From positions 5,147 through 69,146 of the forward strand of contig JALXCB010000046.1 in assembly GCA_026991225.1 (NCBI GenBank): a stretch of DNA of 64,000 bases, in the 5' to 3' direction. Positions 1 through 64,000 of this stretch are shown here, one piece after another; position 1 is the stretch's first letter; every line of letters starts with the position of its first letter. Under the pieces are notes generated by a model, which did not search any database, was not told where the DNA came from, and saw nothing but the letters and a program-made list of their open reading frames with translations. The stretch comes from Anaerolineae bacterium (lineage in GTDB: Bacteria; Chloroflexota; Anaerolineae; J102). A program made the position numbers and the translations under genes.

Positions 1-543
1 ATCTCATGGATGGCTTCTTCGCCCTCGCCCAGGAAAACGGCATCCAGGAAGGGCCACATAGGCTCGGGATTGGTCATGCCCGAACCGCCCGCCAGCACCA
101 GCGGGTGTTCGGGCGAGCGGTCGGCGCTGCGCAGGGGAATGCCGGCCAGGTCGAGGAGATTGAGGACGTTGGTATAGAGCTGTTCGTAGGGGATGGTGAC
201 GCCCAAAATATCGAATTGGGCCACGGGATGCCGGGTCTCCAGGCTGAAGAGGGGGATGCCCTCCTCCCGCATGATGCCTTCCATATCGATCCAGGGCAGG
301 AAGACGCGCTCAGCCAGCACATCCTCTCGCTTGTTGAGCGTATCGTAGAGGATGGCCAGACCCAGGTTGCTCATGCCCAGGTCGTAGATATCGGGGAAGG
401 CCAGGGCCACGTGGCTGCGCACGCCCGACCAATCCTTGCGCACGCTGTTCCATTCGCCGCCCACATAGCGGGCGGGCTGACGCACTTTGAGAAGCACGCG
501 GCTCAGGGCCTCGGTGATCTGTTCCGGGGTCGTGATGGTCATG
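1..543 (-). CDS. B12-binding/radical SAM family protein (TIGR03960-like), N-terminal part; gene truncated by the window edge
   Basis: Manual translation of the minus strand from ATG at 541-543 (SD GGAGAA 6 nt upstream) gives MTITTPEQITEALSRVLLKVRQPARYVGGEWNSVRKDWSG... The frame stays open to position 1. It is clearly paralogous to the N-terminus of the 573-aa radical SAM protein at 44940..46661. The listed + ORF 6..578 is its antisense artefact. Confidence 0.7.
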
Positions 544-784
544 TTGTTCTCCAATCTCGCTTACCGACGGGAAGGTAGGGATGGATTAGGATTAGGATTG
601 GCGAATGTCGACGCACAATCCTGACCCTGATCCCAATCCTGCTCACCTTCCGCCGGGCAGGATTCGAACCTGCATGGGATGAATTGAGGTAGCTTTTTAT
701 TGTATCACACCCCCACGCGCCCGAAAAATTGCCTCCCCCCTCGCATTCGAGTAAAATAGTTGCCGTTGCGTTGAAAAAGCGTTG

Positions 785-935
785 GTAAACCGGGAAGCCG
801 GTAGACCAGTAGACCGGGCGGGGCGAATCGGCCTGGTTTCCCTGATTTCCTGGTTTACCGGTTTACGGGGGTACGCAGCCCGCCATTTTCATCCATCGCG
901 ACGCGAGCTCGCCCGCCCCGGACTTGCACTGAACA
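785..935. repeat. Family B palindromic element, copy B1
   Basis: AAACCGGGAAGCCGGTAGACCAGTAGACCGG...CCTGGTTTCCCTGATTTCCTGGTTTACCGGTTT + GCAGCCCGCCATTTTCATCC tail. Confidence 0.8.
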
Positions 936-958
936 CTGAATACTGATTACTGAAAACC
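925..958. repeat. Family E (ACTGATTACTGA / AGTAATCAGT motif) copy E1
   Basis: GCACTGAACACTGAATACTGATTACTGAAAACC. Confidence 0.55.
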
Positions 959-994
959 TGGCCCCTTGTACGAGGGATCGCCAACGGAGGAACA

Positions 995-2395
995 ATGAAA
1001 AAGTACCATATCTGGACCATCGGCTGCCAGATGAATGTGGCCGATTCCACCCACGTCGGCGCGGAACTGGAAAAACTGGACTATGAGCCCACCGCGGACG
1101 TGGATGAAGCGGATATCGTCGTGCTGAACACCTGCGTGGTGCGGCAGAGCGCCGAGAACAAAGCCCTGGGCAAACTGGGAGCCCTCAAGCCCTGGCGTCA
1201 GAGCAAACCCGACCGCACCCTGGCCCTCATGGGCTGCCTCGTAGGCGTGAAACCCTCGCCCAGGCTACTACGCGCCTATCCCTGGGTGGACGTGTTCATG
1301 GGCCCAAGCGAGGCCAAACCCCTGGTCGACCACATCAAAAACCGCATGACCGCGGAGGAATTGCGCCGCCTGGAGGAGCGCCAGATCGCGCTGCGCCATC
1401 GCTTGCAAGATGAAGCCTATCCCATCGCTTCCCTCAAGCATCTTTCGCTGACGGGCGAACCGCCCGTGGCCGCGTATGTGCCCGTGGTCTACGGCTGCTC
1501 CCACGCATGCACCTTCTGCATCATTCCCTACCGTCGTGGCGTGGAACGTAGCCGCCCGCTGGATGAGATCGTGGCCGAGGTGCGGGGACTGGTCGCCCAA
1601 GGCGTGCGGGAAGTCACCCTGCTGGGGCAGATCGTCGACCGCTATGGCTACGACTTCCCCGACCGCCGCCCGAATCTGGTGAATCTGTTGGAGGCGGTGC
1701 ACGAGGTCGAGGGGTTGTGGCGCATCCGCTTCCTCACCGGGCATCCCAGCTACATGAGCGACGATCTATTGCGGACCGTGGCCCGGCTGCCCAAAGTCAT
1801 GCCCCACATCGAGGTTCCCATCCAGGCCGGGGATGATGAGATGCTGGCCCGGATGAAGCGGGGCTACACCGCGGACGACTACCGCCGCCTGGTGCATCGC
1901 ATCCGCGAAATCATCCCCGACGTCGCTATTCACACCGATATCATCGTCGGTTTCCCGGGCGAAACCGAGGCCCAATTCCAACGCACTTACGACATCCTGG
2001 AGGAATTGCGGCTGGAGAAGGTGCACATCGCCCGCTACAGCCCCCGGCCCGGCACCGTCAGCGCCCGCCGCATGGTCGACGACGTGCCCGAGGCGGAGAA
2101 AAAGCGCCGCCACCAACTTCTCGAGGCCCAACACGAGCGCATTAGCCGCGAGCTCAACCGCCGCTGGCTCCATCAGACGGTGGAAGTGTTGGTGGAGGAC
2201 TTGCACAAAGGCAAATGGCGCGGGCGCACGCCCCAGAACCGGCTCGTCTTCTTCGAAGATGATCGGGACCTGCGCGGGCGGCTGATGGAGGTCGCCATCA
2301 CCTGGACGGGCCCATGGAGCATGCAGGGCGTGGCCGCGGATCGCCTGGCCGAGGAGCGGGAGGTTCCCGTGGGCGTCGTTGTTGGAGGGCGGTAA
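995..2395 (+). CDS. miaB: tRNA methylthiotransferase (MiaB family: radical SAM with UPF0004 N-domain and C-terminal TRAM domain)
   Basis: 466 aa. N-terminal ...WTIGCQMNVADS... MTTase cysteine motif. Radical SAM motif CSHACTFC. C-terminal TRAM-like region. GGAGG-like SD before the ATG. Confidence 0.8.
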   Translation: MKKYHIWTIGCQMNVADSTHVGAELEKLDYEPTADVDEADIVVLNTCVVRQSAENKALGKLGALKPWRQSKPDRTLALMGCLVGVKPSPRLLRAYPWVDVFMGPSEAKPLVDHIKNRMTAEELRRLEERQIALRHRLQDEAYPIASLKHLSLTGEPPVAAYVPVVYGCSHACTFCIIPYRRGVERSRPLDEIVAEVRGLVAQGVREVTLLGQIVDRYGYDFPDRRPNLVNLLEAVHEVEGLWRIRFLTGHPSYMSDDLLRTVARLPKVMPHIEVPIQAGDDEMLARMKRGYTADDYRRLVHRIREIIPDVAIHTDIIVGFPGETEAQFQRTYDILEELRLEKVHIARYSPRPGTVSARRMVDDVPEAEKKRRHQLLEAQHERISRELNRRWLHQTVEVLVEDLHKGKWRGRTPQNRLVFFEDDRDLRGRLMEVAITWTGPWSMQGVAADRLAEEREVPVGVVVGGR

Positions 2396-2439
2396 AAAAA
2401 AGGCGACACGAGCTATGGCTCGCTGATACGAAATGGGAA

Positions 2440-2520
2440 CGCTGATTTTCGCTGATGATTTTCACAGATTTTTTATCTGCGTTCATCCGTTTCAATCTGC
2501 GTCATCTGCGTTCCCTAATC
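2440..2520. repeat. Family D element, copy D1
   Basis: GCTGATTTTCGCTGATGATTTTCACAGATTTTTTATCTGCGTTCATCCGTTTCAATCTGCGTCATCTGCGTTCC. Confidence 0.7.
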
Positions 2521-2533
2521 CTATTTTCGGAAC

Positions 2534-2573
2534 AAAAAAGCCCCCCGCCGCGTGGCAGGGGGCTTGATTTTTG
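2534..2573. terminator. Bidirectional rho-independent terminator between convergent miaB and the LysM gene
   Basis: AAAAAA-GCCCCCC-loop-GGGGGC-TTGATTTTT. GC stem flanked by an A-run and a T-run. Confidence 0.6.
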
Positions 2574-2587
2574 GAGGGGAAGCGTTC

Positions 2588-4501
2588 TTACTGGGTGGGT
2601 AGCTTGATCACCTGGCCAGGACGGATCAACCGGGGATTCTCGATATGGTTGATGCGCCGCAATTCCTGCACGGTGGTGCCGTAGCGGAAGGCGATCTGGC
2701 TGAGGCTTTCGCCCCGGACGATGGTGTGCTCTTGCTGCTCCGTGTCGGTGTCGGTGGACTCTCGCTGGCGTTGATCGTCCTCGCGGGCTACAGAATCTTC
2801 ATCGGGAGCGGAGGCGACGTCGGTAGGAGCGCCCGCGTTGACCTGGGTGTTGTCCGCAGGGAGTGGATCATAATGAGCAGTGCTGACGCCGCAAGGCACC
2901 AGCAGCGGTTGGCCGATGAAGAGCAGGTTGGGGTTGGCGATGTTGTTGTTGGCCACCAGCCACTCCACCGAGGTGTCGAACTGGTCAGCAATGCGGGAGA
3001 TGTAGTCGCCCGGCTGCACGATGTAGGTGCAAACCTCAACAGGAGCCTGAGCGTCGTCGGATGCGCCGTCGCTGACCGAGGCGACGGAATCGCTGCTGCT
3101 ATCGGGATTGTAAGCGCCGCTGCCGCCAGAGGAATCCGCAGGCGGATCATCAGAGGACGCTGCGCCGGCAGTGTGGCAGGCTCGCAGTTCGACAGCGTCG
3201 AAATCGAAGTCGACCTCGCGTTCGGAGGTGGCCCACTTCTTCAGCCCCAGCAGGTACAGGCGAATCTCACTGGCCGGAGCCTGGAAGGTGGTGGAGAAGC
3301 TGGCGTAACCGCCAGGAGCTGTGCGCAGGTAGATGCCGGAGACGGGGATGCCGGACAGTATCTCAAGCTCGCTGACATCACTGATCTTGCCCGCATCACT
3401 GTTGACGCCCCAATAGGTTTCGTAACGCCAGGCGTCTTCATCGCTGTGATCCGCACGCTCCCGAATCATGGCCTTGACGCTGAGCTGATAAGTGCCGCCG
3501 GGATTCAGACCACTGACCTTCTGGTGGATGCCGATCCAGCGGTCGGGGTCGGTGGGCATGTAACCCTTGGAGTTGATCTCCAGCAGTTGGGCGTACTTGC
3601 CTTCCGCCACCACCGGGCCCCATTCTTCCTTGTAGTAGCCGTAATTGGCGCGGCCGCCGTTGTTGAACTTACCCCATTTCGTGGCGGTGCCATCGGCGTC
3701 GAACCCATCCTCGAAACCGGGGTTCTGCAACAGGTTGGGACCATCGCAAACCAGCTCGCCAGGAGCAGGTTGCGCCGTAGGCGCGACCGTAGGCGCAGGA
3801 GCCACCTCAGTAGGCGCCTGAGTGGGAATGGGAGCGGGGGCGGGGCCCTTCAGAGAGACGGTGTCAATATCGAAATCCACTTCCTTATACCAATCGCCCC
3901 ATTTCATCCGCCCGGCAATGAAGATCGTCAGCTTGTCGCCCTGGGCGGTCACATTCATCTTGACATTGTAATATTGGGTGGGATTCAGCCGATCCTGAAT
4001 GGGGCCCACATTGACTTCCTGCACCTGGGCGTCGGCCCAGTTCGTGCTGCCATTGTGGGTAAAGCCCACCAGCATGACGTATCGCCAGGGATCGCCGCCC
4101 TCGGCAAAATCGCTGGCCCGAATCATGCCGTTGAAGGAGAGGGTATAGGTTTGGCCAGGTGTGACGCTGACGGTTTGGTAAATGCCCGCCGTGCGGTTCT
4201 GGTCGCCACCGATCTCCTTGGTGTTGATCTCGATAAGCTGAGCATGTGCGCCCGTGGCGACGACCGGATCCCATGCGTCATCATAGAAGCCGTAGCCGCC
4301 TGCGCCGCCTGTATTGAAGCAGCCCCAGTCAACGCCGACCATGCCACAGCCATCGACCCTACGAAAACCATTCTCGAAATCGCCATTTTTGATCAATTCA
4401 CCATTGGAAGAACCTGCCAATGTGCTGACGATACCCGAAGCCAGCATGATTGCCAGAGCCACAGTGAGCGCGATGAAAAGCATGCGCTTATGTTTTTCCA
4501 C
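2588..4501 (-). CDS. Secreted protein with two tandem CBM4/9-like carbohydrate-binding modules and two C-terminal LysM domains
   Basis: 637 aa. N-terminal signal/TM segment. Two repeats of about 180 aa each start with the ...NGDFENGF / NPGFEDGF... CBM_4_9-type motif. Pro/Thr/Ala linkers. Two LysM-like segments at the C-terminus (YIVQPGDYISRIADQF..., HTIVRGESLSQIAFRYGTTVQEL...). SD GGAGGA before the ATG. Confidence 0.75.
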   Translation of the reverse strand: MEKHKRMLFIALTVALAIMLASGIVSTLAGSSNGELIKNGDFENGFRRVDGCGMVGVDWGCFNTGGAGGYGFYDDAWDPVVATGAHAQLIEINTKEIGGDQNRTAGIYQTVSVTPGQTYTLSFNGMIRASDFAEGGDPWRYVMLVGFTHNGSTNWADAQVQEVNVGPIQDRLNPTQYYNVKMNVTAQGDKLTIFIAGRMKWGDWYKEVDFDIDTVSLKGPAPAPIPTQAPTEVAPAPTVAPTAQPAPGELVCDGPNLLQNPGFEDGFDADGTATKWGKFNNGGRANYGYYKEEWGPVVAEGKYAQLLEINSKGYMPTDPDRWIGIHQKVSGLNPGGTYQLSVKAMIRERADHSDEDAWRYETYWGVNSDAGKISDVSELEILSGIPVSGIYLRTAPGGYASFSTTFQAPASEIRLYLLGLKKWATSEREVDFDFDAVELRACHTAGAASSDDPPADSSGGSGAYNPDSSSDSVASVSDGASDDAQAPVEVCTYIVQPGDYISRIADQFDTSVEWLVANNNIANPNLLFIGQPLLVPCGVSTAHYDPLPADNTQVNAGAPTDVASAPDEDSVAREDDQRQRESTDTDTEQQEHTIVRGESLSQIAFRYGTTVQELRRINHIENPRLIRPGQVIKLPTQ

Positions 4502-4575
4502 GATGCTCCTCCTGCAAACGAGAGCGAAAAAGGGAGGGGGGAGGGGGATAATGGATAAAATACACCATTGTAAGC

Positions 4576-4604
4576 ATTCTATCAGAGAACCCTCTCTGTG
4601 TCAA
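4576..4604 (-). promoter_or_regulatory. Near-consensus sigma-70 promoter for the LysM/CBM gene
   Basis: Minus strand reads TTGACA-N17-TAGAAT (-35 at about 4599-4604, -10 at about 4576-4581). This is about 70 nt upstream of the start codon, in an AT-rich spacer. Confidence 0.5.
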
Positions 4605-4858
4605 GTAAATCCTGTTGGTAATGAACGCGGATTTATAAAATTGCACAAAATTTAGAAATCGCGAAAACAAATCCAAATCGACGCGAACAGAAAATTTTCG
4701 ACGCGAACAAAGAAATTCGAATATTCCCCTGGAGGTTTTTGTTGGAAGGCGCGTCACATCATCATTGTCAACCTCGTTGTCCTTCGATAGAAGCCTTCCC
4801 ACTACACTCCTTAAGACGAAAAGCAATGGTAAAAGTTACGGGCGGAAGGCGCTCAACT

Positions 4859-5815
4859 TCATCCCAGCTCGAATAGCAAATCGGGCAGATCAGTGATATC
4901 CGGGGCCAGGGTGAGATGGTATGCCGGGGCGGATTCCACCAATCGCCGCAAGACATGCATGTGTGCGGGGATGGTTTCAGCATCCCAGTCCTCGATAGAC
5001 TGAGTCACCAGACGCTTGAGGGCGTCGAAACGAGGCATAGGAGCGATTTGGCATTGGAGAGCATCGGATGCGATATGGGGGAAAAGCAAAGCGGCGGGTC
5101 TCCCCCACTGTGCCCAGGGGTCAGGGTGGATGGCGTCGACCGGAAAGCTGATTTTCTCGCTGCCGTCGAGGACCTGACCTTCGGTCAGCAGGTGCGAAAG
5201 CCTGGGAAAACGGGCGATGCTGTCGGGATAGGCGCTGATCAGGCCGGGATAGGCGTGCAGGATGGGTTCATCCCCTGCCAGACGCACCAGAGGCGCGTCA
5301 TTGGCGATGAGACGAGCGCCGCGCATCAGCAGGCTGACGCCCGAAGTCGTCTTCCCTGCGCCCACATCGCCCAGCAGCACAAGGGCCCGCTCTCCCACGG
5401 CCGCAGCAAAGGCGTGGATGGGGAAATACCCCCGTCGGCGCAGCAAAGGCGTCATCGCCAGCAGGATCATATCCTCAAAGACGCCATAAGCCCGGATGGC
5501 CACCCTTGCCATCTCCCCGGCGATGGTTCCGCTCTCCAGATCGATATCGAAACGTCCCCATCCATGAAAGACTGTCACCAGACGCTCCCCCTCTCGGAAG
5601 TGCGCCACGTACGGGCCGGAGCTGATGCAGGGCAGGTCAGGAGCGACAATGGGCGCATCGGTGAACGTCAGAGCGAAGTGGATGGCGGGCGTATCGGGCA
5701 GGGTCGACGCCCGAAAAGATCGCCATTGGTCCGCCAGACGTCGGGCCGCGGCCTCGTCATCGACGCGGAAATGGATGGGAATGCGGTGCAGCAAATAAGT
5801 CTGGAGCTCGGTCAT
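4859..5815 (-). CDS. HPr kinase/phosphorylase C-domain-like (HprK-related) P-loop kinase
   Basis: 318 aa. ...LVLLGDVGAGKTTSGVSLLMRGARLIANDAPLV... matches the HprK_C Walker-A / L-x-x-R-G-x-x-L-[VI]-[AS]-D-D pattern. No HPr or PTS genes nearby. Confidence 0.6.
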   Translation of the reverse strand: MTELQTYLLHRIPIHFRVDDEAAARRLADQWRSFRASTLPDTPAIHFALTFTDAPIVAPDLPCISSGPYVAHFREGERLVTVFHGWGRFDIDLESGTIAGEMARVAIRAYGVFEDMILLAMTPLLRRRGYFPIHAFAAAVGERALVLLGDVGAGKTTSGVSLLMRGARLIANDAPLVRLAGDEPILHAYPGLISAYPDSIARFPRLSHLLTEGQVLDGSEKISFPVDAIHPDPWAQWGRPAALLFPHIASDALQCQIAPMPRFDALKRLVTQSIEDWDAETIPAHMHVLRRLVESAPAYHLTLAPDITDLPDLLFELG

Positions 5816-5821
5816 GGCGCA

Positions 5822-7093
5822 TCAGACACCGTCGCGCAGGAGGGGACAGGTCATGCAGTGGCCTCCGCCCCGGCCGCGCCCAAGTTCAAAGCCGTCGATC
5901 TCAAGCACGCGAATGCCCGCTCGGCGCATGGCTTGATTCGTGTATGTATTCTTGCGATAGGCGATGACCACGCCCGGCTCGATGGCGACGGTGTTATTCC
6001 CGTCATCCCACTGCTCCCGGGCCTGCTGATACTCATCCCCGCCCGTGGGAATCACCCGCAGCGACTTCACGCCCATGGCGTCGCGCACGGCTTCAAGAAA
6101 ATCGGCTTCGGGCGTGATATGGAACTGGCGCTCGTGGTCGCCCGGACGGATGCTGTACGCCCGGATAGCTCCCACCACCTTGGGATAGATGGTCACCGCG
6201 TCGACATCGAGCATGGTGAAGACGGTGTCCAGGTGCATGTGCGCCCGGTCGCGGGTCATGTGGGCGACAATGACCCGATCCACCGCGTCCGCGGCGAAAA
6301 GCCGGGCCGCGAGCTGTTCGATCATTTGCCCCGTGGTGCGTTGACTCATTCCCACCAGCAGGGTGCGATTGCCGATGGGCATGACGTCCCCGCCCTCGAT
6401 GCTGGCCCGGCCAAAAGTTTCGGCGTCGAACCGGCAACCATCCCCCTCCTCCAGCAACGGCATCCAGAACTCGAAAGACGCTTCTTGAAACATGGGATGA
6501 AAATGGTAGATCATCCCCACATTGTAAGATTCCAGGTGGCGGGCCTGATGATACATGGTGTTGATGCTGACGCCGTTGTAAATCCAGGAGGAGGAGTCGC
6601 GGGTAAACAGGGAATTGGGCAGGGGCGGGAGGATGAAAGCGTCGTCGGTCGCCGTGACGCCAACCAGGGAAGCGTGTCGAAACAAGTCGCTACCCCCGAG
6701 CTTCTTCGCCTCGCCTTTGGTCATGCCCCCAATGAGGTGCGTGGCCAGCGCGTCGGGGCTGAGCTCATGCAGCATGGCCCGCAGCGGCTCCACCAGGGCC
6801 GCGCCCACGGTGTGCGGGGTGATGACAAGACTGACAATGCGCCGTCGGGCTTCCTCGCTGGCCGCCAGGGTTTCAGTGAGCAGGTCAGCGAGATAGAAGA
6901 CCTGCACGCCCCAATCCCGCATGATTTGAACGAACGCGTCATGCTCCAACTGGGCGTGCTGCACCCAGATGACGTCATCGAAGAGCAGCTCATCGTGATT
7001 GGCGGGCGTGAGGCGCTGCAGGCTCAGATCGGGACGGTGCACCAGCACCTTGCGCAGCTTACCGATTTCAGAATATACGCCGAATTGAGGCAT
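5822..7093 (-). CDS. arcA: Arginine deiminase family protein (amidinotransferase superfamily)
   Basis: Translation from the internal ATG (MPQFGVYSEIGKLRKVLVHRP...) is a typical ADI N-terminus. C-terminal ...GRGGGHCMTCPLLRD carries the catalytic-Cys motif of arginine deiminase. Six bp upstream of the HprK-like gene. No arcB/arcC nearby. Confidence 0.75.
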   Translation of the reverse strand: MPQFGVYSEIGKLRKVLVHRPDLSLQRLTPANHDELLFDDVIWVQHAQLEHDAFVQIMRDWGVQVFYLADLLTETLAASEEARRRIVSLVITPHTVGAALVEPLRAMLHELSPDALATHLIGGMTKGEAKKLGGSDLFRHASLVGVTATDDAFILPPLPNSLFTRDSSSWIYNGVSINTMYHQARHLESYNVGMIYHFHPMFQEASFEFWMPLLEEGDGCRFDAETFGRASIEGGDVMPIGNRTLLVGMSQRTTGQMIEQLAARLFAADAVDRVIVAHMTRDRAHMHLDTVFTMLDVDAVTIYPKVVGAIRAYSIRPGDHERQFHITPEADFLEAVRDAMGVKSLRVIPTGGDEYQQAREQWDDGNNTVAIEPGVVIAYRKNTYTNQAMRRAGIRVLEIDGFELGRGRGGGHCMTCPLLRDGV

Positions 7094-7270
7094 CAAAAGC
7101 TTCCGAGGATAAAATGAAAGGACAGTGCTCATGATATCGCAGTTTCCACTGAATGCCAACTCGACTCATCATCCAGGGTGCGGCCTAATTTTTGGCAAAT
7201 CGCGTTGTCATCAGGAATTCGGTCATGCGGGCTCCCCCGGCGCTGAAGGATACTGTTGGTTTACCTGGAT

Positions 7271-7300
7271 GCGGCGGGGATGGCCCCCTCCCCGCCTTTT
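7271..7300 (+). terminator. Orphan plus-strand intrinsic-terminator-like hairpin in the arcA-hemH spacer
   Basis: GGCGGGGA-TGGCCCCC-TCCCCGCC followed by TTTTTA. No annotated plus-strand gene upstream. Confidence 0.35.
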
Positions 7301-7524
7301 TACGTCGAACTTCCCATGATTTTCAGCGAATCGCCCGTGAAAGGTGGGACTTCTGCGCGTTATTTCGTGATAAAACCCACCATTTTCCGAGTCCTCGTCG
7401 TGTTTCCCGGTAACCTACCCTTGTGAGGAAGCGCAGGGGTGGGGCGGCGTTGGCGGATCACTGCCTCTGCCGGCTTGTGCGGTTTTCACAGCTGCCAGCC
7501 CTCTTACCGTCAGGTTAACGACCG

Positions 7525-8700
7525 TCACGCCTTGGCCGAGGCCGCAACCATCCCCGCCATCGCAGTCACCCAATCATCCCGGTCGTTCAGGCAAGGGATG
7601 AGCTGGAAATGCTCCCCGCCCGCGTCCAGAAACGTCTCCCGACCCGCGATACCGATCTCCTCCAGAGTCTCCAGGCAATCGACCGTGAAGGAAGGGGTGA
7701 CCACGGCCAGGCGCTTCACGCCCACGCGGGCCAGACGCGCCAGCTCATCCGCGGTGGCGGGCTCCAGCCACTTGTCCCGCCCCAGGCGAGATTGGAAGGC
7801 CACCGAATACTGGTCGGGCCGCAACGCCAACGTTTGGGCCACAAGCCGCGTCGTGGTGAAGACCTGGTGGCGATAGCACACCGCATGGGCCGCGGCCGCC
7901 GTCGCGCAGCAGCCATCGCGCAGGCAGCCAGCGCCCCGCGGCGCGGTCTTATGTAAATGCCGCTCGGGGATGCCGTGATAGCTGAATAGCAGGTGAACGA
8001 AATCATTTGAGTCGAGGATGGGACGTATGCTGGCGGCCAGTGAGGCGATGTAGTCGGGATGATCATAATGGGGCGGGATGATGCGCAGCGTGTACTCCCC
8101 CACCTGCCGGGCAATGGCCTTCCTATCCGCCTGAGCCTGGGCCACGGCCCCCCGCAGCCAGCGCGTCGCGGCCCTGTCACCCGTCACCTTCACGCCGACC
8201 AGCTTCTCGAACTCCGCCAGCGTCTTCAACGCCAGGGTTTCGTAAGTGGACATGGCGTAGTGCGGGTACATGGGCAGAAGGATCACCTCCCCGCCCGGTT
8301 CGATGCGTCCCAACAACTTCTCCAGGCCCGACCGCACCGAGGGCTGGCCGTAGCGCATGGCCATGACCACGGGCATATTCAGTCGGGCCTCCAGCTTGGC
8401 CCGCACCCGGTCGGTGAGTGCGATCAGCGGCGAGCCATCCTCCCACCAAATGCTTTGATAGGCGCTGGCGGATTGGGCCGGGCGTTTGGGCAAGATGAAG
8501 CGTTTGACGATGAGCCAGCGCAGGGGATAGGGCATGTCGAGGATGCGTGAATCCATCAGGAATTCATCCAGATAGACCCGCACGTCCGCTTCGTCGGGCG
8601 AAGCTGGCGACCCAAGATTCGCCAAGATGACGCCGCGTAAATGTAACCGATTTGAATAAGCGGGCGTCTTATCGTCGGTTGGCGATAACGCTACATTCAT
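7525..8700 (-). CDS. hemH: Ferrochelatase (coproporphyrin ferrochelatase type)
   Basis: About 392 aa from the ATG at 8700 (MNVALSPTDDKTP...). Ferrochelatase core motifs and a C-terminal Cys-rich segment (CLRDGCC...C). The ORF track extends the N-terminus through an AT-rich AATGAATG-repeat region, probably spuriously. Confidence 0.85.
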   Translation of the reverse strand: MNVALSPTDDKTPAYSNRLHLRGVILANLGSPASPDEADVRVYLDEFLMDSRILDMPYPLRWLIVKRFILPKRPAQSASAYQSIWWEDGSPLIALTDRVRAKLEARLNMPVVMAMRYGQPSVRSGLEKLLGRIEPGGEVILLPMYPHYAMSTYETLALKTLAEFEKLVGVKVTGDRAATRWLRGAVAQAQADRKAIARQVGEYTLRIIPPHYDHPDYIASLAASIRPILDSNDFVHLLFSYHGIPERHLHKTAPRGAGCLRDGCCATAAAAHAVCYRHQVFTTTRLVAQTLALRPDQYSVAFQSRLGRDKWLEPATADELARLARVGVKRLAVVTPSFTVDCLETLEEIGIAGRETFLDAGGEHFQLIPCLNDRDDWVTAMAGMVAASAKA

Positions 8701-8920
8701 TTTCTTTCGTTTTGTTCTTTCATTCATTGCATTCATTTCATTCATTGCCATTGCCAACGCGTCAAAGCCAAAGACGATGAGGACGCGACCAGACAAAAGG
8801 TGAAAATAAAAGCCTTTTTCGCGTCGTCAGCTCTTCGCATCTTTGCGGCATGACATTTTTCGAGGCAGAATCAGACTGTCCTGGCAGTTGCCATTTCTCT
8901 CCAAAGGAGGTTCTTTCACA

Positions 8921-9466
8921 ATGAAAACATGGTTGACTGTTCTACTTGCCCTGATATTGCTTCTCCTGCCTCGGGCGTCCTTCGCCTGGGGAGGAGGGCC
9001 GGATTGGCAACAGATTCAGACAGACGCCAACAGGATTCATGAACAGGCCATCACGCTGGAAGATGAAGCCTTTCAAATGCGTCTGATGGCGCAGCAAGCC
9101 CGTGATATGGAGACGAATCCTGATATCATTCGCGATCTGGATGGCATCATTGCGGCAGCCAGAGATATCGAGCAGGACGCCGCAGCCATTGCGGTCACCG
9201 CGGATGACATCAACTACCGCATCGATCACTCGGAAGTCACCACGCTTTCTCTTGCAGAAGATATTGGTAAGATGGCGAACCGCATCCTGTGGACCGAAGG
9301 TCAGATCGGGATCATGTCGGACCGCATCGTGGTCAGCGAATTCCTCATCAGCGAGAGCGTCCTAACGCTGGTCCGCTCCATCCAGGAGACCAAGGACGCG
9401 ATGACGGTGAATACGCAGACCATTCAGTGGTATAACAGAGACATCCAACAGCAGCTCGTTTTTTAA
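8921..9466 (+). CDS. Secreted hypothetical protein (signal peptide, helical)
   Basis: SD AAGGAGG 10 nt before the ATG. MKTWLTVLLALILLLLPRASFA signal peptide. No recognisable domain. Directly upstream of the ECF sigma factor. Confidence 0.55.
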   Translation: MKTWLTVLLALILLLLPRASFAWGGGPDWQQIQTDANRIHEQAITLEDEAFQMRLMAQQARDMETNPDIIRDLDGIIAAARDIEQDAAAIAVTADDINYRIDHSEVTTLSLAEDIGKMANRILWTEGQIGIMSDRIVVSEFLISESVLTLVRSIQETKDAMTVNTQTIQWYNRDIQQQLVF

Positions 9467-9510
9467 CGACATTCTGCGGGCGGTTCCCGGGATAAACTCG
9501 GGGCCGCCCC

Positions 9511-10131
9511 ATGATGCATGCAACGAGGCCGTCTATGATGCCAACAAAGATGGATGATGTTCATGAACAGAAGCTCATCCAGGGGTTGAAAGCCCATGAA
9601 TCCTGGGCCTGTGAGGAGCTCATCGAGCGATTCGCGGATATGGTGTACCGCGTGTGCTATCGTATCCTGCAGAACCCCCAGGAGGCTGAAGACGCCATGC
9701 AGGAGACGTTCATTACGGTGTATCGCCGCATCGATAGTTTTCGCGGTGACGCGAAGTTGTCGAGCTGGCTCTACCGCGTGGCTACCAACATGGCGCTGAG
9801 CATGTTGCGCTCGAACATCCGAAAACAAGGCCGGGATCTGTCGCTGGAAAACGACGAGGACGATGAAAGGCCTCTGTCCGATGCGGAGGTCATCGTGCCC
9901 GAAACGTTCATCTTGCAACAAGAAAACCGCGCCCTGCTGGAACAAGGCCTGGAAGCTATGTCGCCCAAACTGCGGGCGGCGTTGATGCTCTATGAGATCG
10001 AAGGGTTTTCCATGAAAGAAACAGCCCAGGCATTGGGCGTTTCAGAGTCCGCCGCGAAGCTACGGGTTCACCGCGGACGCCAATTTCTGCAAAAGTATCT
10101 TGCACAGTATTACGAGGAGGTTATGACATGA
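9511..10131 (+). CDS. ECF-type RNA polymerase sigma factor (sigma-70 family)
   Basis: Sigma-70 region 2 (...FITVYRRIDSFRGDAKLSSWLYRVATN...) and region 4 (...EIEGFSMKETAQALGVSESAAKLRVHRGR...). The true start may be an internal Met (9535-9550). Confidence 0.8.
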   Translation: MMHATRPSMMPTKMDDVHEQKLIQGLKAHESWACEELIERFADMVYRVCYRILQNPQEAEDAMQETFITVYRRIDSFRGDAKLSSWLYRVATNMALSMLRSNIRKQGRDLSLENDEDDERPLSDAEVIVPETFILQQENRALLEQGLEAMSPKLRAALMLYEIEGFSMKETAQALGVSESAAKLRVHRGRQFLQKYLAQYYEEVMT

Positions 10132-10961
10132 ATCATCAACAGGCAAGCGCACTCGCTCCCGATTATGTGGACGGGCTTTTGGACGAAGCGCAGCGCGCAG
10201 ACTTCGAAGCGCATCTCCGGGAGTGTCCTGACTGTCAGGAATCGGTGGCTAGCTTTCGGGCCCTGCGCCAGACGCTGAGCAAAACGAAGGATATGGCTCT
10301 TTCCGACGAGGCCCGTCTGCGGCTTTATCAGCGTTTCAACGAGGAGCGGGCCCGCCGCGGGGAGAGTTTGCTACGCGTCCCCGCGGATCTGCTGGCCAGG
10401 GTGAAACCCAAGGCCGCGGCCACGCCTGAAGCGGCCAAAAAGCTGGCGGGCGGCGGCAAAGAGGCCACCCTGCTGGCCGCAGATAGCGGCGCGCACATGG
10501 CCCGATCCACCGGGCGAGGCGCCAAACGTTTTGGCGGCAAAATGAAGCGAAGCGCGAGCAACGCGGGGCGGCATCTGGTGGAAGTGGCCAGGGAGGCGGG
10601 CCGCACCGCCGCGAATGTGGGTCGCATCGTCACTGTGGAGAGTTATGAGGTGCTGCGAGAAGCGCCGCGGAGCAAAGGCAAGGCCCTGCTGGCTCCGCCC
10701 AAACTCATGGGCAAGGGCGTGAAAGCGGGCGCGCGCATGATGACCGGCACGGCGAAAGTTGCGGCCAAGAGCGCCAAAGGGGGGGCTGTCTTGATAAAGG
10801 ATGGGGCCAGCACGGCCGCGACGGGCATGCTCGAGAGCGCCCGCCTGGGCAAGGCCTTTGCCGAATCCACAGACAAGCTGGCCCAGGCCGGGGAGCAGAT
10901 GGCGCGCGGGGTCAAAGAGGCCGCCCGCACCGTGATCGAAGCCTCGGAAAGCGAGGATTAG
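10128..10961 (+). CDS. Putative anti-sigma factor with N-terminal zinc-finger (ZAS-like) motif and Lys/Ala-rich low-complexity C-terminus
   Basis: ATGA overlap with the sigma-factor stop. ...HLRECPDCQES... HxxxCxxC motif. No predicted TM helix. Confidence 0.6.
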   Translation: MNHQQASALAPDYVDGLLDEAQRADFEAHLRECPDCQESVASFRALRQTLSKTKDMALSDEARLRLYQRFNEERARRGESLLRVPADLLARVKPKAAATPEAAKKLAGGGKEATLLAADSGAHMARSTGRGAKRFGGKMKRSASNAGRHLVEVAREAGRTAANVGRIVTVESYEVLREAPRSKGKALLAPPKLMGKGVKAGARMMTGTAKVAAKSAKGGAVLIKDGASTAATGMLESARLGKAFAESTDKLAQAGEQMARGVKEAARTVIEASESED

Positions 10962-10999
10962 CGCCATAGCAATGGAAACTCGGCCCACTGGGCAGGAAA

Positions 11000-11160
11000 A
11001 TCTCTCACGCAAAAGCGTCAAGTCGTCAAGACAAGTTTGCAAGTCGCAGGTGGCGGGTGGCAGGTGACAGGCGGAAGGAAGCAAGTAGAGCTGCGCAAGC
11101 TGACTTGCCACCTGCCAACACTTCTTTTCCCCCTTGCGCCCTGGCGTCTTTGCATGAGAT
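11000..11160. repeat. Family G element, copy G1 (terminal inverted repeats; 3' TIR abuts the hemL stop)
   Basis: ATCTCTCACGCAAAAGCG...TTTGCAAGTCGCAGGTGGCGGGTGGCAGGTG...CTTGCCACCTGCC...CGTCTTTGCATGAGAT. Confidence 0.75.
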
Positions 11161-12449
11161 CAAATGGCGCGGAAGGTCCTGTGCGCGGCTTCGACGGTGG
11201 CGTCGATGACCGCATCGTCGTGGGCCAGGGACATGAAGCCGGCCTCGAATTGGGAGGGGGCGAGATAGACGCCCGCTTCCAGCATGGCCCGGAAGTAGCG
11301 GGCGAAGCGTGCCGTATCGCTGGCCGCAGCCGAATCCCAGTCGGTGACCGGGCCTTCGGTGAAGAAGGCGGCGAACATGGTACCCACTCGGGTCTGATAG
11401 ATGGGCACGCCCGCGGCCCGGGCCGCGTCGCCGATGCCCCGAGACAATCGCTCCGTCCGGGCCTCCAGCGTCTCCCACACACCCGGCTCCGTCAGCTTGC
11501 GCAGGGTGACGATGCCCGCGGTCATGGCCAGGGGGTTGCCGGAAAGGGTCCCGGCCTGATAGACCGACCCCACCGGCGCCACCATCTCCATGATCTCCCG
11601 CCGGCCGCCGTACGCGCCCACAGGCAGCCCCCCGCCGATGACCTTGCCCAGGCAGGTGAGGTCGGGCCGGATGCCGTAGAGGGTTTGCGCGCCGCCCGGA
11701 TGCACGCGAAAGCCGGTCATCACCTCATCGAAGATGAGCAGCGCGCCATGGGCCTGGGTTATCGCCTGCAGCCCCTGCAAAAAGCCCTCTGCCGGAGGCA
11801 CGACGCCCATATTCCCGGCCACGGGCTCCACGATGACCGCGGCGATCTCTTCGGGGAACGCGTCGAACAGCGCCCGCACCGAGTCCAGATCGTTGTAGCG
11901 GGCGACCAGGGTGTCCTGCACCATGGCCGGGGGCACGCCGGGCGAATCGGGCAGGCCCAACGTCGCCACGCCCGACCCTGCCTGCACCAGCAGCAAGTCG
12001 GCATGGCCGTGATAGCAGCCCTGGAATTTGATGATCTTGTGGCGGCCGGTGTAGGCCCGGGCCAGGCGCAGCGCGCTCATGGTGGCCTCGGTGCCCGAAT
12101 TGACGAAGCGCACCATCTCGATGTTGGGCATGAATTCGGTCACCAGCCGGGCCAACTCGATCTCCAGGGGCGAAGGAGCGCCGTAGCTGGTGCCCTTGCG
12201 AACCGCCTCGGTCAGGGCGTCGACCACGTCGGGATGGGCGTGGCCCAGGATGAGCGGGCCCCACGAGAGCACGTAATCGATGAAGCGGTTGCCGTCCACG
12301 TCGAACAGATAGGGCCCCTCGCCCCGCTCGATGAACAGGGGCTGGCCGCCCACCGACTTGAAGGCCCGCACGGGCGAATCCACCCCGCCGGGGAGCAGGC
12401 TTTGGGCCTGGGAAAAGAATTGTTGGGATCGGGTGGTGTTGAGAGTCAT
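11160..12449 (-). CDS. hemL: Glutamate-1-semialdehyde 2,1-aminomutase
   Basis: 429 aa with the classic HemL N-terminus (...[23 protein letters not shown]...) and a class-III aminotransferase fold. Confidence 0.9.
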
Positions 12450-12508
12450 AGTGCTGGATCAGGAGTGGGGTTGGCAAGTTATGACGACTAAGTTATAATG
12501 TTGAAACC

Positions 12509-12739
12509 GTGAAGGCGACGAACTATTTCATCAACAGCGTTTTGAAACGGCGTCCCTACTTGCGATGGGAATGGATCGAACGGGTAATAGCCCATCCGAT
12601 TCGCACCGAAACGCAACCAAACGGACGCATCCGCTTTTGGGGCTGGATTGAAGAAAGAGGAAAGTATTTGCGCGTTGTCACAGAAGCGGATGGAGAAACC
12701 GTTCACAATGCCTTTTTCGATCGTCGTTTCAAACCTTAG
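12509..12739 (+). CDS. DUF4258-family small protein (putative toxin of a DUF4258/DUF2283 pair)
   Basis: 76 aa, GTG start. Basic small protein immediately upstream of a DUF2283-like ORF. Confidence 0.5.
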   Translation: MKATNYFINSVLKRRPYLRWEWIERVIAHPIRTETQPNGRIRFWGWIEERGKYLRVVTEADGETVHNAFFDRRFKP

Positions 12740-12753
12740 CCAGGATTTGCATC

Positions 12754-12990
12754 ATGATCTTCGAGTATTTTCCAGATACGGACATGCTTTATATCCAATT
12801 GAACGAGGGCATCAGCGTGGAATCGGCAGAAATCGCTCCCGGCGTTGTCATCGATCTGGACGATCAGGGCAGCATCATTGGTATTGAAATCGAGGATGCC
12901 AGCGAGCGATTCAATTTGTCTCGACTGGAGCTGAAAGGACTCCCGCTGGCTGACCTCGTCGTTCGGGACAGGTTGCCTCAAGCGGCCTGA
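12754..12990 (+). CDS. DUF2283-family small protein (putative antitoxin partner)
   Basis: 78 aa. MIFEYFPDTDMLYIQL... is the characteristic DUF2283 N-terminus. Confidence 0.55.
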   Translation: MIFEYFPDTDMLYIQLNEGISVESAEIAPGVVIDLDDQGSIIGIEIEDASERFNLSRLELKGLPLADLVVRDRLPQAA

Positions 12991-13089
12991 GCAGGACCTT
13001 ATCGGACAATCCAACGGCTCGCCGATACGAACGGAAATGGGAATGCTGATGACACGGATGCTTCGCAACGCAGATTTCCGCAGATCTGT

Positions 13090-13290
13090 TCCGAAAATAG
13101 CGTTGGCCCTCCCTGCCAAAAGTCGCCATGCCAACGTTGGGCGAGGCTGCAACGGACGTGATGAGTAATGCGTAATCCGTGAGATCGTTACGCATCACGC
13201 ATTACGCATTACGTGCTTGGCTTCCCGCGCCGCCCTGGCCGCGAGACATTTTCATCGGTATCGGCGCGCCGCCGCGCATGGCGCCTTCGT
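13090..13290 (+). repeat. Family A MITE-like element, copy A1
   Basis: ...CCGAAAATAGCGTTGG...CCAACGTTGGGCGAGGCTGCAACGG + CGTGATGAGTAATGCGTAATCCGTGAG...CGCATCACGCATTACGCATTACG hairpin + GGCTTCCCGCGCCGCCCTGGCCGCG...TTTTCATCGGTATCGGC tail. Confidence 0.8.
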
Positions 13291-13365
13291 TCTGATTTTT
13301 TCTGCGTTCATCTGCTTGCATCCGCGTTCACCTGCGTTCTCTCATCCTGGCTTCGGAACAAGGAT
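13291..13365. repeat. Family D copy D2 (overlaps the last ~15 codons and stop of hemY)
   Basis: CTGATTTTTTCTGCGTTCATCTGCTTGCATCCGCGTTCACCTGCGTTCTCTC. A D-like fragment also sits at about 13060-13090. Confidence 0.7.
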
Positions 13366-14750
13366 TTCACCGCCATCTCGCCCGAATGGATGCAGTCGGG
13401 GATGCCGATGCCGTGGTAGGCGTTGCCAGCCAGGGCCAGGCCCGGCCAGCGCTCCAACCCGGCCAGGATGCGTCCCACCCGAGCGGGATGGCCCACGTTG
13501 TATTGGGGCATGGCCCGCGGCCAGATAAAGACGCGGTGAAGAAAGGGCTCAGCGGTGACGCCCAGGGTCAGGCGCAGCTCCTCCCGGGCGATGGCCAACA
13601 GCCCTTCTTCCGTCCAATCGATGGCGTCTTCCTGGCCCGCGCGGCCCACGAACACCCGCAGCAAGGCCATGCCTTCGGGCGCGCGGTGGGGAAATTTGGT
13701 AGAGGTCCAGGTGCAGGCCAGGGCTTTGCGCCCCTCCCGGCGGGGGATCACGTAGCCGTAGCCGTCCAGCGGGCGGGGGACGTCGGCCAGGCGGTAGGCC
13801 AGGGAGATGGTGGCCGTGGACGCGTAGGGGATGGCGTCCAGCAGGGAAGCGAGTTCAGGGTCGTGCGGGCGCAGCAGGCGGGCAGAGACGAACGCGGGCG
13901 CAGCCAGGATGAGTCGGTCAGCCTTCAACACTGCATACTGATTACTGAATACTGAATATTGGTGACTATCCTTTTTCAACTCCCTCACCTCCACACCCAA
14001 CCTCAACTCCGCCCCCAATTTACGCAACCTCACCACCAACGCCTCCACCAGCTCGGCCAGGCCCGTTTGCGGGGTGACGAACATGCTGCGGGAGCCGGGC
14101 GCGGCCCCGTTGCGCTTCATCCGCTCCCGTTTGGCGGCCAGCGCGCCCCGCACCAATCCCCCATGCTTCACCTCCAGGTCTCGCAGATAGGGGAAGGTGG
14201 CTTGCAGGCTGAGCTGGTCGCCATCGCCCGCGTAGATGCCGCTCATCAACGGCTCGATGAGCGCCTCATAAGCCTCCCGCCCCAGGCGACGGCCCACAAA
14301 CCGGCCCAGGCTCTCCTCCCCGGGCGACTTCGCGGGCGGCAGCAGGAAGTCGAGGCCCATGCGCAGCTTGCCAGGCCAGGAGATGAGCCCGGTGCGCAGC
14401 ATCCCCCCGAAATCAGTGGGGATCATCATGGTCAGACCGCCGGGCAGGGGATGCAGGCGGCCTTTGTGCAGGATGTAGGTGGCTTTCTGCTTGGGGTTGC
14501 TGCCATGCAGACGGTCGGCGACGCCCAGCTCTCGGGCCAGGGCCATGCCCCACGGCTTTATGGCGATGAAGGTGTCGGGCCCGCCTTCGATGACGAAGCC
14601 ATCCACCCGCTCGGTCGCGATCTTCCCGCCCCAGCGGTGGGCTTTTTCCAGCACGATGACCTCATCGGGCGGGTTTTGGGGCCGGGTGAGGGCGAAGTAG
14701 GCGGCGGAGAGGCCGGCGATGCCACCGCCGATGATGATGAGTCGAGTCAT
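13308..14750 (-). CDS. hemY: Protoporphyrinogen/coproporphyrinogen III oxidase (HemY/CgoX, FAD-dependent)
   Basis: 480 aa. N-terminal MTRLIIIGGGIAGLSAAY dinucleotide-binding motif. Amine-oxidase fold. It carries an in-frame E-family repeat copy (about 13929-13970). Its last ~15 codons plus the stop lie in a D-family repeat. Confidence 0.85.
   Translation of the reverse strand: MTRLIIIGGGIAGLSAAYFALTRPQNPPDEVIVLEKAHRWGGKIATERVDGFVIEGGPDTFIAIKPWGMALARELGVADRLHGSNPKQKATYILHKGRLHPLPGGLTMMIPTDFGGMLRTGLISWPGKLRMGLDFLLPPAKSPGEESLGRFVGRRLGREAYEALIEPLMSGIYAGDGDQLSLQATFPYLRDLEVKHGGLVRGALAAKRERMKRNGAAPGSRSMFVTPQTGLAELVEALVVRLRKLGAELRLGVEVRELKKDSHQYSVFSNQYAVLKADRLILAAPAFVSARLLRPHDPELASLLDAIPYASTATISLAYRLADVPRPLDGYGYVIPRREGRKALACTWTSTKFPHRAPEGMALLRVFVGRAGQEDAIDWTEEGLLAIAREELRLTLGVTAEPFLHRVFIWPRAMPQYNVGHPARVGRILAGLERWPGLALAGNAYHGIGIPDCIHSGEMAVKSLFRSQDERTQVNADASR
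13929..13970. repeat. Family E copy E2, in frame inside hemY
   Basis: ACTGCATACTGATTACTGAATACTGAATATTGGTGAC, translated on the minus strand as ...HQYSVFSNQYAV... Confidence 0.55.
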
Positions 14751-14764
14751 AGAGTGATCTTACG

Positions 14765-14840
14765 TTGAGTAATCAGTTATCAGTAAACAGTAATCAGTGG
14801 GGGCGCGGATGGATACTGATTACTGATCACTGTTTACTGA
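14765..14840. repeat. Family E copy E3 (palindrome between hemY start and hemE stop)
   Basis: GAGTAATCAGTTATCAGTAAACAGTAATCAGTG...CACTGATTACTGATCACTGTTTACTGATTAC. Confidence 0.7.
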
Positions 14841-15908
14841 TTACTTCCGGTTAAATTCATGGACCATTGCGACGACGGCCCGCACGTTCTCCACGGGCGT
14901 GTGCTGCAAGATGCCGTGGCCCAGGTTGAAGATGTGGCCCGGTCGACCCGCCGCGCGGGTCAACACGTCCCGCACCTGGTTTTCCAGCTCGGGCAGGGGG
15001 GCGAAGAGTGCGGTGGGATCGAGATTGCCCTGCACGGCCACGTCGTCGCCCAACAGCGCCCATCCTTCATCCAGAGGGATGCGCCAATCCAGGCCGATGA
15101 CATGCCCGCCCGCGGCCTTCATCTCCCCTAGCAGCGTGGTTGCGCCCACGCCGAAGTGGATGACGGGGACGTCGGCCCGGGCCATGAGGGTTTGTAGAAT
15201 CTGGCGGGAATAGGGCTGGACGAAACGGCGGTAATCCTGAGGATTCAGTGCGCCCACCCAGGAATCGAAGAGCTGCAAGGCCTGTGCGCCCGCGTCGGCT
15301 TGCGCCAGCAGATAATCGATGAGCACGGGCGTGAGTTTTTGCATGAGGGCGCGCCAGGCGGCGGGCTGCCCGTACATGAGCTTCTTGGTTTCGACGAAGT
15401 TGCGGGACGGCCCGCCCTCGATAATGTAGGCGGCCAGGGTGAAGGGCGCTCCTGCGAAACCGATGAGGGGAACGTCCCGACCATCCAACTCCGTCCGCAC
15501 CAGGCGGATGGCCTCGTACACATGCCCCAGGTCGGCCCGCACGTCCACTGGCCGGAGCGCGGCCACGTCGTCGGGCGAGCGCACGGGGTTGTGGATGACG
15601 GGCCCGCGGCCGGGGACGAATTCCAGCTTCAGGCCCATGGGCGGCAGGGGCAGGAGGATGTCGGCGAAGAGGATGGCCGCGTCCACGCCCAGGGTGTCCA
15701 CGGGCTGGAGGGTGATCTCGGCCGCGACCTCGGGCCGGGCGATCATCTCCAGGATGCTCTTGTGCTGGCGGCGGATGGCCTGGTATTCGGGCATGTAGCG
15801 CCCGGCCTGGCGCATGAACCAGACGGGCGTCGTGTCAGTAATCAGTCTTCGAGTGGCTCTCAGAAATCTCGATGTTGGCTCGTTAGTCATCATTGTCAGG
15901 GTTCTCAT
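14841..15908 (-). CDS. hemE: Uroporphyrinogen decarboxylase
   Basis: ...TPVWFMRQAGRYMPEY... is the canonical HemE N-terminal motif. Start may be Met6/Met7 of the listed ORF. Confidence 0.9.
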   Translation of the reverse strand: MRTLTMMTNEPTSRFLRATRRLITDTTPVWFMRQAGRYMPEYQAIRRQHKSILEMIARPEVAAEITLQPVDTLGVDAAILFADILLPLPPMGLKLEFVPGRGPVIHNPVRSPDDVAALRPVDVRADLGHVYEAIRLVRTELDGRDVPLIGFAGAPFTLAAYIIEGGPSRNFVETKKLMYGQPAAWRALMQKLTPVLIDYLLAQADAGAQALQLFDSWVGALNPQDYRRFVQPYSRQILQTLMARADVPVIHFGVGATTLLGEMKAAGGHVIGLDWRIPLDEGWALLGDDVAVQGNLDPTALFAPLPELENQVRDVLTRAAGRPGHIFNLGHGILQHTPVENVRAVVAMVHEFNRK

Positions 15909-15919
15909 TGGAAAAGTAA

Positions 15920-15974
15920 TCAGTCATCAGTCCAACGGTTTGTTCCTCACTGATTACTGCTTACTGATAACTGA
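15920..15974. repeat. Family E copy E4 (between hemE start and the rSAM stop)
   Basis: GAAAAGTAATCAGTCATCAGTCC...CACTGATTACTGCTTACTGATAACTGATTAC. Confidence 0.65.
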
Positions 15975-17129
15975 TTACTTCGCCTCGCGAAAGGCTTCAG
16001 GAACGTACACACACGCCGGGTCAGTTTCCAGATAATCGCCGGTGACGCCATAGGCCCGGCCGCGCTGGCCGCCGCACACGTCGCGGAATTCGCAGACGCC
16101 GCAGCGGCCCTTCAGTTTGTCGGGGTCCCGCAGGTCTTTGAATAAAGGATGGTTGCGATAGACCTCGACCACGTCATCTTTGCGGACGTTTCCGGCCACG
16201 ATGGGCAGGAAGCCGGAGGGTTCGATATTGCCGATGTGGGAGATGAAGAGGAAGCCATTGCCGTCGTTGACGCCTTTGGTGGGGCGGTTGAGGCCGTCCG
16301 CGTACTGGAAGCCCGCGCCCTGGAAGGCGATGGGCGCATCTTCGCCCAGTTCCTGGCGCTTGCGCTGGATGGCCACGCGGCGATACATGGGCGCGGCCGT
16401 GGCTTTGACGTCGAAAGGCGCTTCTTGGGCCAGGTCATACAGCCAATTGAAAATGCGCTCGTGCTCCTCGGGGGAGATCATCCAGTCGATCTGGCCCCGG
16501 CCCGTGGGCACCAGGAAGAAGACGGACCACTGCACCGCGCCCACCTCTTCGATGAAAGGCACCATCTCGGGCAGGATGTGGGCGTTGTGTTTGGCGACGG
16601 TGGTGTTCACCTGCACGCTCAGGCCCACGTCATGCGCCCGATGCAGGATGTCCATGGTGCGCTGCCAGGAGCCCGCCACCTTGCGGAAGTCGTCGTGGAT
16701 GGCGGGGCGGGGCGCATCCAGGCTAAGGGCGATGCGGCGGATGCCCGCGTCCCGGGCCTTTTGCAGCCGCTCTTTGGTGGGCAGAGCCGTGGCCGTGGGC
16801 GTCAGGGAGCAGCGCAGGCCCTTTTCAGTGGCGTAGGCGATGAGATCGAACAGGTCGCGGCGCATCATGGGGTCGCCGCCGGTGAAGATGAGGATGGGAT
16901 GGTTGCCGAACGCGGCCAGCCGATCGATGAGCTGAAAGCCTTCCTCGGTGGTGAGTTCCAGGGGATGGCGTTGGGGTTGGGCGTCGGCCCGGCAGTGGAC
17001 GCAGGCGTAGGCGCAGGCCCGGGTCACTTCCCAGGCGATGGTGAAGGGCGCTTTGTCGAAGTCCGCGTGCACCATGCGCCGGTCGTGGTAGGTGCGTTCG
17101 GCTGTGGCGGAGGGGGTGAGGTTGGACAT
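15975..17129 (-). CDS. Radical SAM/SPASM-domain protein, AhbD/NirJ-like, embedded in the heme operon
   Basis: 384 aa. CAYACVHC (CxxxCxxC). C-terminal Cys cluster ...KGRCGVCEFRDVCGG...DPACVY (SPASM-type auxiliary cluster motifs). Sits between hemB and hemE on the same strand. Confidence 0.7.
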   Translation of the reverse strand: MSNLTPSATAERTYHDRRMVHADFDKAPFTIAWEVTRACAYACVHCRADAQPQRHPLELTTEEGFQLIDRLAAFGNHPILIFTGGDPMMRRDLFDLIAYATEKGLRCSLTPTATALPTKERLQKARDAGIRRIALSLDAPRPAIHDDFRKVAGSWQRTMDILHRAHDVGLSVQVNTTVAKHNAHILPEMVPFIEEVGAVQWSVFFLVPTGRGQIDWMISPEEHERIFNWLYDLAQEAPFDVKATAAPMYRRVAIQRKRQELGEDAPIAFQGAGFQYADGLNRPTKGVNDGNGFLFISHIGNIEPSGFLPIVAGNVRKDDVVEVYRNHPLFKDLRDPDKLKGRCGVCEFRDVCGGQRGRAYGVTGDYLETDPACVYVPEAFREAK

Positions 17130-17263
17130 GGGAGGATTGGGATTGGGATTGGAAGATTCGTCTTTTGTGACACGGATGGAAGGAACACGGATGACATTCG
17201 ATTGATGCTATCATTAAGCCATTTTCCCATCCGTGTTTTCTTTTATCCGTGTTGCATGACCTT

Positions 17264-18334
17264 TTACAGCAATTTTGCGGCGTCCAGGGCGAAGTAGGTG
17301 AGGATGAGATCAGCGCCCGCGCGTTTGATGGCGAGCAGGCTCTCCAGCATGACGCGGGTCCCGTCGATCCAGCCGTTGGCGGCCGCGGCCTTGATCATGG
17401 CGTATTCGCCCGAGACCTGGTATGCGGCCAGGGGGAGCTTCACCTGCTCCTTGAGCTGCGCCAGGATGTCCAGGTAGAAGCTGGCGGGCTTGACCATGAT
17501 GATGTCCGCGCCTTCGGCGATGTCGATCTGCACCTCGCGCAGGGCCTCGCGGGCGTTGGCCGGGTCCATCTGATACTGGCTGCGGTCGCCGAATGCGGGC
17601 GGGCTTTCGGCCGCGTCGCGGAAGGGACCGTAGAGGGCGCTGGCGTACTTGGCCGCATAGCTCATGATGGGGATGTGTTCGAACCCGGCGTCATCCAGGC
17701 CCGAGCGGATAGCGCCCACCATACCGTCCATCATGCCGCTGGGCGCGACCATGTCCGCGCCGGCGCGAGCGTGGGTCACCGCGGCCCGGCTGATGTAATC
17801 CAGGGTGGGGTCGTTGAGGACGTAGCCCGTGGGGAGATTGGGGTTGTACGCGGGCTCGTCGGGCGTGTTGATGATCCCGCAATGCCCGTGATTGGTGTAT
17901 TCACACATGCAGATGTCGCTGACCACGACCAGGCCGGGCAGCGCCCGCTTCAAGGCCCGAATGGCTTCAGGGATGATGCCGTGAGGATCGTCATTTTCGC
18001 TGCCGTAGGGGTCCTTGTGTTCGGGAATGCCGAAGAGGATGACCGAGCGCACACCCAGACTCCACGCCCGCTCCGCTTCCTCGATCATCGTGTCGATGGA
18101 GAGCTGGAACTGGCCGGGCATGGAGGGAATGGGGTGACGAACGCCCTCGCCGTGGCGCACGAACAGGGGGTAGATGAAATCCTCGGGATGGAGATGGGTT
18201 TCCTGCACCATTTGCCGCAGCGCGGGGGAAAGGCGCAGGCGGCGAGGGCGGGCCAGGAGGGAGCGATGGCCGTTGCCGGGCCTCGATGACGTCACAGCTG
18301 TGGGCAGGATGGTGGGGAAAGAAGTTGCGCTCAT
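17264..18334 (-). CDS. hemB: Porphobilinogen synthase (delta-aminolevulinate dehydratase)
   Basis: Start taken at [10 protein letters not shown]... (ATG 18332-18334). ALAD family motifs. Overlaps the hemD stop region. Confidence 0.9.
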
Positions 18335-18372
18335 GATAAAAGTCCTTATGAGAGGAAACGAAAGATCGAAGA

Positions 18373-19158
18373 CTAAAGACTGACCGCCGGCTCTCCGAAC
18401 CAATCTCTCAATGCTGCGACCAGTCCTGGCGTGGTGTATTCTTCGGGCATGATGTCCACAGTCAGGCCCGCTTGCCGGGCTGCGTCCGCGGTGACGGGCC
18501 CGATGCAGGCGATGACCGCCCCGGCCAGGGCCTCTACGCCCAGGCCCGCCTCTCGCTCCAGGCGAATGAGGGTGTTGCGTACAGTGGAGGGACTGGTGAA
18601 TGTGATGGCGTCCACCAGTCCCGAGTGCAGAGCCGCGGGCAGATCCTCGCCCCCGCTCCCCAGCACGGTCTCATAGGCTGTGACCACGTCCACCCGCACA
18701 CCCCGGGCCCGCAGGCCGTCGGGCAGCACGTCCCGAGCCTGGGCGGCCCGCGGGAGCAGCACCCGCTGGCCCGCGGGAATGGGCAGCGCGGCCAGCAGAC
18801 TCTCCCCCACCGCTTTGGGCGGGATCAGGTCCACGTCCAGCCCCAGACGACGTTCGACGGCCCAGGCGGTGGCCGGGCCCACCGCGGCGATGTTCGGGCC
18901 GTGCAGCGCGTTTGGGGGCAATCCCAGCGCATCCAGGCGTCGGGCCACGGCCTCCACCGCATTGGCGCTGGTGAAGAGGAACCAGTCGTAGTCGCGGGCG
19001 TGGCGCAGGGCCACGTCCAGCGGGCCGGCGTCCGCGGGCGGTTGGATGGCGATGGCGGGATAAAGCAGGGTGCGGAAGCCTGCGGCCTCCAGCAGGGCCT
19101 TCAGTTCGTCCGCCTGGTGCGCGGTTCGGGTGATGACGATGGTGGGAGAAAAAGTCAT
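18373..19158 (-). CDS. hemD: Uroporphyrinogen-III synthase
   Basis: About 262 aa from the ATG at 19156-19158 ([28 protein letters not shown]...). HemD-like two-domain pattern. The listed longer ORF has an N-terminal extension without an SD. Confidence 0.7.
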
Positions 19159-19237
19159 GGTGAATGGTGAGAGATGATTTGACGGTCTCATGTCCATTAT
19201 GTTAGGATCAATGCAATCATTGTTCAGGAGATGCGCT

Positions 19238-19474
19238 ATGGCAGTTGAAGTCAAAACCGTCGAGATCCGAGACGCCAAAAAAGAGTTCCAGCGATGGCTC
19301 GCACTGGCGCAACAGGGCGTCGAGGTCATTGTCACCGATGAAGGCGAACCATTGGCTCGCATCTCAGCGGTTCGACCAAACGAGGGCCGCGTCGCTGGAC
19401 TGAACCGAGGTGAAATCAAAGCTGCCGAAGATTTCGATGAGCCGCTGCCAGAGTCCTATTGGATCGGGGAGTAA
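19238..19474 (+). CDS. Type II antitoxin (Phd/YefM/VapB-like)
   Basis: About 79 aa. MAVEVKTVEIRDAKKEFQRWLALAQQGVEVIVTDEGEPLARI... Stop TAA overlaps the ATG of the downstream PIN gene (GAGTAAATG). Confidence 0.6.
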   Translation: MAVEVKTVEIRDAKKEFQRWLALAQQGVEVIVTDEGEPLARISAVRPNEGRVAGLNRGEIKAAEDFDEPLPESYWIGE

Positions 19475-19876
19475 ATGCGCCTTCTGCTCGACACACACAT
19501 TTTTATCTGGTGGGCGGATGAGCCAGAACGTCTTGATGGACGGCTGCTCGACGCTCTGCTGAACGCTGAAAATGAATTGATTTTGAGTGTTGTCAGTCTT
19601 TGGGAAATGCAGATCAAAGCGCAATTGGGGAAATTAACGTTCCAAAGGCCGTTGAAGGAGCTCGTTCATTTACAACAAAGCGTCAACGGGTTGCAACTGC
19701 TTCCTGTAACGTCAAATCACGTGTTTTTGCTGGATGAACTGCCACTCATTCACAAGGATCCATTTGATCGGTTGATCATCGCTCAGGCGTTGGCGGAGAA
19801 TCTGATCCTCGTGAGTCACGATAGAGTATTCGAGGACTATCAGGTCCTCCTGTGGAAGCCCGATATGCAGGGATAA
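19475..19876 (+). CDS. vapC: PIN-domain ribonuclease toxin (VapC family)
   Basis: 133 aa. MRLLLDTHIFIWW...DPFDRLIIAQA...LVSHD carries PIN-domain acidic residues. Confidence 0.8.
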   Translation: MRLLLDTHIFIWWADEPERLDGRLLDALLNAENELILSVVSLWEMQIKAQLGKLTFQRPLKELVHLQQSVNGLQLLPVTSNHVFLLDELPLIHKDPFDRLIIAQALAENLILVSHDRVFEDYQVLLWKPDMQG

Positions 19877-19878
19877 AG

Positions 19879-20790
19879 TTAATCGGAAGTCGATAAGATT
19901 TCGACAGCGCCCTGGACAAGCGCCTCTTCCGCCAGGGCCCGGCCCAGCGCCAGGGGATCGTCGCCCGTCGCCTCCACGCGTAGCGTGCGGCGGCCATCGG
20001 GCGAGGCCACCAGCCCGGTGAGATGCAGGCCGGCATCGACAGGATGGGCGTATGCGGCCACGGGAATGGCGCAGCCGCCGCCCAATCCCGCCAGAAAGGC
20101 CCGCTCGGCCTGTGCGGCCGCCCGCGCGGCGGGATCTTCCACCGCGGCCAGCAGAGCCAGGGTGCGTTCATCGTCCGCCCGGCACTGCACGCCCAACACG
20201 CCCTGCCCCGGCGCAGGCAGCATGACGTCCAGGGGCAGATACTGCGTCACCGCGTCTTCCAGGCCCAACCGGGTGACCCCGGCCGCGGCCAGCACAATGG
20301 CGTCGTACTGGCCCTCCCGAGCCTTGCGGATGCGGGTGTCCACATTGCCGCGGATGGGTTTGACCGCCAGGTCGGGGCGATAGGCCAGCAGTTGGGCCTG
20401 ACGCCGGGGGCTGGAGGTGCCCACCACCGCGCCCGCGGGCAATGCATCCAGCGTGCGTCCCGCAGGGCAGATGAGCGCGTCTCGGGCGTCGGCCCGCGGG
20501 GGCGTGAGACCGATGGTGAGGCCGGGCGCATCCTCCACCGGCAGGTCTTTCAGGGAATGGACGGCCGCGTCCACCCGGCCCTCCCGCAAAGCCCGCTCCA
20601 GCTCTGCGGTGAAGAGCCCCTTGCCGCCGATGAGGGGCAGGGGCTTGTCCAGAATCCGGTCGCCTTGGGTGACGATGACCTGGATGTCGATGGTCAGGCC
20701 GGGATGCGCCGCCCGCAGCAGATCCGCGACGTAGTCGGTCTGCCAGCGGGCCAGTGCGGAGGGGCGGGTGGCGAAGGTGAGAGTGGGCAT
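19879..20790 (-). CDS. hemC: Hydroxymethylbilane synthase (porphobilinogen deaminase)
   Basis: Start at MPTLTFATRPSALARWQT... (ATG 20788-20790). ...GNVDTRIRK...QGVLGVQCRADDERTL... HemC motifs. Confidence 0.9.
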   Translation of the reverse strand: MPTLTFATRPSALARWQTDYVADLLRAAHPGLTIDIQVIVTQGDRILDKPLPLIGGKGLFTAELERALREGRVDAAVHSLKDLPVEDAPGLTIGLTPPRADARDALICPAGRTLDALPAGAVVGTSSPRRQAQLLAYRPDLAVKPIRGNVDTRIRKAREGQYDAIVLAAAGVTRLGLEDAVTQYLPLDVMLPAPGQGVLGVQCRADDERTLALLAAVEDPAARAAAQAERAFLAGLGGGCAIPVAAYAHPVDAGLHLTGLVASPDGRRTLRVEATGDDPLALGRALAEEALVQGAVEILSTSD

Positions 20791-20831
20791 GAGAGTGGAG
20801 ATTGGGATCAGGATAGGATGAGGGAACGTAG

Positions 20832-20972
20832 CCAGGTTGGCGCGGGAAGCCACTCCCGTAATGCGTGATGCGTAAGGAGCTCACGGATTACGCATTACGC
20901 ATCACGTCGGTTGCAGACTCGCCCACCGTGGGCTTCGAGTCATTTTTGCAAACCAACGCTATTTTCGGAGCA
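20832..20972 (-). repeat. Family A copy A2 (inverted orientation)
   Basis: Same modules in reverse complement. Its terminal CCGAAAATAGCGTTGG module supplies the hemA stop codon. Confidence 0.8.
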
Positions 20973-22224
20973 GATAGTCTTCCAGGGCGAAGAGGTCCTG
21001 AATGGCGCGGGCGTAGGGTTCGGCGTTGCCGCGGGCGGCCTGGGCCTTAAGCTGCAAGGTGGGTTCATGCAGGAGTTTGTTGACCAGCCGATGGGCGAGG
21101 CGGGTCATCTGATCGGCGACGATGGTATCATCGTGCGGAAGCTTGCGCAAGGCTTGTTCCAGCTCGGCCCGGGCCAGATCGTTGGCCTTGCGGCGCATGC
21201 CCACCAGCACCGGCAGCACTTGGCGGCTTCCCAGCCAGGCCATATAGCCATCCGCCGCCTCGGCGACCATGACTTCCACCTGAGGAATAGCGGCCTGCCG
21301 CTCCTCCAGGTTGTGCTGCACGATCTCCTGAATGTCATCCAGCACAAAAAGCTCCACGTGGGGAAGGCTCGCGACCGCGGGATCGATGGCGCGCGGCACG
21401 GAAAGATCCACCAGGATGAGAGGACGGGCCCGGCGGGGCGTCATGGCGGGCGTGATCAGGAAGCCGTCGCCCCCCGCGGCCACGATCACGGCGTCGGCCC
21501 AGCTCAGGCCATCTGGCAGTTGGCTGAGGGGGTGGGCAGTCGCCTGGACGCGGTCAGCCAGGGCCTGCGCCCGGGCCAGAGTGCGGTTGTAGATGCGGAT
21601 GCGGGCGTCGCTGAGCCCGGCCGCGTGCTTGGCCACCAGCGACCCCATCTCCCCCGCGCCCACGATGGCCAGACGCTTGCTCTGACTCAAGGCCGCATGA
21701 CCATCCACCCAGCGCATGACCACCGACCCGATGGAGACGGCGTTGCGGCTGATGGGGGTTTCGGTGCGGGCCCGCTTCCCCGTCTGAATGGCCGTGCGGA
21801 AGAGCTCGGCCAGTTGCGGGCCGATGGCGTGCACTTCCAGCCCCATCTCATAGGCATCCCGCACCTGGCCCAAAATCTGTGGTTCGCCCAGCACCATGGA
21901 ATCGAGCCCGCAGGCGACGCGGACCAGATGGTCGACGGCATCCCGCCCCTGCCAGACATACAGATAGCGTTGCAACTGGCTGGCGGAGAATCCCGTTCGG
22001 GCCTGGAAGAAGTCGCGGAGGAGGCCCATAGCCGCAGACGCGTCCGAGGCCGCCAGATACCACTCCGTACGATTGCAGGTGGAGAGGACGGCGGCCTCAT
22101 CGATGCTGGGGTGGGCCGTAAGTTGGATCAGGGCCTCTCGGGCAGCCTCGCCTTCGATGGCGAAGGCCTCGCGATGGGCCAGCGGCGTGGTGCGGTGGTT
22201 CAAGCCAAGGCAAAGGATCGTCAT
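20959..22224 (-). CDS. hemA: Glutamyl-tRNA reductase
   Basis: Start at MTILCLGLNHRTTPLAHREAFA... ...LSTCNRTEWY... catalytic Cys motif. NADPH-binding GAGEMG. Stop codon lies in the terminal module of an A-family repeat. Confidence 0.9.
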   Translation of the reverse strand: MTILCLGLNHRTTPLAHREAFAIEGEAAREALIQLTAHPSIDEAAVLSTCNRTEWYLAASDASAAMGLLRDFFQARTGFSASQLQRYLYVWQGRDAVDHLVRVACGLDSMVLGEPQILGQVRDAYEMGLEVHAIGPQLAELFRTAIQTGKRARTETPISRNAVSIGSVVMRWVDGHAALSQSKRLAIVGAGEMGSLVAKHAAGLSDARIRIYNRTLARAQALADRVQATAHPLSQLPDGLSWADAVIVAAGGDGFLITPAMTPRRARPLILVDLSVPRAIDPAVASLPHVELFVLDDIQEIVQHNLEERQAAIPQVEVMVAEAADGYMAWLGSRQVLPVLVGMRRKANDLARAELEQALRKLPHDDTIVADQMTRLAHRLVNKLLHEPTLQLKAQAARGNAEPYARAIQDLFALEDYLLRK

Positions 22225-22413
22225 AATCGACGCAGAAATCAGGAAGGGCGGTTCGGAATAGAAGTTAAGCAAACCTCATAATTTCTAAGTAAACCTTATC
22301 ACAGATTGCAATCGACGACCAAAAAATGTCTTCTCCAAAACCCCGAGAAAACAAAGAATGCGATGAATCCTACATTAAAAGTGGCTAAAAACCGAGGTGA
22401 AACACGCGCTCAA

Positions 22414-22441
22414 AGAAAAAGCCCGCCGAAAATCGGCGGGT
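22414..22441 (-). terminator. Rho-independent terminator downstream of the N-formylglutamate amidohydrolase gene
   Basis: Minus strand reads ACCCGCCGATTTTCGGCGGGC followed by TTTTTC. Confidence 0.6.
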
Positions 22442-22464
22442 GCTGAAGGAATGTGAGATTGGAA

Positions 22465-23349
22465 TCAAGAAGCACGGGACGCTTCTGCTGCCTCCTCCAA
22501 TCGCCAGTACAGGGCCTGGATGGCTTCCCAGACGGCCTCGCGCAGGGCTTCGATTTGTTCCATGTTGGGGGGCTGCGCGGGCGTGTCCTCATCCTGCCGC
22601 CCGACATACATGGCCCGGCTGACTTCGATCATGGCCCAGGGCTGCTGGCTCTCCATGCCATGCGCCTTCAGGTCCCAGCCGCCCCAATAGGGGCTGTTGA
22701 GCGCGACCGGGCCCGGCTCCGCCACCTCGCACAGCGAAGGGATGCGGTTCAGCCGCCGCCCCACTTCCTGCCCGAAGAATTGCAGATGGTCGGCGGGCAT
22801 GGTGGTGCGGGGGTAGCCGTTGCGCAGGTGGCCGCGGGCGTCGCCCAGGTTGGAGACGCAGCCGCGGGGGCGGATTTGTTGCGCCGGGTCGTATTTGCGG
22901 GGCCCGCGCGCGGCCATGCTGTGGGCGTCGATGACCAGCTTCACCTCCGGGTCGCGGGCGATGGCGGCCAGTTGTTCGTGCCAGGGATGCCAGTAGCGAT
23001 GCACCAGCTCCCGCTCTTCCGCCAAATCGGGATGCTGGCCGGGCTTGAAGATGGTCTGGCCGTAGCTGGTGACGTCTTTAATGACGCCATCGCCGATGCG
23101 CTTGAGCTGGCCGGGATCGTCGGGGCGATTGACGTCGATGAGGGCGCGGGCGTAGGGAAAGCGCACCCAGTGACGCACGCGGTCGCGGAAGTCGAAAATC
23201 AGGTCGGTGTAGACATCCGCTTCGTTGAAGATGTGATCTTCCCCGATGGCCAGCCGCCCCTCGAATTCGGGCGGGACAGCCAGCCCGGCGTGGGGAAGGA
23301 TGATGGCGATGGGGAGTTTGTCGTCTTGAATCGTCCGTGTTGCGCTCAT
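22465..23349 (-). CDS. N-formylglutamate amidohydrolase family protein (FGase)
   Basis: About 295 aa from the ATG at 23347-23349. ...PIAIILPHAGLAVPPEF...VIDAHSM... FGase-type motifs. Confidence 0.65.
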   Translation of the reverse strand: MSATRTIQDDKLPIAIILPHAGLAVPPEFEGRLAIGEDHIFNEADVYTDLIFDFRDRVRHWVRFPYARALIDVNRPDDPGQLKRIGDGVIKDVTSYGQTIFKPGQHPDLAEERELVHRYWHPWHEQLAAIARDPEVKLVIDAHSMAARGPRKYDPAQQIRPRGCVSNLGDARGHLRNGYPRTTMPADHLQFFGQEVGRRLNRIPSLCEVAEPGPVALNSPYWGGWDLKAHGMESQQPWAMIEVSRAMYVGRQDEDTPAQPPNMEQIEALREAVWEAIQALYWRLEEAAEASRAS

Positions 23350-23547
23350 GGTTCCATGCGACGCAAGGGGTGGGATATGAGAAAAGGTGCGACTTGACCG
23401 AAATGAGCTGGCATTCCGATAGGTCGCACCTGTTTTGTATACGAACAATCGAAGCCAATTGTTCCTCAACGTTCTTTTCAGGCGACACGGGCAGCAACCC
23501 GCCGTTACGGATGAAAACGCCCCGCGGCCGGGGCCGTGCAGGAAGCC

Positions 23548-23650
23548 AAGCACGTAATGCGTGATGCGTAACGATCTCACGTTTCACGTTTTCACGCATC
23601 ACGCCCGTTGCAGACTCGCCCAACCTTGGCTTTGCGAACCTTCAGCAACC
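23548..23650 (-). repeat. Family A copy A3 (inverted)
   Basis: GTAATGCGTGATGCGTAACGATCTCACG...CGCATCACGCCCGTTGCAGACTCGCCCAACCTTGG. Confidence 0.7.
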
Positions 23651-23666
23651 AGCGATCATTCGATTT

Positions 23667-24854
23667 TCATAGCAGCTCGATGGCCATAGCCACGGCCTCG
23701 CCGCCGCCCAGACAGAGCGCGGCCACGCCCCGCCGCCCGCCCGTCTGGCGCAGGGCGTAGATCAGGGTGGTGAGGACGCGGGCGCCGCTGGCTCCCAAAG
23801 GATGCCCCAGGGCGATGGCCCCGCCGTGGATATTGACCTTCTCCGGGTCTAGCCCCAGTTCGATGATGTTTTGCAGGGATTGGGCGGCGAAGGCTTCGTT
23901 CAGCTCGAACAGATCGACGTCGGCCAGGCTCCAGCCGATGCGGTCCATGAGGCGGCGGATGGCGTGGGGGGGCGCGGTGAAGACTTTGAGGGGCTCGACC
24001 GCGGCGTGGGTGTAGCCGATGATGCGGGCCAGGGGCGTCAGGCCATGGGCTTGAGCGTACTCGGGATGGGCGATAACCGTGGCGGCTGCGCCGTCGCTGA
24101 TAGGCGGCGCATTGCCCGCGGTGACCGTGCCCCCTTCCTCGAACGCGGGCCGCAGTCGAGCCAGGGCCTCCAGGCTCGTGTCCGGGCGGATGGGCTCATC
24201 CCGATCCACGACCACCTCCTTGCGCTTCTGTTTCACCGTGATGGGAACCATCTCATCTTTGAACAGCCCCTCCTCGGTGGCCCGAACCGCGCGCATGTGG
24301 CTCTGATAGGCGAACTGGTCCTGCATCTCGCGAGTGATGTTGAAAGTGCGGGCGATCCATTCCGCCTCGTTGCCCATGTGCAAGCCGTTGAAAGGATCGA
24401 TGAGGCCGTCATGCACGGTAGCGTCCAGCACCTCGCCATTGCCCAGGCGGTAGCCGAAGCGGGCTTTGGGCAGCATGTAGGGCCCCATGCTCATGGCCTC
24501 CATTCCCCCTGCCACATAGAGCCGACCATCGCCGGCGCGGATGGCGCTGGCCGCGAACATGACCGCGCGCAGGCCCGAACCGCACACCTTGTTCAGGGTG
24601 ACCGCGCCCACGCTCTCGGGCAGGCCGCCGAAGACGGCCGCCTGGCGGGCCGGGGCCTGGCCCGTGCCCGCGGGGATGACCTGCCCCATGAACACTTCCT
24701 CGACCTCGGCGGGATCAATGCCCGACCGTTCCACCACCGCCCGGATGACGTGCGCGCCCAGTTTGGGCGCAGGGATGTTGCTGAGCGCACCGCCCAACCG
24801 GCCGCCGGGCGTGCGGGCTGCGGCAAGGATGACAGGATAAATCGGTTGGTTCAT
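23667..24854 (-). CDS. Acetyl-CoA C-acetyltransferase (thiolase II)
   Basis: Start at [18 protein letters not shown]... Thiolase active-site regions (...NKVCGSGL..., ...[12 protein letters not shown]..., C-terminal ...[13 protein letters not shown]). Confidence 0.85.
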
Positions 24855-24867
24855 GACAAGGCTCCTG

Positions 24868-25065
24868 TTCCGAAAATAGCGTTGCATTGGTTTACAAAAA
24901 TAACTCGAAGCCCCCGTTGGGCGGGTCTGCTACAGACGTGATGCGTAATCCGTAATCCGTGAGGTCATTACGCATCACCCATTACGCATTACGTAGCTGG
25001 CTTCCCGCGCCGCCCTGGCCGCGGGGCGTTTTCATCGGTATCGGCAAACGTCGCTCGCGGCGCAT
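24868..25065 (+). repeat. Family A copy A4 (fills the whole thiolase-to-pdp spacer)
   Basis: All three modules present. Confidence 0.8.
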
Positions 25066-25070
25066 GAAAT

Positions 25071-26378
25071 TCATTCAATCGTCTTTTTAATCAACGCGGG
25101 CGGCGTCACGGGTTCATCGCTCCAGGCGTAGGCGGTCAGAAGCTCTTCGGCCGCGGCCCGGGCCTCGGCTTCGGTGCGGGCGTGGATGTCGCAGAGGACG
25201 TCGCCCGCATCCACCCGGTCGCCGATCTTCGCCCGCAGGACGACGCCCACGCGATGGTCGATGAGATCGCCCTTCTTCTCGCGGCCGCCGCCCAGCTTCA
25301 CCGTGACTTCGCCGAATGTGCGAGCGCGCACCTGGCTGAGATAGCCCGATTGAGGGGACGTCAGGGGCAGGACCACGGGCGCGGCGGCCAGGATGGCGTC
25401 GGGATCGTCGGCCACGCGAGGATCGCCGCCCTGATAGGCCACGAACATTTGGAATTTGCGCAACGCCCGGCCGCTGGCCAGGGCCTCTTCCACGCGGGAT
25501 CGCCCCTCCTCCACGCTGTCCACTCGCCCGCACATCTGCAATAGATGCGCGGCCTCGGTGAGGATGAGTTCGGTGAAATCGGCCGGGCCTTCGCCCTTGA
25601 GGGTGGCGATCGCCTCCTTCACCTCCAGCGCATTGCCCACGGCCAGGCCCAAAGGCTGATTCATGTCGGTGACCCGGGCCGCGACCTTGCGCCCGGACAG
25701 CTTGCCGATGGCGACCATAAGCCGGGCCAGCTCCACCGCGTCCTCCAGTATCTCCATGAACGCGCCATTGCCGGTTTTTACGTCAAGCAAAATCACGTCC
25801 GCGCCCGCGGCCAGCTTCTTCGACATGATGGAGGAGGCGATGAGGGCCATGCTGGGCACGGTCGCGGTCACATCGCGCAGTGCGTAAAGCTTCTTGTCCG
25901 CGGGAGCCAGTTCCGCGGTCTGCCCGGCCACGACGATGCCGATGTCGGCCAGTTGCTTCTTGAATTCCTCAATGGTCAGCTCCGCCCGCCAGCCGGGGAT
26001 GGATTCCAGCTTGTCCAGGGTGCCGCCCGAGAAGCCCAGTCCCCGGCCCGACATCTTGCCGATGGGCTGGCCCGCGGCCGCGACGATGGGCGCCAGGGCC
26101 AGGGTCACCTTGTCGCCCACGCCGCCGGTGGAATGCTTGTCCGCCACGGGCCTGACCACGTCGCTCAGGTCGAGGGTCTCGCCCGAATGGGCCATGCTCA
26201 GGGTGAGGTCGGTGACCTCGCGGTCGGTCATACCTCGTAACAGCACGGCCATGGCCCAGGCCGCGGCCTGGTAGTCGGGAATCTCGCCCCGCGTGTACCC
26301 CTGGATGAAGAAATCGATCTCCTCGGTGGTCAATTCCAGACCGTCTCGTTTTTTGGCGATGATATCGACAGCGCGCAT
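25071..26378 (-). CDS. pdp: Pyrimidine-nucleoside (thymidine) phosphorylase
   Basis: About 435 aa from the ATG at 26376-26378. ...[20 protein letters not shown]... and ...[13 protein letters not shown]... glycosyltransferase-family-3 motifs. Confidence 0.85.
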
Positions 26379-26404
26379 GGGAACTCCTGCTATGAAAATA
26401 GATT

Positions 26405-26562
26405 TGGAGGACGCAGATAACGCAGATTGAAACGGATGAACGCAGATGATAAAGAAAAAATCTGCGAAAATCATCTGCGAAAATCTGCATTGCGAAGCAT
26501 CCGTGTCATCTGCGCTCTCATTTTCATTGGTATTGGCGCGGGCTTGCCCGCCATCGGACTGC
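26405..26562. repeat. Family D copy D3
   Basis: GACGCAGATAACGCAGATTGAAACGGATGAACGCAGATGATAAAGAAAAAATCTGCGAAAATCATCTGCGAAAATCTGCATTGCGAAGCATCCGTGTCATCTGCGC. Confidence 0.75.
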
Positions 26563-26574
26563 TATAAAAATTGA

Positions 26575-26740
26575 TTTGGCAGACCGGGAAACCGGTAGAC
26601 CGGTAGACCAGTAAACCGGGTGGGGGAGCGAATCGGCCCGGTTTCCCTGGTTTCCTGGTTTACCGGGTTACGGGACTACGGGGCTACGCACCCCGCCATT
26701 TTCGTCCGTGTCGGCGAGCTTGCGCTTGGGCCGCCTGCGT
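26575..26740. repeat. Family B copy B2
   Basis: GACCGGGAAACCGGTAGACCGGTAGACCAGTAAACCGGG...CCCGGTTTCCCTGGTTTCCTGGTTTACCGGG + ACGCACCCCGCCATTTTCGTCC tail. Confidence 0.8.
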
Positions 26741-26900
26741 TGAAAATAACGTTGCGTTGGTTTGCAAAAAAGACTTGAAGCCCACGTTGGGCGAGCCTGC
26801 CACGGGCGTGATTCGTGAAGACGTGAAACGTGAGGGCTTTACGCATCACGCATCACGGTTCACGAATTCGGCTCCCCGCGCCAACGTGGCCGTTAACGTT
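26741..26900 (+). repeat. Family A copy A5
   Basis: GTTGAAAATAACGTTGCGTTGG...CCCACGTTGGGCGAGCCTGCCACGGGCGTGATTCGTGAAGACGTGAAACGTGAGG... Confidence 0.75.
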
Positions 26901-27027
26901 TTATTGCGTATTTGTCGCTCAAGTATACTGCAACCCGAGAGAAATCATAAAAACCGCGCCGCGCTTCAAGCGCAGACTTCGATTTGTAGATTCCCTCACA
27001 TTTGCATACAATAGGCGTCAATTCTCG

Positions 27028-27200
27028 TAACTACTAAGGTGTCGCCGCCACTTTTTGCCACGAAGACACGAAGAAAAGCGAAGGCGCGACGTATTTTTCT
27101 TTATTTTTCCTTCGTGTCTTCGAAAAACTTCGAGCCTTCGTGGCAAGACGTTTTCAGCGCCGAATCAGGCTGCCTGAGCAGTTACGCCGCCACCTTCCTC
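27028..27200 (+). repeat. Family C element, copy C1
   Basis: GTAACTACTAAGGTGTCGCCGCCACTTTTTGCCACGAAGACACGAAGAAAAGCGAAGGCGCGACGTATTTTTCTTTATTTTTCCTTCGTGTCTTCGAAAAACTTCGAGCCTTCGTGGC... is an imperfect long palindrome. Confidence 0.8.
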
Positions 27201-27224
27201 GCTCACAATCTTATAAGGTGACCC

Positions 27225-28769
27225 ATGCAGGATCATCTCGACAAACTCCGACAGCTCAAAGAAGAAGCGATGCAGGGGGGAGGAGAAGCCCGCATCGCCA
27301 GGCAGCACGCCGCGGGCAAGCTCACCGCGCGGGAGCGCATCCAGTTGCTGGTGGACGCGGGGAGTTTTCAGGAGTTGGGGATGTTCGTCAAGCACCAGAT
27401 CGGCGATTTCGGCATGGATCAGAAGCGCTATCCGGGAGATGGCGTGGTGACGGGCTTCGGGACCATCGACGGGCGTCAGGCCGCGGTCTACGCCCAGGAT
27501 TTCACCGTGCTGGGCGGGACGTTTTCGGAGATGCACGCCCGCAAGATCGTGGCCCTGCAGGACCTGGCTCTGGAAGCGGGCGTCCCCATCATCGGGTTGA
27601 TGGATTCGGGCGGGGCCCGCATTCAGGAGGGGATTCGCGGGCTGGCGGGCTATGGCGACATGTTCACACGCAACGTGCTCTCCTCGGGCGTCATCCCCCA
27701 GCTCTCGGTGATGATGGGCCCCTCGGCCGGGGGCTCCGTCTACGCACCGGCCCTGACCGACTTCGTGATCATGGTCAAAGACACCAGCTACATGTTCCTG
27801 ACCGGGCCCGACGTGGTGCAGGCTGTGACGGGCGAGACGGTCACCCCCGAGGAGCTGGGCGGGGCCATGGTGCACAATGTGCGCAGCGGGGTGGCTCATC
27901 TTTTGGCCGAAGATGAAGCGCACGCGTTGCGGATGGTGCGCCTGATCCTCAGCTATCTGCCCCAAAACAACACCGAGGACCCGCCCCACGCCCCCACCAA
28001 CGACCCGCCCGACCGTCAGGAGGAATCCCTGGCGCGCATCGTGCCCGCGGCTGAGGACCAGCCCTACGACGTGAAGGAGGTCATCCAGGCCGTGGTCGAT
28101 CTGGGCAGCTTCTTCGAGGTGCAGCCCTACTTCGCCCGTAACGCCGTGGTGGGCTTCGCCCGCATGGACGGGCATGTGGTCGGCATCGTCGCCAACCAGC
28201 CCTCCTTCCTGGCGGGCGTGCTAGACATCGACGCCAGCGATAAAATCGCACACTTCGTGCGGGTGTGCGACGCCTTCAACATCCCCATCCTCACCTTCGT
28301 GGACACGCCCGGATTCCTGCCCGGCGTCAACCAGGAGCACTACGGCGTCATCCGCCACGGGGCCAAGATCATCTACGCGTATGTCGAGGCCACCGTGCCC
28401 AAGATTTCCGTCATTCTACGCAAGGCCATGGGCGGCGCTTACATCGCCATGAGTTCCCGACGCATGCGCAGCGACCTGGCCCTGGCCTGGCCCACAGCCC
28501 AAGTCGCGGTCATGGGCGCGGAAGGCGCGGTGCGCATCCTCCATCGCAAGGACCTGGCGAAAGCGGAAGACCCGGCCCAACTGGAGGCCGAATTCGTGCA
28601 GGCGTATCGGGACGCCTTTTTCAACCCTTACATCGCCGCGGAGCTAGGCTTCATCGATGACGTCATCGACCCGCGCGAGACCCGGCCCAAGTTGATCAAG
28701 GCCCTGGCCTTTCTGCGCACGAAGGTGCAGCAAAACCCGCCCAAAAAGCATGGGTTGATGCCGGTATGA
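27225..28769 (+). CDS. Acyl-CoA carboxyltransferase subunit (methylmalonyl-CoA decarboxylase alpha / propionyl-CoA carboxylase beta-like)
   Basis: 514 aa. Carboxyltransferase N and C domains (...DGRQAAVYAQDFTVLGGTF..., ...PILTFVDTPGFLPG...). First gene of the decarboxylase operon. Confidence 0.85.
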   Translation: MQDHLDKLRQLKEEAMQGGGEARIARQHAAGKLTARERIQLLVDAGSFQELGMFVKHQIGDFGMDQKRYPGDGVVTGFGTIDGRQAAVYAQDFTVLGGTFSEMHARKIVALQDLALEAGVPIIGLMDSGGARIQEGIRGLAGYGDMFTRNVLSSGVIPQLSVMMGPSAGGSVYAPALTDFVIMVKDTSYMFLTGPDVVQAVTGETVTPEELGGAMVHNVRSGVAHLLAEDEAHALRMVRLILSYLPQNNTEDPPHAPTNDPPDRQEESLARIVPAAEDQPYDVKEVIQAVVDLGSFFEVQPYFARNAVVGFARMDGHVVGIVANQPSFLAGVLDIDASDKIAHFVRVCDAFNIPILTFVDTPGFLPGVNQEHYGVIRHGAKIIYAYVEATVPKISVILRKAMGGAYIAMSSRRMRSDLALAWPTAQVAVMGAEGAVRILHRKDLAKAEDPAQLEAEFVQAYRDAFFNPYIAAELGFIDDVIDPRETRPKLIKALAFLRTKVQQNPPKKHGLMPV

Positions 28770-29119
28770 TCGAAAATCTCCAGTTTGGCGCCCTGCTGAT
28801 GGTCGTGGGCATGACCATGGTGTTCATCATTCTGGCCATGCTTTGGGGGCTCATCGCCCTGTTCCAGCAGATCGACCGTCGCATGTTCGCCCGGGAGGAG
28901 GCCCGGAGGGCCCCCAAAACCGAGGAGCCGTCCCCCGAGCTGCTGGCGGCCATCGTCGTGGCCGTGCACCGCTATCGTCTGGAGGCCGCTCAGCCCGAGA
29001 GGGCGGGCCCGCGCGTGCCCAAACGCCTGAAGCCCTCCCAGGCGCGTTGGGTGGCCGTAGGACGGGCGTATCAGCTGCGGCAAAACCTCCCGCCGCGAGG
29101 GACAAGTGGCAGGAAGTGA
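28766..29119 (+). CDS. OadG-like small membrane subunit of Na+-translocating decarboxylase
   Basis: ATGA overlap with the upstream gene. MIENLQFGALLMVVGMTMVFIILAMLWGLIALF... single TM helix typical of OadG/MmdD. Confidence 0.6.
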   Translation: MIENLQFGALLMVVGMTMVFIILAMLWGLIALFQQIDRRMFAREEARRAPKTEEPSPELLAAIVVAVHRYRLEAAQPERAGPRVPKRLKPSQARWVAVGRAYQLRQNLPPRGTSGRK

Positions 29120-29171
29120 TCCATGATCTGTCCAACCGCGAATGCTTCCTCATCGAGATGGATGAAAATGG

Positions 29172-29262
29172 CAACCGGTAGACCGGAAAACCAGTAGACC
29201 GGGAAACCATGCGTAGACCGGCTATGCCAGGTCTACTGGTCTCCTGGTTTCCTGGGTTATCA
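29172..29262. repeat. Family B copy B3 (inside the decarboxylase operon gap)
   Basis: CCGGTAGACCGGAAAACCAGTAGACCGGGAAACC...GGTCTACTGGTCTCCTGGTTTCCTGGG. Confidence 0.75.
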
Positions 29263-29280
29263 AGAGCGTCTCCCTAAACT

Positions 29281-29335
29281 AAACGCATTTGGAAATCAGG
29301 TGTTTTCGGCCTCGGCCACCCGGAGCTGAAGCTCC
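29281..29335. repeat. Family F element, copy F1
   Basis: AAACGCATTTGGAAATCAGGTGTTTTCGGCCTCGGCCACCCGGAGCTGA. Confidence 0.65.
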
Positions 29336-29555
29336 GGGCTACGAAACGACGCCGGGTGAACCCGGCTTCCTGCGGCGAGCGACCTGCGCCATAGCCCCAT
29401 TGATGGGGCGTCGTTTTTAGCCCGCAGGTGAACCTGCGGGCGGCGGCGCGGCCAGAGAATCGCCTTTCACTGATGATCCAATGCGAACCAAAAGCCTTGG
29501 TTTCAATTTGCTTTCAGTTTAATTGCTGACTTTGACTCTTTCACCGTGAGCCCTT

Positions 29556-30050
29556 ATGAAAAGCTATACCATCACCATCGGCGACAAGACCCACATCATC
29601 GGCCTGCAAGAGCTGGACAATCCCGACCGCTTCCGCGTGCTGGCGGGCGGCCAGGTGTATGAGATCAAGGTTGTGGCCGTGGAGGAGAGCGACGCGGAGA
29701 TCCCCAGCATCGAGGTGATCCAGGCGGCGAAAGATCAGCCCGCGCTGGCCCACAAAGCGCCCGAACTCCTGCCCAAGGCCCCCTCCTCCAGGCCCCCCGA
29801 CCTGCCCGAACCGGAAGCTGCGGAGGAGCTCCCCGCCGAGGTGCGGGCGCCCATGCCCGGCGTCATCCTGGAGGTGAGCGTGACGCCCGGAACCCCGGTG
29901 CAGCGGGGCGATCAGCTCTTCGTGCTGGAAGCCATGAAGATGAAAAACCCCATTCGCTCCCCGCGGGATGGCGTGGTGGCGGAGGTGTTCGTACACGAGG
30001 GCCAGAATGTGAACTACGACGACCTGCTGCTGCGCTATCGGGAGGGCTGA
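29556..30050 (+). CDS. Biotin carboxyl carrier subunit (biotin/lipoyl attachment domain)
   Basis: 164 aa with a Pro/Ala linker and ...EAMKMKNPI... biotinyl-lysine motif. Confidence 0.8.
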   Translation: MKSYTITIGDKTHIIGLQELDNPDRFRVLAGGQVYEIKVVAVEESDAEIPSIEVIQAAKDQPALAHKAPELLPKAPSSRPPDLPEPEAAEELPAEVRAPMPGVILEVSVTPGTPVQRGDQLFVLEAMKMKNPIRSPRDGVVAEVFVHEGQNVNYDDLLLRYREG

Positions 30051-30051
30051 G

Positions 30052-31167
30052 ATGAACATCCTGGCGACCATCTTCGGAGGATTGCTCAGCATGACCTGGG
30101 GCCAGGCATTGATGATCGGGGTGGGGCTGCTGCTCATCTATCTGGCCATCGTCAAGGAATATGAACCGGTGCTGTTGCTGCCCATCGGCGCGGGCGCGGT
30201 GCTGGCCAACCTGCCCCTCTCGCCCGTGGTCGGCGAGGACGGCATCCTCAGCATCCTCTATCAGGCGGGCGTGGCCAACGAGCTCTTTCCCCTGCTCATC
30301 TTCGTGGGCATCGGGGCCATGACCGACTTCGGGCCGCTGCTGGAGCGGCCGCACATGCTGCTGTTGGGCGCGGCGGGCCAGTTCGGCATCTTCGGCACAC
30401 TGTTTCTGGCCCTGCTGCTCGGGTTCAATATCAATGAAGCCGCGTCCATCGGCATCATCGGCGCCATCGATGGGCCTACGTCCATCTATGTCAGCAATCT
30501 GCTGGCTCCTCACTTGCTGGGCCCCATCGCCGTGGTCGCTTACAGCTATATGTCCCTGGTGCCCATCATCCAGCCGCCCATCATGCGGGCGCTGATTAGC
30601 AAGAAGGAGCGGCGCATCCGCATGCCTTATAGCGAGAACCCGGTCAGCCGCCGCACCCGCATCCTCTTCCCCATCCTGGTAACCATCGTCGTGGGCATCC
30701 TCGTGCCCATGGCCATCCCCCTCATCGGCATGTTGATGCTGGGAAATCTGATGAAGGAGTCGGGCGTGGTACAGCGGCTGGTGGGCGCATCCGAGAACGA
30801 GATCGCCAATGTGGTCACCCTGTTTCTGGGGCTGGCCATTGGCGCCACCATGCAGGCGCAATACTTCCTGAAGCTGGACACCCTGCTCATCCTGGTGCTG
30901 GGCGTGTTCGCCTTCGGGCTGGACACTGCTGCGGGGTTGCTATTCGCCAAATTCCTGAACTGGGTCACCCGCGGCCCGCTGAATCCCCTCATCGGCGCGG
31001 CGGGCATCAGCGCCTTCCCCATGGCCGCGCGGGTGGTGCAGAAGGTGGCGCAGGAGGAGGACTTCGAGAATTTCCTGCTGATGCACGCGATGGGTGCCAA
31101 CACCGCGGGCCAGATCGCCAGCGTAGTGGCGGGCGGCGTGGTGCTGGCCTTGTTCGCCGGGCGATAG
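30052..31167 (+). CDS. Na+-transporting decarboxylase beta subunit (OadB/MmdB/GcdB family)
   Basis: 371 aa polytopic membrane protein, immediately after the biotin carrier gene. Confidence 0.85.
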   Translation: MNILATIFGGLLSMTWGQALMIGVGLLLIYLAIVKEYEPVLLLPIGAGAVLANLPLSPVVGEDGILSILYQAGVANELFPLLIFVGIGAMTDFGPLLERPHMLLLGAAGQFGIFGTLFLALLLGFNINEAASIGIIGAIDGPTSIYVSNLLAPHLLGPIAVVAYSYMSLVPIIQPPIMRALISKKERRIRMPYSENPVSRRTRILFPILVTIVVGILVPMAIPLIGMLMLGNLMKESGVVQRLVGASENEIANVVTLFLGLAIGATMQAQYFLKLDTLLILVLGVFAFGLDTAAGLLFAKFLNWVTRGPLNPLIGAAGISAFPMAARVVQKVAQEEDFENFLLMHAMGANTAGQIASVVAGGVVLALFAGR

Positions 31168-31184
31168 CGCAGGCTTTGAAAATC

Positions 31185-31329
31185 GATCTCACGCCAAGTC
31201 GCCAAGGCGCTAAGGCAGGTTTGCAAATATGCAGGTTTGTTTGCAGGTGGCAGGTCATACCGGGCGCACCTGCTACTTGCCACCTGCCACCTGATTTCCT
31301 TTGCGGCTCTTGCGTCTTTGCGTGAGATA
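31185..31329. repeat. Family G copy G2
   Basis: ATCTCACGCCAAGTCGCC...TTTGCAGGTGGCAGGTC...CACCTGCTACTTGCCACCTGCCACCTG...TTGCGTCTTTGCGTGAGAT. Confidence 0.75.
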
Positions 31330-31368
31330 TTCCGCCGTATCGGCGAGCCATCGCTCGCGCCGCCTGAA

Positions 31369-32916
31369 TCACCGATTGCGGCCGTAGCGCTCGTGGCTGG
31401 AGACCCAGTCGGTGGTGGAGATGGCCGCGGCCAGGGAGATCTCGCCCGCCAGCACGGTGGCGGCCACGATCTCGGCGAATTTCTTCACCTTGCCCTTGCC
31501 ATAGCATCCCAAAATCTCCAGGCATTCCCGCTGGGTGGGCAGGCCCGTGCCCCCGCCATAGGTGGCGACGATGAGGGAGGGGATGGTGATGGAGATGTAG
31601 AGGTCCTTTTCGGGCGTGAGTTCGGCGTAGAGGATGCCCGCGGAGCTCTCCGACACATTGGCCACGTCCTGGCCCGTGGCGATGAAGATGGCCGTGATGC
31701 CATTGGCCGAGTGCAGGCCGTTGTTGTTGGCCCCGGAGAGGATGGCGCCCACATTGGCCACGCCGTAGTGATAGGCCAGGCTTTCCGGCTCCACCCGCAT
31801 GTTCTGGATGAGCACGTCGCGGGGGATGGTGGCTTCGGCGATGACGCGCTTGCCGCGGGTGCGCATCACATTCACCTGCGAGGCCTTCTTGTCGGTGGCC
31901 AGATTCGATTCCAGATAGAAGCGGATGATATTGCCGGGATAATTGTCGATGATCCAGCTCGAAGCGGCGAAGGTGGCCCGCCCCACCATGTTCTGGCCGG
32001 CGGCGTCGCCCGTGGTGAAGTTGAAACGCAGATAGGCGAATTTGTTGGAGAGGTAGTAGTCGATGTAGATGAGTTTGGCCACGCTGGAGGTGGCCTCCGC
32101 TTCTTCTTTGACCTGATCAAAGTGCTCCTCCACCCACTTCACGAAGTCCCGGGCCTCGCGGGCGTTCTCGAAGACGAAGACAGGCGCGCGCTGCATGGCG
32201 TCGCCCACCACGGTGACCGTGGCCCCGCCTGACAGGTTCAGCACCTTCATGCCCCGATTGTAGGAGGCGACCAACGTGCCCTCGGTGGTGGCCAGAGGCA
32301 CATAAAACTCGCCTTGCGCGTATTCGCCATTCACCTGAATGGGCCCGGCAAACCCGATAGGCACCTGGGCCACGCCCGTGAAGTTCTCGATATTCCCCTG
32401 GGTGACGTGGGGATCGAAGGAATAGTGGATGATGTGCTTCAGCTTGACGCCCGACTTCTGCTCGATGAACTTCTGCCGGGCCTTGATGATCTCATCCGAA
32501 TAGTTGTCGATGGGATCGCGGGGGATGCGCTCGATCCTGGCGTCCTCCTCGCTGATGGCGTCTTCCACCTTGACCTTGAGCCGACCATATTTCTCCGCCT
32601 CGAATTCGAGCTCGATCTTGTGCTTGCCGGGGTCCAGGGGCGGGATATCCATGACGACTTCGATGACCTGACGCAGGGGGAAGAAAAGTGGGCGGGCCAT
32701 GAGTTCGGCCGGGGTGAGCACCGTGCCCTGTTCGTCCTCCACCTCCAGGACGATTTTATCCAGAGGCACGGGCTTGCCGTCGATTTTGATGCCGTGCAGA
32801 GCAAGCAGGGTGACGTCGGTGAGGCGGTTTTTGACTTTGAAGGCCACGCCTTCGCCCGAATTGCGCAGGCTGCCGAAAGTGTAGAGCTGTTTGAGTACGA
32901 GACTGGGAATACGCAT
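31369..32916 (-). CDS. Hydroxymethylglutaryl-CoA reductase (class I-like) with an extra N-terminal domain of about 125 aa
   Basis: Start at MRIPSLVLKQ... (ATG 32914-32916). ...VPLATTEGTLVASYNRG..., ...DAAGQNMV..., ...GTVGG... catalytic motifs. The N-terminal 125 aa are unrelated to HMGR. Confidence 0.8.
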   Translation of the reverse strand: MRIPSLVLKQLYTFGSLRNSGEGVAFKVKNRLTDVTLLALHGIKIDGKPVPLDKIVLEVEDEQGTVLTPAELMARPLFFPLRQVIEVVMDIPPLDPGKHKIELEFEAEKYGRLKVKVEDAISEEDARIERIPRDPIDNYSDEIIKARQKFIEQKSGVKLKHIIHYSFDPHVTQGNIENFTGVAQVPIGFAGPIQVNGEYAQGEFYVPLATTEGTLVASYNRGMKVLNLSGGATVTVVGDAMQRAPVFVFENAREARDFVKWVEEHFDQVKEEAEATSSVAKLIYIDYYLSNKFAYLRFNFTTGDAAGQNMVGRATFAASSWIIDNYPGNIIRFYLESNLATDKKASQVNVMRTRGKRVIAEATIPRDVLIQNMRVEPESLAYHYGVANVGAILSGANNNGLHSANGITAIFIATGQDVANVSESSAGILYAELTPEKDLYISITIPSLIVATYGGGTGLPTQRECLEILGCYGKGKVKKFAEIVAATVLAGEISLAAAISTTDWVSSHERYGRNR

Positions 32917-32954
32917 GGAAAAACTCCTTGGGGTTGGGTGGAGCGAATTGAGGA

Positions 32955-33062
32955 GAACCTGGTAGACCTGTAGGCCGGTAGCCCGCAAACCAGGAAACCA
33001 AGCGAAGACCCCTCAGATTACCGATCTACCGGTTTCCTGGTTCAACGGCTTCCTGGGTTATC
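32955..33062. repeat. Family B copy B4 (abuts the tsaC stop codon)
   Basis: CCTGGTAGACCTGTAGGCCGGTAGCCCGCAAACCAGGAAACC...CTACCGGTTTCCTGGTTCAACGGCTTCCTGGG. Confidence 0.75.
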
Positions 33063-33675
33063 GAGTCATTTTCAAGGCCTCCGCAATCTGCGGCCAGGTA
33101 ATGGGGCCGGGGCGCAGGATTTTAAGCGGTTCCGAGGTCAGATCGAGGATGGTGGAGGGCTGGCCGCCCGGCGCGCGGCCGCCGTCGACGATAATCGCCA
33201 CCCGGCCTTCGAGCTGGTCCCGGGCCTCCTCTGCGGTGAGGGTTGGGGGCTGGCCCGACAGGTTGGCGCTGGTAACGGCCAAAGGGCGGTCCACCGCTCG
33301 CAGAAGCGCCAGGGCCAGGGGATGATCGGGGATGCGCAGGGCCACGGTGTCGCCGCCCGCGGCCACGATGGGGGACAGGGCCTCGGTTTTGGGCAGAATG
33401 ATGGTGAGGGGCCCGGGCCAGAACGCCTCGGCCAGAGCCCAAAAACCGGGCAGGGGCCGGGCCACGTCCGTCGCCCGATCCGGCTCCGCCACCATGACGG
33501 GGATGGCCATGTGGCGAGGGCGGTTTTTGGCCGCGTAGATGCGGGTCACGGCCTCGGCGTTTTCGGCCAAAGCGGCCACGCCATAAACGGTGTCCGTGGG
33601 GAAGACGACGAGCTGGCCTCGCCGCAGCGCTTGCACGGCTTCGTCGAAGGCATCGGGCGGGATGACGCGAGTCAT
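33058..33675 (-). CDS. tsaC: L-threonylcarbamoyladenylate synthase (TsaC/YrdC/Sua5 family)
   Basis: 205 aa. ...VFPTDTVYGVAA... and ...TSANLSGQPP... YrdC motifs. Confidence 0.8.
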   Translation of the reverse strand: MTRVIPPDAFDEAVQALRRGQLVVFPTDTVYGVAALAENAEAVTRIYAAKNRPRHMAIPVMVAEPDRATDVARPLPGFWALAEAFWPGPLTIILPKTEALSPIVAAGGDTVALRIPDHPLALALLRAVDRPLAVTSANLSGQPPTLTAEEARDQLEGRVAIIVDGGRAPGGQPSTILDLTSEPLKILRPGPITWPQIAEALKMTR

Positions 33676-34077
33676 AAAACAGCGTTTTCAGTAATCAGTC
33701 GGGGCTTTACTGCAAAAAGGTTGCTAACAGCGAAGTACGCAGAGGACGCGGAGTTAAAAGATTGGACTCAGGGATGTTTTCTCTGCGAAACCTGATGATT
33801 TTCTCATGCGTTCTCAGCGCACTCTGCGGTGAAGTTGCTCTTTTCAGGAAAGCCGGTGAGCAGTATTCAGTGACGACCAGGCGATTGAGCGGCCACGCGA
33901 CTAATCCTAACATCTTGCACTGAAATCACAAAAACGCTTTTTCGACACCGTGTAATCTCTTCCCCAAATCTGGCCTGGCTTTCCCAAACGATCCCGGCCG
34001 AATTGTCCAAAAGCCGCGATACAGGCGATAATAACACTGAAAATGCAACCATATCACCCCGCTCTGAGAGGCAAATC

Positions 34078-34962
34078 ATGTCAACCTATCAACCCGGCAT
34101 TCTGGAACCCATCCCCAGTTTAGCCCGCTATCTCACTTTCGCCCTCAACCCCAACGAGCATCCTGCAGAAGCCCTGCAGCGTCTGGCCCAGGTCGCCGAC
34201 GGCGAGGAGATCGTCGTGGGCGTCGGCCTCTCCACCGTGCAGAAGCTGGGCGCGCACATCGAGGGACTGCGCCCGTTCCCCGTCATCGTGAACGCGGGCA
34301 TTGACATCCCGGCCACGCCCGCGGGTCTGTGGCTTTGGATTCGAGGCGAGGATCGCGGCGTCATCGTGCAGCATAGCCGTCATCTCGCCAAACTCCTGAC
34401 GCCCGCCTTCACCCTGACGCAAGTGGTGGACGCGTTCCGCTACGGCCCGGCCCGGGACCTGACCGGCTATGAGGACGGCACCGAAAATCCCACCGGCGAC
34501 GACGCCCTGGCAGCCGCCTTTGTCCAGGGACAGGGCGCGGGTCTGGATGGCTCCAGCTTCGTCGCTGCGCAGCAGTGGCTGCACGACCTGGACTATTTCG
34601 AATCCCTGCCGCCCGAGGCCCAGGACAACGTGTTCGGCCGCCGCAAGGTGGACAACGAGGAGATGGAGGACGCGCCGCCCTCGGCCCATGTCAAGCGCAC
34701 CGCTCAGGAAGATTTCGAACCCGAGGCTTTTGTGCTGCGCCGCTCCATGCCCTGGGCCGACGCCCACCATGAGGGTTTTTTCTTCGTGGCGTTCGGGCAT
34801 TCCCTGTACGCGTTCGAGGCCCAACTCAAGCGCATGGCGGGCCTGGATGACGGCATCGTGGACGGCGTGTTCACCTACTCCCGGCCCCTCACAGGCGCTT
34901 ATTTCTGGTGCCCGCCCATCCGCGATGGCAAACTGGACCTGCGGGCGCTGGGCCTTTCCTGA
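34078..34962 (+). CDS. Dyp-type peroxidase family protein
   Basis: About 294 aa. MSTYQPGIL... and ...GYEDGTENPTGDD... match the DyP GxxDG motif. ...EGFFFVAFGHSLYAF... Confidence 0.7.
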   Translation: MSTYQPGILEPIPSLARYLTFALNPNEHPAEALQRLAQVADGEEIVVGVGLSTVQKLGAHIEGLRPFPVIVNAGIDIPATPAGLWLWIRGEDRGVIVQHSRHLAKLLTPAFTLTQVVDAFRYGPARDLTGYEDGTENPTGDDALAAAFVQGQGAGLDGSSFVAAQQWLHDLDYFESLPPEAQDNVFGRRKVDNEEMEDAPPSAHVKRTAQEDFEPEAFVLRRSMPWADAHHEGFFFVAFGHSLYAFEAQLKRMAGLDDGIVDGVFTYSRPLTGAYFWCPPIRDGKLDLRALGLS

Positions 34963-35062
34963 TCGAAAAAAGAACGCAGATGACGCAGATTTGAACGGAT
35001 TGATGTGGATAAAAATCCGTGATTGTCCGCGATGCGAAGCATCTGCGGCATCAGCGTTCCCC
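34963..35062. repeat. Family D copy D4
   Basis: AACGCAGATGACGCAGATTTGAACGGATTGATGTGGATAAAAATCCGTGATTGTCCGCGATGCGAAGCATCTGCGGCATC. Confidence 0.7.
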
Positions 35063-35088
35063 ATCATCCCAAAATGGAGGATGTCTCC

Positions 35089-36438
35089 ATGACTGATGAC
35101 TTGACTTCTCACCTGGAACGCCTTCATCGTCCCATGACCGACGCCATCAAGGAGATGGTGCGCATCCCCAGCTACCTGGTCGAAGGCGGGGATGGCTATC
35201 CCTTTGGCCGTGCGGTGCACGAGGCCCTGCAAAAGGCTGTGGATATCGCCGCGGGCCTGGGCTTCCGCGCGTGGTACGACGGCGCGGGCTATTACGCTTG
35301 GGCCGAGATCGGCGAGGGGGATGCGCTGATCGGCGTGGTGGGGCATGTGGACGTGGTGCCGCCCGGCAATCCCGAATCCTGGATCACGCCTCCCTTCCAG
35401 CCCGATGAGCGGGATGGCAGGCTGTATGGGCGAGGAACGCAGGATGACAAAGGCCCGATGATGGCGGCGCTGTTCGCGGTGAAGGCGCTGATGGATGCGG
35501 GCGTGACCTTCCCCAAGCGAGTGCGCTTCATCTTTGGCGGGGATGAGGAGAACCACTGGCGGGGCATCGACCGCTATCTGGCGCGGGAGGAAGTTCCGAG
35601 CATGGGCTTCACGCCCGACGCGGAATTCCCCCTCATCTTCGCGGAAAAGCACATCCTGCAAGTGGAGCTGATGGGTCCAAATGAGGCTGCCGCGCCCGAG
35701 ATGGACCTGGGCACGGCTTTCAATGCGGTGCCGGGCGAGGCCCTTTACACCGGCCCGCATCAGGACGCGCTGGCCGCGAAGCTGGACGAACTGGGCTTCG
35801 AATATGAGCGGGTGGACGCGGGCATCCGCGTGTTGGGCCAGGCCGCCCACGCCTCCCTGCCCGAAAAGGGCGTCAACGCCATCGCCCGCCTGGCCATCGC
35901 CCTGGACGCCATCGGCTGCCAGGCCAGGACCATCCGCTTTCTGGCCCAGACCGCGGGCATGGATTACCACGCGAAGGCCATCTTCGGGCGGGTGGAGGAC
36001 GAGGTCTCGGGCAAACTCACCTTCAACGTGGGCAAACTTATCATCACGCCCGAAGAGGAGCGCCTGGGTATCGACATGCGCATCCCCGTCACCGCGGACG
36101 TGGCTCAGGTAACAGCGAAGCTGCAGGAGGCAGCGAGCAAGTTCGGGCTGAGCTACCATGAGCGGGCCTCCATGCCCGCGCTTTACGTGCCCCTGGACCA
36201 TCCCTTGGTGAACACGCTGCTGGCGGTGTACCGCGAGGTGACGGGCGATGAGGACGCGCAGCCCATCGCTATCGGCGGGGGCACCTACGCCCGGGCCATG
36301 CCCAACTGCGTGGCCTACGGTCCCAACTTCCCCGGCCGCCCCGAGACCGCACATCAGGCGAACGAGTATGTCATCCTGGAAGACCTGTATCGGGCGATGG
36401 CGGTGTACGCGGAGGCGATTTATCGGTTGACGCGGTAA
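35089..36438 (+). CDS. M20-family dipeptidase (Sapep/PepV-like)
   Basis: GGAGG 8 nt before ATG (MTDDLTSH...). ...GVVGHVDVVPPG... and ...GTQDDKGPMMAAL... M20 metal-binding motifs. Alternative start at 35074. Confidence 0.7.
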   Translation: MTDDLTSHLERLHRPMTDAIKEMVRIPSYLVEGGDGYPFGRAVHEALQKAVDIAAGLGFRAWYDGAGYYAWAEIGEGDALIGVVGHVDVVPPGNPESWITPPFQPDERDGRLYGRGTQDDKGPMMAALFAVKALMDAGVTFPKRVRFIFGGDEENHWRGIDRYLAREEVPSMGFTPDAEFPLIFAEKHILQVELMGPNEAAAPEMDLGTAFNAVPGEALYTGPHQDALAAKLDELGFEYERVDAGIRVLGQAAHASLPEKGVNAIARLAIALDAIGCQARTIRFLAQTAGMDYHAKAIFGRVEDEVSGKLTFNVGKLIITPEEERLGIDMRIPVTADVAQVTAKLQEAASKFGLSYHERASMPALYVPLDHPLVNTLLAVYREVTGDEDAQPIAIGGGTYARAMPNCVAYGPNFPGRPETAHQANEYVILEDLYRAMAVYAEAIYRLTR

Positions 36439-39400
36439 ACCACCACCTCCCCCGCCACATCCAGAAAACACACCACCGCCCGCGGGGTCACATCCAACAA
36501 TGCGCGCACCGCCTCGGCATAGCGCCGCACCTGTTCGTCGTAGCCCTTCTCGGCGATAATCGCCTCCATCTCCGCCCGGTCCCGCGCCCGATCCGTCTTG
36601 AAATCCACCAGGGTCCAGTCCTCGCCCGTGCGGTAGAGCAGGTCGATGGTCCCGCGGGCGGGGACGCCGTCGGGATCGAGATAGGCGTAAGGGACTTCGT
36701 GCAGGCGCTGGTCCGCGGCCTGAATCTCGGCCCACAGGGCGCTCGCAGCCAGGTTGCGCAGCAGACGCCGGGTCCGCCACAGCGCGTTGCGGATCATGCC
36801 GGGGTCGCTGAGGCCCAACCCCCGGGCGCTGGCCTCCAGCCAGGCGTCGAAGTTGGGCGCGTCGGGCATACGCTCCAGCTCGATGGCCCGATGCGCGAGC
36901 TTGCCCACCATCCACGCCGGGGCCCAGGCCCGCGCGCCCTCGGGCGGGAAGATGCGCCACACCCGGCGCTCGGGCTCCTGCTCCCGCTGGCGCGCGTCCT
37001 CATCCAGCGCGTCCTCGACCGGCTCGAAAGGCGCCAGCAGCTTGGGTTGGAAGGGCGGGGGGGCGAGGGCGTCGGTCTCGGGCGTGTACGTTCGCCGGGG
37101 CGCGGCCGCGTCCTCCACCCGCACGCATCGCACCGGCGCGCCCGCCATCCCCAAACGACAAATCTGCTCCCCCGCACCCTCCGCCTGGACGAAGGCATCC
37201 AGCTCCGGCAAAGCCAGCTTCAGCCATCGATACCAGCCGCCTTTGTTCCATCGCCCCACCACGCCATTGAGGATCAGGTGATCTTCGGCCCGGGTGGCGG
37301 CCACATAGAACAGCCGCTTGTCCTCGGCCTCCTCCTTGCGGGCCTCCATCCGTTGCAGAAGCTGATAAAACGCGGGTTTGGCTTCGTTTTCCGAGGACGA
37401 AGGGACCTTCCAGGCCATCCAGCCATCCGCGATGACCACGCCGCGGCCTCTTCGCGGAGCATAAGTGATATCGCCCAGCACGACGATGGGGAACTCCAGG
37501 CCCTTGGCCCGATGCACGGTCATGATCTGCACCGCGCCCTCGGCCACCACGGGCGCTTCGCCCTCGCGCACGTCCGCATCCCGGGCCAGATCGATCCACT
37601 CCAGGAACGAGGCCATGTGCACCAGGCCCGCGGCCTGCACATCGGCCAGGAGCTTGTTCACGTTGCGCACGGCCCGGCTTTGCCCCGCCCCGGCCAGAAT
37701 GGCCAGATAATCGGTCTCGTCCACATAGCCCTTGAGCAGGTCGGCCACGGGCGCGCGGCCCGCCATGCCGTGCAGCCGGGTTAGGAGCTCGCGGGCGAAC
37801 GTCAGGCGGGGGAGTTCGTCCGGAGGAAAGTCGTGGGGTGGGGTTTGGACGGCTGTCCACAAATCGTGACGTTTGACGTTTGACGTTTGACGAAGCCGCT
37901 CCCGATGCCGGGCGAGATGATAGAGCGCGACGTCGCTCAGGCCCAGACCGGGCGACCGCAAGGCCCCGACCAGGGCGACGTCGTCGGTGGGGTCGGCCGC
38001 AGCCCGCATGACGTTGGTCAGATCGCGGATCTCCGGGCGCTGGAAGAAGCCCCGCCCGGCTAGAGTGAGAAAAGGCACGCCCGCCGCGTCCAGCGCGTCC
38101 TCATACGCGGCGAAGCTGGTCGCCGCCCGGCAGAGGATGGCCGCGTCGCCGGGGGCGTAGCCCTGGTCGAACAACGCAATCAGCCGGTTGACCGCGGCCC
38201 GGGCCGCAATGGGCATGGCCTCCCCCTTGTTCCCCGCGGCCAACTGCACCTCGATGAAGGCGTCGGAGGCGATGCGGGGCGCGCGGTCGCGGGCGGACGT
38301 CAGCGGGGCGAACGCGGCTTCCCAATCATAGCGGGCCCGCCCCAACACCGGCTCCAGCAGGTCGTTGAGGCCATCGACCAGACGGGCGTGGGCGCGGTAG
38401 GTGGCGTTCAACCGGGCCACGCGCTTGCCCGCGGCCTCGAAGTCCCCCTCGGTGCGGGTGAACACCGCCACCTCTGCGCCGCGAAAGCGGTAGATGGACT
38501 GCTTGGCGTCGCCCACGAGAAAACGCACGCCCCGCCCGCCGTCCAGCAGTTCCAGCAGCCGGGCCTGGCGGGCGTTGGTGTCCTGGAATTCATCCACCAG
38601 CAGGGCCTGCACCTCTTCCCGCCAGCGCCGCCGCACCGAGGGATGATCCTCCAGCAGGCTCACGGCGCGGGTTTCCAGATCGTCGAAATCCAGAGCGTGG
38701 GCCTCGCCCTTGCGGGCCTCGTAAATGGCGAAGGCTTGCAGGGCCACGGCCCGCAGCGCCGCCAGCGCCCGGGCCGAGCGCGCGTCCTCCTCGTTCAGCC
38801 CCATGCTCAACCATGCGTTCTCCTTGCCGAAGAAGGGTTCGCGCAACGTTTTGAGCGCTTGCTGGATGGCGGTTTTCCCCTCGGGCCAGGCCTTTGCCGT
38901 CCCCACTCTGCTGTAATTTTTGATGCCAGCCAACAGGGCTGCGGCCCGCCGAAGCGCGTCGGCGTCCTGTCGATCCGACAGCCATTGCAGAGCTTCCCGA
39001 GCCGTCTGCACCAACATGGACAACTTATCGGATGGAACTCGGATGCGGGCTTGTTCTATCGCCGCGCGGGCGGCCTGCCAGTCGGGATCCGCCACGATCT
39101 CCTCCAGCCGCGCCCGCTGCATCCGGGCCAATTCGGTCTCCCACGCGGCCAGCAGGGCATCCGGATGATGGGGCATGGACGCTAGCAGCGCCCGCGCATC
39201 CACCCCCTGCTGCAACAATGCCGACAAAGCCCCGCGCACCTCGCTTTCCCCCACCTGTGCGAACAATCCGGCCAGTTCCGCCTGATTCGCTGCCCAAAAC
39301 AGGGCGTCTTCCACCGCCTCACGCTTCAGCAGGGCCATGCGCCCCTCTTCGATGACCTGAAAATCGGGATCGACCCGGGCCTCGACAGGGTGGGCGCGCA

Positions 39401-39749
39401 GGATCTCCTGGCAGAGGCTGTGGATGGTGCTGATGCGGGCCGCGTCGAGCTGCGAGGCGATGGCGTGCCAGCGTTCCCGTTCCGCGGGCTCCAGATCGGG
39501 GCGGGCGAGATAGGCCCACACCTGCTCGCGGATGCGCTTGCGCATCTCGCGGGCGGCCTTGCGGGTGAAGGTGATGGCCACGATGCCCCGCAGGGGCAGC
39601 CCTGCGGCCAGCAGGGCCAGAAAACGGGCAGTAAGGGCCCAGGTCTTGCCCGCGCCCGCGCCTGCGGTCACCAGCACATCGGTGGGGCCGAACGCGGCCC
39701 GGGTCTGGGCCTCGCTCAGCGTCAGGGATTGGAGGATGGGATGATGCAT
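36420..39749 (-). CDS. UvrD/AddA-type superfamily-1 helicase fused to a C-terminal PD-(D/E)XK nuclease domain
   Basis: 1109 aa. Walker A TAGAGAGKT. UvrD motifs. C-terminal ...GTIDLLYRTGEDWTLVDFKTD... AddA/AddB-type nuclease motif. No partner subunit adjacent. Contains an in-frame A-family repeat fragment at about 37858-37895. Confidence 0.8.
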   Translation of the reverse strand: MHHPILQSLTLSEAQTRAAFGPTDVLVTAGAGAGKTWALTARFLALLAAGLPLRGIVAITFTRKAAREMRKRIREQVWAYLARPDLEPAERERWHAIASQLDAARISTIHSLCQEILRAHPVEARVDPDFQVIEEGRMALLKREAVEDALFWAANQAELAGLFAQVGESEVRGALSALLQQGVDARALLASMPHHPDALLAAWETELARMQRARLEEIVADPDWQAARAAIEQARIRVPSDKLSMLVQTAREALQWLSDRQDADALRRAAALLAGIKNYSRVGTAKAWPEGKTAIQQALKTLREPFFGKENAWLSMGLNEEDARSARALAALRAVALQAFAIYEARKGEAHALDFDDLETRAVSLLEDHPSVRRRWREEVQALLVDEFQDTNARQARLLELLDGGRGVRFLVGDAKQSIYRFRGAEVAVFTRTEGDFEAAGKRVARLNATYRAHARLVDGLNDLLEPVLGRARYDWEAAFAPLTSARDRAPRIASDAFIEVQLAAGNKGEAMPIAARAAVNRLIALFDQGYAPGDAAILCRAATSFAAYEDALDAAGVPFLTLAGRGFFQRPEIRDLTNVMRAAADPTDDVALVGALRSPGLGLSDVALYHLARHRERLRQTSNVKRHDLWTAVQTPPHDFPPDELPRLTFARELLTRLHGMAGRAPVADLLKGYVDETDYLAILAGAGQSRAVRNVNKLLADVQAAGLVHMASFLEWIDLARDADVREGEAPVVAEGAVQIMTVHRAKGLEFPIVVLGDITYAPRRGRGVVIADGWMAWKVPSSSENEAKPAFYQLLQRMEARKEEAEDKRLFYVAATRAEDHLILNGVVGRWNKGGWYRWLKLALPELDAFVQAEGAGEQICRLGMAGAPVRCVRVEDAAAPRRTYTPETDALAPPPFQPKLLAPFEPVEDALDEDARQREQEPERRVWRIFPPEGARAWAPAWMVGKLAHRAIELERMPDAPNFDAWLEASARGLGLSDPGMIRNALWRTRRLLRNLAASALWAEIQAADQRLHEVPYAYLDPDGVPARGTIDLLYRTGEDWTLVDFKTDRARDRAEMEAIIAEKGYDEQVRRYAEAVRALLDVTPRAVVCFLDVAGEVVVYRVNR

Positions 39750-39760
39750 CGAGTGCGGCG

Positions 39761-42700
39761 TCAGCGTCGGATCAGCGGCATGTAGAGCAACCGAAACGCG
39801 GGCGTGGGCGTCGGGGTGGGCGTGGGCCGCGGATTGAGAGTGAAATCCACCAGGAGCTTGGGGCGCTGCGCGGGCTCGCCGTTGTAGTCGCTGCTATACG
39901 CCGTGATATAGCGTTGGTCCGACACCCCCGTGAGGAGGATGCCGTAATTTTCCTCGGGATGGTCGCGCCAATAGGCCACCGCGTCGCTGATATCCCACAT
40001 GAGCCAGGAGTTGGCCGGGCTGTCGGGGATGGCGAGGACATCCAGCGCCTGGGGATCGTAGTCCACGCCCGGCTGCAATGCGCCCGGCTTGCCCCAGGTC
40101 GCGCCGGCATCCGCCTGATACCAGGTGGCGACATCGGGATTCCAGGGACGCAGCAGGCGATAGGCCGCGATCTTGAAGTCAGGACGGACATTGCTGACGC
40201 GCACATAAAGCGCCAACCGGGCCCCGGTGACCGTGGCGTCGTCAAGCAATCCGGGCATGTCGAAACGAAGCAGTGTGTTGCTGTACGCCCGTTCCCAGCC
40301 ATAGAGCACCTGTATAATCTCGTCGTTGCCATGAATCACGCGGCCATCCTCGCCCCAAATCGTGATGAAGGTGTCGGTGGCGCCATGATAGTCGTTGAGG
40401 CCATTTTGCAAGGCCAACGTGTCGCCCATCAGCCGAATCGTTCCCCAGATGGCGGGATTGCCCAACAAACGGCGATCCTCCATCATCAGGGTGTGACTCG
40501 CGCCCGGCCCGTCATGGTCCGCCAGTTCGATATTTATCCCCATGCTGTCATCCTGGGCGAAGGCGTCGCGACCCAGCCATGCCGCGGGGATGCCCAATTC
40601 GACGATCCAGCCCGTCTCACTACGCCCGACCGCGTGGGCGATGGCGGCGTTGGCCTCGGGCGAACCCGCGTCGAAGTCGCCATTCGCGGTCACGCTCAGC
40701 AGCAGATCGCCCTCGTTGCCCCAAATGTCATCGTCGAGGCCATCCAGCGCAAACCGCACGCCATCTTCCGGCCCAACGATGTCATCCGTAATCTCGGCCA
40801 TGAGGTAGAGCGCGTCCTCGGTCCAGCGGCTGTAGAAATTGGCCGAGAGTTGTTCGGGCGTGGGAGAGGGCTCGTCGCCCAGGACAGCGCTGGCGTTCTC
40901 GGCGTCGAGATAGAGCGCGCCGCCGTAGCGCCAATCCCAGATAGCTCCATCCACGGTGATGGGCGTCGACTGGGTGAGGCTGCCCAGATCGCGCCCGGGC
41001 CCGCGAAACCGCAGGATTTCACCGGCGTAGGTGGTGGCGAACCCGATTTTATCTTTGAAAAAGGCGATATCTGTGATGAGGGCGGATGTGGGGGCGTCCA
41101 CCTTTCGCCAGGTCGCGCCGCCGGTGTCGGTGTAGAGCAACGCGCCATCCTCGCCGCCCACCCAGCCGCGGCGGCTGCCCAGCATGGTGATGGTGTAAAG
41201 CGGGGGCGTGTCCGGAGGCAAGGATTGGGCGTAGCCGGGGTCTTCATTGCTCTGGGCGAAGAAAATCACGCCCGTATTGGGCAGGCATCGCTCCTCCGCC
41301 TTGTACCATGAACACCCTGCCAGCCAGCCCATATCCACGCCGCCATCCTGGTTTACATCCAGCGTCTCCACCCCAAAGAAAAACAGGCCCGCGTGCTCGG
41401 TGTAAGGCATCAACCGCTGCCAGCTCTTGCCCGCGTTGGTAGTAAAGCGATGCCCAAGATTCCGTTGGGCCGTCCAGCCTTCGTAGACGCTGGCCATAGC
41501 AATCTCCACATTGGCCGTGTTCCCTTCCACGCCGCTTTGCTTCCAGGTCTGTCCCCCATCGGTGGTGTAGAACATGGAGGGATTGGCGGCAGCATGACCG
41601 TTCATGGCGTCCACCATGTCCACGTCATACAGCCAGGGCCATTGCGCGCCGGGCGGATTCTGCCATTCCCAGGTGTCGCCGCCATCATGGGTCACATAAA
41701 GAATACCTGGATTGCTCGGCGATTGCCCTGCGATCCAGCAGTCGTTCACAGTGGGGCAGGAGATGCCCGAGATGATAGGCGATGTGGGGAATCTGCTGGT
41801 GAAATGACGCCAATGCCAGGTCTCGCCGCCGTCCAGAGAACGGCCGATGGCGCCGCCTGATCCCACCACGAACGCCACATCCTGACTGGGGGCCGCAGCC
41901 TCGTGCAAGATAGGATGCAGGCCGTAATCGCCCGCGACCGGCTCAAACGTCACGCCATCCTGACTGTGGGTGATGAAGAACGCCGCCGAATTCGCGTCCT
42001 TGACCGCGCCCGCGGCCCAGACGTTATCGCCGCCTCCGCTGAACACCGCCCACACATCCCTGGCGTCCTGGCTGAGAGCCGTTTGCACGGTCCAGTTTTG
42101 CCCGTCCGGGTTGGTGGCGATGACGCCATTGGCGCCACCCAGCACGCCGAAGCCGTCCCCCATGTGGATAGTGAGGATATCGGTGGCCAGCGCGCCGCCA
42201 TCCTTGCTGACCGTGATCTTCGTCCAGGTCTGGCCGCCATCGTCCGTACGATAGAGATTGCCCGCCTGTCCAGCCACATAGCCCGTATCCGCATCGGTGA
42301 AGAAAAGAGCGTTGATGCGGGCCCAGGCCGGGAAAGCGCCCGCGATGGAGGTCCAATGCGCTCCGCCGTCGGTCGTCTTTAGAAGCGCGCCTTTCTCTCC
42401 GGCGGCAAAGCCTGTTTGCGCATCCAGAAATTGCACCGCGTAGAGGGGGCCCGACGCGCCGCTGGATTGAGCCGACCAGGTCAGTCCGCCATCAGCGCTG
42501 TGGAGGATCACGCCGCCATCGCCCACAGCCCAGGCCCGACCATCGTCCAGCAGCCACACATCGTGTAGGTTCGCTCCGGTGGGCGAGGACGCGGCATCCC
42601 AGGAGAGGCCGCGATCCGTCGAACGATAGACCGCGCCCTGCGCGCCCACGGCCAGCGCCAGTCCCTCCCCATTCATGCTGACGCCTTCCAGGTCCTTCGC

Positions 42701-42979
42701 GGGGGAAAGGATTTCCTGATGCCAGGTTTCTCCCTGGTTTCGCGTGGTGAGCACGAGTCCTTCCTCGCCCACGGCGATGCAATCGCTCGCATTAGCGCAA
42801 TCGAAATCGAAGATCGCGCCCGATCCCCGCCAGATGCGCGCCCAGGAGCCGCCGGCGGCGTTGGGTGCGTCGGGCGCGTGGGCGGGGCGGGCGTCCGGAG
42901 CCGCCTGAACGTAGGGAAGCAGGGAAAACATGAGGGAGAGAAAAGCAATGGCTGAGAAGGCGAGCAGGTATTTTTTCAT
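39761..42979 (-). CDS. Large secreted BNR/Asp-box repeat beta-propeller protein with a C-terminal accessory domain and Pro-Thr linker
   Basis: About 1072 aa from the ATG at 42977-42979 (MKKYLLAFSAIAFLSLMFSLLPYVQA signal peptide). At least 10 S/T-x-D-G-G-x-T-W BNR motifs. PRPTPTPTPTP linker near the C-terminus. Confidence 0.7.
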   Translation of the reverse strand: MKKYLLAFSAIAFLSLMFSLLPYVQAAPDARPAHAPDAPNAAGGSWARIWRGSGAIFDFDCANASDCIAVGEEGLVLTTRNQGETWHQEILSPAKDLEGVSMNGEGLALAVGAQGAVYRSTDRGLSWDAASSPTGANLHDVWLLDDGRAWAVGDGGVILHSADGGLTWSAQSSGASGPLYAVQFLDAQTGFAAGEKGALLKTTDGGAHWTSIAGAFPAWARINALFFTDADTGYVAGQAGNLYRTDDGGQTWTKITVSKDGGALATDILTIHMGDGFGVLGGANGVIATNPDGQNWTVQTALSQDARDVWAVFSGGGDNVWAAGAVKDANSAAFFITHSQDGVTFEPVAGDYGLHPILHEAAAPSQDVAFVVGSGGAIGRSLDGGETWHWRHFTSRFPTSPIISGISCPTVNDCWIAGQSPSNPGILYVTHDGGDTWEWQNPPGAQWPWLYDVDMVDAMNGHAAANPSMFYTTDGGQTWKQSGVEGNTANVEIAMASVYEGWTAQRNLGHRFTTNAGKSWQRLMPYTEHAGLFFFGVETLDVNQDGGVDMGWLAGCSWYKAEERCLPNTGVIFFAQSNEDPGYAQSLPPDTPPLYTITMLGSRRGWVGGEDGALLYTDTGGATWRKVDAPTSALITDIAFFKDKIGFATTYAGEILRFRGPGRDLGSLTQSTPITVDGAIWDWRYGGALYLDAENASAVLGDEPSPTPEQLSANFYSRWTEDALYLMAEITDDIVGPEDGVRFALDGLDDDIWGNEGDLLLSVTANGDFDAGSPEANAAIAHAVGRSETGWIVELGIPAAWLGRDAFAQDDSMGINIELADHDGPGASHTLMMEDRRLLGNPAIWGTIRLMGDTLALQNGLNDYHGATDTFITIWGEDGRVIHGNDEIIQVLYGWERAYSNTLLRFDMPGLLDDATVTGARLALYVRVSNVRPDFKIAAYRLLRPWNPDVATWYQADAGATWGKPGALQPGVDYDPQALDVLAIPDSPANSWLMWDISDAVAYWRDHPEENYGILLTGVSDQRYITAYSSDYNGEPAQRPKLLVDFTLNPRPTPTPTPTPAFRLLYMPLIRR

Positions 42980-42984
42980 GCGGA

Positions 42985-43160
42985 TTTCCTTGTAAGATGT
43001 AACTGCTAACGTACTGGACTTTAGGCCGCCAAAAGCCACGAAGGCTCGAAGTTTTTCGAAGATACGAAGGAAACATAAAGAAAAATACGTCGTGCCTTCG
43101 CTTTTCTTCGTGTCTTCGTGGCAAAAAGTGGCGGCGACACCTTAGTAGTTACTGTAAGAT
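42985..43160 (-). repeat. Family C copy C2 (inverted; abuts the BNR gene start)
   Basis: Reverse complement of C1 with more than 85% identity. Confidence 0.8.
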
Positions 43161-43298
43161 TGAATGAAGCGGATCCGATCGACCGAACGACCAGACGACC
43201 AGACGACCGCGCGTCGAAAAGCCGGGCAAAAATAACAAGAACTCCTCGGAAACGCAAATTCCCCGCCGCGTTTCATTCCCGGCTTGATGACAATTTTT

Positions 43299-44243
43299 TC
43301 ATTCCCGCCCAAACAGCCAATCCAGAAACGAGCGCTTCTTCCTCGGCTCGGGCGTTGTCGCCGTCTCAGAAGCGGGTGCGGGGGGCGTCGCCGAGTCGGA
43401 TGGGGAGGGTTCAGGCGCGGGCATGGGCGTTTGGGCGGCCGCGGGCGCAGGGGGTCGGGCCTGAGGCGCGGGCGGGGAAGGCGTTGGCGTTGGAGTGGAA
43501 GCAGGCGCAGGGGCGGGCGGATAAGGAGGCTGGTAAGGAATCGCTGCCGCAGGGAAAACAGGTTGGCGCTGACTGCGCACCAGATCATCCAGTTGGCGCT
43601 GCAATTGAAACATGTACGCCTCCATCTGCCGCATCCGCTCCCGCTCATCCTCCCGATAGCGCTCCATCTCCCGTTTCATCTCGAAAATGCGCCGCTCGGT
43701 CTCCACCATGCGCTCCCGCAGACGTTTGTTCTCTTCCTTGAGATTCATGTTGTCCTGAATCACAATGCTCAGCAATTCCCGCTCGGTCTGCTGTCCCGTG
43801 ATGATCATTTGCTGGCTGCCCGATAGCGTCGAGATCATCTGCGCCATCATCCTTCCCAGATCCGCGGCATCCTCCCCCAACACCATCTCGCCTGCTTCCT
43901 CGCCCCGGGCGGGCTCCTCCGCCCTGACCGACCCGCCTTCCTCCTCGACCTCGCCTTCCACGACGGTCACCTCGGGTTCGAAATTTATCTCCAGCATCGC
44001 CGCCACCTGGTCGAAGGTGAGGCCCTGGCTGAGAAGGGTTTTGCAGCGGGCGAGCACGGCCAGGTCCTCGGGCGTGTAGCGGCGATGCCCGCGCGTCCCA
44101 TCGGCCGGGCGCAAGCCATGGGCCTGGGGCGACAGAAACGCGGCAAAGCGCCGCGACCATCGTCGCAGGGTGGACGCGGGAATGCCGAGGCGCTGGGCGG
44201 CCTCGGCGGGTCGGATCAAGGCGTCGTCTTCAGAGGACATCAA
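43299..44243 (-). CDS. MerR-family transcriptional regulator with coiled-coil and Pro-rich C-terminal region
   Basis: N-terminal ...AAQRLGIPASTLRRWSRRF... HTH. Long charged coiled-coil. PAPAP-rich tail. Confidence 0.7.
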   Translation of the reverse strand: MMSSEDDALIRPAEAAQRLGIPASTLRRWSRRFAAFLSPQAHGLRPADGTRGHRRYTPEDLAVLARCKTLLSQGLTFDQVAAMLEINFEPEVTVVEGEVEEEGGSVRAEEPARGEEAGEMVLGEDAADLGRMMAQMISTLSGSQQMIITGQQTERELLSIVIQDNMNLKEENKRLRERMVETERRIFEMKREMERYREDERERMRQMEAYMFQLQRQLDDLVRSQRQPVFPAAAIPYQPPYPPAPAPASTPTPTPSPPAPQARPPAPAAAQTPMPAPEPSPSDSATPPAPASETATTPEPRKKRSFLDWLFGRE

Positions 44244-44249
44244 CGGCTT

Positions 44250-44440
44250 CGCGTTCGTCTACAAAAGCTACTCGAAACCCACATTGGGCGAGGCTGCAAT
44301 GGGCGTAAAACGTCAAACGTGAAACGTCATGTCCTCACGCATCACGTTTCACTTGTCACGTCATCGGCTTCCCGAGCCGCTCTGGCCACAAGGCTTTTTT
44401 ATTCGTATCGGTGATCTCTCGCTCGCGTAGCCCGGTTTCG
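44250..44440 (+). repeat. Family A copy A6
   Basis: ...CCCACATTGGGCGAGGCTGCAATGGGCGTAAAACGTCAAACGTGAAACGTCATG...GGCTTCCCGAGCCGCTCTGGCCACA...TTATTCGTATCGGTG. Confidence 0.75.
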
Positions 44441-44448
44441 CGATGGGG

Positions 44449-44820
44449 TCAGGGAATCACCCGATAATCGGCGTCGATGACGTCCTCATTGGAGGAAGTC
44501 TTGGCTTTGGGCGCGTCGTCGGCCGGAGCCGTCGCGCCCTGCGCGGCCTGACGATACCTGGCCACGATGTCGTCGGGCGTGAGCATGATCATCAACTGGG
44601 AGAGCAAGAGCAATACCGCCGCGTCGTCCAGTTGCCCGAAACCGAGCAACACGTCGGGGATGACGTCGACGGGCGAGATCAGATAAATCAGCCCGATGAT
44701 GGGAATGCCATAGCGTACCAGGGCGCTGACGGATGGATCGCGGAAGAGCTGCCAGGAGAGCTTGAGATGGTCCAATAATTGGATGAAAGTAGATGCGTTG
44801 GTTTGGGTTTGTTGGGTCAT
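44449..44820 (-). CDS. DUF1232-family small membrane protein
   Basis: 123 aa. ...IPIIGLIYLISPVDVIPDVLLGFGQLDD... is typical of DUF1232/YkvA. Confidence 0.55.
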   Translation of the reverse strand: MTQQTQTNASTFIQLLDHLKLSWQLFRDPSVSALVRYGIPIIGLIYLISPVDVIPDVLLGFGQLDDAAVLLLLSQLMIMLTPDDIVARYRQAAQGATAPADDAPKAKTSSNEDVIDADYRVIP

Positions 44821-44939
44821 GAAACGAATACCTCTGAGCGTAGATGACAGAACTCATCCACCTATACGCCGATCATCATACCATGGTTTCAGGTCCCCGA
44901 CAAGGAAATCGCTCACGTGACCGAAATTCTGTGGTCGAA

Positions 44940-46661
44940 TCACCGTTTGACTGCGAGCTTGAGGAGTTTGTCCGGCTGAAAGCGATAAGCCCAGGCGGGA
45001 TCACAGACGCCGCACGTGAGGCAGCCAGCGCTGTCGGGCGGGCAGTGGGGCCCCAGGCGAGCCTGTTGGGCCAACCGCCATTCATAGCGGAAGAACGTCG
45101 GCTTCACCCCGCTTTCCACGATCTCCCAGGGCAGCGGCTGATCCAGAGACAGTTCGCCCAGGTAGGCGTCCCGTTCCAGGCCGTGGCGGGCCATGGTTTC
45201 CCAGAAGTCGCGCACGCTGAGGCGGGGAATGTCGAGAATGACGTCCGCCATGCGACGGTCGCCGCGGGCGAGCGCGGCCTGCACCTCGGCCCAGGCGGGC
45301 GAATCGGCCCGCACTGCGATGCGATGCCGCCCCAGCTTGCGCATGATGAAGCTCTGGCGCTTCTTGAGGGTGCGGGCGGGGGTCATGGGCATCCACTGGA
45401 AGGGCGTGTGGGCCTTGGGCACGAAGGGCGTGGCGTTCATGGCGATGCGGCGTTTGAAGACGCCCCGGGCCTTGAGCACGAACTCGACCAGCGCCTCGAT
45501 ATCCTCCTGTTCCTCAGTGGGATGCCCGATCATGAAATAGAACTTGATTTGCGGGAAGTCCAGCTCCGCGGCCAGGGCCACGGCCTCCAGCAATTGCTCC
45601 TCGGTCTGGGTCTTGGCGATGACGTCGCGCAGCCGGGCGGAGCCCGCTTCGGGCGCGATGGTCAGGGTCTGCGCGCCGCTGGCCCGCAGGGCTTCCACCA
45701 GGGGCCGGGAGATAGGATCGACCCGCATGGAGGAGGCGCTGAGCTTCGCTCCTAGCTCCACCAGGGCAGGGGCCAGCTCGTCGATCTGCGAATGGTCGGA
45801 GACCGCAGCGGAGATGAGCCCTATGCGGTCGGTATGCTTCAGCCCTTGCTTCGCCCAATCCAGCAGCAGGTCCATGGGCAGTTCGCGCGGCGGGCGGTAG
45901 ACGTACCCTGCCAGGCAGAAACGGCAGCCCCGGCCGCAGCCGCGGGCGATCTCCATAAGGTGCATGCCGCGGAACTCGGTCTCGGGCGTGTAGAGGCTGC
46001 TGATGGGGGGAAACAGGCTTTGGTCGCGCACCCACAGCCGTTCGATCTTGCGGGGCGAGTCACCCTGTTCGGCGATGGGGGGAACCAGGGCGGGGACGTA
46101 GACGCCCGGCATCTTGTCCAGCTCGGCCAGGAGCTCGGCGCGGGGCGCGTCGATGGCCCGGCGGAACAGGTCCACCAGGTCGGCCAGGATCTCCTCGCCC
46201 TCGCCGATGACGATGGCATCGAAGATGGGAGCCATGGGCTCGGGATTCATGGTCACGCCCGGGCCGCCGGCGATGATCAGGGGCCAGGATGCGTCCCGGT
46301 CCCGGGCCAGAGGCGGCACGCCCGCCTGCCGCAGCATCTCCACCACGTTGAAGAAATCCATCTCATAGGAGATAGTGAAGGCCCATACGTCCACCTCATC
46401 CACGCGGCGGCCCGATTCCAGGGTGAGCAAGGGGCGTCGGGCCTCGTAGCCGCCCTTGTCCCAGAAGACGCGCTCACACACCACGTCGGGAAAGGCGTTG
46501 AAGCCGCGGTAGATTACCTGCAGAGCCAGAGAGCTCATGCCGACGTAGTACGCGTTGGGGAAGGCCAGGGCGACGACCAGTCGCCCGCCCCAATCCTTAT
46601 GAATGGCGCCGATTTCTTGGTCTAACAGCGCCTGTTGGGATGCGCGGATTTTCCAGGACAT
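44940..46661 (-). CDS. B12-binding-domain radical SAM family protein (TIGR03960-like)
   Basis: 573 aa. Radical SAM motif CGRGCRFC. Paralogous N-terminus to the truncated gene at 1..543. Confidence 0.75.
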   Translation of the reverse strand: MSWKIRASQQALLDQEIGAIHKDWGGRLVVALAFPNAYYVGMSSLALQVIYRGFNAFPDVVCERVFWDKGGYEARRPLLTLESGRRVDEVDVWAFTISYEMDFFNVVEMLRQAGVPPLARDRDASWPLIIAGGPGVTMNPEPMAPIFDAIVIGEGEEILADLVDLFRRAIDAPRAELLAELDKMPGVYVPALVPPIAEQGDSPRKIERLWVRDQSLFPPISSLYTPETEFRGMHLMEIARGCGRGCRFCLAGYVYRPPRELPMDLLLDWAKQGLKHTDRIGLISAAVSDHSQIDELAPALVELGAKLSASSMRVDPISRPLVEALRASGAQTLTIAPEAGSARLRDVIAKTQTEEQLLEAVALAAELDFPQIKFYFMIGHPTEEQEDIEALVEFVLKARGVFKRRIAMNATPFVPKAHTPFQWMPMTPARTLKKRQSFIMRKLGRHRIAVRADSPAWAEVQAALARGDRRMADVILDIPRLSVRDFWETMARHGLERDAYLGELSLDQPLPWEIVESGVKPTFFRYEWRLAQQARLGPHCPPDSAGCLTCGVCDPAWAYRFQPDKLLKLAVKR

Positions 46662-46662
46662 A

Positions 46663-46692
46663 TACAGTGTTCAGTGTTTAGTGTTCAGCTAT
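46663..46692. repeat. Family E-related fragment E6 (CAGTGTTCAGTG variant)
   Basis: ACAGTGTTCAGTGTTTAGTGTTCAGC. Related to the reverse complement of E1. Confidence 0.4.
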
Positions 46693-46985
46693 ATATTTCT
46701 TCGCGCATTCTGTCTTCATCGTTACATTTTGGCGCTGGTTGACTGACAAAAGTCTGTGGTCTTTCCTTTCGGTGGCATGGCCCCCCTCCAACCTTCCTCC
46801 CGAGCTACGCTCAGGGGGAGGCCATCCGATTCTGCAAAACCTTCCCCAAGAGACCCTGGGGAGGGGGCAAAAGGGACGCGGCAAACGCATATGCAACGTT
46901 TTGTCAGTCACTCAGCGTTTTGGTGTTTTGTAATGGGTAGGATAAGATGATACTGAACCGTCCTACTTGTCTTCTGGAGGATAGC

Positions 46986-48428
46986 ATGGCCCGGAAACCT
47001 TTGTCCAATGTGGACGCCGCCTGGCTGCGCATGGATGATCCCACCAACCTGATGATGATCACCGGTTTCTTCGAATTCGCGGGGCCGGTGGATTTCGAAC
47101 GACTGCGGGCCACCATCGATATCCGGCTGGTGCAACGCTGGTCGCGCTTTCGTCAGCGCGTGCGGGAATCAAAGCTGTCTTTACGCGGGCCTTATTGGGA
47201 AGACGATCCCTATTTCGATATCGACAACCATGTCTTCCGCATCGGGCTGCCTTCGCCCGGGGACGAGGCGGCGCTGAAGGAGATGATCAGCAAGCTAGCC
47301 AGCCGCCCGCTGGACAAAACCAAGCCGCTATGGGAATTCCATCTCATCGAGAACCTTCAGGGGGGCGGCTCGTTTCTGGTGGCCCGGTTGCATCACGCCA
47401 TCGCCGACGGCATCGCGCTCATGTCGGTTCTGATGACGCTGTGCGATGTGGACGCGGATGCGCCCTGGCCGGAACCGGAGCCGGAGGAGGCGCATCAGCG
47501 CCGCGGGCGTCAGGTGCGATCCCTGTTCCCGCCCGCCGCTGCCTTCTTTGCGGCAGGCCGGGCCGTGGCCGATGAGGGCAAGCTCATGTTGCTGAACCCA
47601 ACCCACGCCATGAAGCGGGCGGGCCAGGCTAAGGCGTTCATGGAGCGTCTGGCTCGATTGACGCTGCTGCCCCCCGACACCCGCACCATCTTCAAGGGCA
47701 AACTGGGGCGGAAGAAGGTGGTGGCCTGGACTGCGGATATGCCGCTGGCGGATGTGAAGCGCGTCAAGAACACCTTCAAGGTCACCGTGAACGATGTGCT
47801 CATGGCCGCGGTCGCGGGCGGGCTGCGCCGCTATCTGGTTTATCGGGGTGAGCGGGTGTATAAGAGCCTTAGCGTGCGGGCCATGGTGCCGGTCAATCTC
47901 CGTCCCCTGGAAGAAGCGGCCAAACTGGGGAATCACTTCGGATTGGTGGTGCTCTCGCTGCCTGTCGGGATCGAAAATCCCCTGGAACGGATGATGGAAG
48001 TCAAACGGCGGATGGACGATCTGAAGAATTCGCCCGAGGCCGTGGTGGGCTACACGCTGCTGGAGGCCATGGGCATGTCGCCCACGGAGATCGAGAAGCT
48101 GGCGGTGCGGTTCTTCGCCATGAAATCGACTCTGGTGCTCACCAATGTGCCTGGTCCCCGGCAGAAGCTCTATTTCGCGGGCAGCCCCATCGAGCGCATC
48201 ATGTTCTGGGTGCCGCAATCGGGTCGGTTGGGCATGGGCGTCAGCATCTTCAGCTACGCGGGCATGGTCAATGTGGGCGTGATGACCGATTACGGACTTG
48301 TGCCCGACCCCGAACAGATCGCCCGTTTCATCGAGGAGGATTTCGCGGAGATGCTGGCCCTTACCAATGAAATCCGGGGCGAGTCATCGAAGCCCGAGAC
48401 AGTGGAGGCGGAGCCGGTGGTGGAATAG
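46986..48428 (+). CDS. Wax ester synthase/diacylglycerol acyltransferase (WS/DGAT family)
   Basis: Start at MARKPLSNVDAAWLRMDDPTN... Catalytic HHAIADG (HHxxxDG) motif. Confidence 0.8.
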   Translation: MARKPLSNVDAAWLRMDDPTNLMMITGFFEFAGPVDFERLRATIDIRLVQRWSRFRQRVRESKLSLRGPYWEDDPYFDIDNHVFRIGLPSPGDEAALKEMISKLASRPLDKTKPLWEFHLIENLQGGGSFLVARLHHAIADGIALMSVLMTLCDVDADAPWPEPEPEEAHQRRGRQVRSLFPPAAAFFAAGRAVADEGKLMLLNPTHAMKRAGQAKAFMERLARLTLLPPDTRTIFKGKLGRKKVVAWTADMPLADVKRVKNTFKVTVNDVLMAAVAGGLRRYLVYRGERVYKSLSVRAMVPVNLRPLEEAAKLGNHFGLVVLSLPVGIENPLERMMEVKRRMDDLKNSPEAVVGYTLLEAMGMSPTEIEKLAVRFFAMKSTLVLTNVPGPRQKLYFAGSPIERIMFWVPQSGRLGMGVSIFSYAGMVNVGVMTDYGLVPDPEQIARFIEEDFAEMLALTNEIRGESSKPETVEAEPVVE

Positions 48429-48454
48429 ACGCGCAAAGGCTGGTCTCTGAATGG

Positions 48455-48612
48455 ATGTAACTGCCTAAGGTCGCGCCGCCGCTTTTTGCCACGAAGATAC
48501 GAAGAAAACGAAGGCACAACGTATTTTTTATTTTATCCCTTCGTGTCTTCGAAAAACTTCGAGCCTTCGTGGCTTTTGGCGGCCTAAAGTCCAGTACGTT
48601 AGCAGTTACGAA
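48455..48612 (+). repeat. Family C copy C3
   Basis: TAAGGTCGCGCCGCCGCTTTTTGCCACGAAGATACGAAGAAAACGAAGGCACAACG...CGAGCCTTCGTGGCTTTTGGCGGCCTAAAG. Confidence 0.8.
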
Positions 48613-48616
48613 TGGA

Positions 48617-48949
48617 TCAGAAAATAGCGGTTTCGAGCAGATCCGATTGTTGGGAATAATGATCGCTCACGAATTGATGGATCAGATCATACGCCTGGAC
48701 GATCTTCTCGTTGCTCAGCTCATAATAGACGTTGAGCCCTTCCCGGCGGGTGCGCACTACGCCCTTTGTCCGCATCAACCGCAAATGCCGCGAGATGGAT
48801 GACTGCGGCAGGGCCATCTCCTCCACCAATTCACTGACGGTTTTCTCGCCCATTCGCAGATGGTCGATGATCTCCAGGCGCACGGGGTGAGTCAACGCCT
48901 GGCAGATCTCTGCATGGATGTGATAAACATCCTTGTCCTTGATACCCAT
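48617..48949 (-). CDS. ArsR/SmtB-family transcriptional regulator
   Basis: 110 aa. ...CQALTHPVRLEIIDHLRMGEKTVSELVE... winged-helix ArsR signature. Confidence 0.8.
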   Translation of the reverse strand: MGIKDKDVYHIHAEICQALTHPVRLEIIDHLRMGEKTVSELVEEMALPQSSISRHLRLMRTKGVVRTRREGLNVYYELSNEKIVQAYDLIHQFVSDHYSQQSDLLETAIF

Positions 48950-49069
48950 CGGACCTCCTTTGGCGTTGTGTGTGGTCGTGTGTGTGGCATGGGATGGAAA
49001 AGATTTCCTATGCGTCTCTCATCATACCTGATAACCGAAGAAATCCGAAATGATCCAGATCATTTGCCT

Positions 49070-49128
49070 AACCCAAACGTATTTTGAAATCAGGTGCTTT
49101 CGGCCTCGGCCACCCGGAGCTGATGAAC
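49070..49128. repeat. Family F copy F2
   Basis: AACCCAAACGTATTTTGAAATCAGGTGCTTTCGGCCTCGGCCACCCGGAGCTGA. Confidence 0.65.
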
Positions 49129-49171
49129 GTTTACAAAACAATCCGGTAATAGAATGAGGCCTATGACCCGT

Positions 49172-50143
49172 TTAATTTGTAAAACTCCATAAGCATTGCT
49201 TCTTCAGCCAGGCCATCCATCTTTGCCAGAGCCCCGCATTCGAGGCCTCTCGCCTCTCAGCCGCTTGCTGCGCCTGCATTTTTTGCAAATAGGCCTGGGC
49301 CTGCACATAGCCCGTGTGCATGAGCTCCTCTGTGTGGCTGAAATCCCAGACGGGCACCATTTCCCGATAGCGGAATCGCCAATGATGCACGGGAATGCCG
49401 CTGGCCTCAGCCAGGGCCAGTTCCATGGCCACCTGTCGATGCTCCACCGAAGTAAGGAGCTTGTCGAGAAAAGGTGAGAAACCATGGGCGTCGGGATCGG
49501 AAGGGCGAGGATCAAACAGATCCAGGGCGATGATCTCCGTTGCCCCCAACCGGATCGCTGGCTCAACCGGTAAATTGCTCAAAGCTCCGCCATCCATCAG
49601 CCATTCCTTCCCCAGACGCAAGGGTGGAATCCAGGGCGGGATGGCCGAAGAGGCCATGACGCCATCCAAAATCCGGTCTTCGGGATGTACGCCGAAGATA
49701 TAAGGCTCATAACGGTTCAGATCAGTGGCGATGCAGTAGAGCCGGGGATGGGAAAAATCGTCGAAGCGCAAGTCGGGCGTCAGGCCGTTACGGATATAGA
49801 ATGCCCGCATCTCTTGACGATATTTTTCGCTGCCCATGCGATTGACTACGGTGCGCAACGCCAGCTTGAGATAATCCCCCGAAAGCAAGTGAGCATCTTT
49901 CGCGTCCAGCCAGGCCCGTTCCAAACGCTCAAGCCCCTCGGTCGAAAGTCCATTGATGGTTACCATGGCGGCGTTCACCGCGCCGATGGAAGTCCCCACG
50001 AGCATATCAGGCTGGATGCCCGCTTCCAGCAATATGCGCAACGCTCCCACTTGCATGGCGCCCCGCGCGCCTCCACCCCCCAGCACAAATGCGAGTTTGC
50101 GCGGTGATTCGGATGAGGATGCACGTCGATTGGGAGATAACAT
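49172..50143 (-). CDS. Patatin-like phospholipase
   Basis: 323 aa. GGGARG oxyanion motif and GTSIG nucleophile motif. DGG near the C-terminal catalytic Asp. Confidence 0.8.
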   Translation of the reverse strand: MLSPNRRASSSESPRKLAFVLGGGGARGAMQVGALRILLEAGIQPDMLVGTSIGAVNAAMVTINGLSTEGLERLERAWLDAKDAHLLSGDYLKLALRTVVNRMGSEKYRQEMRAFYIRNGLTPDLRFDDFSHPRLYCIATDLNRYEPYIFGVHPEDRILDGVMASSAIPPWIPPLRLGKEWLMDGGALSNLPVEPAIRLGATEIIALDLFDPRPSDPDAHGFSPFLDKLLTSVEHRQVAMELALAEASGIPVHHWRFRYREMVPVWDFSHTEELMHTGYVQAQAYLQKMQAQQAAERREASNAGLWQRWMAWLKKQCLWSFTN

Positions 50144-50428
50144 ATCGAAGCTCCCTGAATGGCGGTCTAGACGATCTTATTGTTCCACAAACTACTCACA
50201 AAACCAAACCGGGCGTCATGATCGGGTGTATCCCAATTTTTGGCAGACCTCCGGGAGGTGGCGTTAAACGCTTCATTTTGCCCCAAACCCTGTCGCCACC
50301 TCCCGGAGGTCATCTGCGGCGCCAATTATCTGGGACGCACCCGTCATGCTCCGCATTTGGCGTTCGTGAGAGGCCCACATTACAATGCAAGGACCTGGAA
50401 TCCACTCGCTCATCACCCGGAACAAACC

Positions 50429-51562
50429 ATGATCACCCTGCGAAAACTCCATGTTCTGGACGCCAAAGACGTCAAGGCGTGGATCGAACTCCCCTATCGG
50501 ATTTATGAAAACGCCCCCATGTGGGTTCCGCAATTGGAATCGGACGCCAAATTCCAATTGAATCGGGAAAAGAACCCTTTTTTCATCTACGGGCACGCTG
50601 ATTTCTTTATCGCCGAGAAAAATGGCATCCCGGCCGGGCGCATTGCCGTGCTCGAGAATCGCAGATTGAACCATTGGCGCAAAGAACGCACAGCCTTCTT
50701 TTATCTATTCGAGTGCATCGAATCCTTTGACGTGGCAGAGGCGCTGTTCGATCAGGCCTACGAGTGGGCGCAGCGTCGGGGATTGAACCAGCTCATTGGC
50801 CCCAAAGGGTTTCTGACCATCGATGCCGTGGGCATGTTGGCGCAAGGCTTCGATCGATTTCCGGCCATGGGCATGGCCTGGAATTTCCCGTATTATGTCG
50901 AATTCATGGAGCGCCTGGGGTTCGAGAAGGAGACCGACTACACCTCAGGCTGGATTCCTGTCGATTTTCCTGTGCCGGACAAAATTTTTCGGATTGCGGA
51001 ACGGGTGGAGCAGCGCTATGGTTATCGGGCCGCGTCTTATCGCAGCAAGAAGGAACTGCTTCCCATCGTCGACAAGGTCATCGACACGTACAACCAATCT
51101 TTTACCCAAAACTGGGAATTTGCACCGATCTCGGACAGTGAAGCGAAGGTGTTGGCGCACAAAATCCTCAGCGTCATCGATGATCCAACCTTGCCGCAGG
51201 TGGTTTGGAAGGATGATGAGGTCGTGGGCTTTATCCTCGCTTATCCCGATATCAACCGCACCATCAAGAAAATCGAGGGAAAGTTGTGGCCTCTGGGGTG
51301 GTGGCGTTTGATGCGAGCGTTCAAACAGACGCGATGGCTCGATCTGAACGGTATCGGCGTCTTGCCCCAGCACCGTGGCCGCGGCGTCGATGCGCTGCTC
51401 ATTGCCTCGTTATGGCGGGCGGTGCACAACTCGGATCGACCTTACGAATTCGCCGAGCTGTGCCAGATCAATGAAAAGAACACGGTGATGCAGCAGGAGA
51501 TGGCGGCGTTTGGCGTCAGTTTCGACAAACGCCACCGCATCTTCAAGAAGACCCTCGCCTGA
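50429..51562 (+). CDS. GNAT-superfamily (FemAB/COG3146-like) putative acyltransferase
   Basis: About 377 aa from the ATG at 50429. Weak GNAT-like C-terminal half (...GIGVLPQHRGRGVDALL...). Family assignment is uncertain. Confidence 0.4.
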   Translation: MITLRKLHVLDAKDVKAWIELPYRIYENAPMWVPQLESDAKFQLNREKNPFFIYGHADFFIAEKNGIPAGRIAVLENRRLNHWRKERTAFFYLFECIESFDVAEALFDQAYEWAQRRGLNQLIGPKGFLTIDAVGMLAQGFDRFPAMGMAWNFPYYVEFMERLGFEKETDYTSGWIPVDFPVPDKIFRIAERVEQRYGYRAASYRSKKELLPIVDKVIDTYNQSFTQNWEFAPISDSEAKVLAHKILSVIDDPTLPQVVWKDDEVVGFILAYPDINRTIKKIEGKLWPLGWWRLMRAFKQTRWLDLNGIGVLPQHRGRGVDALLIASLWRAVHNSDRPYEFAELCQINEKNTVMQQEMAAFGVSFDKRHRIFKKTLA

Positions 51563-51586
51563 AACACCCGCCCGGAACACTGAACG

Positions 51587-52894
51587 CTACACTTTCCGCC
51601 GGATCAGCGCCCGCTGGCTGAACAGCAGCTCGGCGACGATGACCGCCATGTAGAAGATGCCGATCTGGTACAGACTCTTGGGTTCGTGCCGCCACAGATA
51701 GCCCATGAGTACGACCCACGACCCCGCGGCCAACGCCAGGCCCAGACCCGGCGCCCAGACATTGGCCTCGATGATGCGACGCAGCCGGATGGCCGAGAGA
51801 TTGATGGCGATGAAGATGAGCAGGAAGGTGGAGCTGGCGAAGGAGGAAATGATGGTCAGATCCGCGATATTGACGAAGACCAGGGTCACCAGGGAGATGG
51901 CCACCAGGCTCACCCAGGGCACGGGCTTGGTGCGGGCGGTGTAGCTGAAGGCTTTGGGCAGCTCTTCTTCCTGAGCCATGACCATGCCCAAGCGGGCCGT
52001 GCCGAACAGGGTTGCGTTGATGGCCGAGGACGTGGAGAGCAGCGCGCCCAGGCCGATGAGCAGGAAGCCGAATTCGCCCAGCGCGGGTTTGGCCGCCACG
52101 GCCAGGGCGTATTCCTTGTATTTGTTAATCTCCTCGGGGGTGAGATTCCCCACCGCCACCAGGGCCACGCCAATGTAGATAGCCGTAGTGATCAAGATCG
52201 AGATGAAGATGCCCCGACTCAAATTGCGTTGGGGGTCTTTCATCTCGTTCACCGCATTGGGGATGAGCTCGAAGCCCTCGTAAGCCACGAAAATCAGCGC
52301 CGCGCCCATAATCAGCCCCACAACGCCCTTGTTGAGCACCGGGAGCAGGCGATCCGATTGGATCGTCATCAGGCCTGCCGCGGCGAAGAGGGCCAGGATC
52401 GCCACCTTCACCCCCACCAAAATCAGCTCTGTCGTTCCCGACGCCTTGACGCCATACAGATTGACGCCCAAAAAGATGAGCAGCACCAGGGACGCGAGGG
52501 CGTGCTGCATCAGGGGTGTATTCAGCTTGTCACCCAACATGGCCGCGCCATACGCGCCAAAGGTGTAGGAGTACAGCCCCATCGTCCCGATATACCCCAC
52601 CAGCAGCAACCAGCCGCCGATCCCCGCCACATTGCGTTGCTTGAACGCCCGCTCCAGATAGGTGAAACTGCCGCCATCCGAGCGGAAGTGCAGGCCCAGG
52701 CGGGTGTAACTGTATCCGGTCAGCAGGGCGATGACACCGCCGAAGGCGAAGGCCAGGGGCGCGGCGTGGCCCGACACCAGGGCCGACAGCCCCAGCACCG
52801 AGAAGATGCCGCCCCCCACCATGCCGCCCACGCCCAGGGCGACGAGTTCGGCAAGAGAAAGCTGTTCGGTTGTCGATTGCGTTTGCGTCGTCAT
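51587..52894 (-). CDS. APC-family amino acid permease
   Basis: 435 aa, about 12 TM segments. N-terminal ...LVALGVGGMVGGGIF... APC signature. Confidence 0.8.
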   Translation of the reverse strand: MTTQTQSTTEQLSLAELVALGVGGMVGGGIFSVLGLSALVSGHAAPLAFAFGGVIALLTGYSYTRLGLHFRSDGGSFTYLERAFKQRNVAGIGGWLLLVGYIGTMGLYSYTFGAYGAAMLGDKLNTPLMQHALASLVLLIFLGVNLYGVKASGTTELILVGVKVAILALFAAAGLMTIQSDRLLPVLNKGVVGLIMGAALIFVAYEGFELIPNAVNEMKDPQRNLSRGIFISILITTAIYIGVALVAVGNLTPEEINKYKEYALAVAAKPALGEFGFLLIGLGALLSTSSAINATLFGTARLGMVMAQEEELPKAFSYTARTKPVPWVSLVAISLVTLVFVNIADLTIISSFASSTFLLIFIAINLSAIRLRRIIEANVWAPGLGLALAAGSWVVLMGYLWRHEPKSLYQIGIFYMAVIVAELLFSQRALIRRKV

Positions 52895-52927
52895 GCGGTG
52901 CTCCTTGGGTGAGAGATGAGAGAAAAT

Positions 52928-52986
52928 GACGATGGACGATGGCGCTAAGCCTTATCGTCCACCGTCCATCGTCTATCGTCTGTTTT
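52928..52986 (-). terminator. Hairpin terminator immediately downstream of the P-type ATPase gene
   Basis: GACGATGGACGATGG...CCACCGTCCATCGTC inverted repeat followed by a U-rich tract on the minus strand. Confidence 0.45.
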
Positions 52987-55628
52987 CAAACCAGCTTCCT
53001 CAGCGCGCCCATGGTGGTCTTGCTGGCCAGATAAGCCTGACCGCGGCGGCTGCGCAGCCATTTGTAGGTCAGCATCTTTACCGCGTCGTTGAACACGAAC
53101 CAGGTGAGAGCATAGGCCCACATCAGCAGGCCCAGCTTCCAGCCGATGGGTTCCATGAACCAACCATAGACTGCAAACAGCGTGCCGATCACACGGGTGC
53201 TGAAGGTGGCTCCAAACAGAATCCAGGAAGGATAAGGCTTCTTCCAGAACCAGTCATCGATGCGGGTGTTGTAAATCGTGCCGTGCCCGGCAATCACCAG
53301 TTTAGCGAAAAACAACGATTGGATCAACGGCCTGGGCAGGTGCAGTTGCATCATGATGAAAAACAGCAGAAAGGAGGAGATGACGCCCGCAATGCCCAGC
53401 ATGGTGGAAATGGTGAGCATCTCTCGCATATCCCAACGCACAGGCTTCTTGTCCACCTTCGTGTTATCGTAGGCGATGGACATGATGGGGATATCGTTGA
53501 GCAGGGCCAGGATGATGATCATCAGGGCGGTGACAGGATAGAAATTGAAGACCACAATGCTCAACGTCATGAAGAAGATGACCCGCAGGGTCTCGGCCAC
53601 GCGGAAGGTGGCGTAGCTCTTCATGCGCTCGAAGATGCTGCGGGAGAGTTTGACCGCGTCGTTGATGACGGCCAGACCGGGCGTGGTGAGAATGATATCC
53701 GCGGCGGAGCGGGCCGCGTCGGTGGCGTTGGCCACGGCGATGCCGCAGTCCGCTTTCTTCAGCGCCGGCGCATCGTTGACGCCATCGCCGGTCATGGCCA
53801 CGATGTGATCCGCCTTTTGTAGGGCCTTGACGATGAGGAACTTGTCCTCGGGCACCACCTCGGCGAAAATCTCGGTCTGCTCGATCTTCTCGATGATCTC
53901 CGATTCATGGACGCTGACCAGGCCCTTGCTCAGGTTCTGCGTGTCGAAGCTCTCTTCGACCTCTTTCACCACCTCTTCCGCGAATTTGCGGGCCGCGTCC
54001 GTATCCGCGTCGGGGTGCAACTTCTTGTAGATGGCTTCGGCCAGGATTTCAGTGAGCAGGATGACGCCCTCGTTTTTGCTGCTGCGCAGCTCTTTGGAGC
54101 GCATGGCCGGGCCCGTCAGCCCCAACATGCGCCCGATCTCCCGGGCGATGGCGATATTGTCCCCGGTGATCATCTTCACCCGCACGCCGTGGGCGCGCAG
54201 GTCCTCGATGACGGCCTTGGAGTCGGGCCGCGGCGGGTCCAGCATGGGGATGAGGCCGATGAGCTCCACCTGATCGCCCACCTTTTTGGCCACGGCAAGG
54301 GTGCGATACCCTTTGCTGGCGAAATCGTCCACCATCTTCTCCAGCTTTGCCACCTGGTCTTCGGGCAATTTGGCCATCTCGATGACCACCTGCGGCGCGC
54401 CCTTGATGGCGACAAAGGTCTCATCACCGCGCCTGATAACCGCCTCGGTGCGCTTGCGAATGGGATCGAAGGGCGTGAAGTGGGTTTGCTCGTACTCCTT
54501 CCAATCCAGATCAGGATATTTTTGCTTCAGATAGTTGTAAATGGCCATGTCGATGGGGTCCTGGTTTTCCAGTCTGGAAGCCAGCACGCCCATCAGCAGC
54601 AACTCCCGCTCGTCATGCCCATCGAAGACCGTGGGCTGGGTCACCTGCAGCTTGTTCTGGGTAAGCGTGCCCGTCTTGTCGCTGCACAGCACATCCACGC
54701 CCGCCAGCTCCTCGATGGCCACCAGACGGCTGACGATGGCCTGCCGCTTGGCCAGATTCAGCGCTCCCACGGCCATGACCACCGACAACACCGCGGGCAT
54801 GGCCACAGGAATGGCCGCCACCGTCAGCACCAGGGCGAAACGGATCAACTCCAGAACCTCCTCGCCCCGATAAATTCCCACCATGACGATGAGGATCACC
54901 AGCGCCAGGGTGAGCAGGATGAGGTAATCTCCTACCTGAATCACCATCTTCTGGAAGTGGCTGCTCTCCTCCTGCTGGGCCTGGGCCACCAGCGACGCCA
55001 CCTGCGAGAAATTGGTGTTCATGCCGGTGTTCACCACCACGGCCAGCATCTCGCCCTGCTTGACGATGGTGTTGGAGTATGCCACGTCGCCCGGCTTCTT
55101 GCTCACGGGCAGGGATTCACCGGTCAACGCAGACTGATCCACCTGAATGTAATCGCCCTGGATCAATTTCACATCCGCAGGAATGATGTCGCCGATCTTG
55201 AGTTTGATGATGTCGCCCGGCACCAGCTCTTTGGCCGGGATGGTCTTGAACTCGCCATCCCGCAGCACAATGGCCTGCTGAGCCAGCTTCTGCTTCAATG
55301 ATTTCAACGCGCTCAACGCCCGCCCTTCCTGATAGAAGTCCAGCCCGGCGTTGACCAGCAGCATGATGATAATGATGATGAAATCTTCCCATTTCTTGAC
55401 CGCGGCGGAGAGGATGGCCGCCACCTCGATCATCCAGGGAATCGGGCCCCAAAAACGACGAAAGATGCGGTGCCACAGGGGCTCCTCCTTTTCTTCGATG
55501 GCGTTGGGGCCATAGTGCTGCAAGCGGTTGCGGGCATCTTCCGAGCTGAGGCCCTTTTGCGGGTCGGTTCCCAGCTCCCTCAGGGTTTCTTCAATGGATT
55601 GGTTTTTGTATGCGTCGGTTTTCTTCAT
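52986..55628 (-). CDS. P-type ATPase, type III (plasma-membrane H+-ATPase / MgtA-like)
   Basis: 880 aa. DKTGTLT phosphorylation site, TGES, GDGVNDAPAL. N-terminal cation-ATPase domain. Confidence 0.85.
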   Translation of the reverse strand: MKKTDAYKNQSIEETLRELGTDPQKGLSSEDARNRLQHYGPNAIEEKEEPLWHRIFRRFWGPIPWMIEVAAILSAAVKKWEDFIIIIIMLLVNAGLDFYQEGRALSALKSLKQKLAQQAIVLRDGEFKTIPAKELVPGDIIKLKIGDIIPADVKLIQGDYIQVDQSALTGESLPVSKKPGDVAYSNTIVKQGEMLAVVVNTGMNTNFSQVASLVAQAQQEESSHFQKMVIQVGDYLILLTLALVILIVMVGIYRGEEVLELIRFALVLTVAAIPVAMPAVLSVVMAVGALNLAKRQAIVSRLVAIEELAGVDVLCSDKTGTLTQNKLQVTQPTVFDGHDERELLLMGVLASRLENQDPIDMAIYNYLKQKYPDLDWKEYEQTHFTPFDPIRKRTEAVIRRGDETFVAIKGAPQVVIEMAKLPEDQVAKLEKMVDDFASKGYRTLAVAKKVGDQVELIGLIPMLDPPRPDSKAVIEDLRAHGVRVKMITGDNIAIAREIGRMLGLTGPAMRSKELRSSKNEGVILLTEILAEAIYKKLHPDADTDAARKFAEEVVKEVEESFDTQNLSKGLVSVHESEIIEKIEQTEIFAEVVPEDKFLIVKALQKADHIVAMTGDGVNDAPALKKADCGIAVANATDAARSAADIILTTPGLAVINDAVKLSRSIFERMKSYATFRVAETLRVIFFMTLSIVVFNFYPVTALMIIILALLNDIPIMSIAYDNTKVDKKPVRWDMREMLTISTMLGIAGVISSFLLFFIMMQLHLPRPLIQSLFFAKLVIAGHGTIYNTRIDDWFWKKPYPSWILFGATFSTRVIGTLFAVYGWFMEPIGWKLGLLMWAYALTWFVFNDAVKMLTYKWLRSRRGQAYLASKTTMGALRKLV

Positions 55629-55723
55629 GGATCATTCCTCCGGGGACAGCCTTTTCCTTTATTCTCACTTTCGCCAATGGATTTCGCAGTGACTTTCGTC
55701 ACGGCCGATGAAAAAGCCCCTGC

Positions 55724-56815
55724 TTACATCGCCCCAAAACCAAAACGCATGCCATACAGCAGGATGGCGATCGCCAACGCCGTGAAGCCCATTGCCAGGA
55801 ACGTGATGGTGAAGGTAAAGGGCGCTTGGGTTTGGCTGTCTGCCAGATAGAACTTGTAAGCGATCAGATTCGCCAGGGATGCGACGAGACTCCCAAAGCC
55901 GCCGGCATTGACGCCCCACAGCAACGCCTGCCAGTGAGGCGTAAACTCGGCGAACAAGAGGGCCGCGGGCACATTGCTGATGAACTGACTTGTCAGGGCA
56001 GATAGCAAAAAGATATGTCCGGCTTGGTGCAATTCAGCCGTCAACACCTGTCTCACATTGTCCGTGATCCCGAAAAAGAAAAGGAAAGTGACCAGAATCG
56101 CATAATCCACCCGCAAAGCCCGCCTGTCCAATGCGACCGCGGCCAGAATCACCAGCAAAACAATGAACAATGGCAGCACGTGCAGGATAGCGAGGATGAG
56201 GATGAGGAAAAGACCCCCAAATCCCCAGGCAATTCGGCGGATGGCGGGCAGAGATGTCCCAGCGGCAGCGCTGTTTTCCGTCTTCGCGATCAAAGCGGCG
56301 CCAGCCAGCAGTGCGAGGAATGTCAGCGAAAAGGGAGCAATGGCCGCCATAAAAGTCCAGGGAGGAATCTGATAGTGCCAGTAGAGGTACAGATTCTGCG
56401 GATTGCCGAAGGGCGTCAACGCAGACCCGGCGTTCGCGGCCAATGCTTCCAGGATTACGAGGATGTCCTTGCGCCTGATTTGTAGAGATAGCGTCAGGGG
56501 TACCATCACCACCAGGGCCGCGTCATTGGTCACCAGCATCGCCAGGAAAAACGTTCCCAGCACCAGTTTCAGGGGAATGGCCCGACCTTGCTCGATCCGG
56601 CGGGCGATATTGGCGATGAGACCGCTCTCTTGCAGCCCTTTCACCGTTACAAACAGGGCGAAAAGGATGAGAAGCACGCCCAGCTCATCTTCCGAAAAGC
56701 GCGGCAGACGCATGGTCAGCAGCGAAGTCAGGGCCAGGCCGACGCCCGATGCAATCAGCAGCCACTCTTTCAACACAAAATCGATAAAGCCGCACTTTTC
56801 TCGCAATTCGGTCAT
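55724..56815 (-). CDS. ArsB/NhaD-superfamily anion/cation permease
   Basis: About 364 aa from the ATG at 56813-56815. Polytopic membrane protein. The listed ORF extends 39 codons upstream from a GTG. Confidence 0.55.
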   Translation of the reverse strand: MTELREKCGFIDFVLKEWLLIASGVGLALTSLLTMRLPRFSEDELGVLLILFALFVTVKGLQESGLIANIARRIEQGRAIPLKLVLGTFFLAMLVTNDAALVVMVPLTLSLQIRRKDILVILEALAANAGSALTPFGNPQNLYLYWHYQIPPWTFMAAIAPFSLTFLALLAGAALIAKTENSAAAGTSLPAIRRIAWGFGGLFLILILAILHVLPLFIVLLVILAAVALDRRALRVDYAILVTFLFFFGITDNVRQVLTAELHQAGHIFLLSALTSQFISNVPAALLFAEFTPHWQALLWGVNAGGFGSLVASLANLIAYKFYLADSQTQAPFTFTITFLAMGFTALAIAILLYGMRFGFGAM

Positions 56816-57121
56816 GGGAGGAAGGTTATCCGCCGTTGTTGATGGTCTAAAGGACAGCTTTTCGTAAATAAGTTTCGGTTTTGAAACGGCATTCCGACGA
56901 CCGAAGGGAGGAGCGGAATCATGCGGATTCACTCTCTTCCTGACCAGGTTGAGGTGGGCGATATGACACGGTTATCATACATCCTCCCCCCGCTTTAATC
57001 ATATAAGGAATCTAACCCGAAGGGCGCTTTGCTCCCTCGGAATGCAGCATGGTGGGATTCATCGAAAACAAGTTGGCAGACAGCGAGTCGCAAGTTTTCT
57101 ATGCAGCGCAACCTGCCACCC

Positions 57122-58300
57122 CTATCGCCAGATATCCGCGTAAGGGAACTCGCCACGCAGAAGCTTGCCTTCCGCGAAGCGGGAAAAGGCGAAGGGGCGG
57201 ATATCCACGGTGTGGGGCTCGCCATCCACCATCCATTCGGCCATGCACAGGCCCACGGCGGGCCCGATCTTGAAGCCCGTGCCGCTATGCCCGCAATCCA
57301 GCCAGAAGCCCTCGGGCCCGGCCGGGCCCAGGATGGCGCGCTGATCGTCAGACAGGCCATCGTAGCCGGTGTGGGCGCTGTGCAGCGAACCCTCTTCCAT
57401 GACGGGAATGCGGCGGCAGATGTGCTCCACGGCTCGCTCCACATAGCCAGGATGCGCATGATCCGCGTCGCTGTCCGGGTCTTCGCCCAAGGGGTTGCCC
57501 TTCTCCAGCCCTACCAGGGTGAGGCCGCCCTGCTCGGGTCGGAAATACATTTCGTTGATGTCGTCGATGACGGTGGGATGGCTGGGCCCGATGACTTTCG
57601 GGCGGCGGATGAACATGACGTCGTGGCTCCAGGTGGTCATGGGCAACTCCAGGCCCACCATGTGCCCGATGCGATCCGCCCATGCACCCGCTGCATTCAC
57701 CACGGCGGCCGCATGAAATTCGGCTCCGTCCGCGGCTTTCACCCCCAGCACCCGGCTGCCGTCGGAGCTGGTGAGCACATCGGCCACCTGCACGCCCGTC
57801 TTCAAGCCTGCGCCCCGCTCGCGGGCCGCGTTCATCAGGCTCATGGCCGTGGCGGGCGGGTCTGCGTAGCCTGACTCAGGCTCGTATGCAGCCACATTGA
57901 AGTCCTCGGTGAGCATATAAGGCGCCAGGCGCTTGACGTCGTCCGGAGTCACCAGCAGGGTGGGAATGCCGATCTCCTGCTGCACTCGCACATTGGCCCG
58001 CAGGTTGTCCTCATATTCGGGCTGCACGAACCGCAAAAATCCCGTGCGCACGAATCCGCAATCGCCGCCTACCATCTCCTCCCAATTGCGGAAATACTGA
58101 AACGACTGCCACACCAGCTCCGACTCCAGTCGCAGGTCATAGTGCATGCGCACCAGACCGCTGGAGCGCCCGGTTGCGCCCGCGGCCACGAATTTCTTTT
58201 CCAGCACCAGGACTTGCACTCCGCGCTGCGCCAGATGGAAGGCCAGGCTGGCGCCGTGAATGCCGCCGCCAATGATGATGACGTCCGTTGTTTGAGTCAT
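57122..58300 (-). CDS. FAD-dependent oxidoreductase (DAO family; sarcosine/glycine oxidase-like)
   Basis: Start at MTQTTDVIIIGGGIHGASLAFHLA... (dinucleotide-binding motif). Confidence 0.75.
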   Translation of the reverse strand: MTQTTDVIIIGGGIHGASLAFHLAQRGVQVLVLEKKFVAAGATGRSSGLVRMHYDLRLESELVWQSFQYFRNWEEMVGGDCGFVRTGFLRFVQPEYEDNLRANVRVQQEIGIPTLLVTPDDVKRLAPYMLTEDFNVAAYEPESGYADPPATAMSLMNAARERGAGLKTGVQVADVLTSSDGSRVLGVKAADGAEFHAAAVVNAAGAWADRIGHMVGLELPMTTWSHDVMFIRRPKVIGPSHPTVIDDINEMYFRPEQGGLTLVGLEKGNPLGEDPDSDADHAHPGYVERAVEHICRRIPVMEEGSLHSAHTGYDGLSDDQRAILGPAGPEGFWLDCGHSGTGFKIGPAVGLCMAEWMVDGEPHTVDIRPFAFSRFAEGKLLRGEFPYADIWR

Positions 58301-58374
58301 GAACCGCCTCCTGAGTTCGAGTGAGAGAAAGCAACTACTCACGTAGCGAGGTCAAAAACCACAAAGACACGACG

Positions 58375-58475
58375 ACACGAAGCGCGAAGGGGAAAAGTGG
58401 CAGGTAGCAGGTGGCAAGTGGCGGATGAAAAACGTCGCTGCCAGAAGAACTTGCCGCTTGCAACTTGCAAACCTG
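58375..58475. repeat. Family G copy G3 (partial/rearranged)
   Basis: GTGGCAGGTAGCAGGTGGCAAGTGGCGG...CTTGCCGCTTGCAACTTGCAAACCTGC. Confidence 0.6.
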
Positions 58476-58489
58476 CATTCTTTTCGTCC

Positions 58490-58590
58490 CCTCCCCTGAG
58501 CGTAGCTTGGGGGAGCCGGAGGGGGTCGAGCCTTCGTGGCAAGGCGTTTTCGAGGTCGAATCAGGTTACCTGAGCAGTTACAGAGAAATG
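58490..58590 (+). repeat. Family C partial copy C4
   Basis: ...GTCGAGCCTTCGTGGCAAGGCGTTTTCGAGGTCGAATCAGGTTACCTGAGCAGTTAC matches the 3' half of C1. Confidence 0.6.
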
Positions 58591-58842
58591 GAAAATTGCG
58601 CTATGTGGACTTTACCACTGGTCGGGTTGCGGGTCAAGAGAAGGACGGGCATTACGCCATCCTCGACACCCGCACCAGCGGCGTCATCTTCGGCCAGTTC
58701 ACCGAGGCCGCGGGTGAAGAGGCGCTGGAGATGACGATGGCCTGATGCGGTGACCTGACAGGTCCCATCCCGCGTCCTCGTCCCGTCGGGTCCGCCCGCA
58801 AGCGCGATGGAGAAGGGACGCGAACAGGCGCATGGGGACCTG

Positions 58843-60033
58843 TCAGGTCTGGCAAAACGCGGACAACCATGCTTCCAGGCCCGCGGCCCGACACTCCCAA
58901 CTGAGGCGGGGCGCTGCAGCGAAAACCGCCCGGCTGAGGCGGCCGCGAGCCGATGCGTCCGTCAGCAGAAGCTGGAGCCGGGCGATCAACGTGTCCTCGT
59001 TCGGGGCGGGCTCCCCGCCCGCCTCGCGCACCAGCGCGCCATACTCCCCCACATCCAACGTCAGCGAGGGGACGCCCTGCGCCAGACAGTCGAGCGCCCT
59101 GGCCGGGCTTTTGGCCTGGACCAGGGGCTTTTTGTTGGGCAGGAAGAGGCAGACCGCAGCTGAGCGGATGGTCTGGACATAGCGGTCGGGGGGGAGCCAG
59201 CCCAAGATGCGGGCGTTGGGCACGGGGAAGGGGGGACGCCAGCCGCCCGCGATGAGCAATTCGGCCTGGGGGACGCGGGCGCTCACCTGTGCCCAGACGC
59301 GGGTCAGCATCCCCGCATCCGCATCATGCCCGCGCGTAAGCAGGAGCGCGTGCGGGAGGTTGGCTTCCACCGGGGCGCGGGTCGCCGCGGGTGTGAGACC
59401 GTTGGGAAGATAGTAAGGCATGGGAGAAGGAAAGCGCTTCAGCGCGTCCGCACGGCCCAAGACCTCGGAGGTCCGCTGAGACCTCCGAGGTCTCCATGGC
59501 GACCAATGGGCCTGCAGAAAGCGGGAGGCGACGGTAACGCCCATGGCGTCGCGGATGAGCTCGCGCTCCTGGCGGGTCAGCAGTCGGGCGAGAAGCCGAT
59601 TCCGCCCCGTTTCCTCCATCCAGGCCACTTCCAGATCATCCACATCCACCACCACCCGCCTGTCCCGCCGCATCCACCAGCGCCCGACCCAGCCCGCATA
59701 GCCCAACCCCTTGCTCACGATCAACGCGTCCGGCCCAAACGCCTCCACCTCCCGCCGCAGTCGTCCCAAAAGCGCCGGATACGCTCCCCGCCACCCCACT
59801 CCCAGCTCCGGCGTCATCACCTTCACCGCCTCCGCTCCCCACGGTCCGCCCTCCGACTTCTGACCTCTGACCCCTGCCCCCTGACCTCTGACTTCCTCGG
59901 GGCAATCCCACGCCGGGATGAGCAGCGCGGTCCCATGCCCGCGGGCGGCCAGGGCTCGGGCCAGCGGCAGCAGCCGACTACCCACGGTCCCCCGTCGGCA
60001 GCGTCCGAATGGAGCAAGAATGAGGAAACGCAT
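58843..60033 (-). CDS. Glycosyltransferase (GT-B fold, GT1/GT4-like)
   Basis: 396 aa. Carries two in-frame palindromic/direct-repeat DNA segments at about 59455-59500 and about 59850-59905. Confidence 0.6.
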   Translation of the reverse strand: MRFLILAPFGRCRRGTVGSRLLPLARALAARGHGTALLIPAWDCPEEVRGQGAGVRGQKSEGGPWGAEAVKVMTPELGVGWRGAYPALLGRLRREVEAFGPDALIVSKGLGYAGWVGRWWMRRDRRVVVDVDDLEVAWMEETGRNRLLARLLTRQERELIRDAMGVTVASRFLQAHWSPWRPRRSQRTSEVLGRADALKRFPSPMPYYLPNGLTPAATRAPVEANLPHALLLTRGHDADAGMLTRVWAQVSARVPQAELLIAGGWRPPFPVPNARILGWLPPDRYVQTIRSAAVCLFLPNKKPLVQAKSPARALDCLAQGVPSLTLDVGEYGALVREAGGEPAPNEDTLIARLQLLLTDASARGRLSRAVFAAAPRLSWECRAAGLEAWLSAFCQT

Positions 60034-60080
60034 GGTCCCTCACCGCTGGATACCGCGGGCGGCAAGTCCGATTGCGCACA

Positions 60081-61928
60081 TCACTCCACCGTCACGCTCT
60101 TGGCCAGATTGCGGGGCTGGTCCACGTCCGCACCCCGCCACACCGCGATGTGATAGGCGAAAAGCTGGAGAGGAACCACGGTGAGGATGGGCAGCAACCA
60201 GGGCGACGCCTCGGGCACGACGATGAGGTCATCGGCCTTCTCGGCGATGACGCGGTCGCCCGGATTCACCATAGCGATGACTTTGCCCCGCCGGGCCTTC
60301 ACCTGCTCCACCTGACTCACCATCTTCTCGTAAACGCCATCGCGCGGGGCCAGCGCCACAGTGGGCATGGTCTCGTCGATGAGGGCGATGGGCCCGTGCT
60401 TCATCTCCCCCGCGGGATACCCCTCCGCATGGATATAGCTGATCTCCTTCAACTTCAGCGCCCCCTCCAGGGCGATGGGATATTGCAATCCCCGGCCCAG
60501 ATAGAGGAAATCCTCGTAGTTGGCGTAGGCAATGCCCAACTTACGGATTTCCTCATCCCTGGCCAGCACGTCTCCCAGCTTTTGCGGCAGCAACGCCAGC
60601 TCGTGCGCCAGCGCCAGCGACGCGTCCTGGTCCAGCAGGCCCCGCTGTTGGGCCAGGAACATGGCCAGGAGGAGCTGGTCTACCACGGACGAGGTGAACG
60701 CTTTGGTGCTGGCCACGCCGATCTCGGGCCCGGCCTGCATGTAGATGACGCCATCGGCCACGCGCGCGGCCTGCGACCCCACCGCGTTGACGATGGAGAG
60801 CAGGAACGCGCGCTGGCGGCGGGCCTCCTCCATCGCGGCCAGGGTGTCCACCGTCTCGCCCGACTGGGTGATGGCGATGAACAGGGTGCGGTCGTCCAAG
60901 ATGGGCTCCCGATAGCGGTATTCGGAGCCGTAATCCACCTCCACGGGCAGGCGGGCCAGGCGTTCGATATAGAACTTGCCCATCAGGCCCGAGTAGTAGG
61001 ACGTGCCGCAGGCCACGATGGTCACCCGGTCGATGCGTTGGACGATCTCGGGCGTGAGGTTGGCTCCGGGCAGGGTGACCTCGCCCGTGACGAAGTCGAT
61101 GCGCCCGCGGATCGTATCGGTGAGCGCGTTGGGCTGGTCGAAGATCTCCTTTTGCATGAAGTGGCGGTAGGGCCCTTTGGCCGCGGACACCGGGTCCCAG
61201 GGGATGGCGATGATCTCCTTGCCGGGGATGGGCTCGCCCTCCAGCGTACTGAAGGCCGCGCCCTCGCGGGTGACCACAGCCATCTCCCGATTTTCGAGGA
61301 AGGACATGCGCCGGGTGTGTTCGAGGATAGCAGGGATATCGGAGGCCAGGAACATTTCGTCCTCGCCGTGCCCCACGACCACCGCGCCCGCGTTACCCAG
61401 GCGGGCGGCGATGAGCCGGTCGGGCTCGTAGGTGCTGAGAACGACCACCGCGGACGGGCCATGCAACAGGCTTAGCGCCCGCCTCACCGCCTCTTCCAGG
61501 TCCTCGGTCTGGGTGAATTCCCGGTGGATGAGCTGGACGATGACCTCGGTGTCGGTGTCCGAGGCGAATTCGTATCCCTGGCTCATCAACTCCTCTCGCA
61601 GGGGCAGGAAGTTCTCCACGATGCCGTTCTGCACCACGACGATGCGCCCGTCTTTGGCCCGGTGGGGATGGGCGTTGTAGGCGGTGGGCGGGCCGTGGGT
61701 GGCCCATCGCGTGTGTCCGATGCCGATATGCCCGTTGGTGGGCGCTTCGGCCACGCGCTGACGCAGGTTGCTGAGCTTGCCCGCGTCCCGGCGGATCTCG
61801 ATCTCGTTCCGGTTGTTGATGATGGCCAGGCCCGCGGAATCGTACCCGCGGTATTCCAGCCGTTGTAAGCCTTCGAGGATGATGGGGGTGGCCTCTCTCG
61901 GTCCGATATAACCAACAATGCCGCACAT
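60081..61928 (-). CDS. glmS: Glutamine--fructose-6-phosphate aminotransferase (isomerising)
   Basis: Start at MCGIVGYIG (N-terminal Cys nucleophile). Two SIS domains. C-terminal ...KSVTVE. Confidence 0.92.
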   Translation of the reverse strand: MCGIVGYIGPREATPIILEGLQRLEYRGYDSAGLAIINNRNEIEIRRDAGKLSNLRQRVAEAPTNGHIGIGHTRWATHGPPTAYNAHPHRAKDGRIVVVQNGIVENFLPLREELMSQGYEFASDTDTEVIVQLIHREFTQTEDLEEAVRRALSLLHGPSAVVVLSTYEPDRLIAARLGNAGAVVVGHGEDEMFLASDIPAILEHTRRMSFLENREMAVVTREGAAFSTLEGEPIPGKEIIAIPWDPVSAAKGPYRHFMQKEIFDQPNALTDTIRGRIDFVTGEVTLPGANLTPEIVQRIDRVTIVACGTSYYSGLMGKFYIERLARLPVEVDYGSEYRYREPILDDRTLFIAITQSGETVDTLAAMEEARRQRAFLLSIVNAVGSQAARVADGVIYMQAGPEIGVASTKAFTSSVVDQLLLAMFLAQQRGLLDQDASLALAHELALLPQKLGDVLARDEEIRKLGIAYANYEDFLYLGRGLQYPIALEGALKLKEISYIHAEGYPAGEMKHGPIALIDETMPTVALAPRDGVYEKMVSQVEQVKARRGKVIAMVNPGDRVIAEKADDLIVVPEASPWLLPILTVVPLQLFAYHIAVWRGADVDQPRNLAKSVTVE

Positions 61929-61944
61929 GGAAGTGGCTCCTTGT

Positions 61945-62075
61945 TCGGAAAACAGTGTGATTTGCAAACGCTCGCCAGCCCAACGTTGGGCGAGGCGACA
62001 ACGGGCGTCAAACATCAAACATCATGCGTCATGTCCTGACGTTTGACGAAGTCGGTTTGCCGCGCGAACGCGGGG
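61945..62075 (+). repeat. Family A copy A7 (inside the glmS leader, between ribozyme and start codon)
   Basis: GCTCGCCAGCCCAACGTTGGGCGAGGCGACAACGGGCGTCAAACATCAAACATCATGCGTCATGTCCTGACGTTTGACGAAGTCGG. Confidence 0.75.
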
Positions 62076-62104
62076 AAACGCCCGTGCAGGCGCGACCGGG
62101 GTCC

Positions 62105-62335
62105 TGGATCTTGACTTCTGCCACTGCCCCTTCCCTTGTCCCGCGGTCGCCCGTGGGCTTTCGGGTGAGACTTTGCGCGTTCCCATGACGTCCGGTGGTG
62201 GCTGCACCGGGAAGGCATCCGCCGATCTCTCGATTTTCCCACTGGCCCGAGCCAGGGTTAGGCCGCCCTTGCGGACGACAACCTTCTCCTCGTCAACTGC
62301 GCCGCCCCTTGCGGGCGCAGTCCAGGCGCTGCGTC
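62105..62335 (-). ncRNA. glmS ribozyme (GlcN6P-responsive self-cleaving riboswitch) in the glmS 5' leader
   Basis: The minus strand reads AGCGCCUGGACUGCGCC...GACGAGGAGAAGGUUGUCG...CGGCGGAUGCCUUCCCGGUGCAGCC... These align with the B. subtilis glmS ribozyme core (AGCGCCAGAACU..., CACGAGGAGGAGGUUAUCG, CGGCGGAUGCCUCCCGGCUG). The 3' boundary is approximate. Confidence 0.7.
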
Positions 62336-62679
62336 ATGGTGGTTGGGAACGTAGGTTACATGTTCGGGTCAGGCCATAAACAAGCCTCCATTCAGTAGTG
62401 AAGAGTAAAGATTAGCATCTTATCAGTGACATTTTAGCCCGCTGAGCTAAAAGTTACACAGAGCTCACAGAGCTGCTTTGGAGCTTCACAGAGATTCATT
62501 GATTATTTTTTCTCTGTGTAACTCTGTGTTCCTTCCTGGTTCCAGCCTGTCCGGGTTAGGATTGAGGATAGGAGGATTATAGAGGAAGGACGGGGGATTG
62601 GCAAACCGCATCGCGTCCGTATGACAGGCTATTGGCCTGGTAGGCCGAGAACGGGGCAGTGAGCGCCCCCAGCTCCGGT

Positions 62680-62725
62680 TTCCCGGTCTACCGGTCTTCG
62701 GGTTTCCTGGTTTCCCCATCCTGTT
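62680..62725. repeat. Family B partial copy B5 (overlaps the histidine kinase C-terminus)
   Basis: CCGGTTTCCCGGTCTACCGGTCTTCGGGTTTCCTGGTTTCCCC. Confidence 0.6.
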
Positions 62726-63980
62726 TTCCAGGCAACGTGAACCAGAAGCGCGCGCCCTGGCCCGGTTCACTCGCCACGCCGATCTCGCCGCCGTGGGCCT
62801 CGACGATGCGTTTGGCGATGGCCAGGCCCAGGCCCGACCCGCCCGTGGCGTGGCTACGCGACTTCTCGCCCCGATAGAACTGGTCGAAAATGTAGGGGAG
62901 GTCGTCGGCCGCGATGCCCTCGCCCGTATCGATAACCTCCACCAGCGTGACTGACCCCTGCCGTCGGGCCTGCACCCGCATGTCGCCGCCCGTGGGCGTG
63001 TGACGGATTGCGTTGGCGATGAGATTCGCCAGCACCCGCTCGATCTTCTGTACATCCACCCGCACCAGGTCGGGACCAGCCGCCGAGTGGCCCGAAAGCG
63101 CCACGCCCTGGCGCGCAGCCGCCTCCGCGAAGCGGTTAACCGTGTCCGAAATGAGGTCGTTCAGATCCACCGGCTGCAAACTCAGCTCCAGCGCGCCCGC
63201 GTCGAACTGGGCCAGGTCGAAGAGATCGTCGATGAGCAGGGAGAGGGATTGGATATCCCGCTGGGCTGTGCGCAGATAGCGCTGCTGCATAGCCGGTTCC
63301 TCCACCAGGCCGTCGGCCAGGGCTTCAATCAGGGCCTGGATGGAGGCCAGGGGTGTGCGCAGGTCGTGGCCCGCCCAGGCGATGAGATTGCGCCGCATTT
63401 GGTCTAACTCCCGCTGCTTGCGGTCGGCTTCTTGCAGGCGCTGGGCCATGAGATTGAAAGTGCGGGCCAGCTCCGTCACCTCGTTGGAGCCCCGCTCCGG
63501 CGCCCGCACGTCGTAACGTCCGCGGGCGATGGCTCGGGCCGCGTCGTTCAGCTCCCGAATGTAATCGGCCACTGCGGTGGCGAAGAAATATCCCAGCGAC
63601 ATGGCAATGCCCCCGGCGAAGATGAGCAGCACCGTGGCCAGAAGCAAATCGTGTGCGCTGGCGAACATGAGCCGGGCCGTGAGCCACACGTTGAGAAAGG
63701 TGAGGATGCTGGCCAGGGCGTAGCCGCCCATGAGCAGCCAGCTAATGTGCGGGGCCTTCTGGGCCAGGCCCGTGCGGTAGGCCACATACCCGGCCAGGAT
63801 GGAGATGCCCGCGGTGATGCTCAGGAACAGCGCCATGGCCCGAAAATCGGCCACGGGCGGCTGCATGAGGAGCCAAAACAGCCCCAGGGCGATGATCATC
63901 GTCAGGATCACGCCCGCGATGAAGCGCAGGGTCAGGGAGGTCGAACGGGTGTGGGTGGAGGTAGTGAGGGTAGAGTGCAT
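62688..63980 (-). CDS. Sensor histidine kinase (2 TM + HAMP + HisKA + HATPase_c)
   Basis: 430 aa. ...[14 protein letters not shown]... H-box. ...[19 protein letters not shown]... G2 box. The C-terminal ~13 codons overlap a B-family repeat half-site. Confidence 0.85.
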
Positions 63981-64000
63981 GGCTGGTAAGAAGTATTCAG

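Follow-up and report, generated by a model that had tools for sequence, protein, structure and literature searches.

The hemY gene in the window, by which we mean the whole 64,000-nucleotide stretch of Anaerolineae DNA analysed here, contains a WWACTGA heptamer array that, judged by its sequence, truly belongs to a repeat family dispersed between genes and is here translated in frame within an intact enzyme gene. Alignments and a structure model indicate that this repeat replaced a native β-hairpin of HemY without a change in length, rather than being inserted into a variable loop. We consider it likely that the array overwrote the hairpin as a tolerated, nonfunctional passenger that has since been shuffled by recombination, and that the repeat-derived C-terminal tail of the same protein goes back to the same root cause. 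The case is real and a fairly ordinary instance of a known phenomenon.

The host gene (13308-14750, minus strand) is an intact ORF of 480 amino acids, and its family model, predicted fold, and N-terminal FAD motif identify the product as a full-length HemY-type protoporphyrinogen/coproporphyrinogen III oxidase. Specifically, the protein matches TIGR00562 over residues 2-463 (E = 2e-87; 293.7 bits, cutoff 97.85) and B. subtilis HemY (PDB 3I6D) with E = 2.5e-93, the AF2 model (pTM 0.83) aligns to the PPO/CgoX structures 2IVE, 3I6D, and 9A78 with Foldseek TM scores of 0.85-0.91, and residues 8-13 (GGGIAG) correspond to the GxGxxG FAD motif. The neighbours of hemY are hemE, a radical-SAM gene, a DUF2283 pair, and hemL.

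The repeat sequence ACTGCATACTGATTACTGAATACTGAATATTGGTGAC is located on the plus strand at 13930-13966, inside the hemY ORF, and codons 262-274 translate as ...SHQYSVFSNQYAV... The embedded array itself spans codons H263-V274 (HQYSVFSNQYAV; 13929-13964, minus strand) and reads CACCAAT ATTCAGT ATTCAGT AATCAGT ATGCAGT on the coding strand, that is, four to five tandem units of NNTCAGT, or WWACTGA on the plus strand; TRF reports a period of 7 with 4.1 copies and 86% matches at 13930-13958. A 21-mer taken from the array has four matches in the window versus none in 100 shuffles, and the array is 78% identical over 36 nt to the arm of an intergenic hairpin at 14810-14845. Its composition also sets it apart from its host: GC is 0.36 versus 0.67 for hemY, no other stretch of the gene has a GC of 0.36 or below in 36-nt windows, and GC3 is 4/12 versus 0.85 in the remaining gene (P = 8e-5). 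The claim of the earlier note that a repeat copy lies in frame inside an intact 480-aa HemY is thus borne out by the ORF, the tandem repeat call, the shuffles, the composition, and the hairpin-arm identity. In six-frame translation, the plus strand of the array is closed in three of three frames, while the minus strand is open in two of three and yields the peptide QYSVFSNQYAV, so that the array in hemY would sit in the sole translatable orientation. Because three heptamers make up 21 nt, the array encodes a seven-residue repeat, (Y)SV(F/I)S(N)Q, in which hydrophobic and polar residues alternate. An assembly artefact is excluded, since eight independent assemblies have in-frame arrays at the same codons. 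A possible -1 frameshift site (G AAA AAG) just 5′ of the array was rejected: it departs from the X XXY YYZ pattern, is missing in relative L001, and has no downstream structure. A search of 5.8 billion proteins with (QYSVFSN/QYSVISN)x3 yielded 349 candidates and a single match, a 45-aa hypothetical protein, and is uninformative on how far such translated arrays have spread.

The surrounding genome, which belongs to an uncultured Anaerolineae/Caldilineae-like lineage of the Chloroflexota, is full of short tandem arrays with 7-10-nt units, mostly intergenic and often paired into hairpins. In the window, of which ~14% is noncoding, 21 of the 25 period-7 arrays lie between genes or overlap the end of one, and many follow stop codons or form hairpins. 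WWACTGA arrays lie at 927-954, 13930-13958, 14768-14845, and 15949-15979. The third of these separates hemE from hemY and is a hairpin (inverted repeat I1; 31-nt arms, 87% complementary, 16-nt loop; TRF arrays at 14768-14798 and 14814-14845) that contains the hemE stop codon TAA (14841-14843) in its outer arm and ends 17 nt before the hemY ATG; its orthologue is present in L003, L004, L083, and L084 and absent in L002 and L086. A second heptamer family (CGTAATG/TTACGCA) forms a hairpin in the hemY 3′ region at 13149-13221 (inverted repeats I2/I9; TRF 13188-13213). It is the main stem in the predicted RNA fold of 12995-13345 and accounts for the modest structure of that region (z = -2.09). A CGCAGAT-type repeat pair from the repeat cluster list lies at 13061-13093, with further copies at 2488-2519, 26404-26488, and 34967-34998. 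A hairpin of yet another heptamer family (GACGATG/CATCGTC; TRF 52928-52942 and 52953-52981) occupies the intergenic region at 52925-52985, and an array at 59850-59892 constitutes a net in-frame insertion of ~13 aa in a glycosyltransferase gene.

The 3′ end of hemY runs into such an array as well. A decamer array of repeat family D1 (13301-13340, minus strand; TCTGCGTTCA on the plus strand, GAACGCAGAT-type on the coding strand; TRF period 10, 3.9 copies at 13301-13339) supplies residues R471-R480 (RTQVNADASR; 13311-13340) together with the TGA stop codon (13308-13310). It is oriented opposite to the CGCAGAT-type pair, with which it shares inverted repeat I19 (13067-13085/13320-13338, 74% complementary). 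The earlier note had assigned about 15 codons of hemY to a repeat. A repeat-derived tail holds, although the TRF limits and the preceding GAT GAG, which is common to the relative L002, restrict it to ~10 codons plus the TGA. Likewise, the expected shorter C terminus was found in 11 close relatives, which end 5-15 residues earlier, while the window protein stays within the range of the wider family. The hemY-strand frames are closed three out of three within the array: as the decamer period is indivisible by 3 and TGA is part of the unit, every frame closes within three units, leaving a disordered tail of ~10 residues (pLDDT <50 for residues 468-480). The decamer array may abut the native hemY 3′ end or have replaced it, and would share its root cause with the embedded heptamers. 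Elsewhere, the hemY stop codon of L003 lies inside a heptamer array, and in 7 of 161 loci the hemY stop falls in or at an array of period 7-8.

In alignment with B. subtilis HemY (3I6D), the array segment requires no gap, and its length of 50 aa is the modal one, found in 75 of the 132 orthologous Chloroflexota loci, so that the indel predicted by the earlier note at this position is absent. Its placement in a variable loop does not agree with the structure model either, where the array residues belong to the β-meander of the FAD domain and form a strand (265-269) and a turn (270-274), in blocks modelled at pLDDT 91-98, with no residues added. Orthologues that share the array peptide all have heptamers in their DNA; repeat-free orthologues conserve none of the array residues save the structurally conserved Y265, V267, and D278, so that the observation which the earlier note had named as refuting its reading did not turn up.

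Comparison with relatives places the array within a polymorphic site. Heptamer alleles, with four to seven in-register NNTCAGT units at the same codons, occur in the window and in L001, L003, L081, L082, L084, L086, and L088, whereas L002, L004, L083, L005, L085, and all distant orthologues encode the canonical hairpin Y-x-[LIV]-x-L-x-x-G-[ED]-x-[LI]. A scan of metagenomes for further alleles added only the independent contig L087, which has the same allele as the window at 99.7% DNA identity, and the partial relative L088. Sliding identity and identity matrices computed inside and outside the region delimit a segment of codons ~252-279 (13914-13997, minus strand) covering the strand, loop, and hairpin of the β-meander, across which heptamer and canonical alleles show random-level nucleotide identity with sharp borders. 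Identity falls from 85-100% to 13-33% only here, both between the window and L002 and between L084 and L083, and random-level identity is confined to alignment columns ~252-305. Outside this segment, the nearest relative of the window is L002 (90.9%), which has no array. In a neighbour-joining tree, canonical alleles are nested among heptamer alleles, as far as 431 codons of a recombining gene with moderate bootstrap (62-79% at key nodes) can tell; the topology may reflect one gain with later replacement or several gains. L004 and L083, 99.7% identical elsewhere, match at 99.4-99.8% over 3.5 kb, and the cassette is the only place where their structure differs; there, each has a different in-frame repeat insertion in the loop immediately N-terminal to the array segment. 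The L083 insertion comprises 54 nt (+18 aa) with 14-nt arms that are 93% complementary, and aligns to the hairpin family of 52925-52985; that of L004 comprises 78 nt (+26 aa) with a 21-nt duplication and inverted repeats. An exact search for the cores of both inserts among 86 loci returned only the inserts themselves.

Between L084 and L083, blocks of 100% identity alternate with blocks of 84-91% along the whole of hemY, a recombination mosaic to which the shuffling of alleles can be ascribed. Among heptamer alleles, identity is 63-90% in the cassette versus 81-91% in the remaining gene. The CAGT periodicity is kept in lineages that are 83-91% identical and whose arrays differ in their boundaries and number of units (4 to 7), which could point to ongoing homogenisation or to selection on a DNA or RNA motif rather than to drift. 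Judged by these comparisons, the site acts as a hypervariable cassette, ~28 codons long and shuffled by recombination.

We propose that, in the β-meander of the FAD domain, the array overwrote the first strand of a hairpin and its turn codon by codon, and that the enzyme tolerates it because the array peptide is able to adopt the same strand-turn conformation. The array probably originated by template switching, by short-patch conversion from another array, or by insertion followed by a compensating deletion. A same-length replacement would take two separate events, or else a form of conversion that is not known for such arrays. Since then, purifying selection, acting on the frame, the length, and the avoidance of stop codons, would have maintained the array while homologous recombination moved it among lineages, and the two together would make the 28-codon block the hypervariable cassette that we see. 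The embedded copy most likely has no function of its own.

A bolder version, which we think unlikely, is that the HemY β-meander in this Anaerolineae clade is a hot spot where an active mechanism, be it a recombinase or nuclease or template switching, deposits, extends, and exchanges repeats, one of which was recruited as secondary structure. If true, it would amount to de novo replacement of protein structure by noncoding satellite DNA, with alleles that differ between strains 99.7% identical elsewhere.

The earlier note had likened the embedded copy to Rickettsia palindromic elements (RPEs), a reading under which a mobile palindromic repeat would have been inserted in frame in a variable surface loop, with residues added. 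The net in-frame hairpin insertions one loop upstream in L083 and L004 and the glycosyltransferase array lend this some substance, and the window array could be what a deletion has left of such an element, namely one of its arms. We nevertheless give this explanation a small chance. Its simple form is refuted by the gap-free alignments, which leave no change in length to explain; the array residues are strand and turn instead of loop; and the array measures 35 nt as opposed to ~150 bp for RPEs (PMC10969869). Moreover, it is a single arm for which no inverted partner was found within hemY, and the RNA fold of 13900-14000 shows no structure beyond shuffles (z = 0.07). A full WWACTGA hairpin would in any case be unreadable as protein because its forward arm closes all three frames. 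For the window copy, RPEs are therefore an analogy only.

Could the array instead be a functional DNA or RNA cis-element, conserved for regulation of the hem operon as the target of a protein that binds heptamer repeats or as a pairing partner of the 5′ hairpin arm? Eight lineages keep CAGT in 7-nt register, with variation at the first two or three positions of the unit, as is also the case in intergenic arrays, and MacGregor proposed a post-transcriptional regulator that binds TAACTGA repeats (PMC4679880). The array is also 77-81% complementary to the arm at 14768-14798, 800 nt away, yet the two hairpin arms pair far better with each other, and the array has no local structure. We find the idea improbable, given that five close relatives, including the nearest one (L002), lack the array, that its presence is uncorrelated with that of the upstream hairpin, and that among heptamer alleles the region is less conserved than the remaining gene. 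An Rfam scan of 11000-17500 with E up to 1 gave a spurious miRNA on the hairpin as its sole match, and in a promoter and terminator scan of 12900-16100 nothing exceeded shuffle expectation and the heptamer hairpins were not called as intrinsic terminators.

It seems quite improbable that the cassette is a programmed variable region, under diversifying or balancing selection or targeted as a landing site for repeats. Strains 99.7% identical elsewhere do have different elements, 8 of 42 substitutions fall in the adjacent hairpin, at least six distinct alleles occur among 13 close sequences, and the same loop measures between 48 and 75 aa in the 132 loci. As a housekeeping haem enzyme, however, HemY has no evident reason to diversify, the mosaicism extends along the whole gene, and neither a recombinase nor a template repeat was found beside the locus. 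Phase variation, in which slippage of 7-nt units would shift the frame and switch hemY on and off, is hardly credible: heptamer tracts are classical slippage substrates, as PMC4679880 relates from Mrazek 2007, and unit number does vary from 4 to 7 between lineages, but all eight sampled alleles are in frame, their length differences (-3, +6 nt) are multiples of 3 and not of 7, and the imperfect units (86% matches) would suppress slippage. Finally, an ancestral coding sequence that resembles the repeat by chance, to which the coincidence of Y265, V267, and D278 with conserved family positions and the similarity of YQVILSNG in L083 to YSVISNQG in L084 might point, is effectively refuted by the GC3 of what is the only low-GC stretch in hemY, by the absence of chance matches in 100 shuffles, and by the random-level nucleotide identity to the canonical hairpin present in all distant orthologues.

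Read as a tolerated passenger, the hemY array shows how a tandem repeat can persist inside an essential gene even with a unit length indivisible by 3, namely in one orientation only and with a 21-nt super-period that encodes a β-prone seven-residue repeat; every in-frame unit junction reads TAT instead of TAA. It also shows that repeat DNA can stand in for native secondary structure, beyond merely adding a loop, and it extends TAACTGA-like heptamer repeats to the Chloroflexota. For annotators of Anaerolineae MAGs, low-GC patches inside genes, as well as odd short C-terminal tails (...NAD..., ...VISKQ, or ...ICVHLR-type), will often be repeat read-through, neither errors nor new domains. Near-identical strains that differ in the cassette also offer a natural experiment on what the β-meander of the FAD domain tolerates.

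Several known repeat systems resemble the one described here. In cyanobacteria, Mazel et al. reportedly described in 1990 the STRR heptanucleotide repeats CCCCAGT, TTGGTCA, and CAACAGT, which are said to share with our arrays the tandem heptanucleotide design, the presence of several families per genome, a unit ending in CAGT, and a mainly intergenic location, but differ in unit sequence and in host phylum. We know of no STRR described as replacing the secondary structure of an enzyme in frame.

More generally, heptamers are the most abundant class of long SSRs in many genomes, according to Mrazek 2007 as relayed in PMC4679880, and Chloroflexus aurantiacus heads the list of bacterial satellites, with short-unit families derived from heptamers or hexamers (Subirana and Messeguer 2019, PMC6749651). 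In these surveys, units whose length is indivisible by 3 are noted to avoid coding sequence (PMC4679880, PMC6749651), whereas the hemY array survives in a gene by virtue of its orientation, 21-nt super-period, and stop avoidance. Tandem repeats that arise in ORFs at the nucleotide level and are translated are also found in Borg elements, where they create new, intrinsically disordered insertions built from units of a length divisible by 3 (PMC9879509). In hemY, by contrast, a 7-nt unit replaces an ordered hairpin, and only the C-terminal tail is disordered. RPEs, which comprise about ten families of palindromic elements that add ~30-50 residues with a conserved peptide (PMC10969869), resemble our case as dispersed noncoding repeats translated in frame in unrelated metabolic genes at structurally tolerant positions, with multiple intergenic and intragenic copies (four WWACTGA sites in the window) and with the in-frame hairpin insertions of L083 and L004 as a parallel. 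The window copy differs from them as a 35-nt, single-arm tandem array that has no palindrome and adds no residues, in a Chloroflexota and not a Rickettsia host, and with no Rfam family in 11000-17500.

The closest precedent for the hemY array are the TAACTGA repeats of marine Beggiatoaceae, cyanobacteria, and Bacteroidetes (MacGregor 2015, PMC4679880). In both, 7-nt units built around an ACTGA core are repeated in tandem, in short arrays of two to six or more copies, and both are overwhelmingly intergenic, frequently overlapping an upstream stop codon, with occasional ORF-internal copies. In both, the forward orientation carries stops in all three frames, while the reverse encodes a seven-residue repeat, which is LSVISYQ, predicted to form antiparallel β structure, in the TAACTGA case (PMC4679880) and YSV[FI]SNQ here. 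The units in hemY (TTACTGA/ATACTGA on the plus strand) are one mismatch off, with a single TCAGTTA unit present in the hairpin upstream of the gene. The arrays here are often inverted hairpins that occur alongside many heptamer and decamer families, and their Chloroflexota host was not covered in that survey. A location directly ahead of start codons is a further trait of TAACTGA repeats, put forward as the site of a translational regulator; in this one window, the hemE-hemY hairpin stops 17 nt short of the hemY ATG, and many arrays come after stop codons or form hairpins. Most of the ORF-internal TAACTGA repeats belong to hypothetical proteins or to the ends of proteins (PMC4679880), whereas here the repeat replaces a core structural hairpin of a conserved enzyme at constant length.

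hemY (13308-14750, minus strand, 480 aa) encodes a HemY-type protoporphyrinogen/coproporphyrinogen oxidase of full length: it scores 293.7 bits with TIGR00562 (cutoff 97.85) and matches B. subtilis PPO 3I6D at E 2.5e-93. Its AlphaFold2 model (pTM 0.83) superimposes on PPO/CgoX structures with TM scores of 0.85-0.91. It lies in a minus-strand haem operon in the order radical-SAM gene, hemE, hemY, followed by a DUF2283 pair on the opposite strand and then hemL. Within the hemY frame, the plus strand at 13930-13966 reads ACTGCATACTGATTACTGAATACTGAATATTGGTGAC, in which Tandem Repeats Finder (TRF) detects a period-7 array (13930-13958, 4.1 copies). The coding-strand units are, in register, CACCAAT ATTCAGT ATTCAGT AATCAGT ATGCAGT, and codons H263-V274 correspond to HQYSVFSNQYAV. 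This array exceeds chance expectation: a 21-mer taken from it matches four times in the window and never in 100 shuffled sequences, it is the sole part of hemY with a GC content ≤0.36, and its GC3 is 4/12 against 0.85 in the remainder of hemY (binomial P = 8e-5). The heptamer hairpin that separates hemE from hemY has an arm (14810-14845) with 78% identity to the array over 36 nt, and an independent JGI metagenome contig (L087, 99.7% DNA identity) carries the same allele. The earlier note's claim of a repeat inside an intact HemY frame is thus borne out. Just upstream of the array in coding direction, 13983-14018 is strongly G/T-rich (plus-strand GC skew -0.88) and holds an imperfect 18-nt duplication (CCTCAACTCCACACCCAA twice) with TTG/AGG codons unusual for hemY; this stretch is shared with the related locus L001 and in part with L003.

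That note had also placed the repeat in a variable loop and anticipated an indel there. The HMMER alignment of the segment with B. subtilis HemY is gap-free (...kkdshqysvfsnqyavlkad... / ...shsgscysleldngvtldad...), and between the conserved anchors TGLAELVE and LILATPA, measured in 132 Chloroflexota hemY loci, the distance is most often 50 residues (75 loci), exactly that of the window. The array is a same-length replacement, and no indel is present. The AlphaFold2 model contains short strands at 255-260, 265-269 and 275-277 and a turn at 270-274, with pLDDT of 91-98 in 10-residue blocks, a region that we take to be the beta-meander of the amine-oxidase/PHBH-type FAD domain, preceding the strand that ends ...LILAxP. 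Because the model puts a strand (265-269) and the turn of this three-stranded meander at the repeat, the repeat encodes the first strand and turn of the native hairpin, which contradicts the loop placement; the variable loop is the ~6 residues that precede the repeat.

We compared the DNA of twelve relatives at hemY, the nearest genomes being uncultured Anaerolineae/Caldilineae MAGs with 80-91% amino-acid identity. NNTCAGT units occur in register at the same codons in seven full-length loci (L001, L003, L081, L082, L084, L086, L087) and in L088, a partial locus, with 4 to 7 units and a shift in protein length of -1 to +2 residues. The canonical hairpin, Y-x-[LIV]-x-L-x-x-G-[ED]-x-[LI]-x-x-D, is found in L002, L004, L083, L005, L085 and all distant orthologues. 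Between the two allele types, nucleotide identity drops from 85-100% to 13-33% only over a cassette of ~28 aligned codons (window 13914-13997) with sharp borders. Allele type is discordant with the hemY gene tree: outside the cassette, the window gene is nearest to a canonical allele (L002, 90.9%), and the heptamer alleles L084 and L086 group at 94% identity with the canonical L004 and L083. Across the whole of hemY, L084 and L083 alternate between blocks of 100% and of 84-91% identity, a recombination mosaic. The MAG contigs L004 and L083 are 99.4-99.8% identical over 3.5 kb, with the cassette (L004 1440-1552, L083 2266-2357) as their only structural difference: each has its own in-frame loop insertion, of 78 nt in L004 and 54 nt in L083, and the hairpin alongside shows 8 substitutions in 42 nt. 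The 54-nt insertion consists of two inverted 14-nt heptamer arms (93% complementary) and aligns with the intergenic hairpin at 52925-52985 of the window; the 78-nt insertion contains a 21-nt duplication and inverted repeats. Repeat-derived-looking insertions also occur at this loop in several distant hemY genes among the Chloroflexota loci L006-L166, e.g., NIEYSNLENSNTRYSVEL in L108 and ESLDTETLDTDS in L123.

Short-patch conversion, or template switching, with another array as donor could have produced the replacement; alternatively, an insertion may have been offset by a later deletion as selection maintained the hairpin length. Array extent varies by allele (L003 has CAG GGG GCA GCC where the window has CAG TAT GCA GTG, and L081 has two units further left), as would be expected from, though not proof of, spreading through copying within arrays. 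Period-7 arrays are common across Anaerolineae, with at least one in 51 of 87 loci of ~7 kb around hemY, a subset being of the CAGT/ACTG type. RNA folding, Rfam, distribution among relatives and conservation gave no evidence that the embedded copy has a function: RNA structure at the array does not exceed shuffled expectation (z = 0.07), no Rfam match was found, five close relatives lack the array, its presence is uncorrelated with that of the upstream hairpin, and among heptamer alleles the array region varies more than the remainder of hemY does. We consider it improbable that the site is an active hot spot with satellite DNA recruited as enzyme secondary structure.

Reading-frame logic constrains what such repeats can encode. 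Since 7 and 10 are coprime with 3, each trinucleotide of a unit appears in every frame once per three units. The plus-strand unit ACTGA(A/T)T carries a TGA, and none of the three plus-strand frames through the array is open; the hemY strand has two open frames, including the one that hemY uses, where the unit junctions are CAG TAT (Q-Y) and a unit starting with AA would give CAG TAA. That the other orientation is closed and AA-starting units create a stop explains why hemY holds just one arm, in this orientation; translation through an entire WWACTGA hairpin would be impossible. Although coding sequence makes up ~86% of the window, 21 of its 25 period-7 arrays lie between genes or at gene ends. 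The hemE stop TAA (14841-14843) falls within an arm of the upstream hairpin, and in L004 the hemE frame continues into the array for five codons, as far as ...EFGVISKQ; the hemE end is a further repeat-derived tail in the neighbouring gene. From locus to locus the residues before the hemE stop change along with the hairpin: the window has HEFNRK, L003 HEFIWK, L004/L083 HEFGVISKQ, and the hairpin-less L002 HEFTSA. In L003, hemY terminates at the TAA within a TCAGTAA unit, and 7 of 161 loci have their hemY stop in or at an array of period 7-8.

At the hemY 3' end, TRF finds a period-10 array (13301-13339, TCTGCGTTCA, 3.9 copies), and the coding strand reads ...GAT GAG, then AGA ACG CAG GTG AAC GCG GAT GCA AGC AGA TGA. 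As GAT GAG is shared with L002, whose stop follows two codons later, the decamer repeat supplies R471-R480 and the stop; the proposed repeat-encoded tail stands, at ~10 codons rather than 15. This array closes all three hemY-strand frames within ~30 nt, so an ORF entering it gains at most ~10 residues. The tail has pLDDT <50 and makes HemY 5-15 residues longer than in close relatives, as anticipated, but its length is inside the family range (11-44 residues after the GIPDCI motif). Similar CGCAGAT-type repeats are intergenic at 2488-2519, 13061-13093, 26404-26488 and 34967-34998, and occur downstream of L004 hemY. The hemY 3' flank is packed with repeats (13061-13093, 13149-13221, 13291-13340). 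hemL directly follows hemY in L001, L005, L081 and L085, and ferrochelatase comes next in L083, L084 and L086; because the following gene differs among window and relatives, this flank has been remodelled. In the window, two small plus-strand ORFs (12509-12990; 76 aa with no Pfam hit, and the 78-aa DUF2283 protein) separate hemY from hemL and resemble a toxin-antitoxin-like pair.

Other window genes carry arrays too. A GT4-type glycosyltransferase ORF (58843-60033, minus) contains a 6.1-copy heptamer array (59850-59892; GTCAGAG-type on the coding strand), in frame as ...EEVRGQGAGVRGQKSEGG..., which adds a net ~13 residues to a variable loop relative to 13 orthologues, closer relatives being intermediate in length; a second window-specific insertion, ...QRTSEVLGRADALKRFPSPMP..., lies ~140 residues beyond. 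A perfect 3.7-copy array (37867-37892; coding-strand unit CGTCAAA, GC 0.46) is translated as ...RERLRQTSNVKRHDLW... within a 1109-aa UvrD/AddA-like helicase ORF (36420-39749, minus). The mechanical starts of minus-strand ORFs 22465-23580 and 25071-26474 extend into arrays (23553-23596, 26456-26488); their true start codons are probably further downstream, in which case such repeats would inflate automatic N-terminal annotation.

The earlier note's observation is real with two corrections (the hemY repeat is neither an indel nor in a loop, and the tail has 10 rather than 15 codons), and its interpretation, a likeness to Rickettsia palindromic elements (RPEs), is partly supported. RPEs are palindromic, ~150 bp long and add residues (PMC10969869). 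The in-frame insertions of L083 and L004 indicate that RPE-like net insertions do occur at the hemY site in this clade; the window copy is of constant length and lacks the defining features (~150-bp palindrome, added residues), so RPEs are for it an analogy, not a classification. Heptamer-derived satellite families have been described for bacteria generally, and Chloroflexus aurantiacus had the most satellites in one survey (PMC6749651). The closest description is that of MacGregor's TAACTGA direct repeats in Beggiatoaceae, cyanobacteria and Bacteroidetes, which lie mainly between genes and frequently overlap stop codons, are closed in all frames in forward orientation and in reverse encode LSVISYQ, predicted to be beta-forming; ORF-internal copies are mostly peripheral or within hypothetical proteins (PMC4679880). 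By comparison, the hemY array has a unit one base different, arrays in the window frequently pair into hairpins, the host belongs to a new phylum for these repeats (Chloroflexota), and the copy occupies the core of a conserved enzyme. Translated heptamer arrays were thus already known, and the twists here are a constant-length structural replacement and a hypervariable cassette shuffled by recombination.

Follow-up and report, generated by a model that had tools for sequence, protein, structure and literature searches.

Miniature elements with IS110-type ends as probable colonists of a divergent control region in Chloroflexota

Classical MITEs, such as Correia, Nezha and Chunjie, have terminal inverted repeats, a target duplication of fixed length and many near-identical copies. 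The bridge-RNA recombinases of IS621 and the IS110 group, together with their guides, were described by Durrant et al. (Nature 2024; PMC11208160). They are under development as programmable genome-editing tools, and little is known of their natural cargo besides themselves. The closest precedent for the locus described here is the MITEPpu9/ISPpu9 pair of Pseudomonas putida KT2440, which belongs to the IS110 family (Pares-Guillen et al., NAR 2025; PMC12288879). In ISPpu9, the left box is 43 bp long and contains a short GC palindrome, the right box measures 16 bp, and both ends have AG; MITEPpu9 carries near-copies of both boxes, is found alone, beside the IS and as tandem duplicates, and forms minicircles (PMC12288879). 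In the literature that we searched, an IS110 element, a bridge RNA and a MITE were linked only for MITEPpu9, a single small derivative, and no abundant non-autonomous derivatives of IS621 were found. Intergenic direct repeats of the heptamer TAACTGA were reported from Beggiatoaceae and cyanobacteria in a paper that does not mention Chloroflexota (MacGregor 2015; PMC4679880), and our literature search found no description of such repeats in this phylum.

We analyzed a 64,000-nt stretch of DNA from an uncultured Chloroflexota bacterium (hereafter, the window), in which the spacer at 26379-27224 separates two housekeeping genes, pdp and the first gene of a decarboxylase operon. This spacer is likely the control region between the divergent pdp gene and operon, colonized by four miniature elements: D3, B2 and A5, which are MITE-like elements of IS110 type that would stack at the ends of resident copies, and C1, which is unrelated to them.

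Repeat modules of the spacer

The spacer consists of four repeat modules, each with further copies in the window, and one single-copy block (Table 1). BLASTN of each module against the window (queries 26386-26557 for D3, 26558-26733 for B2, 26734-26915 for A5 and 27027-27224 for C1) gave these further copies. The order D3, B2, A5, AT-rich block, C1 that a sequence-only reading of the locus had given is confirmed, but not its division of the modules into four different families. D, B and A form one superfamily, because both termini and a register of 172/176 nt are common to them, and only C differs. The distance from the pdp start codon to the outer CTG of D3 is 8 nt, and the AGGAG ribosome-binding site of pdp overlaps that junction; at the opposite end, an operon identified by Pfam as being of the methylmalonyl/oxaloacetate-decarboxylase type begins at 27225 on the plus strand.

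Every module folds as a long imperfect hairpin. Minimum free energy z-scores against dinucleotide shuffles were -4.1 for D3, -2.4 for B2, -2.6 for A5 and -4.9 for C1, compared with -0.9 for the single-copy block, and hairpins with arms of tandem 7-9-nt words numbered 11 in the window versus 0 in each of five shuffles. When the whole window was searched against Rfam at gathering thresholds, the sole match was a glmS ribozyme (62165-62341, minus strand), and the modules were assigned to no family. Similarly, an Rfam search of 24800-29600 in E-value mode returned nothing beyond sub-threshold, chance-level matches.

D3, B2 and A5 are head-to-tail units of 172-190 nt built on one plan: a CTG, a head of 15 nt (CTATGAAAATAG), a long and variable hairpin with arms of tandem 7-8-nt words, a 43-nt tail composed of CATTTTCATCGGTATCGGCG and a small GC hairpin, and a closing CTG. 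Their heads follow one another at a spacing of 172 and 176 nt, their tails recur likewise, and adjoining units have one CTG in common, the first CTG of B2 being the end of D3. The termini CTG...CTG are accompanied by the sub-terminal repeats ATGAAAAT/ATTTTCAT, and in reverse complement the heads read CTATTTTC[N4]CAG. The D3 tail matched the tail profile with E=8e-10; that of B2, which represents a second, GC-starting type of left end, matched with E=3e-6. A5, which we defined by alignment with 8 and then with 53 further A-type copies, has a degenerate tail that lacks the small GC hairpin, and it is therefore probably the oldest unit of the array. The RNAalifold consensus fold of 54 A-type cores contained only 5 pairs, and these cores have no formal covariation score, because insertions and deletions of whole 7-nt words shift the register of the arms.

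C1, which separates the carboxyltransferase start codon from the operon's candidate promoter, has other window copies at 43035-43152 on the minus strand (97% identity over 118 nt), 48457-48573 (88%) and 58526-58581. Members of this family have 13-bp inverted ends (GTAACTGCTAAGG ... CCTTAGCAGTTAC in about 40 copies; GTAACTACTAAGG ... GAGCAGTTAC in C1 itself). Most of the full-length copies retrieved are flanked by perfect or near-perfect 8-bp target duplications, for example TGTAAGAT at window 42999-43152 and GAATGGAT at window 48457-48609; C1 itself is without one (CAATTCTC versus GCCGCCAC). C1 is a MITE unrelated to D3, B2 and A5, and it would reside in the leader of the decarboxylase operon. 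The cores of the C family are in the periodic-hairpin style, and even their word CACGAAG is common to some IS110-type units.

Among themselves, the window copies of A, B and D have only 73-88% identity, and these units may therefore be old and no longer mobile. In the window, the shared tail motif is present five times at up to 3 mismatches, versus 0 expected, and the tail profile finds nine tails. The two further mosaics that had been pointed out, at 12991-13307 and 29120-29555, are both real. The first is a nested case, in which A1 is inserted into a D-type unit, with tail-profile matches at 13012-13039 (minus strand) and 13247-13286 (plus strand); the second pairs a B-type unit with the MITE F1. 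Units are found in both orientations relative to genes, and head ends overlap the ribosome-binding sites and stop codons of adjoining genes. Arrays of the form (NNACTGA)n also occur, some directly 5' of start codons (window 927-960; loci L082, L107, L146 and L181). The same word also builds both hairpin arms and the cores of mobile units, where many other words are used as well.

Table 1 Features of the spacer, its flanking genes and related repeats in the window
Feature	Position	Strand	Characteristics and basis
Unit A4, IS110-type	24865-25066	+	Fills thiolase-pdp spacer; outer head end abuts thiolase ribosome-binding site; BLASTN, tail profile
pdp (pyrimidine-nucleoside phosphorylase)	25071-26378	-	Pfam Glycos_trans_3N, Glycos_transf_3, PYNP_C
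Unit D3, IS110-type, MITE-like	26387-26561	+	Head CTG-CTATGAAAATAG; core word ACGCAGAT; 43-nt tail ends GGA-CTG
Unit B2, IS110-type, MITE-like	26559-26737	+	Core word CCGGTAGA / GGTTTCC; tail ends GCC-CTG
Unit A5, IS110-type, MITE-like	26735-26923	+	Head CTG-CGTTGAAAATAAC; outer stem GCCCACGTTGGGCGAG/CGCGCCAACGTGGC; inner-stem word CGTGAAA
Single-copy block	26916-27026		No second copy in window (BLASTN)
Conserved motif GCAGTATACTTGAG, candidate -10 region of pdp	26918-26931	-	Conservation
Conserved block, candidate decarboxylase-operon promoter	26975-27023	+	TTGTAG-17 nt-TACAAT; conservation
Unit C1, separate MITE family	27027-27185	+	Inverted ends GTAACT[A/G]CTAAGG ... CAGTTAC; core word CACGAAG
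Carboxyltransferase subunit, first gene of Na+-decarboxylase-type operon	27225-28769	+	Pfam Carboxyl_trans
Decarboxylase operon, gamma subunit	28766-29119	+	Pfam OAD_gamma
Degenerate inverted B-type unit, followed by F1	29126-29262		Within decarboxylase operon, between gamma and biotin carrier
F1, 250-bp MITE	29274-29523		Inverted ends of about 21 bp, TAAACTAAACGCATTTTGAAA; between gamma and biotin carrier
Decarboxylase operon, biotin carrier	29556-30050	+	Pfam Biotin_lipoyl
Decarboxylase operon, beta subunit	30052-31167	+	Pfam OAD_beta
D-type unit of nested case	12991-13341	-	Arms 13296-13341 and 12991-13085; D3 BLAST to both halves
Unit A1, inside D-type unit	13086-13295	+	CTG on both sides; inserted at CTG in D loop
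Other copies of D3	2438-2528(-), 13020-13085(-), 34971-35000, 13301-13341(-)		BLASTN
Other copies of B2	784-912, 29170-29259, 62663-62711(-), 32962-33041(-)		BLASTN
Other copies of A5	24872-25021, 20831-20959(-), 23553-23632(-), 44251-44378, 13130-13241		BLASTN

Orthologous loci and candidate promoters

Comparison with orthologous loci, as had been suggested in the sequence-only reading, revealed that all four modules are missing in L016, the only relative with the same gene order. The spacer measures 365 bp there versus 846 bp here, and the L016 spacer between the gamma and biotin-carrier genes is 83 bp long. The thiolase-pdp spacer, 183 nt in the window, measures 7-45 nt in several relatives (L003, L006, L007 and L019). 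These differences in the presence or absence of units are between species only, and an all-against-all megablast of related loci returned no filled/empty allele pair of an IS110-type unit within one species. The sole indel in that comparison was an unrelated MITE in another organism (L121/L129).

The AT-rich block, previously described as unique, indeed has a single copy in the window, but it is not filler, as two of its stretches are kept in relatives. The sequence cGTATACTt was present 5' of pdp in all 13 related loci inspected, and in most relatives this -10-like motif precedes the ATG by 50-95 nt, versus about 550 nt here. Of the whole spacer, BLAST aligned only the second stretch to the orthologous spacer of L016 (84% over 44 nt). 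This stretch contains 8 of 12 hexamer matches to the sigma-70 consensus, a scan with which called no promoter in the spacer. Judged by their conservation, the two stretches are probably divergent promoters, and all four modules would therefore stand in 5' leaders. Since the -10-like motif is now so far from the pdp start codon, D3, B2 and A5 were probably inserted into the pdp 5' leader. We infer that the modules are co-transcribed with the genes.

IS110-family elements with the same ends

Scanning metagenomes for the tail gave 120 loci, which contain 207 tails and 98 heads. The distance from head to tail is 60-180 nt (77 head-tail pairs in the fetched loci); such units are too small for a recombinase gene, and many copies are found at unrelated loci. 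The small GC hairpin of the tail shows compensating changes (CGGGC/GCCCG, CTGGC/GCCAG, GAGC/GCTC and GCGC/GCGC). In six IS110-family elements from related metagenomes and MAGs, the unit tail is the left end and the unit head is the right end. One of these, L104, comes from the same JGI sample as L102, a locus 99% identical to window 1-1596. Its recombinase ORF (288-1610; DEDD_Tnp_IS110, PF01548, 1.8e-29; Transposase_20, PF02371, 2.1e-24) lies exactly between head and tail, without a hairpin core, and the homologues P0001-P0008 carry both Pfam domains. The recombinases of the five further copies, whose contexts differ, are 79-93% identical to the L104 protein, and all five have the same left end, which begins after CAG with TCCGACGG..GCCGATACCGATGAAAATG, and the same right end, which closes with CTATTTTCNNNNCAG. 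The D3 tail is identical to the L104 left end at 38 of 43 positions, and the B2 tail to the L204-type left end at 30 of 41. Copies with both flanks have CAG at both boundaries; the elements have no terminal inverted repeats or target duplication, and tandem neighbors are joined by one CAG/CTG. No IS110-family gene was found within the 64-kb window, the autonomous copies coming from other contigs and related MAGs.

From the 43-nt end box to the ATG, these elements have a leader of 234-239 nt, strongly conserved in the six copies and with an internal TATAAT. The leader RNA has a predicted fold of -44 kcal/mol, in which no stem covaries among the six copies because they are too similar, and an Rfam search of L104 in E-value mode that included the leader found no family. 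Two of the few variable blocks in the leader behave like the guides of Durrant et al. (PMC11208160). In six of six copies, the donor-type 7-mer is identical to the one at the right end of that element (AAAGCAG, AGAACAG, GGAACAG and TAAACAG). The target-type 7-mer agrees exactly with the 7 nt beside the left end in four of the six, with one further copy matching at 6/7 and one at 5/7. The next two bases of the target-type block (TC or GC) track the first two of the left end. As the guide matches end at CAG, the recombination sites would be the CAG ends, with head and tail inside the IS. A census of the small-unit heads gave ATAGCAG (31), AAAGCAG (27), GGAACAG (18), TAAACAG (9) and AGAACAG (8) as the five commonest variants; four of these recur as donor guides among the IS copies, and the remaining one is the target guide of the L202 IS.

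Because the ends and guide blocks of the IS match the ends of the units, we consider the units to be MITE-like derivatives of IS110-family insertion sequences, which the IS recombinase would mobilize in trans. D3, B2 and A5 would have kept the 43-nt left end, the right end of about 15 nt and the CAG/CTG core at both boundaries, while a long hairpin of tandem 7-8-nt words would have replaced the recombinase gene and the bridge-RNA region. The target guide of autonomous copies would match the right-end motif of a resident, NNNNCAG preceded by ATTTTC, such that a new copy, whether a full IS or a MITE, would land beside an existing end and hold one core in common with its neighbor. Units would stack head to tail with a common CTG because the end motif of a resident copy, ...ATTTTCNNNNCAG in the transposase sense, would be the preferred target. 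IS-IS tandems (L202) and IS-MITE tandems (L204, L205 and L206) do exist. A point against this scheme is the length of left end that the small units keep: 43 nt, where guides are known to read just a few bases. The sequence-only reading had offered adjacent or nested insertion at preferred targets, or else modular recombination between families with a common tail. Insertion fits, with the target now specified as the end of a resident copy, and recombination is not required to explain the array; the common tail is real, and it is the left end, 43 nt long, of an IS110-family insertion sequence. Overall, the sequence-only reading is partly supported: the evidence fits the proposed insertions but not four different families.

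Several other roles for parts of the units were considered and rejected. The core words do not stand out as arrays of bridge-RNA target sites, with 82 intergenic NNNNCAG 7-mers versus 33-92 for controls with other trinucleotides. The head is neither a native pdp leader nor a long target duplication, as it recurs at unrelated loci and is identical to the right end of the IS, and the conserved linker of tail and head is not the mobile unit, many tails having no head after them.

We consider it very unlikely that the hairpin units are an independent, REP-like class of repeats that IS110 elements merely target, head and tail being the halves of a split target. Insertion into repetitive palindromes is known for IS110-family elements (PMC11208160; PMC12288879), and all the IS copies found are flanked by head-like or tail-like sequence. 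The guide-like blocks, however, match up to the outer CAG boundaries and not to the inner head/IS or IS/tail junctions, and in six of six copies there is no remnant of a hairpin core beside the IS, the recombinase stop codon lying about 10 nt from the head. Moreover, none of the 77 head-tail pairs is a core-less unit of head and tail, and the L207 copy occupies a unique-looking site that resembles an RE-LE junction and not a split unit.

Still less probable is that the modules are not mobile DNA but cis-regulatory RNA (attenuators, RNase sites or stabilizers) that evolved locally in the pdp and decarboxylase leaders. Their position between conserved promoter-like blocks and start codons, their significant structure and the overlap of head ends with adjoining ribosome-binding sites and stop codons would suit such a role, but the same modules with the same termini stand beside unrelated genes in the window and in more than 100 other contigs, are absent from the orthologous leaders and have no Rfam family. 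Once inserted, modules may have been exapted secondarily.

We give even less credence to REP/BIME-like units mobilized by a RAYT, or by a Y1 (HUH) transposase of IS200/IS605 type acting on single-stranded hairpins, with the mosaics as BIME-like clusters. Like such repeats, the units are intergenic, hairpin-forming, grouped in mosaic clusters and present in both orientations relative to genes, and their small GC hairpin about 10 nt from one end is reminiscent of IS200/IS605 right ends. Nevertheless, they are 110-230 nt and not 20-40 nt long, lack a GTAG/CGTC tag, and have both termini accounted for by the IS110-family element; TBLASTN of IS608 TnpA and an E. coli RAYT gave no match at E<0.1 in the fetched loci, a weak test with approximate queries. 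Finally, it is scarcely credible that D3-B2-A5 moves as one larger composite block, contiguous, equally oriented and in register though the three units are, since each unit type also occurs alone elsewhere in the window and tandem neighbors in related contigs come in many orders (A>D, A>B, D>B, B>A, A>E, A>G, H>A and others; 48 adjacencies gave about 30 different ordered pairs). Independent units thus make up the array, which is a mosaic, as had been proposed, and not one larger element with an identical arrangement at many loci.

Implications and comparison with known systems

There is, in our judgment, an even chance that a Chloroflexota clade (Caldilineales/Anaerolineae-like) hosts a large radiation of non-autonomous elements mobilized by bridge RNA, with guides programmed against the terminal 7-mer of siblings and hairpin arrays in leaders and operon spacers, where progeny are safe landing pads. 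The cores would evolve by slippage, and they may be needed for excision as tiny circles or be tolerated as harmless in mRNA. Such a lineage would offer many natural cargoes that need only 43-nt and 15-nt ends, as well as several recombinase/guide variants whose targets are legible directly from the arrays. The simple rule of targeting sibling ends would also explain the origin of mosaic repeat clusters. For annotation, long repeat-filled spacers in these MAGs would represent stacked insertions in 5' leaders and operons rather than oversized regulatory regions, and ORFs called across them, such as 25071-26474 and 22465-23580, have over-extended starts.

The plan of a 43-nt left end and a right end of about 15 nt is like that of ISPpu9, with CAG at the boundaries in place of its invariant AG. 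MITEPpu9 is known as 8 copies of one unit that carries the sRNA gene ssr9, whereas the units observed here have at least 8 types of core and number in the hundreds across related contigs, and the cores are periodic hairpins rather than a known sRNA. ISPpu9 targets REP sequences, while the target here is similar to the right end or junction of the element itself. The hosts also differ, Chloroflexota here and Pseudomonas putida for MITEPpu9, and minicircles were demonstrated experimentally for ISPpu9, while the present units are known as sequences.

Like IS621, the autonomous elements have DEDD and Tnp domains, and their left end is a long non-coding stretch ahead of the recombinase gene. Within it are two short variable blocks, one equal to the left target flank and the other to the donor end, with the core after each. 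They likewise have no inverted ends and insert sequence-specifically into repeats. Unlike IS621, they gave no Rfam or covariance-model match, and their core, as read from sequence, is CAG rather than the demonstrated CT dinucleotide.

The RAYT-associated REP/BIME repeats of Enterobacteria and Pseudomonas likewise form intergenic palindromic mosaics in operon spacers and in 3' and 5' untranslated regions, and also serve as landing sites for IS110-family elements; they differ from the present units in the length and tag given above, and the units have ends in common with the IS itself. As in Beggiatoaceae and cyanobacteria, heptamer arrays of the form (NNACTGA)n are present, but here the same word also occurs in hairpin arms and cores. 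C1 and F1, in turn, resemble classical MITEs: they are 150-250 bp long, have inverted ends and many near-identical copies, and reside in intergenic and intra-operon spacers, with an 8-bp duplication for the C family.

Composition of the spacer between pdp and the decarboxylase operon

The window has a G+C content of 62% and belongs to an uncultured Chloroflexota bacterium whose closest genomes are Anaerolineae/Caldilineales MAGs, with pdp proteins 85-93% identical; the same pdp protein is encoded on a metagenome scaffold (ENA ERZ23491050), where the spacer too is identical. Examination of the gene content of the 64 kb revealed no transposase gene, and the genes other than pdp and the decarboxylase operon are ordinary housekeeping genes, the haem-synthesis operon among them. 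A mechanical ORF list runs genes into repeat units (ORFs 25071-26474, 22465-23580 and 23667-24887). The true starts are likely 26378 (pdp), 23349 (a formylglutamate-amidohydrolase-like gene) and 24854 (thiolase), the latter two matching gene calls on metagenome contig L001. At 12450-12990 and 19625-19878, where G+C is lower, a GC3-based gene picker passed over short ORFs that may be small accessory genes.

Features of the window discussed in the text
Feature	Position	Strand	Description
Nested pair	12991-13341		A unit within opposite-strand D unit
Haem-biosynthesis operon	13308-22272		hemA, hemC, hemD, hemB, radical-SAM gene, hemE, protoporphyrinogen-oxidase-like gene
pdp	25071-26378	-	Pyrimidine-nucleoside phosphorylase (Pfam)
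D3	26387-26561		Spacer module
B2	26559-26737		Spacer module
A5	26735-26923		Spacer module
cGTATACTt stretch	26918-26931		Conserved in relatives
Terminator-like hairpin	26954-26975	-	GC hairpin and T run
Second conserved stretch	26975-27023		TTGTAG-17-TACAAT
C1	27027-27185		Spacer module
Decarboxylase operon	from 27225	+	Carboxyltransferase, OAD-gamma, biotin-carrier, OAD-beta (Pfam)
F1	29274-29523		~250-bp repeat, ~21-bp inverted ends (TAAACTAAACGCATTTTGAAA...), several GC hairpins with TGAA loops
glmS	60081-~61950	-	Coding region
A7	61967-62060		A-type periodic hairpin, head, no tail
glmS ribozyme	62165-62341	-	Rfam

Comparing each module with the whole window by BLASTN confirmed the composite structure proposed by the sequence-only reading: D3, B2, A5 and C1 all have further copies there, and 26916-27026 has no second copy. 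Every module folds as a long imperfect hairpin (MFE z-scores -2.4 to -4.9, and -0.9 for the single-copy block). Hairpins with arms of tandem 7-9-nt words number 11 in the window and 0 in shuffles, and a tandem-repeat search with inspection found periodic-word hairpins, built on many different words, in most of its intergenic spacers. Copies of A, B and D within the window are 73-88% identical to one another and may be old.

The head motif CTGCTATGAAAATAG and its variants begin D3, B2 and A5 (26387, 26559 and 26735), and the tail motif CATTTTCATCGGTATCGGCG occurs at 26519 and 26697. Searching public metagenomes with the tail yielded 120 loci, the majority of them in three related JGI samples, with 207 tails and 98 heads at head-to-tail distances of 60-180 nt. 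Each unit runs from CTG and CTATGAAAATAG through a hairpin core that varies between units to CATTTTCATCGGTATCGGCG, after which come a small GC hairpin, GTCGGA or GTCGCC, and a closing CTG. In the tail-scan loci the sides of the small hairpin covary (CGGGC/GCCCG, CTGGC/GCCAG, GAGC/GCTC, GCGC/GCGC). The final CTG is the limit of likeness between copies, and in arrays the same CTG opens the next head. Recurrent cores include the A, B and D types and those with the words CACGAAG, CTCACGCA, CACGGAT, TNACTGA and GGATTAG. Judged by their common head and tail, D, B and A make up a single superfamily rather than three of the four families first proposed, of which C1 alone stands apart. Tandem neighbours form ~30 different ordered combinations among 48 adjacencies; with neighbour order so varied, D-B-A is a mosaic of independent units, as had been suggested, rather than one larger element, the alternative by which that suggestion was to be refuted.

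One tail-scan locus (L102) is 99% identical to window 1-1596, and across these 1.6 kb the two sequences are distinguished by three substitutions and a single indel. The latter (window 583-599) amounts to two additional GGATTA words on one side of an intergenic hairpin stem and represents strain-level slippage. Whole 7-nt words likewise differ in both arms among 54 aligned A-type cores, and the core arms therefore behave like microsatellites; the core words showed no enrichment of guide-like NNNNCAG sites.

Orthologous loci and candidate promoters

The block of the spacer that had been called unique is indeed single-copy in the window, yet it holds two stretches conserved in relatives. The first, cGTATACTt, lies upstream of pdp in 13/13 related loci inspected, 50-95 nt from the pdp ATG in most and ~190-210 nt in L005 and L016, two loci with inserts of their own; in the window this distance is ~550 nt. 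Alignment of the spacer with its orthologue in L016, the only relative in which the divergent gene order is preserved, is confined to the second. This orthologous spacer, the comparison suggested by the sequence-only reading, lacks all four modules (365 bp vs 846 bp in the window), and the gamma-to-biotin-carrier spacer measures 83 bp in L016 vs 436 bp in the window. Because a consensus scan called a promoter at neither stretch, it is from conservation that we infer both to be candidate divergent promoters. On this reading the pdp leader would hold D3, B2 and A5, whose head-to-tail orientation runs antisense to it, and the leader of the decarboxylase operon would hold C1.

The terminator-like hairpin, located in the single-copy block between the promoter-like stretches, is missing from L016. 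In the L016 spacer (3437-3801), pdp has beside it a motif resembling the head, CCTGTGTTGAGAATAAC, along with a different hairpin, so that either the pdp ribosome-binding-site position was colonised independently or a much-diverged older unit is present there.

IS110-family ends, guide-like blocks and stacking

On contig L104, a 440-aa ORF with DEDD_Tnp_IS110 and Transposase_20 domains fills precisely the interval from a head to a tail; it lies on the opposite strand, and there is no hairpin core. Homologues of this recombinase, 79-93% identical, occur on five more contigs in different contexts. All six insertion sequence (IS) copies are on contigs outside the window, whose host genome may itself carry one, and share one layout in the sense of the gene: flank ...ATTTTCNNNNCAG, left end, leader, gene, ~10 nt and right end. 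The left end (TCCGACGGCGGGCGAGCCCGCGCCGATACCGATGAAAATG or a GC-starting variant) is the reverse complement of the tail, the right end (CTATTTTC-N4-CAG) is that of the head, and the leader comprises 234-239 nt of conserved non-coding sequence with TATAAT inside. The D3 tail matches the L104 left end at 38/43 positions, and the B2 tail matches the GC-starting type at 30/41. By this likeness, the ends of the small units belong to an IS110-family insertion sequence, whose recombinase may mobilise them in trans; comparison of related loci found no filled/empty site within one species.

The six leaders are near-invariant save for a few short blocks, two of which are guide-like. The 7-mer of the first block is the element's own right-end 7-mer in every copy (AAAGCAG in L104 and L205, AGAACAG in L202, GGAACAG in L204, TAAACAG in L206 and L207). 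That of the second equals the 7 nt flanking the left end, exactly in L104, L204, L205 and L207, at 6/7 positions in L206 and at 5/7 in L202, and the TC or GC that follows varies in step with the two bases that open the left end. Donor and target guides in bridge RNAs show this same pattern, their sequence being that of the top strand on the left side of the core (Durrant et al. 2024, PMC11208160). The leader RNA, presumably expressed, has no match in Rfam, and its six copies are too alike for covariation to bear on the predicted fold. Since the guide-like 7-mers match the outer CAG ends, the recombination sites are placed there, with the 43-nt tail and 15-nt head inside the IS, which makes it unlikely that the IS merely landed midway in a pre-existing repeat.

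Target and donor guides of the IS read one kind of sequence, a right-end motif. Of the five commonest right-end 7-mers of small units (ATAGCAG 31, AAAGCAG 27, GGAACAG 18, TAAACAG 9, AGAACAG 8), four recur as donor guides among the six IS copies, and ATAGCAG is the L202 target guide. With insertion between LT-CAG and RT, the left end of the newcomer would come to lie against the right end of a resident, giving head-to-tail arrays in which neighbours have one core in common. L202 (1-2823; GCA_027044015.1, JALUDO010000584.1) contains two full IS110-family copies in direct tandem, a single CAG joining the right end of the first to the left end of the second. In L204, L205 and L206 the IS adjoins a small unit with a core of the CTTCGTG word or of B, A or D type, and in L207 the site it targets, CATTTTTGAAACAG|TCCGAATGG, looks unique and is similar to the RE-LE junction. 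Read in pdp sense, the spacer array runs A5, B2, D3, pdp ribosome-binding site; A5, whose left end is decayed, is probably its oldest unit. At 12991-13341, an A unit with CTG on either side splits the loop of the D unit, a nested insertion. Adjacent or nested insertion at preferred targets had thus been rightly proposed, and targeting of siblings' ends is a candidate mechanism for stacking, well supported by comparative sequence evidence.

Other repeats and known systems

C1 is a different kind of element from the D/B/A units. Members of the C family terminate in 13-bp inverted repeats (GTAACTGCTAAGG), and most of the ~40 copies, including both others in the window, have perfect or near-perfect 8-bp target duplications; none was found at C1. 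Its core is a periodic hairpin of the word CACGAAG, also present in some IS110-type units. C-type (TIR/TSD) elements lie inside or abut IS110-type units at L137 7401-7533 (minus strand), L090 5141 and L099 9831. F1 has copies in L143, L199, L116, L137, L181, L097, L190 (two in tandem) and L126; many copies in related contigs are 93-97% identical, so F1 looks recently active. It adjoins an IS110-type head in L143 and L190 and resembles Rfam Acido-Lenti-1 below threshold (28.6 bits; threshold 37).

Rfam gave a single hit across the window, the glmS ribozyme; A7 lies between this ribozyme and the coding region and is therefore a repeat unit inside a ribozyme-controlled leader. Several internal haem-operon spacers hold a periodic hairpin or repeat unit, such as A2 between hemA and hemC. 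The stop codons of hemA (TAG) and thiolase (TGA, 23667-23669) fall within the A2 and A3 heads, respectively. Heptamer direct repeats, (NNACTGA)n, stand directly upstream of start codons at 927-960 and in L082, L107, L146 and L181, and the word also forms hairpins between haem-operon genes (14768-14845, 15912-15981). These recall the TAACTGA repeats that precede start codons in both Beggiatoaceae and cyanobacteria, described in a paper that does not mention Chloroflexota (PMC4679880).

The closest precedent for the IS110-type units is ISPpu9/MITEPpu9. ISPpu9 of Pseudomonas putida has a 43-bp left box with a GC palindrome, a 16-bp right box and AG at both boundaries; near-copies of these boxes flank the MITE-like unit MITEPpu9, which forms minicircles and occurs in tandem (PMC12288879). 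The openly accessible literature searched contained no other paper linking IS110, bridge RNA and MITEs. The Chloroflexota units have the same architecture. They differ in host (Chloroflexota rather than P. putida), in scale (eight or more core types, with copies in the hundreds), in cargo (periodic hairpins in place of a defined sRNA) and in target, which is their own family's ends and, for ISPpu9, REPs.

Follow-up and report, generated by a model that had tools for sequence, protein, structure and literature searches.

A perfect heptanucleotide array in a variable loop of an AddA/UvrD-type helicase-nuclease from an uncultured Anaerolineae bacterium, and its probable origin

Heptanucleotide repeats in bacteria and the present tract

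Cyanobacteria reportedly carry STRR heptamer repeats, an observation that goes back to Mazel et al. in 1990. Heptanucleotide repeats in general are the commonest long SSR class according to Mrazek (2007) as summarised in PMC4679880, and polymerase slippage has been proposed as their cause (PMC4679880). A well described case is the TAACTGA repeat of marine Beggiatoaceae, Cyanobacteria and Bacteroidetes, where the strand with stops in all three frames occurs only between genes or at gene ends, while 'reverse', stop-free repeats are found inside ORFs (MacGregor 2015, PMC4679880) and encode there the 7-residue periodic peptide LSVISYQ. In-ORF TAACTGA repeats of BOGUAY lie mostly in hypothetical proteins or at protein termini (PMC4679880). 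For start-adjacent heptamer repeats, binding of a post-transcriptional regulator was proposed (MacGregor 2015, PMC4679880), and in host-adapted bacteria tandem non-triplet repeats in ORFs are known as phase-variation switches (PMC4679880).

Limited literature searches found no paper on heptamer arrays in Chloroflexota. The DNA analysed here, a 64-kb stretch referred to as the window, belongs to this phylum and has such an array within a helicase-nuclease gene:

37867-37892, read on the - strand: perfect heptanucleotide tandem array, (TGACGTT)x3.7 on the + strand
36420-39749, - strand: host gene of 1109 aa, AddA/AdnB/UvrD-like helicase with C-terminal PD-(D/E)XK nuclease (Pfam, PDB sequence matches)
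37842-37934, - strand: length-variable loop region holding the array, residues ~606-635 (homologue alignment, AF2 secondary structure)

The arrays of the window share with the LSSR (Mrazek, Guo and Shah 2007, as summarised in PMC4679880) and the STRR the head-to-tail 7-nt units in 2-6 copies per array, the great abundance in certain lineages, the largely intergenic location and the build as mosaics of one- or two-base variants. They differ from these in that the host is an uncultured member of the Anaerolineae (Chloroflexota), that many of them form inverted hairpin arms, and that the genic tract is inside an essential-type repair gene, where it has replaced sequence instead of adding it. The orientation rule is the same as for TAACTGA; however, the unit here is AAACGTC, the periodic peptide is KRQTSNV, and the arrays in the window and in metagenomes occupy loops and interdomain linkers inside well-defined enzymes.

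The array, its host protein and strain comparison

TRF describes the tract by period 7, 3.7 copies, 100% matches and a score of 52, and no other long period-7 array of the window is perfect. In the direction of the gene it reads CGT CAA ACG TCA AAC GTC AAA CGT CAC, that is RQTSNVKRH at codons 620-628, with a GC3 of 0.44 compared to 0.84 for the whole gene. A preliminary description of this DNA had quoted the 47-nt string CGTGACGTTTGACGTTTGACGTTTGACGAAGCCGCTCCCGATGCCGG at 37855-37900; the string is present, but about 10 nt further on, at 37865-37911, while its placement in frame within the 1109-aa ORF and the quoted peptide ...RLRQTSNVKRHDLW... were both correct.

Perfect arrays this long are expected by chance only ~1e-7 times in 64 kb (calculated here as 64000 x 4^-19), and shuffled sequence yields ~0.05 arrays even at a threshold far lower than that of the genic tract. 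Allowing at most one mismatch, GACGTTTGACG has 10 sites in place of the 0.97 expected, a number reached in 0 of 100 shuffles. The head-to-tail 7-nt copies beyond chance place the genic tract among LSSR/STRR-like arrays. Chance similarity or a sequencing or assembly artefact, for which the short length of 26 nt might speak, has a negligible probability in view of these figures and of five independent assemblies that agree on the tract; an assembly artefact was discarded on the latter ground.

Pfam domains of the host protein are UvrD-helicase PF00580 (7.8e-59), UvrD_C PF13361 and PDDEXK_1 PF12705, and its PDB sequence matches are UvrD, Rep, PcrA, AddA and AdnB. The combination of SF1 UvrD helicase domains with a C-terminal PD-(D/E)XK nuclease is that of AddA/UvrD-type enzymes, and among 5828 homologues Anaerolineae/Chloroflexi predominate. 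The AF2 model has a mean pLDDT of 84, which dips to 80 at the array loop, and predicts a helix at 606-622, coil at 623-629 and a helix at 630-635. The array region aligns with residues ~355-451 of D. radiodurans UvrD, and we assign the loop to helicase subdomain 2B. Residues 620-628 precede both the helicase C-terminal motifs (714-827) and the nuclease (941-1087), which places the array inside the helicase and not between helicase and nuclease blocks as had been suggested.

An identical tract is found in the five independent strain-level assemblies (L001, L152, L153, L154 and P0241/P0242), and likewise in P0243 and P0244. The full-length products of the strain variants are all 1109 aa with 0-13 aa differences, all of these outside the tract, and the nucleotide differences are mostly in synonymous codons (26/39 in L152), from which the host gene appears to be under purifying selection. 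No length variants were seen in the 90% cluster of the protein. A strain comparison over 14.5 kb at 99.3% identity gave no indel in heptamer arrays; indels were confined to a GC-rich repeat near 43.4 kb and to two 1-nt changes that compensate each other. A metagenome scan for other unit numbers, with AAATCGTGACG N{0,30} TTTGACGAAGCCGC as pattern, returned zero matches of any kind and is hence uninformative. Since the five assemblies have identical tracts, there is no sign of phase variation, and ongoing slippage finds no support in the five strains or the 14.5 kb, where copy number does not change.

These data bear directly on the idea of a contingency locus, in which a single heptamer gained or lost would shift the frame and so switch the helicase-nuclease on or off, while three-unit changes would vary the loop. 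Like the contingency loci of host-adapted bacteria, where in-ORF non-triplet repeats work in this way (PMC4679880), the tract is a non-triplet tandem repeat in an ORF in which a one-unit change shifts the frame, and after a 7-nt change the protein would end short of helicase motifs V/VI and the nuclease. The tract is nevertheless short, with only 3.7 units, it lacks length polymorphism in the five strains, and the gene is without surface or antigenic link and under apparent purifying selection. A contingency locus is therefore extremely unlikely.

Slightly less improbable, and still very unlikely, is a functional cis-element, either an array bound by a protein that recognises the heptamer or a signal in the mRNA. 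Some intergenic arrays of the window do adjoin start codons, for example the one at 46665-46688, 3 nt upstream of a start, and regulator binding has been proposed for such repeats (MacGregor 2015, PMC4679880). The genic tract, however, is 1.9 kb away from the gene start, a scan around it gave no promoter- or terminator-like site, and folding of either strand gave no structure above shuffles (z = -0.5 and -1.2). An inverted AAACGTC partner is absent near the tract, and Rfam at gathering thresholds finds only a glmS ribozyme in the whole window, with nothing at the tract or the A elements described below. All orthologues are without the tract, and its position in a variable loop, together with the same array in linkers of unrelated genes, fits tolerance rather than function.

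Comparison with orthologues and with the A family

The tract is not conserved in orthologues lacking the repeats, and on this point the preliminary description stands. Orthologues at 68-77% protein identity, on contigs without period-7 arrays, do not have it, and the tract is therefore lineage-specific. Relative to the nearest orthologues the array loop lacks 4 residues (12 nt), and their codons at this place are GC-rich and unrelated to the array. The orthologue codons at the site are CGT CAG GCC CGC GCG GCG AAC GCA ACT CGC CAT ATT CCC CTC TGG, and those of the window CGT CAA ACG TCA AAC GTC AAA CGT CAC GAT TTG TGG. Both retain the residues R, Q, N, R, H, L and W in this order, and for the R, Q, N, R and H encoded by the array the alignment shows identical residues in the orthologue P0002. 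The bases AAGCCGCTCCCG after the array are ancestral coding sequence for R-E-R-L (cf. CGC GAG CGG ATG in L004). At the level of the orthologue alignment, this establishes a replacement with 12 nt net loss and not the insertion previously proposed. Insertion of a transposable element or MITE was likewise rejected, the loop being 12 nt shorter than in orthologues and no duplicated flank (target-site duplication) being visible in the sequence around the tract. Intermediate alleles were not found; the closest orthologue is only 75% identical.

The tract had also been described as a fragment of the A family of the window, a dispersed element of ~190 bp that has both conserved flanks and a hairpin whose arms are built from heptamers. 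Two arms of this family are relevant:

62037-62054, + strand: A7 right arm/flank junction, TGACGTTTGACGAAGTCG, with a 17/18 match to the genic tract
44304-44329, + strand: A6 left arm, CGTAAAA CGTCAAA CGTGAAA CGTCA, with the unit CGTCAAA common to the genic tract

The matches to both arms indeed exist (A7 62035-62064, A6 44308-44329), and the unit CGTCAAA/TGACGTT of the tract is present in A6 and A7. In the window TGACGTTTGACGAAGNCG is found at 37881-37898 and 62037-62054 only, with 0 expected. Beyond the array three bases agree with the A7 junction, followed by one mismatch and two more agreements, so that the 17/18 match somewhat exceeds what the common unit explains.

Such similarity would result if the tract were a copied piece of the A family (right arm plus start of the right flank). 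The route would be ectopic short-patch gene conversion or microhomology-mediated template switching, bounded by the microhomologies CGTCA and GAAGNCG. The junction TTTGACGAAGTCGGCTTCC is also present in A-family copies of the related MAGs L028 and L020, conversion would produce a replacement such as the one seen, and the array codons differ in composition from the rest of the gene, as in the GC3 values given above. The family HMM (nhmmer) further aligns 37863-37911 with the same arm-unit number, at 10.5 bits and E = 0.009, although the alignment covers model positions 98-147 only. As a control, unrelated (GACGTTT)3 arrays with their native flanks were scored, and 20/81 of them reach >=10.5 bits, while array-only matches have 9-10 bits. 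The similarity to the right flank (GGCTTCCCGCGCC...GTTTTCATCGGTATCGG) at the gene is 11/15 and adds ~0-1 bit. Since unrelated arrays reach the same score and the array alone nearly does so, the right flank contributes essentially nothing, and an A-family origin based on the nhmmer match was dropped after this control.

Other observations point in the same direction. The supposed flank AAGCCGCTCCCG consists of the ancestral R-E-R-L codons, and the conserved left flank TTGGGCGAGNCTGCNAYGGRCGT, searched with up to 3 mismatches, was found in intergenic copies only and not at the genic tract. True A copies have long hairpins, whereas two inverted heptamer arms or a long hairpin are absent at the genic tract, and the A-family arms are mosaics while the genic tract is perfect. 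No donor arm turned up in 323 kb from the clade, where no other site has even two perfect units plus GACG. Of the A-family assignment there remains the heptamer unit of the A6/A7 arms, without flanks, inverted arm or hairpin and with an HMM score no better than that of unrelated arrays. Copying from the A family is accordingly unlikely in our judgement, albeit the strongest competitor.

Heptamer arrays elsewhere and the origin of the tract

The window has 25 period-7 arrays among 69 non-overlapping tandem arrays, compared to 9-11 for each of the periods 6, 8 and 9. A period-7 excess is also seen in the loci of three related Anaerolineae MAG species and in none of the control loci. Coding sequence makes up 87% of the window, yet about 20 of these 25 arrays lie between genes; the remaining, genic ones are in frame within real genes. 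Many arrays in the window are paired as inverted hairpin arms. Two further in-frame arrays are:

13930-13958, - strand: array in a HemY-like protoporphyrinogen oxidase gene (13308-14750, - strand), YSVFSNQYAV, codons 265-274
59850-59892, - strand: CCTCTGA x6.1 in a GT4 glycosyltransferase ORF (58843-60033, - strand), VRGQGAGVRGQKSEG, codons 48-62

The unit number of the HemY array varies between species at 85-90% identity (3-4, 4 and 6 units), and this array, with the peptide YSVFSNQ, is a near relative of the TAACTGA unit.

Perfect (GACGTTT)3GACG is present in >120 metagenome contigs of 32-70% GC, and the heptamer unit is thus not specific to the A family. Of 136 metagenome arrays, 23 lie in long open frames in AAACGTC orientation. 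The Pfam-confirmed host genes are LigA (HhH/BRCT linker), CarA (interdomain), MnmA, SHMT-GcvT (linker), class II RNR and an S8 peptidase. Three or more units of GACGTTT bring a TGA into each of the frames, whereas AAACGTC is free of stops in all phases. The helicase-nuclease gene reads AAACGTC, the sole translatable orientation, just as the rule of MacGregor (2015) has it. Three units are 21 nt or 7 codons, so that the frame is preserved and KRQTSNV is encoded in cyclic permutation.

We consider it probable, with moderate confidence, that the tract is a lineage-specific heptanucleotide array of the LSSR class which replaced part of a tolerant, length-variable surface loop of an AddA/UvrD-type helicase-nuclease. 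Its precursor may have been a stretch of the gene that already had CGTCAR (R-Q) at its start and CGYCAY (R-H) at its end, and that slipped-strand mispairing or local homogenisation turned into the array on the spot. Slippage adds units and does not by itself account for the net shortening, which calls for several events or for a mechanism of replacement. The tract would persist because the loop tolerates it and would have no function of its own, being most likely a tolerated passenger. The A6 and A7 arms would then be other products of the same array-forming tendency and not the parent of the genic tract.

The consequence for the helicase-nuclease seems to be small, as nine residues of a variable surface loop are recoded with no sign of regulation or switching of the enzyme. 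The heptamer-repeat phenomenon of Cyanobacteria, Beggiatoaceae and others is now extended to the Anaerolineae, and the stop-free-strand orientation rule is seen at work inside well-annotated enzymes. AddA, HemY and GT4 in the window, together with LigA, CarA, MnmA, RNR, SHMT-GcvT and the S8 peptidase in metagenomes, are natural examples of a non-triplet repeat replacing a loop or linker. For annotation, low-complexity peptides like KRQTSNV are to be expected in such genomes and should not be taken for mobile-element insertions or frameshifts.

One may speculate, with considerable doubt and less readily than about copying from the A family, that these Anaerolineae and many other uncultured bacteria have a genome-wide process that writes tandem heptamers over existing DNA and so replaces it without inserting anything. 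Such a process would build hypervariable hairpin arms as in the A family between genes and time and again overwrite loops and interdomain linkers within genes with stereotyped 7-residue cassettes (KRQTSNV, YSVISNQ), the AddA tract being a recent and still perfect product. If this were true, heptamer overwriting would be a general cause of turnover in loops and linkers that has so far gone unrecognised.

The heptamer tract in the helicase-nuclease gene

Tandem Repeats Finder reports an array with period 7, 3.7 copies, 100% matches and unit TGACGTT at 37867-37892, and in our own period-7 scan of the 64-kb window this tract has the top score and is the sole perfect long array. It lies in the following gene:

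36420-39749, minus strand: host ORF of 1109 aa with UvrD-helicase, UvrD_C and PD-(D/E)XK domains

The string quoted in the preliminary description is present, at 37865-37911 instead of 37855-37900 (about 10 nt off), and the frame is preserved as it had claimed: the coding strand reads CGT CAA ACG TCA AAC GTC AAA CGT CAC, i.e. RQTSNVKRH at codons 620-628. The tract has a GC3 of 0.44 versus 0.84 for the host gene, and two of its codons, CGT and TCA, are rare. The tract codons are thus compositionally foreign to the host gene, which fits a mutational rather than a selected origin.

An assembly artefact is ruled out, since five independent assemblies of the same species have exactly this tract. 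The tract DNA is the same in L001, L152, L153 and L154, all from this species, while the gene has 13-39 differences, most of which fall in synonymous codons. Five proteins make up the 90% cluster of the AddA-like protein and depart from its representative by 0-13 residues; all full-length members are 1109 aa long and RQTSNVKRH is found in all. A strain comparison over 14.5 kb (99.3% identity) gave no indel in any heptamer array, and a metagenome scan for tract alleles with other unit numbers gave no match of any kind. Phase variation at the tract is unsupported, as both the tract and the 1109-aa length are constant in the strains compared. The only multi-base indels between the window and L152 (99.3% identity) are of 12, 9 and 3 nt, all multiples of three, at 43390-43480 in a GC-rich repetitive stretch inside a MerR-like ORF (43299-44243).

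By sequence matches, the best solved relatives of the host protein are UvrD, Rep, PcrA, AddA and AdnB. It had been asked whether the tract is an insertion between the helicase and nuclease blocks, and neither part of this reading holds: the site is inside the helicase, ahead of the Pfam matches to UvrD_C (714-827) and PDDEXK (941-1087), and the loop is 4 residues shorter, not longer, than in the closest orthologues. The AlphaFold2 model of the host protein has a mean pLDDT of 84 with a local dip to 80 at residues 620-628, which comprise the end of helix 606-622 and most of the coil 623-629 ahead of a short helix (630-635). Alignment to D. radiodurans UvrD puts the tract near chain residues 440-450, which we take to be in subdomain 2B by the established UvrD/Rep/PcrA domain boundaries.

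In an alignment of 32 homologues, all apparently Anaerolineae or Chloroflexi, the tract site is a length-variable stretch flanked by two invariant motifs, LSD..L and LW. The closest orthologues (68-77% protein identity) have RQARAAN-ATRHIPLW or similar where the window has RQ---TSN-VKRH-DLW. Lineage-specificity of the tract, implicit in the preliminary description, is borne out at the codon level: across the 30 kb of the four orthologue contigs (L002-L005) there is no period-7 array, and all four have GC-rich, non-repetitive DNA at the site, for instance CGT CAG GCC CGC GCG GCG AAC GCA ACT CGC CAT ATT CCC CTC TGG in L002. Of the residues that the array encodes, R, Q, N, R and H align with the same residues of the orthologue protein P0002, and CGTCAA in the first unit and CGTCAC in the last correspond to CGTCAG and CGCCAT of the orthologues.

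Relation to the A-family elements

Period-7 tandem arrays number 25 in the window, against 9-11 each for periods 6, 8 and 9. A simple gene call from codon usage assigns 87% of the window to coding sequence; the arrays, by contrast, are mainly intergenic (about 20 of 25), often occurring as inverted hairpin-forming pairs and often placed within a few bases of a start or stop codon. Seven form arms of the A-family element of about 190 bp, in which a conserved flank stands on each side of a long imperfect hairpin with arms built of variable heptamers (left flank ...TTGGTTTGCAAAAA..CCCACGTTGGGCGAGNCTGCAACGGGCG, right flank GGCTTCCCGCGCCGCCCTGGCCGCG..GTTTTCATCGGTATCGG). Seven full copies, or roughly one every 9 kb, are recovered by a profile built from the family, with E-values from 1e-22 to 1e-52:

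Copies of the A-family element recovered by the family profile
13090-13283, plus strand: A-family copy
20814-20969, minus strand: A-family copy
23483-23672, minus strand: A-family copy
24869-25062, plus strand: A-family copy
26740-26919, plus strand: A-family copy
44246-44430, plus strand: A-family copy
61949-62112, plus strand: A-family copy A7

Relative to the genes beside them the copies point either way, and many directly adjoin a start or stop codon. The element has no Rfam match. With one genome scanned per species, its left flank turned up in four Anaerolineae MAG species (JALWDV, JALWZT, JALXAF and WFTO). On one side of A7 is a glmS ribozyme (Rfam RF00234, 41.3 bits; 62165-62341, minus strand) and on the other the glmS start codon at 61928 (minus strand; product MCGIVGYIG...), which puts A7 in the 5' leader downstream of the ribozyme, where it might influence the fate of the cleaved mRNA.

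A heptamer hairpin of about 147 bp with AGGTGGC/CTGCCAC units lies between two genes at 31190-31330 and is absent from the syntenic site in L005 (12290-12310), where the flanking genes are 87-89% identical; this is a clean presence/absence comparison for the origin of such hairpins. The motif GTATCGGCG-N-TCGCTCGCG-CGCC is present repeatedly, both where A elements end on the right and at the 3' terminus of the gene at 31369; near 31340-31400 it is conserved in L005, and it may form a terminator-like module of its own. Arrays of ACTGATT, CAGTGTT and GACGATG type (46665-46688, 14768-14845, 927-954, 52928-52981 and 15949-15979) lie from a few to about 40 nt from start codons or in stop-to-start gaps of operons, some as inverted pairs.

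The tract had been described as a fragment of this family. The similarity to arms of A7 and of a further copy, A6, is real, but the left flank, an inverted partner and a stable fold are all absent at the tract site by pattern search and folding. Within the window TGACGTTTGACGAAGNCG has just two sites, 37881-37898 and 62037-62054, where none would be expected, and GACGTTTGACG with one mismatch allowed has 10 sites versus 0.97 expected. Against the family profile, 37863-37911 aligns with model positions 98-147 (right arm and start of the right flank) at 10.5 bits (E = 0.009). We rejected this match as support for an A-family origin, because among 81 unrelated metagenome arrays with the unit and length of the tract and their own flanks, 20 score at least 10.5 bits with the same profile; as array-only matches reach 9-10 bits, the flank of the tract adds nothing. 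The supposed flank bases AAGCCGCTCCCG read CGG GAG CGG CTT on the gene strand, where L004 has CGC GAG CGG ATG, and are ancestral R-E-R-L codons.

The junction with A7 is identical at 17 of 18 positions, a little beyond what the shared unit explains; by a rough post-hoc estimate, given that several arms were compared, such a match has a chance of about 1 in 100. It could reflect microhomology in a templated event, or chance. Copying from an A-type arm via CGYCA microhomologies is in our judgement unlikely. In 323 kb of clade sequence no other site has even two perfect units plus GACG. That R-Q...N...R-H are kept in register with the orthologues favours an origin in place, which would have started from a proto-repeat bounded by CGYCA motifs.

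Arrays in other genes and metagenomes

The sequence (GACGTTT)3GACG occurs in at least 120 metagenome contigs of 32-70% GC, usually within mosaics of other heptamers. GACGTTT has TGA in each unit, so that three units give a stop in every frame, while AAACGTC has no stop triplet in any phase. The 23 of 136 arrays that lie in long open frames are always in the AAACGTC orientation, which agrees with the expectation for a stop-free strand, and encode cyclic permutations of KRQTSNV. In-frame (AAACGTC)n arrays are found in contigs L045, L054, L056, L115, L126, L139 and L144, usually in interdomain linkers, and Pfam confirmed real enzymes in which linkers or loops hold the array:

Metagenome enzymes with the array, by Pfam
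LigA: between HhH and BRCT
CarA: between its two domains
MnmA: inside the HUP domain
SHMT-GcvT fusion: in the linker
Class II ribonucleotide reductase: between barrel and TSCPD
S8 peptidase: after the catalytic domain

In some of these ORFs another array, built of a different unit, lies close by (e.g. SNIQYPISNIQ, DVKRSTFDVG), and the L115 ORF, judged from its translation, has a nucleotide-binding motif, GGGPAG, together with another stretch encoded by an array, QTSNVKRETS. Two further genes in the window carry in-frame arrays:

13308-14750, array at 13930-13958, minus strand: HemY-like protoporphyrinogen oxidase, TATTCAG-type array in frame (YSVFSNQYAV)
58843-60033, array at 59850-59892, minus strand: GT4-like glycosyltransferase ORF with a weak coding score, six CCTCTGA copies in frame (VRGQGAGVRGQKSEG)

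The HemY-like array lies inside a single Pfam match (residues 11-461). It is shared by relatives at 85-91% identity, where unit numbers differ (3-4, 4 and 6), and in relatives with 63-67% identity an equally long but unrelated segment occupies the site; so here too, as in the helicase-nuclease gene, the array replaced sequence and did not lengthen the loop.

Origin of the tract and comparison with known repeats

The best-supported reading of the tract is a heptanucleotide simple-sequence array of a genome-wide class. It would have formed within the loop, in the lineage of this species, and would have been kept because the loop tolerates change, the orientation is stop-free and three units make seven codons. 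Polymerase slippage as the cause of period-7 arrays was proposed by Mrazek et al. (2007), as summarised in PMC4679880, and it would be a candidate cause of the tract also.

The TAACTGA heptamer repeats are mostly intergenic, adjoining start codons, and have stops in all frames of the forward strand; 'reverse' copies lie inside 11 ORFs, and repeat-encoded LSVISYQ peptides are found in database proteins (MacGregor 2015, PMC4679880). The tract follows the same rules but differs in unit, phylum and its setting in a well-defined enzyme, and the placement at start codons is resembled by window arrays such as 46665-46688. The tract is a new case of a known kind of repeat. The broader pattern, heptamer cassettes that replace loops and linkers across many lineages, may merit separate study, as may the A-family elements, whose heptamer arms are hypervariable and of which one copy lies in the glmS leader.
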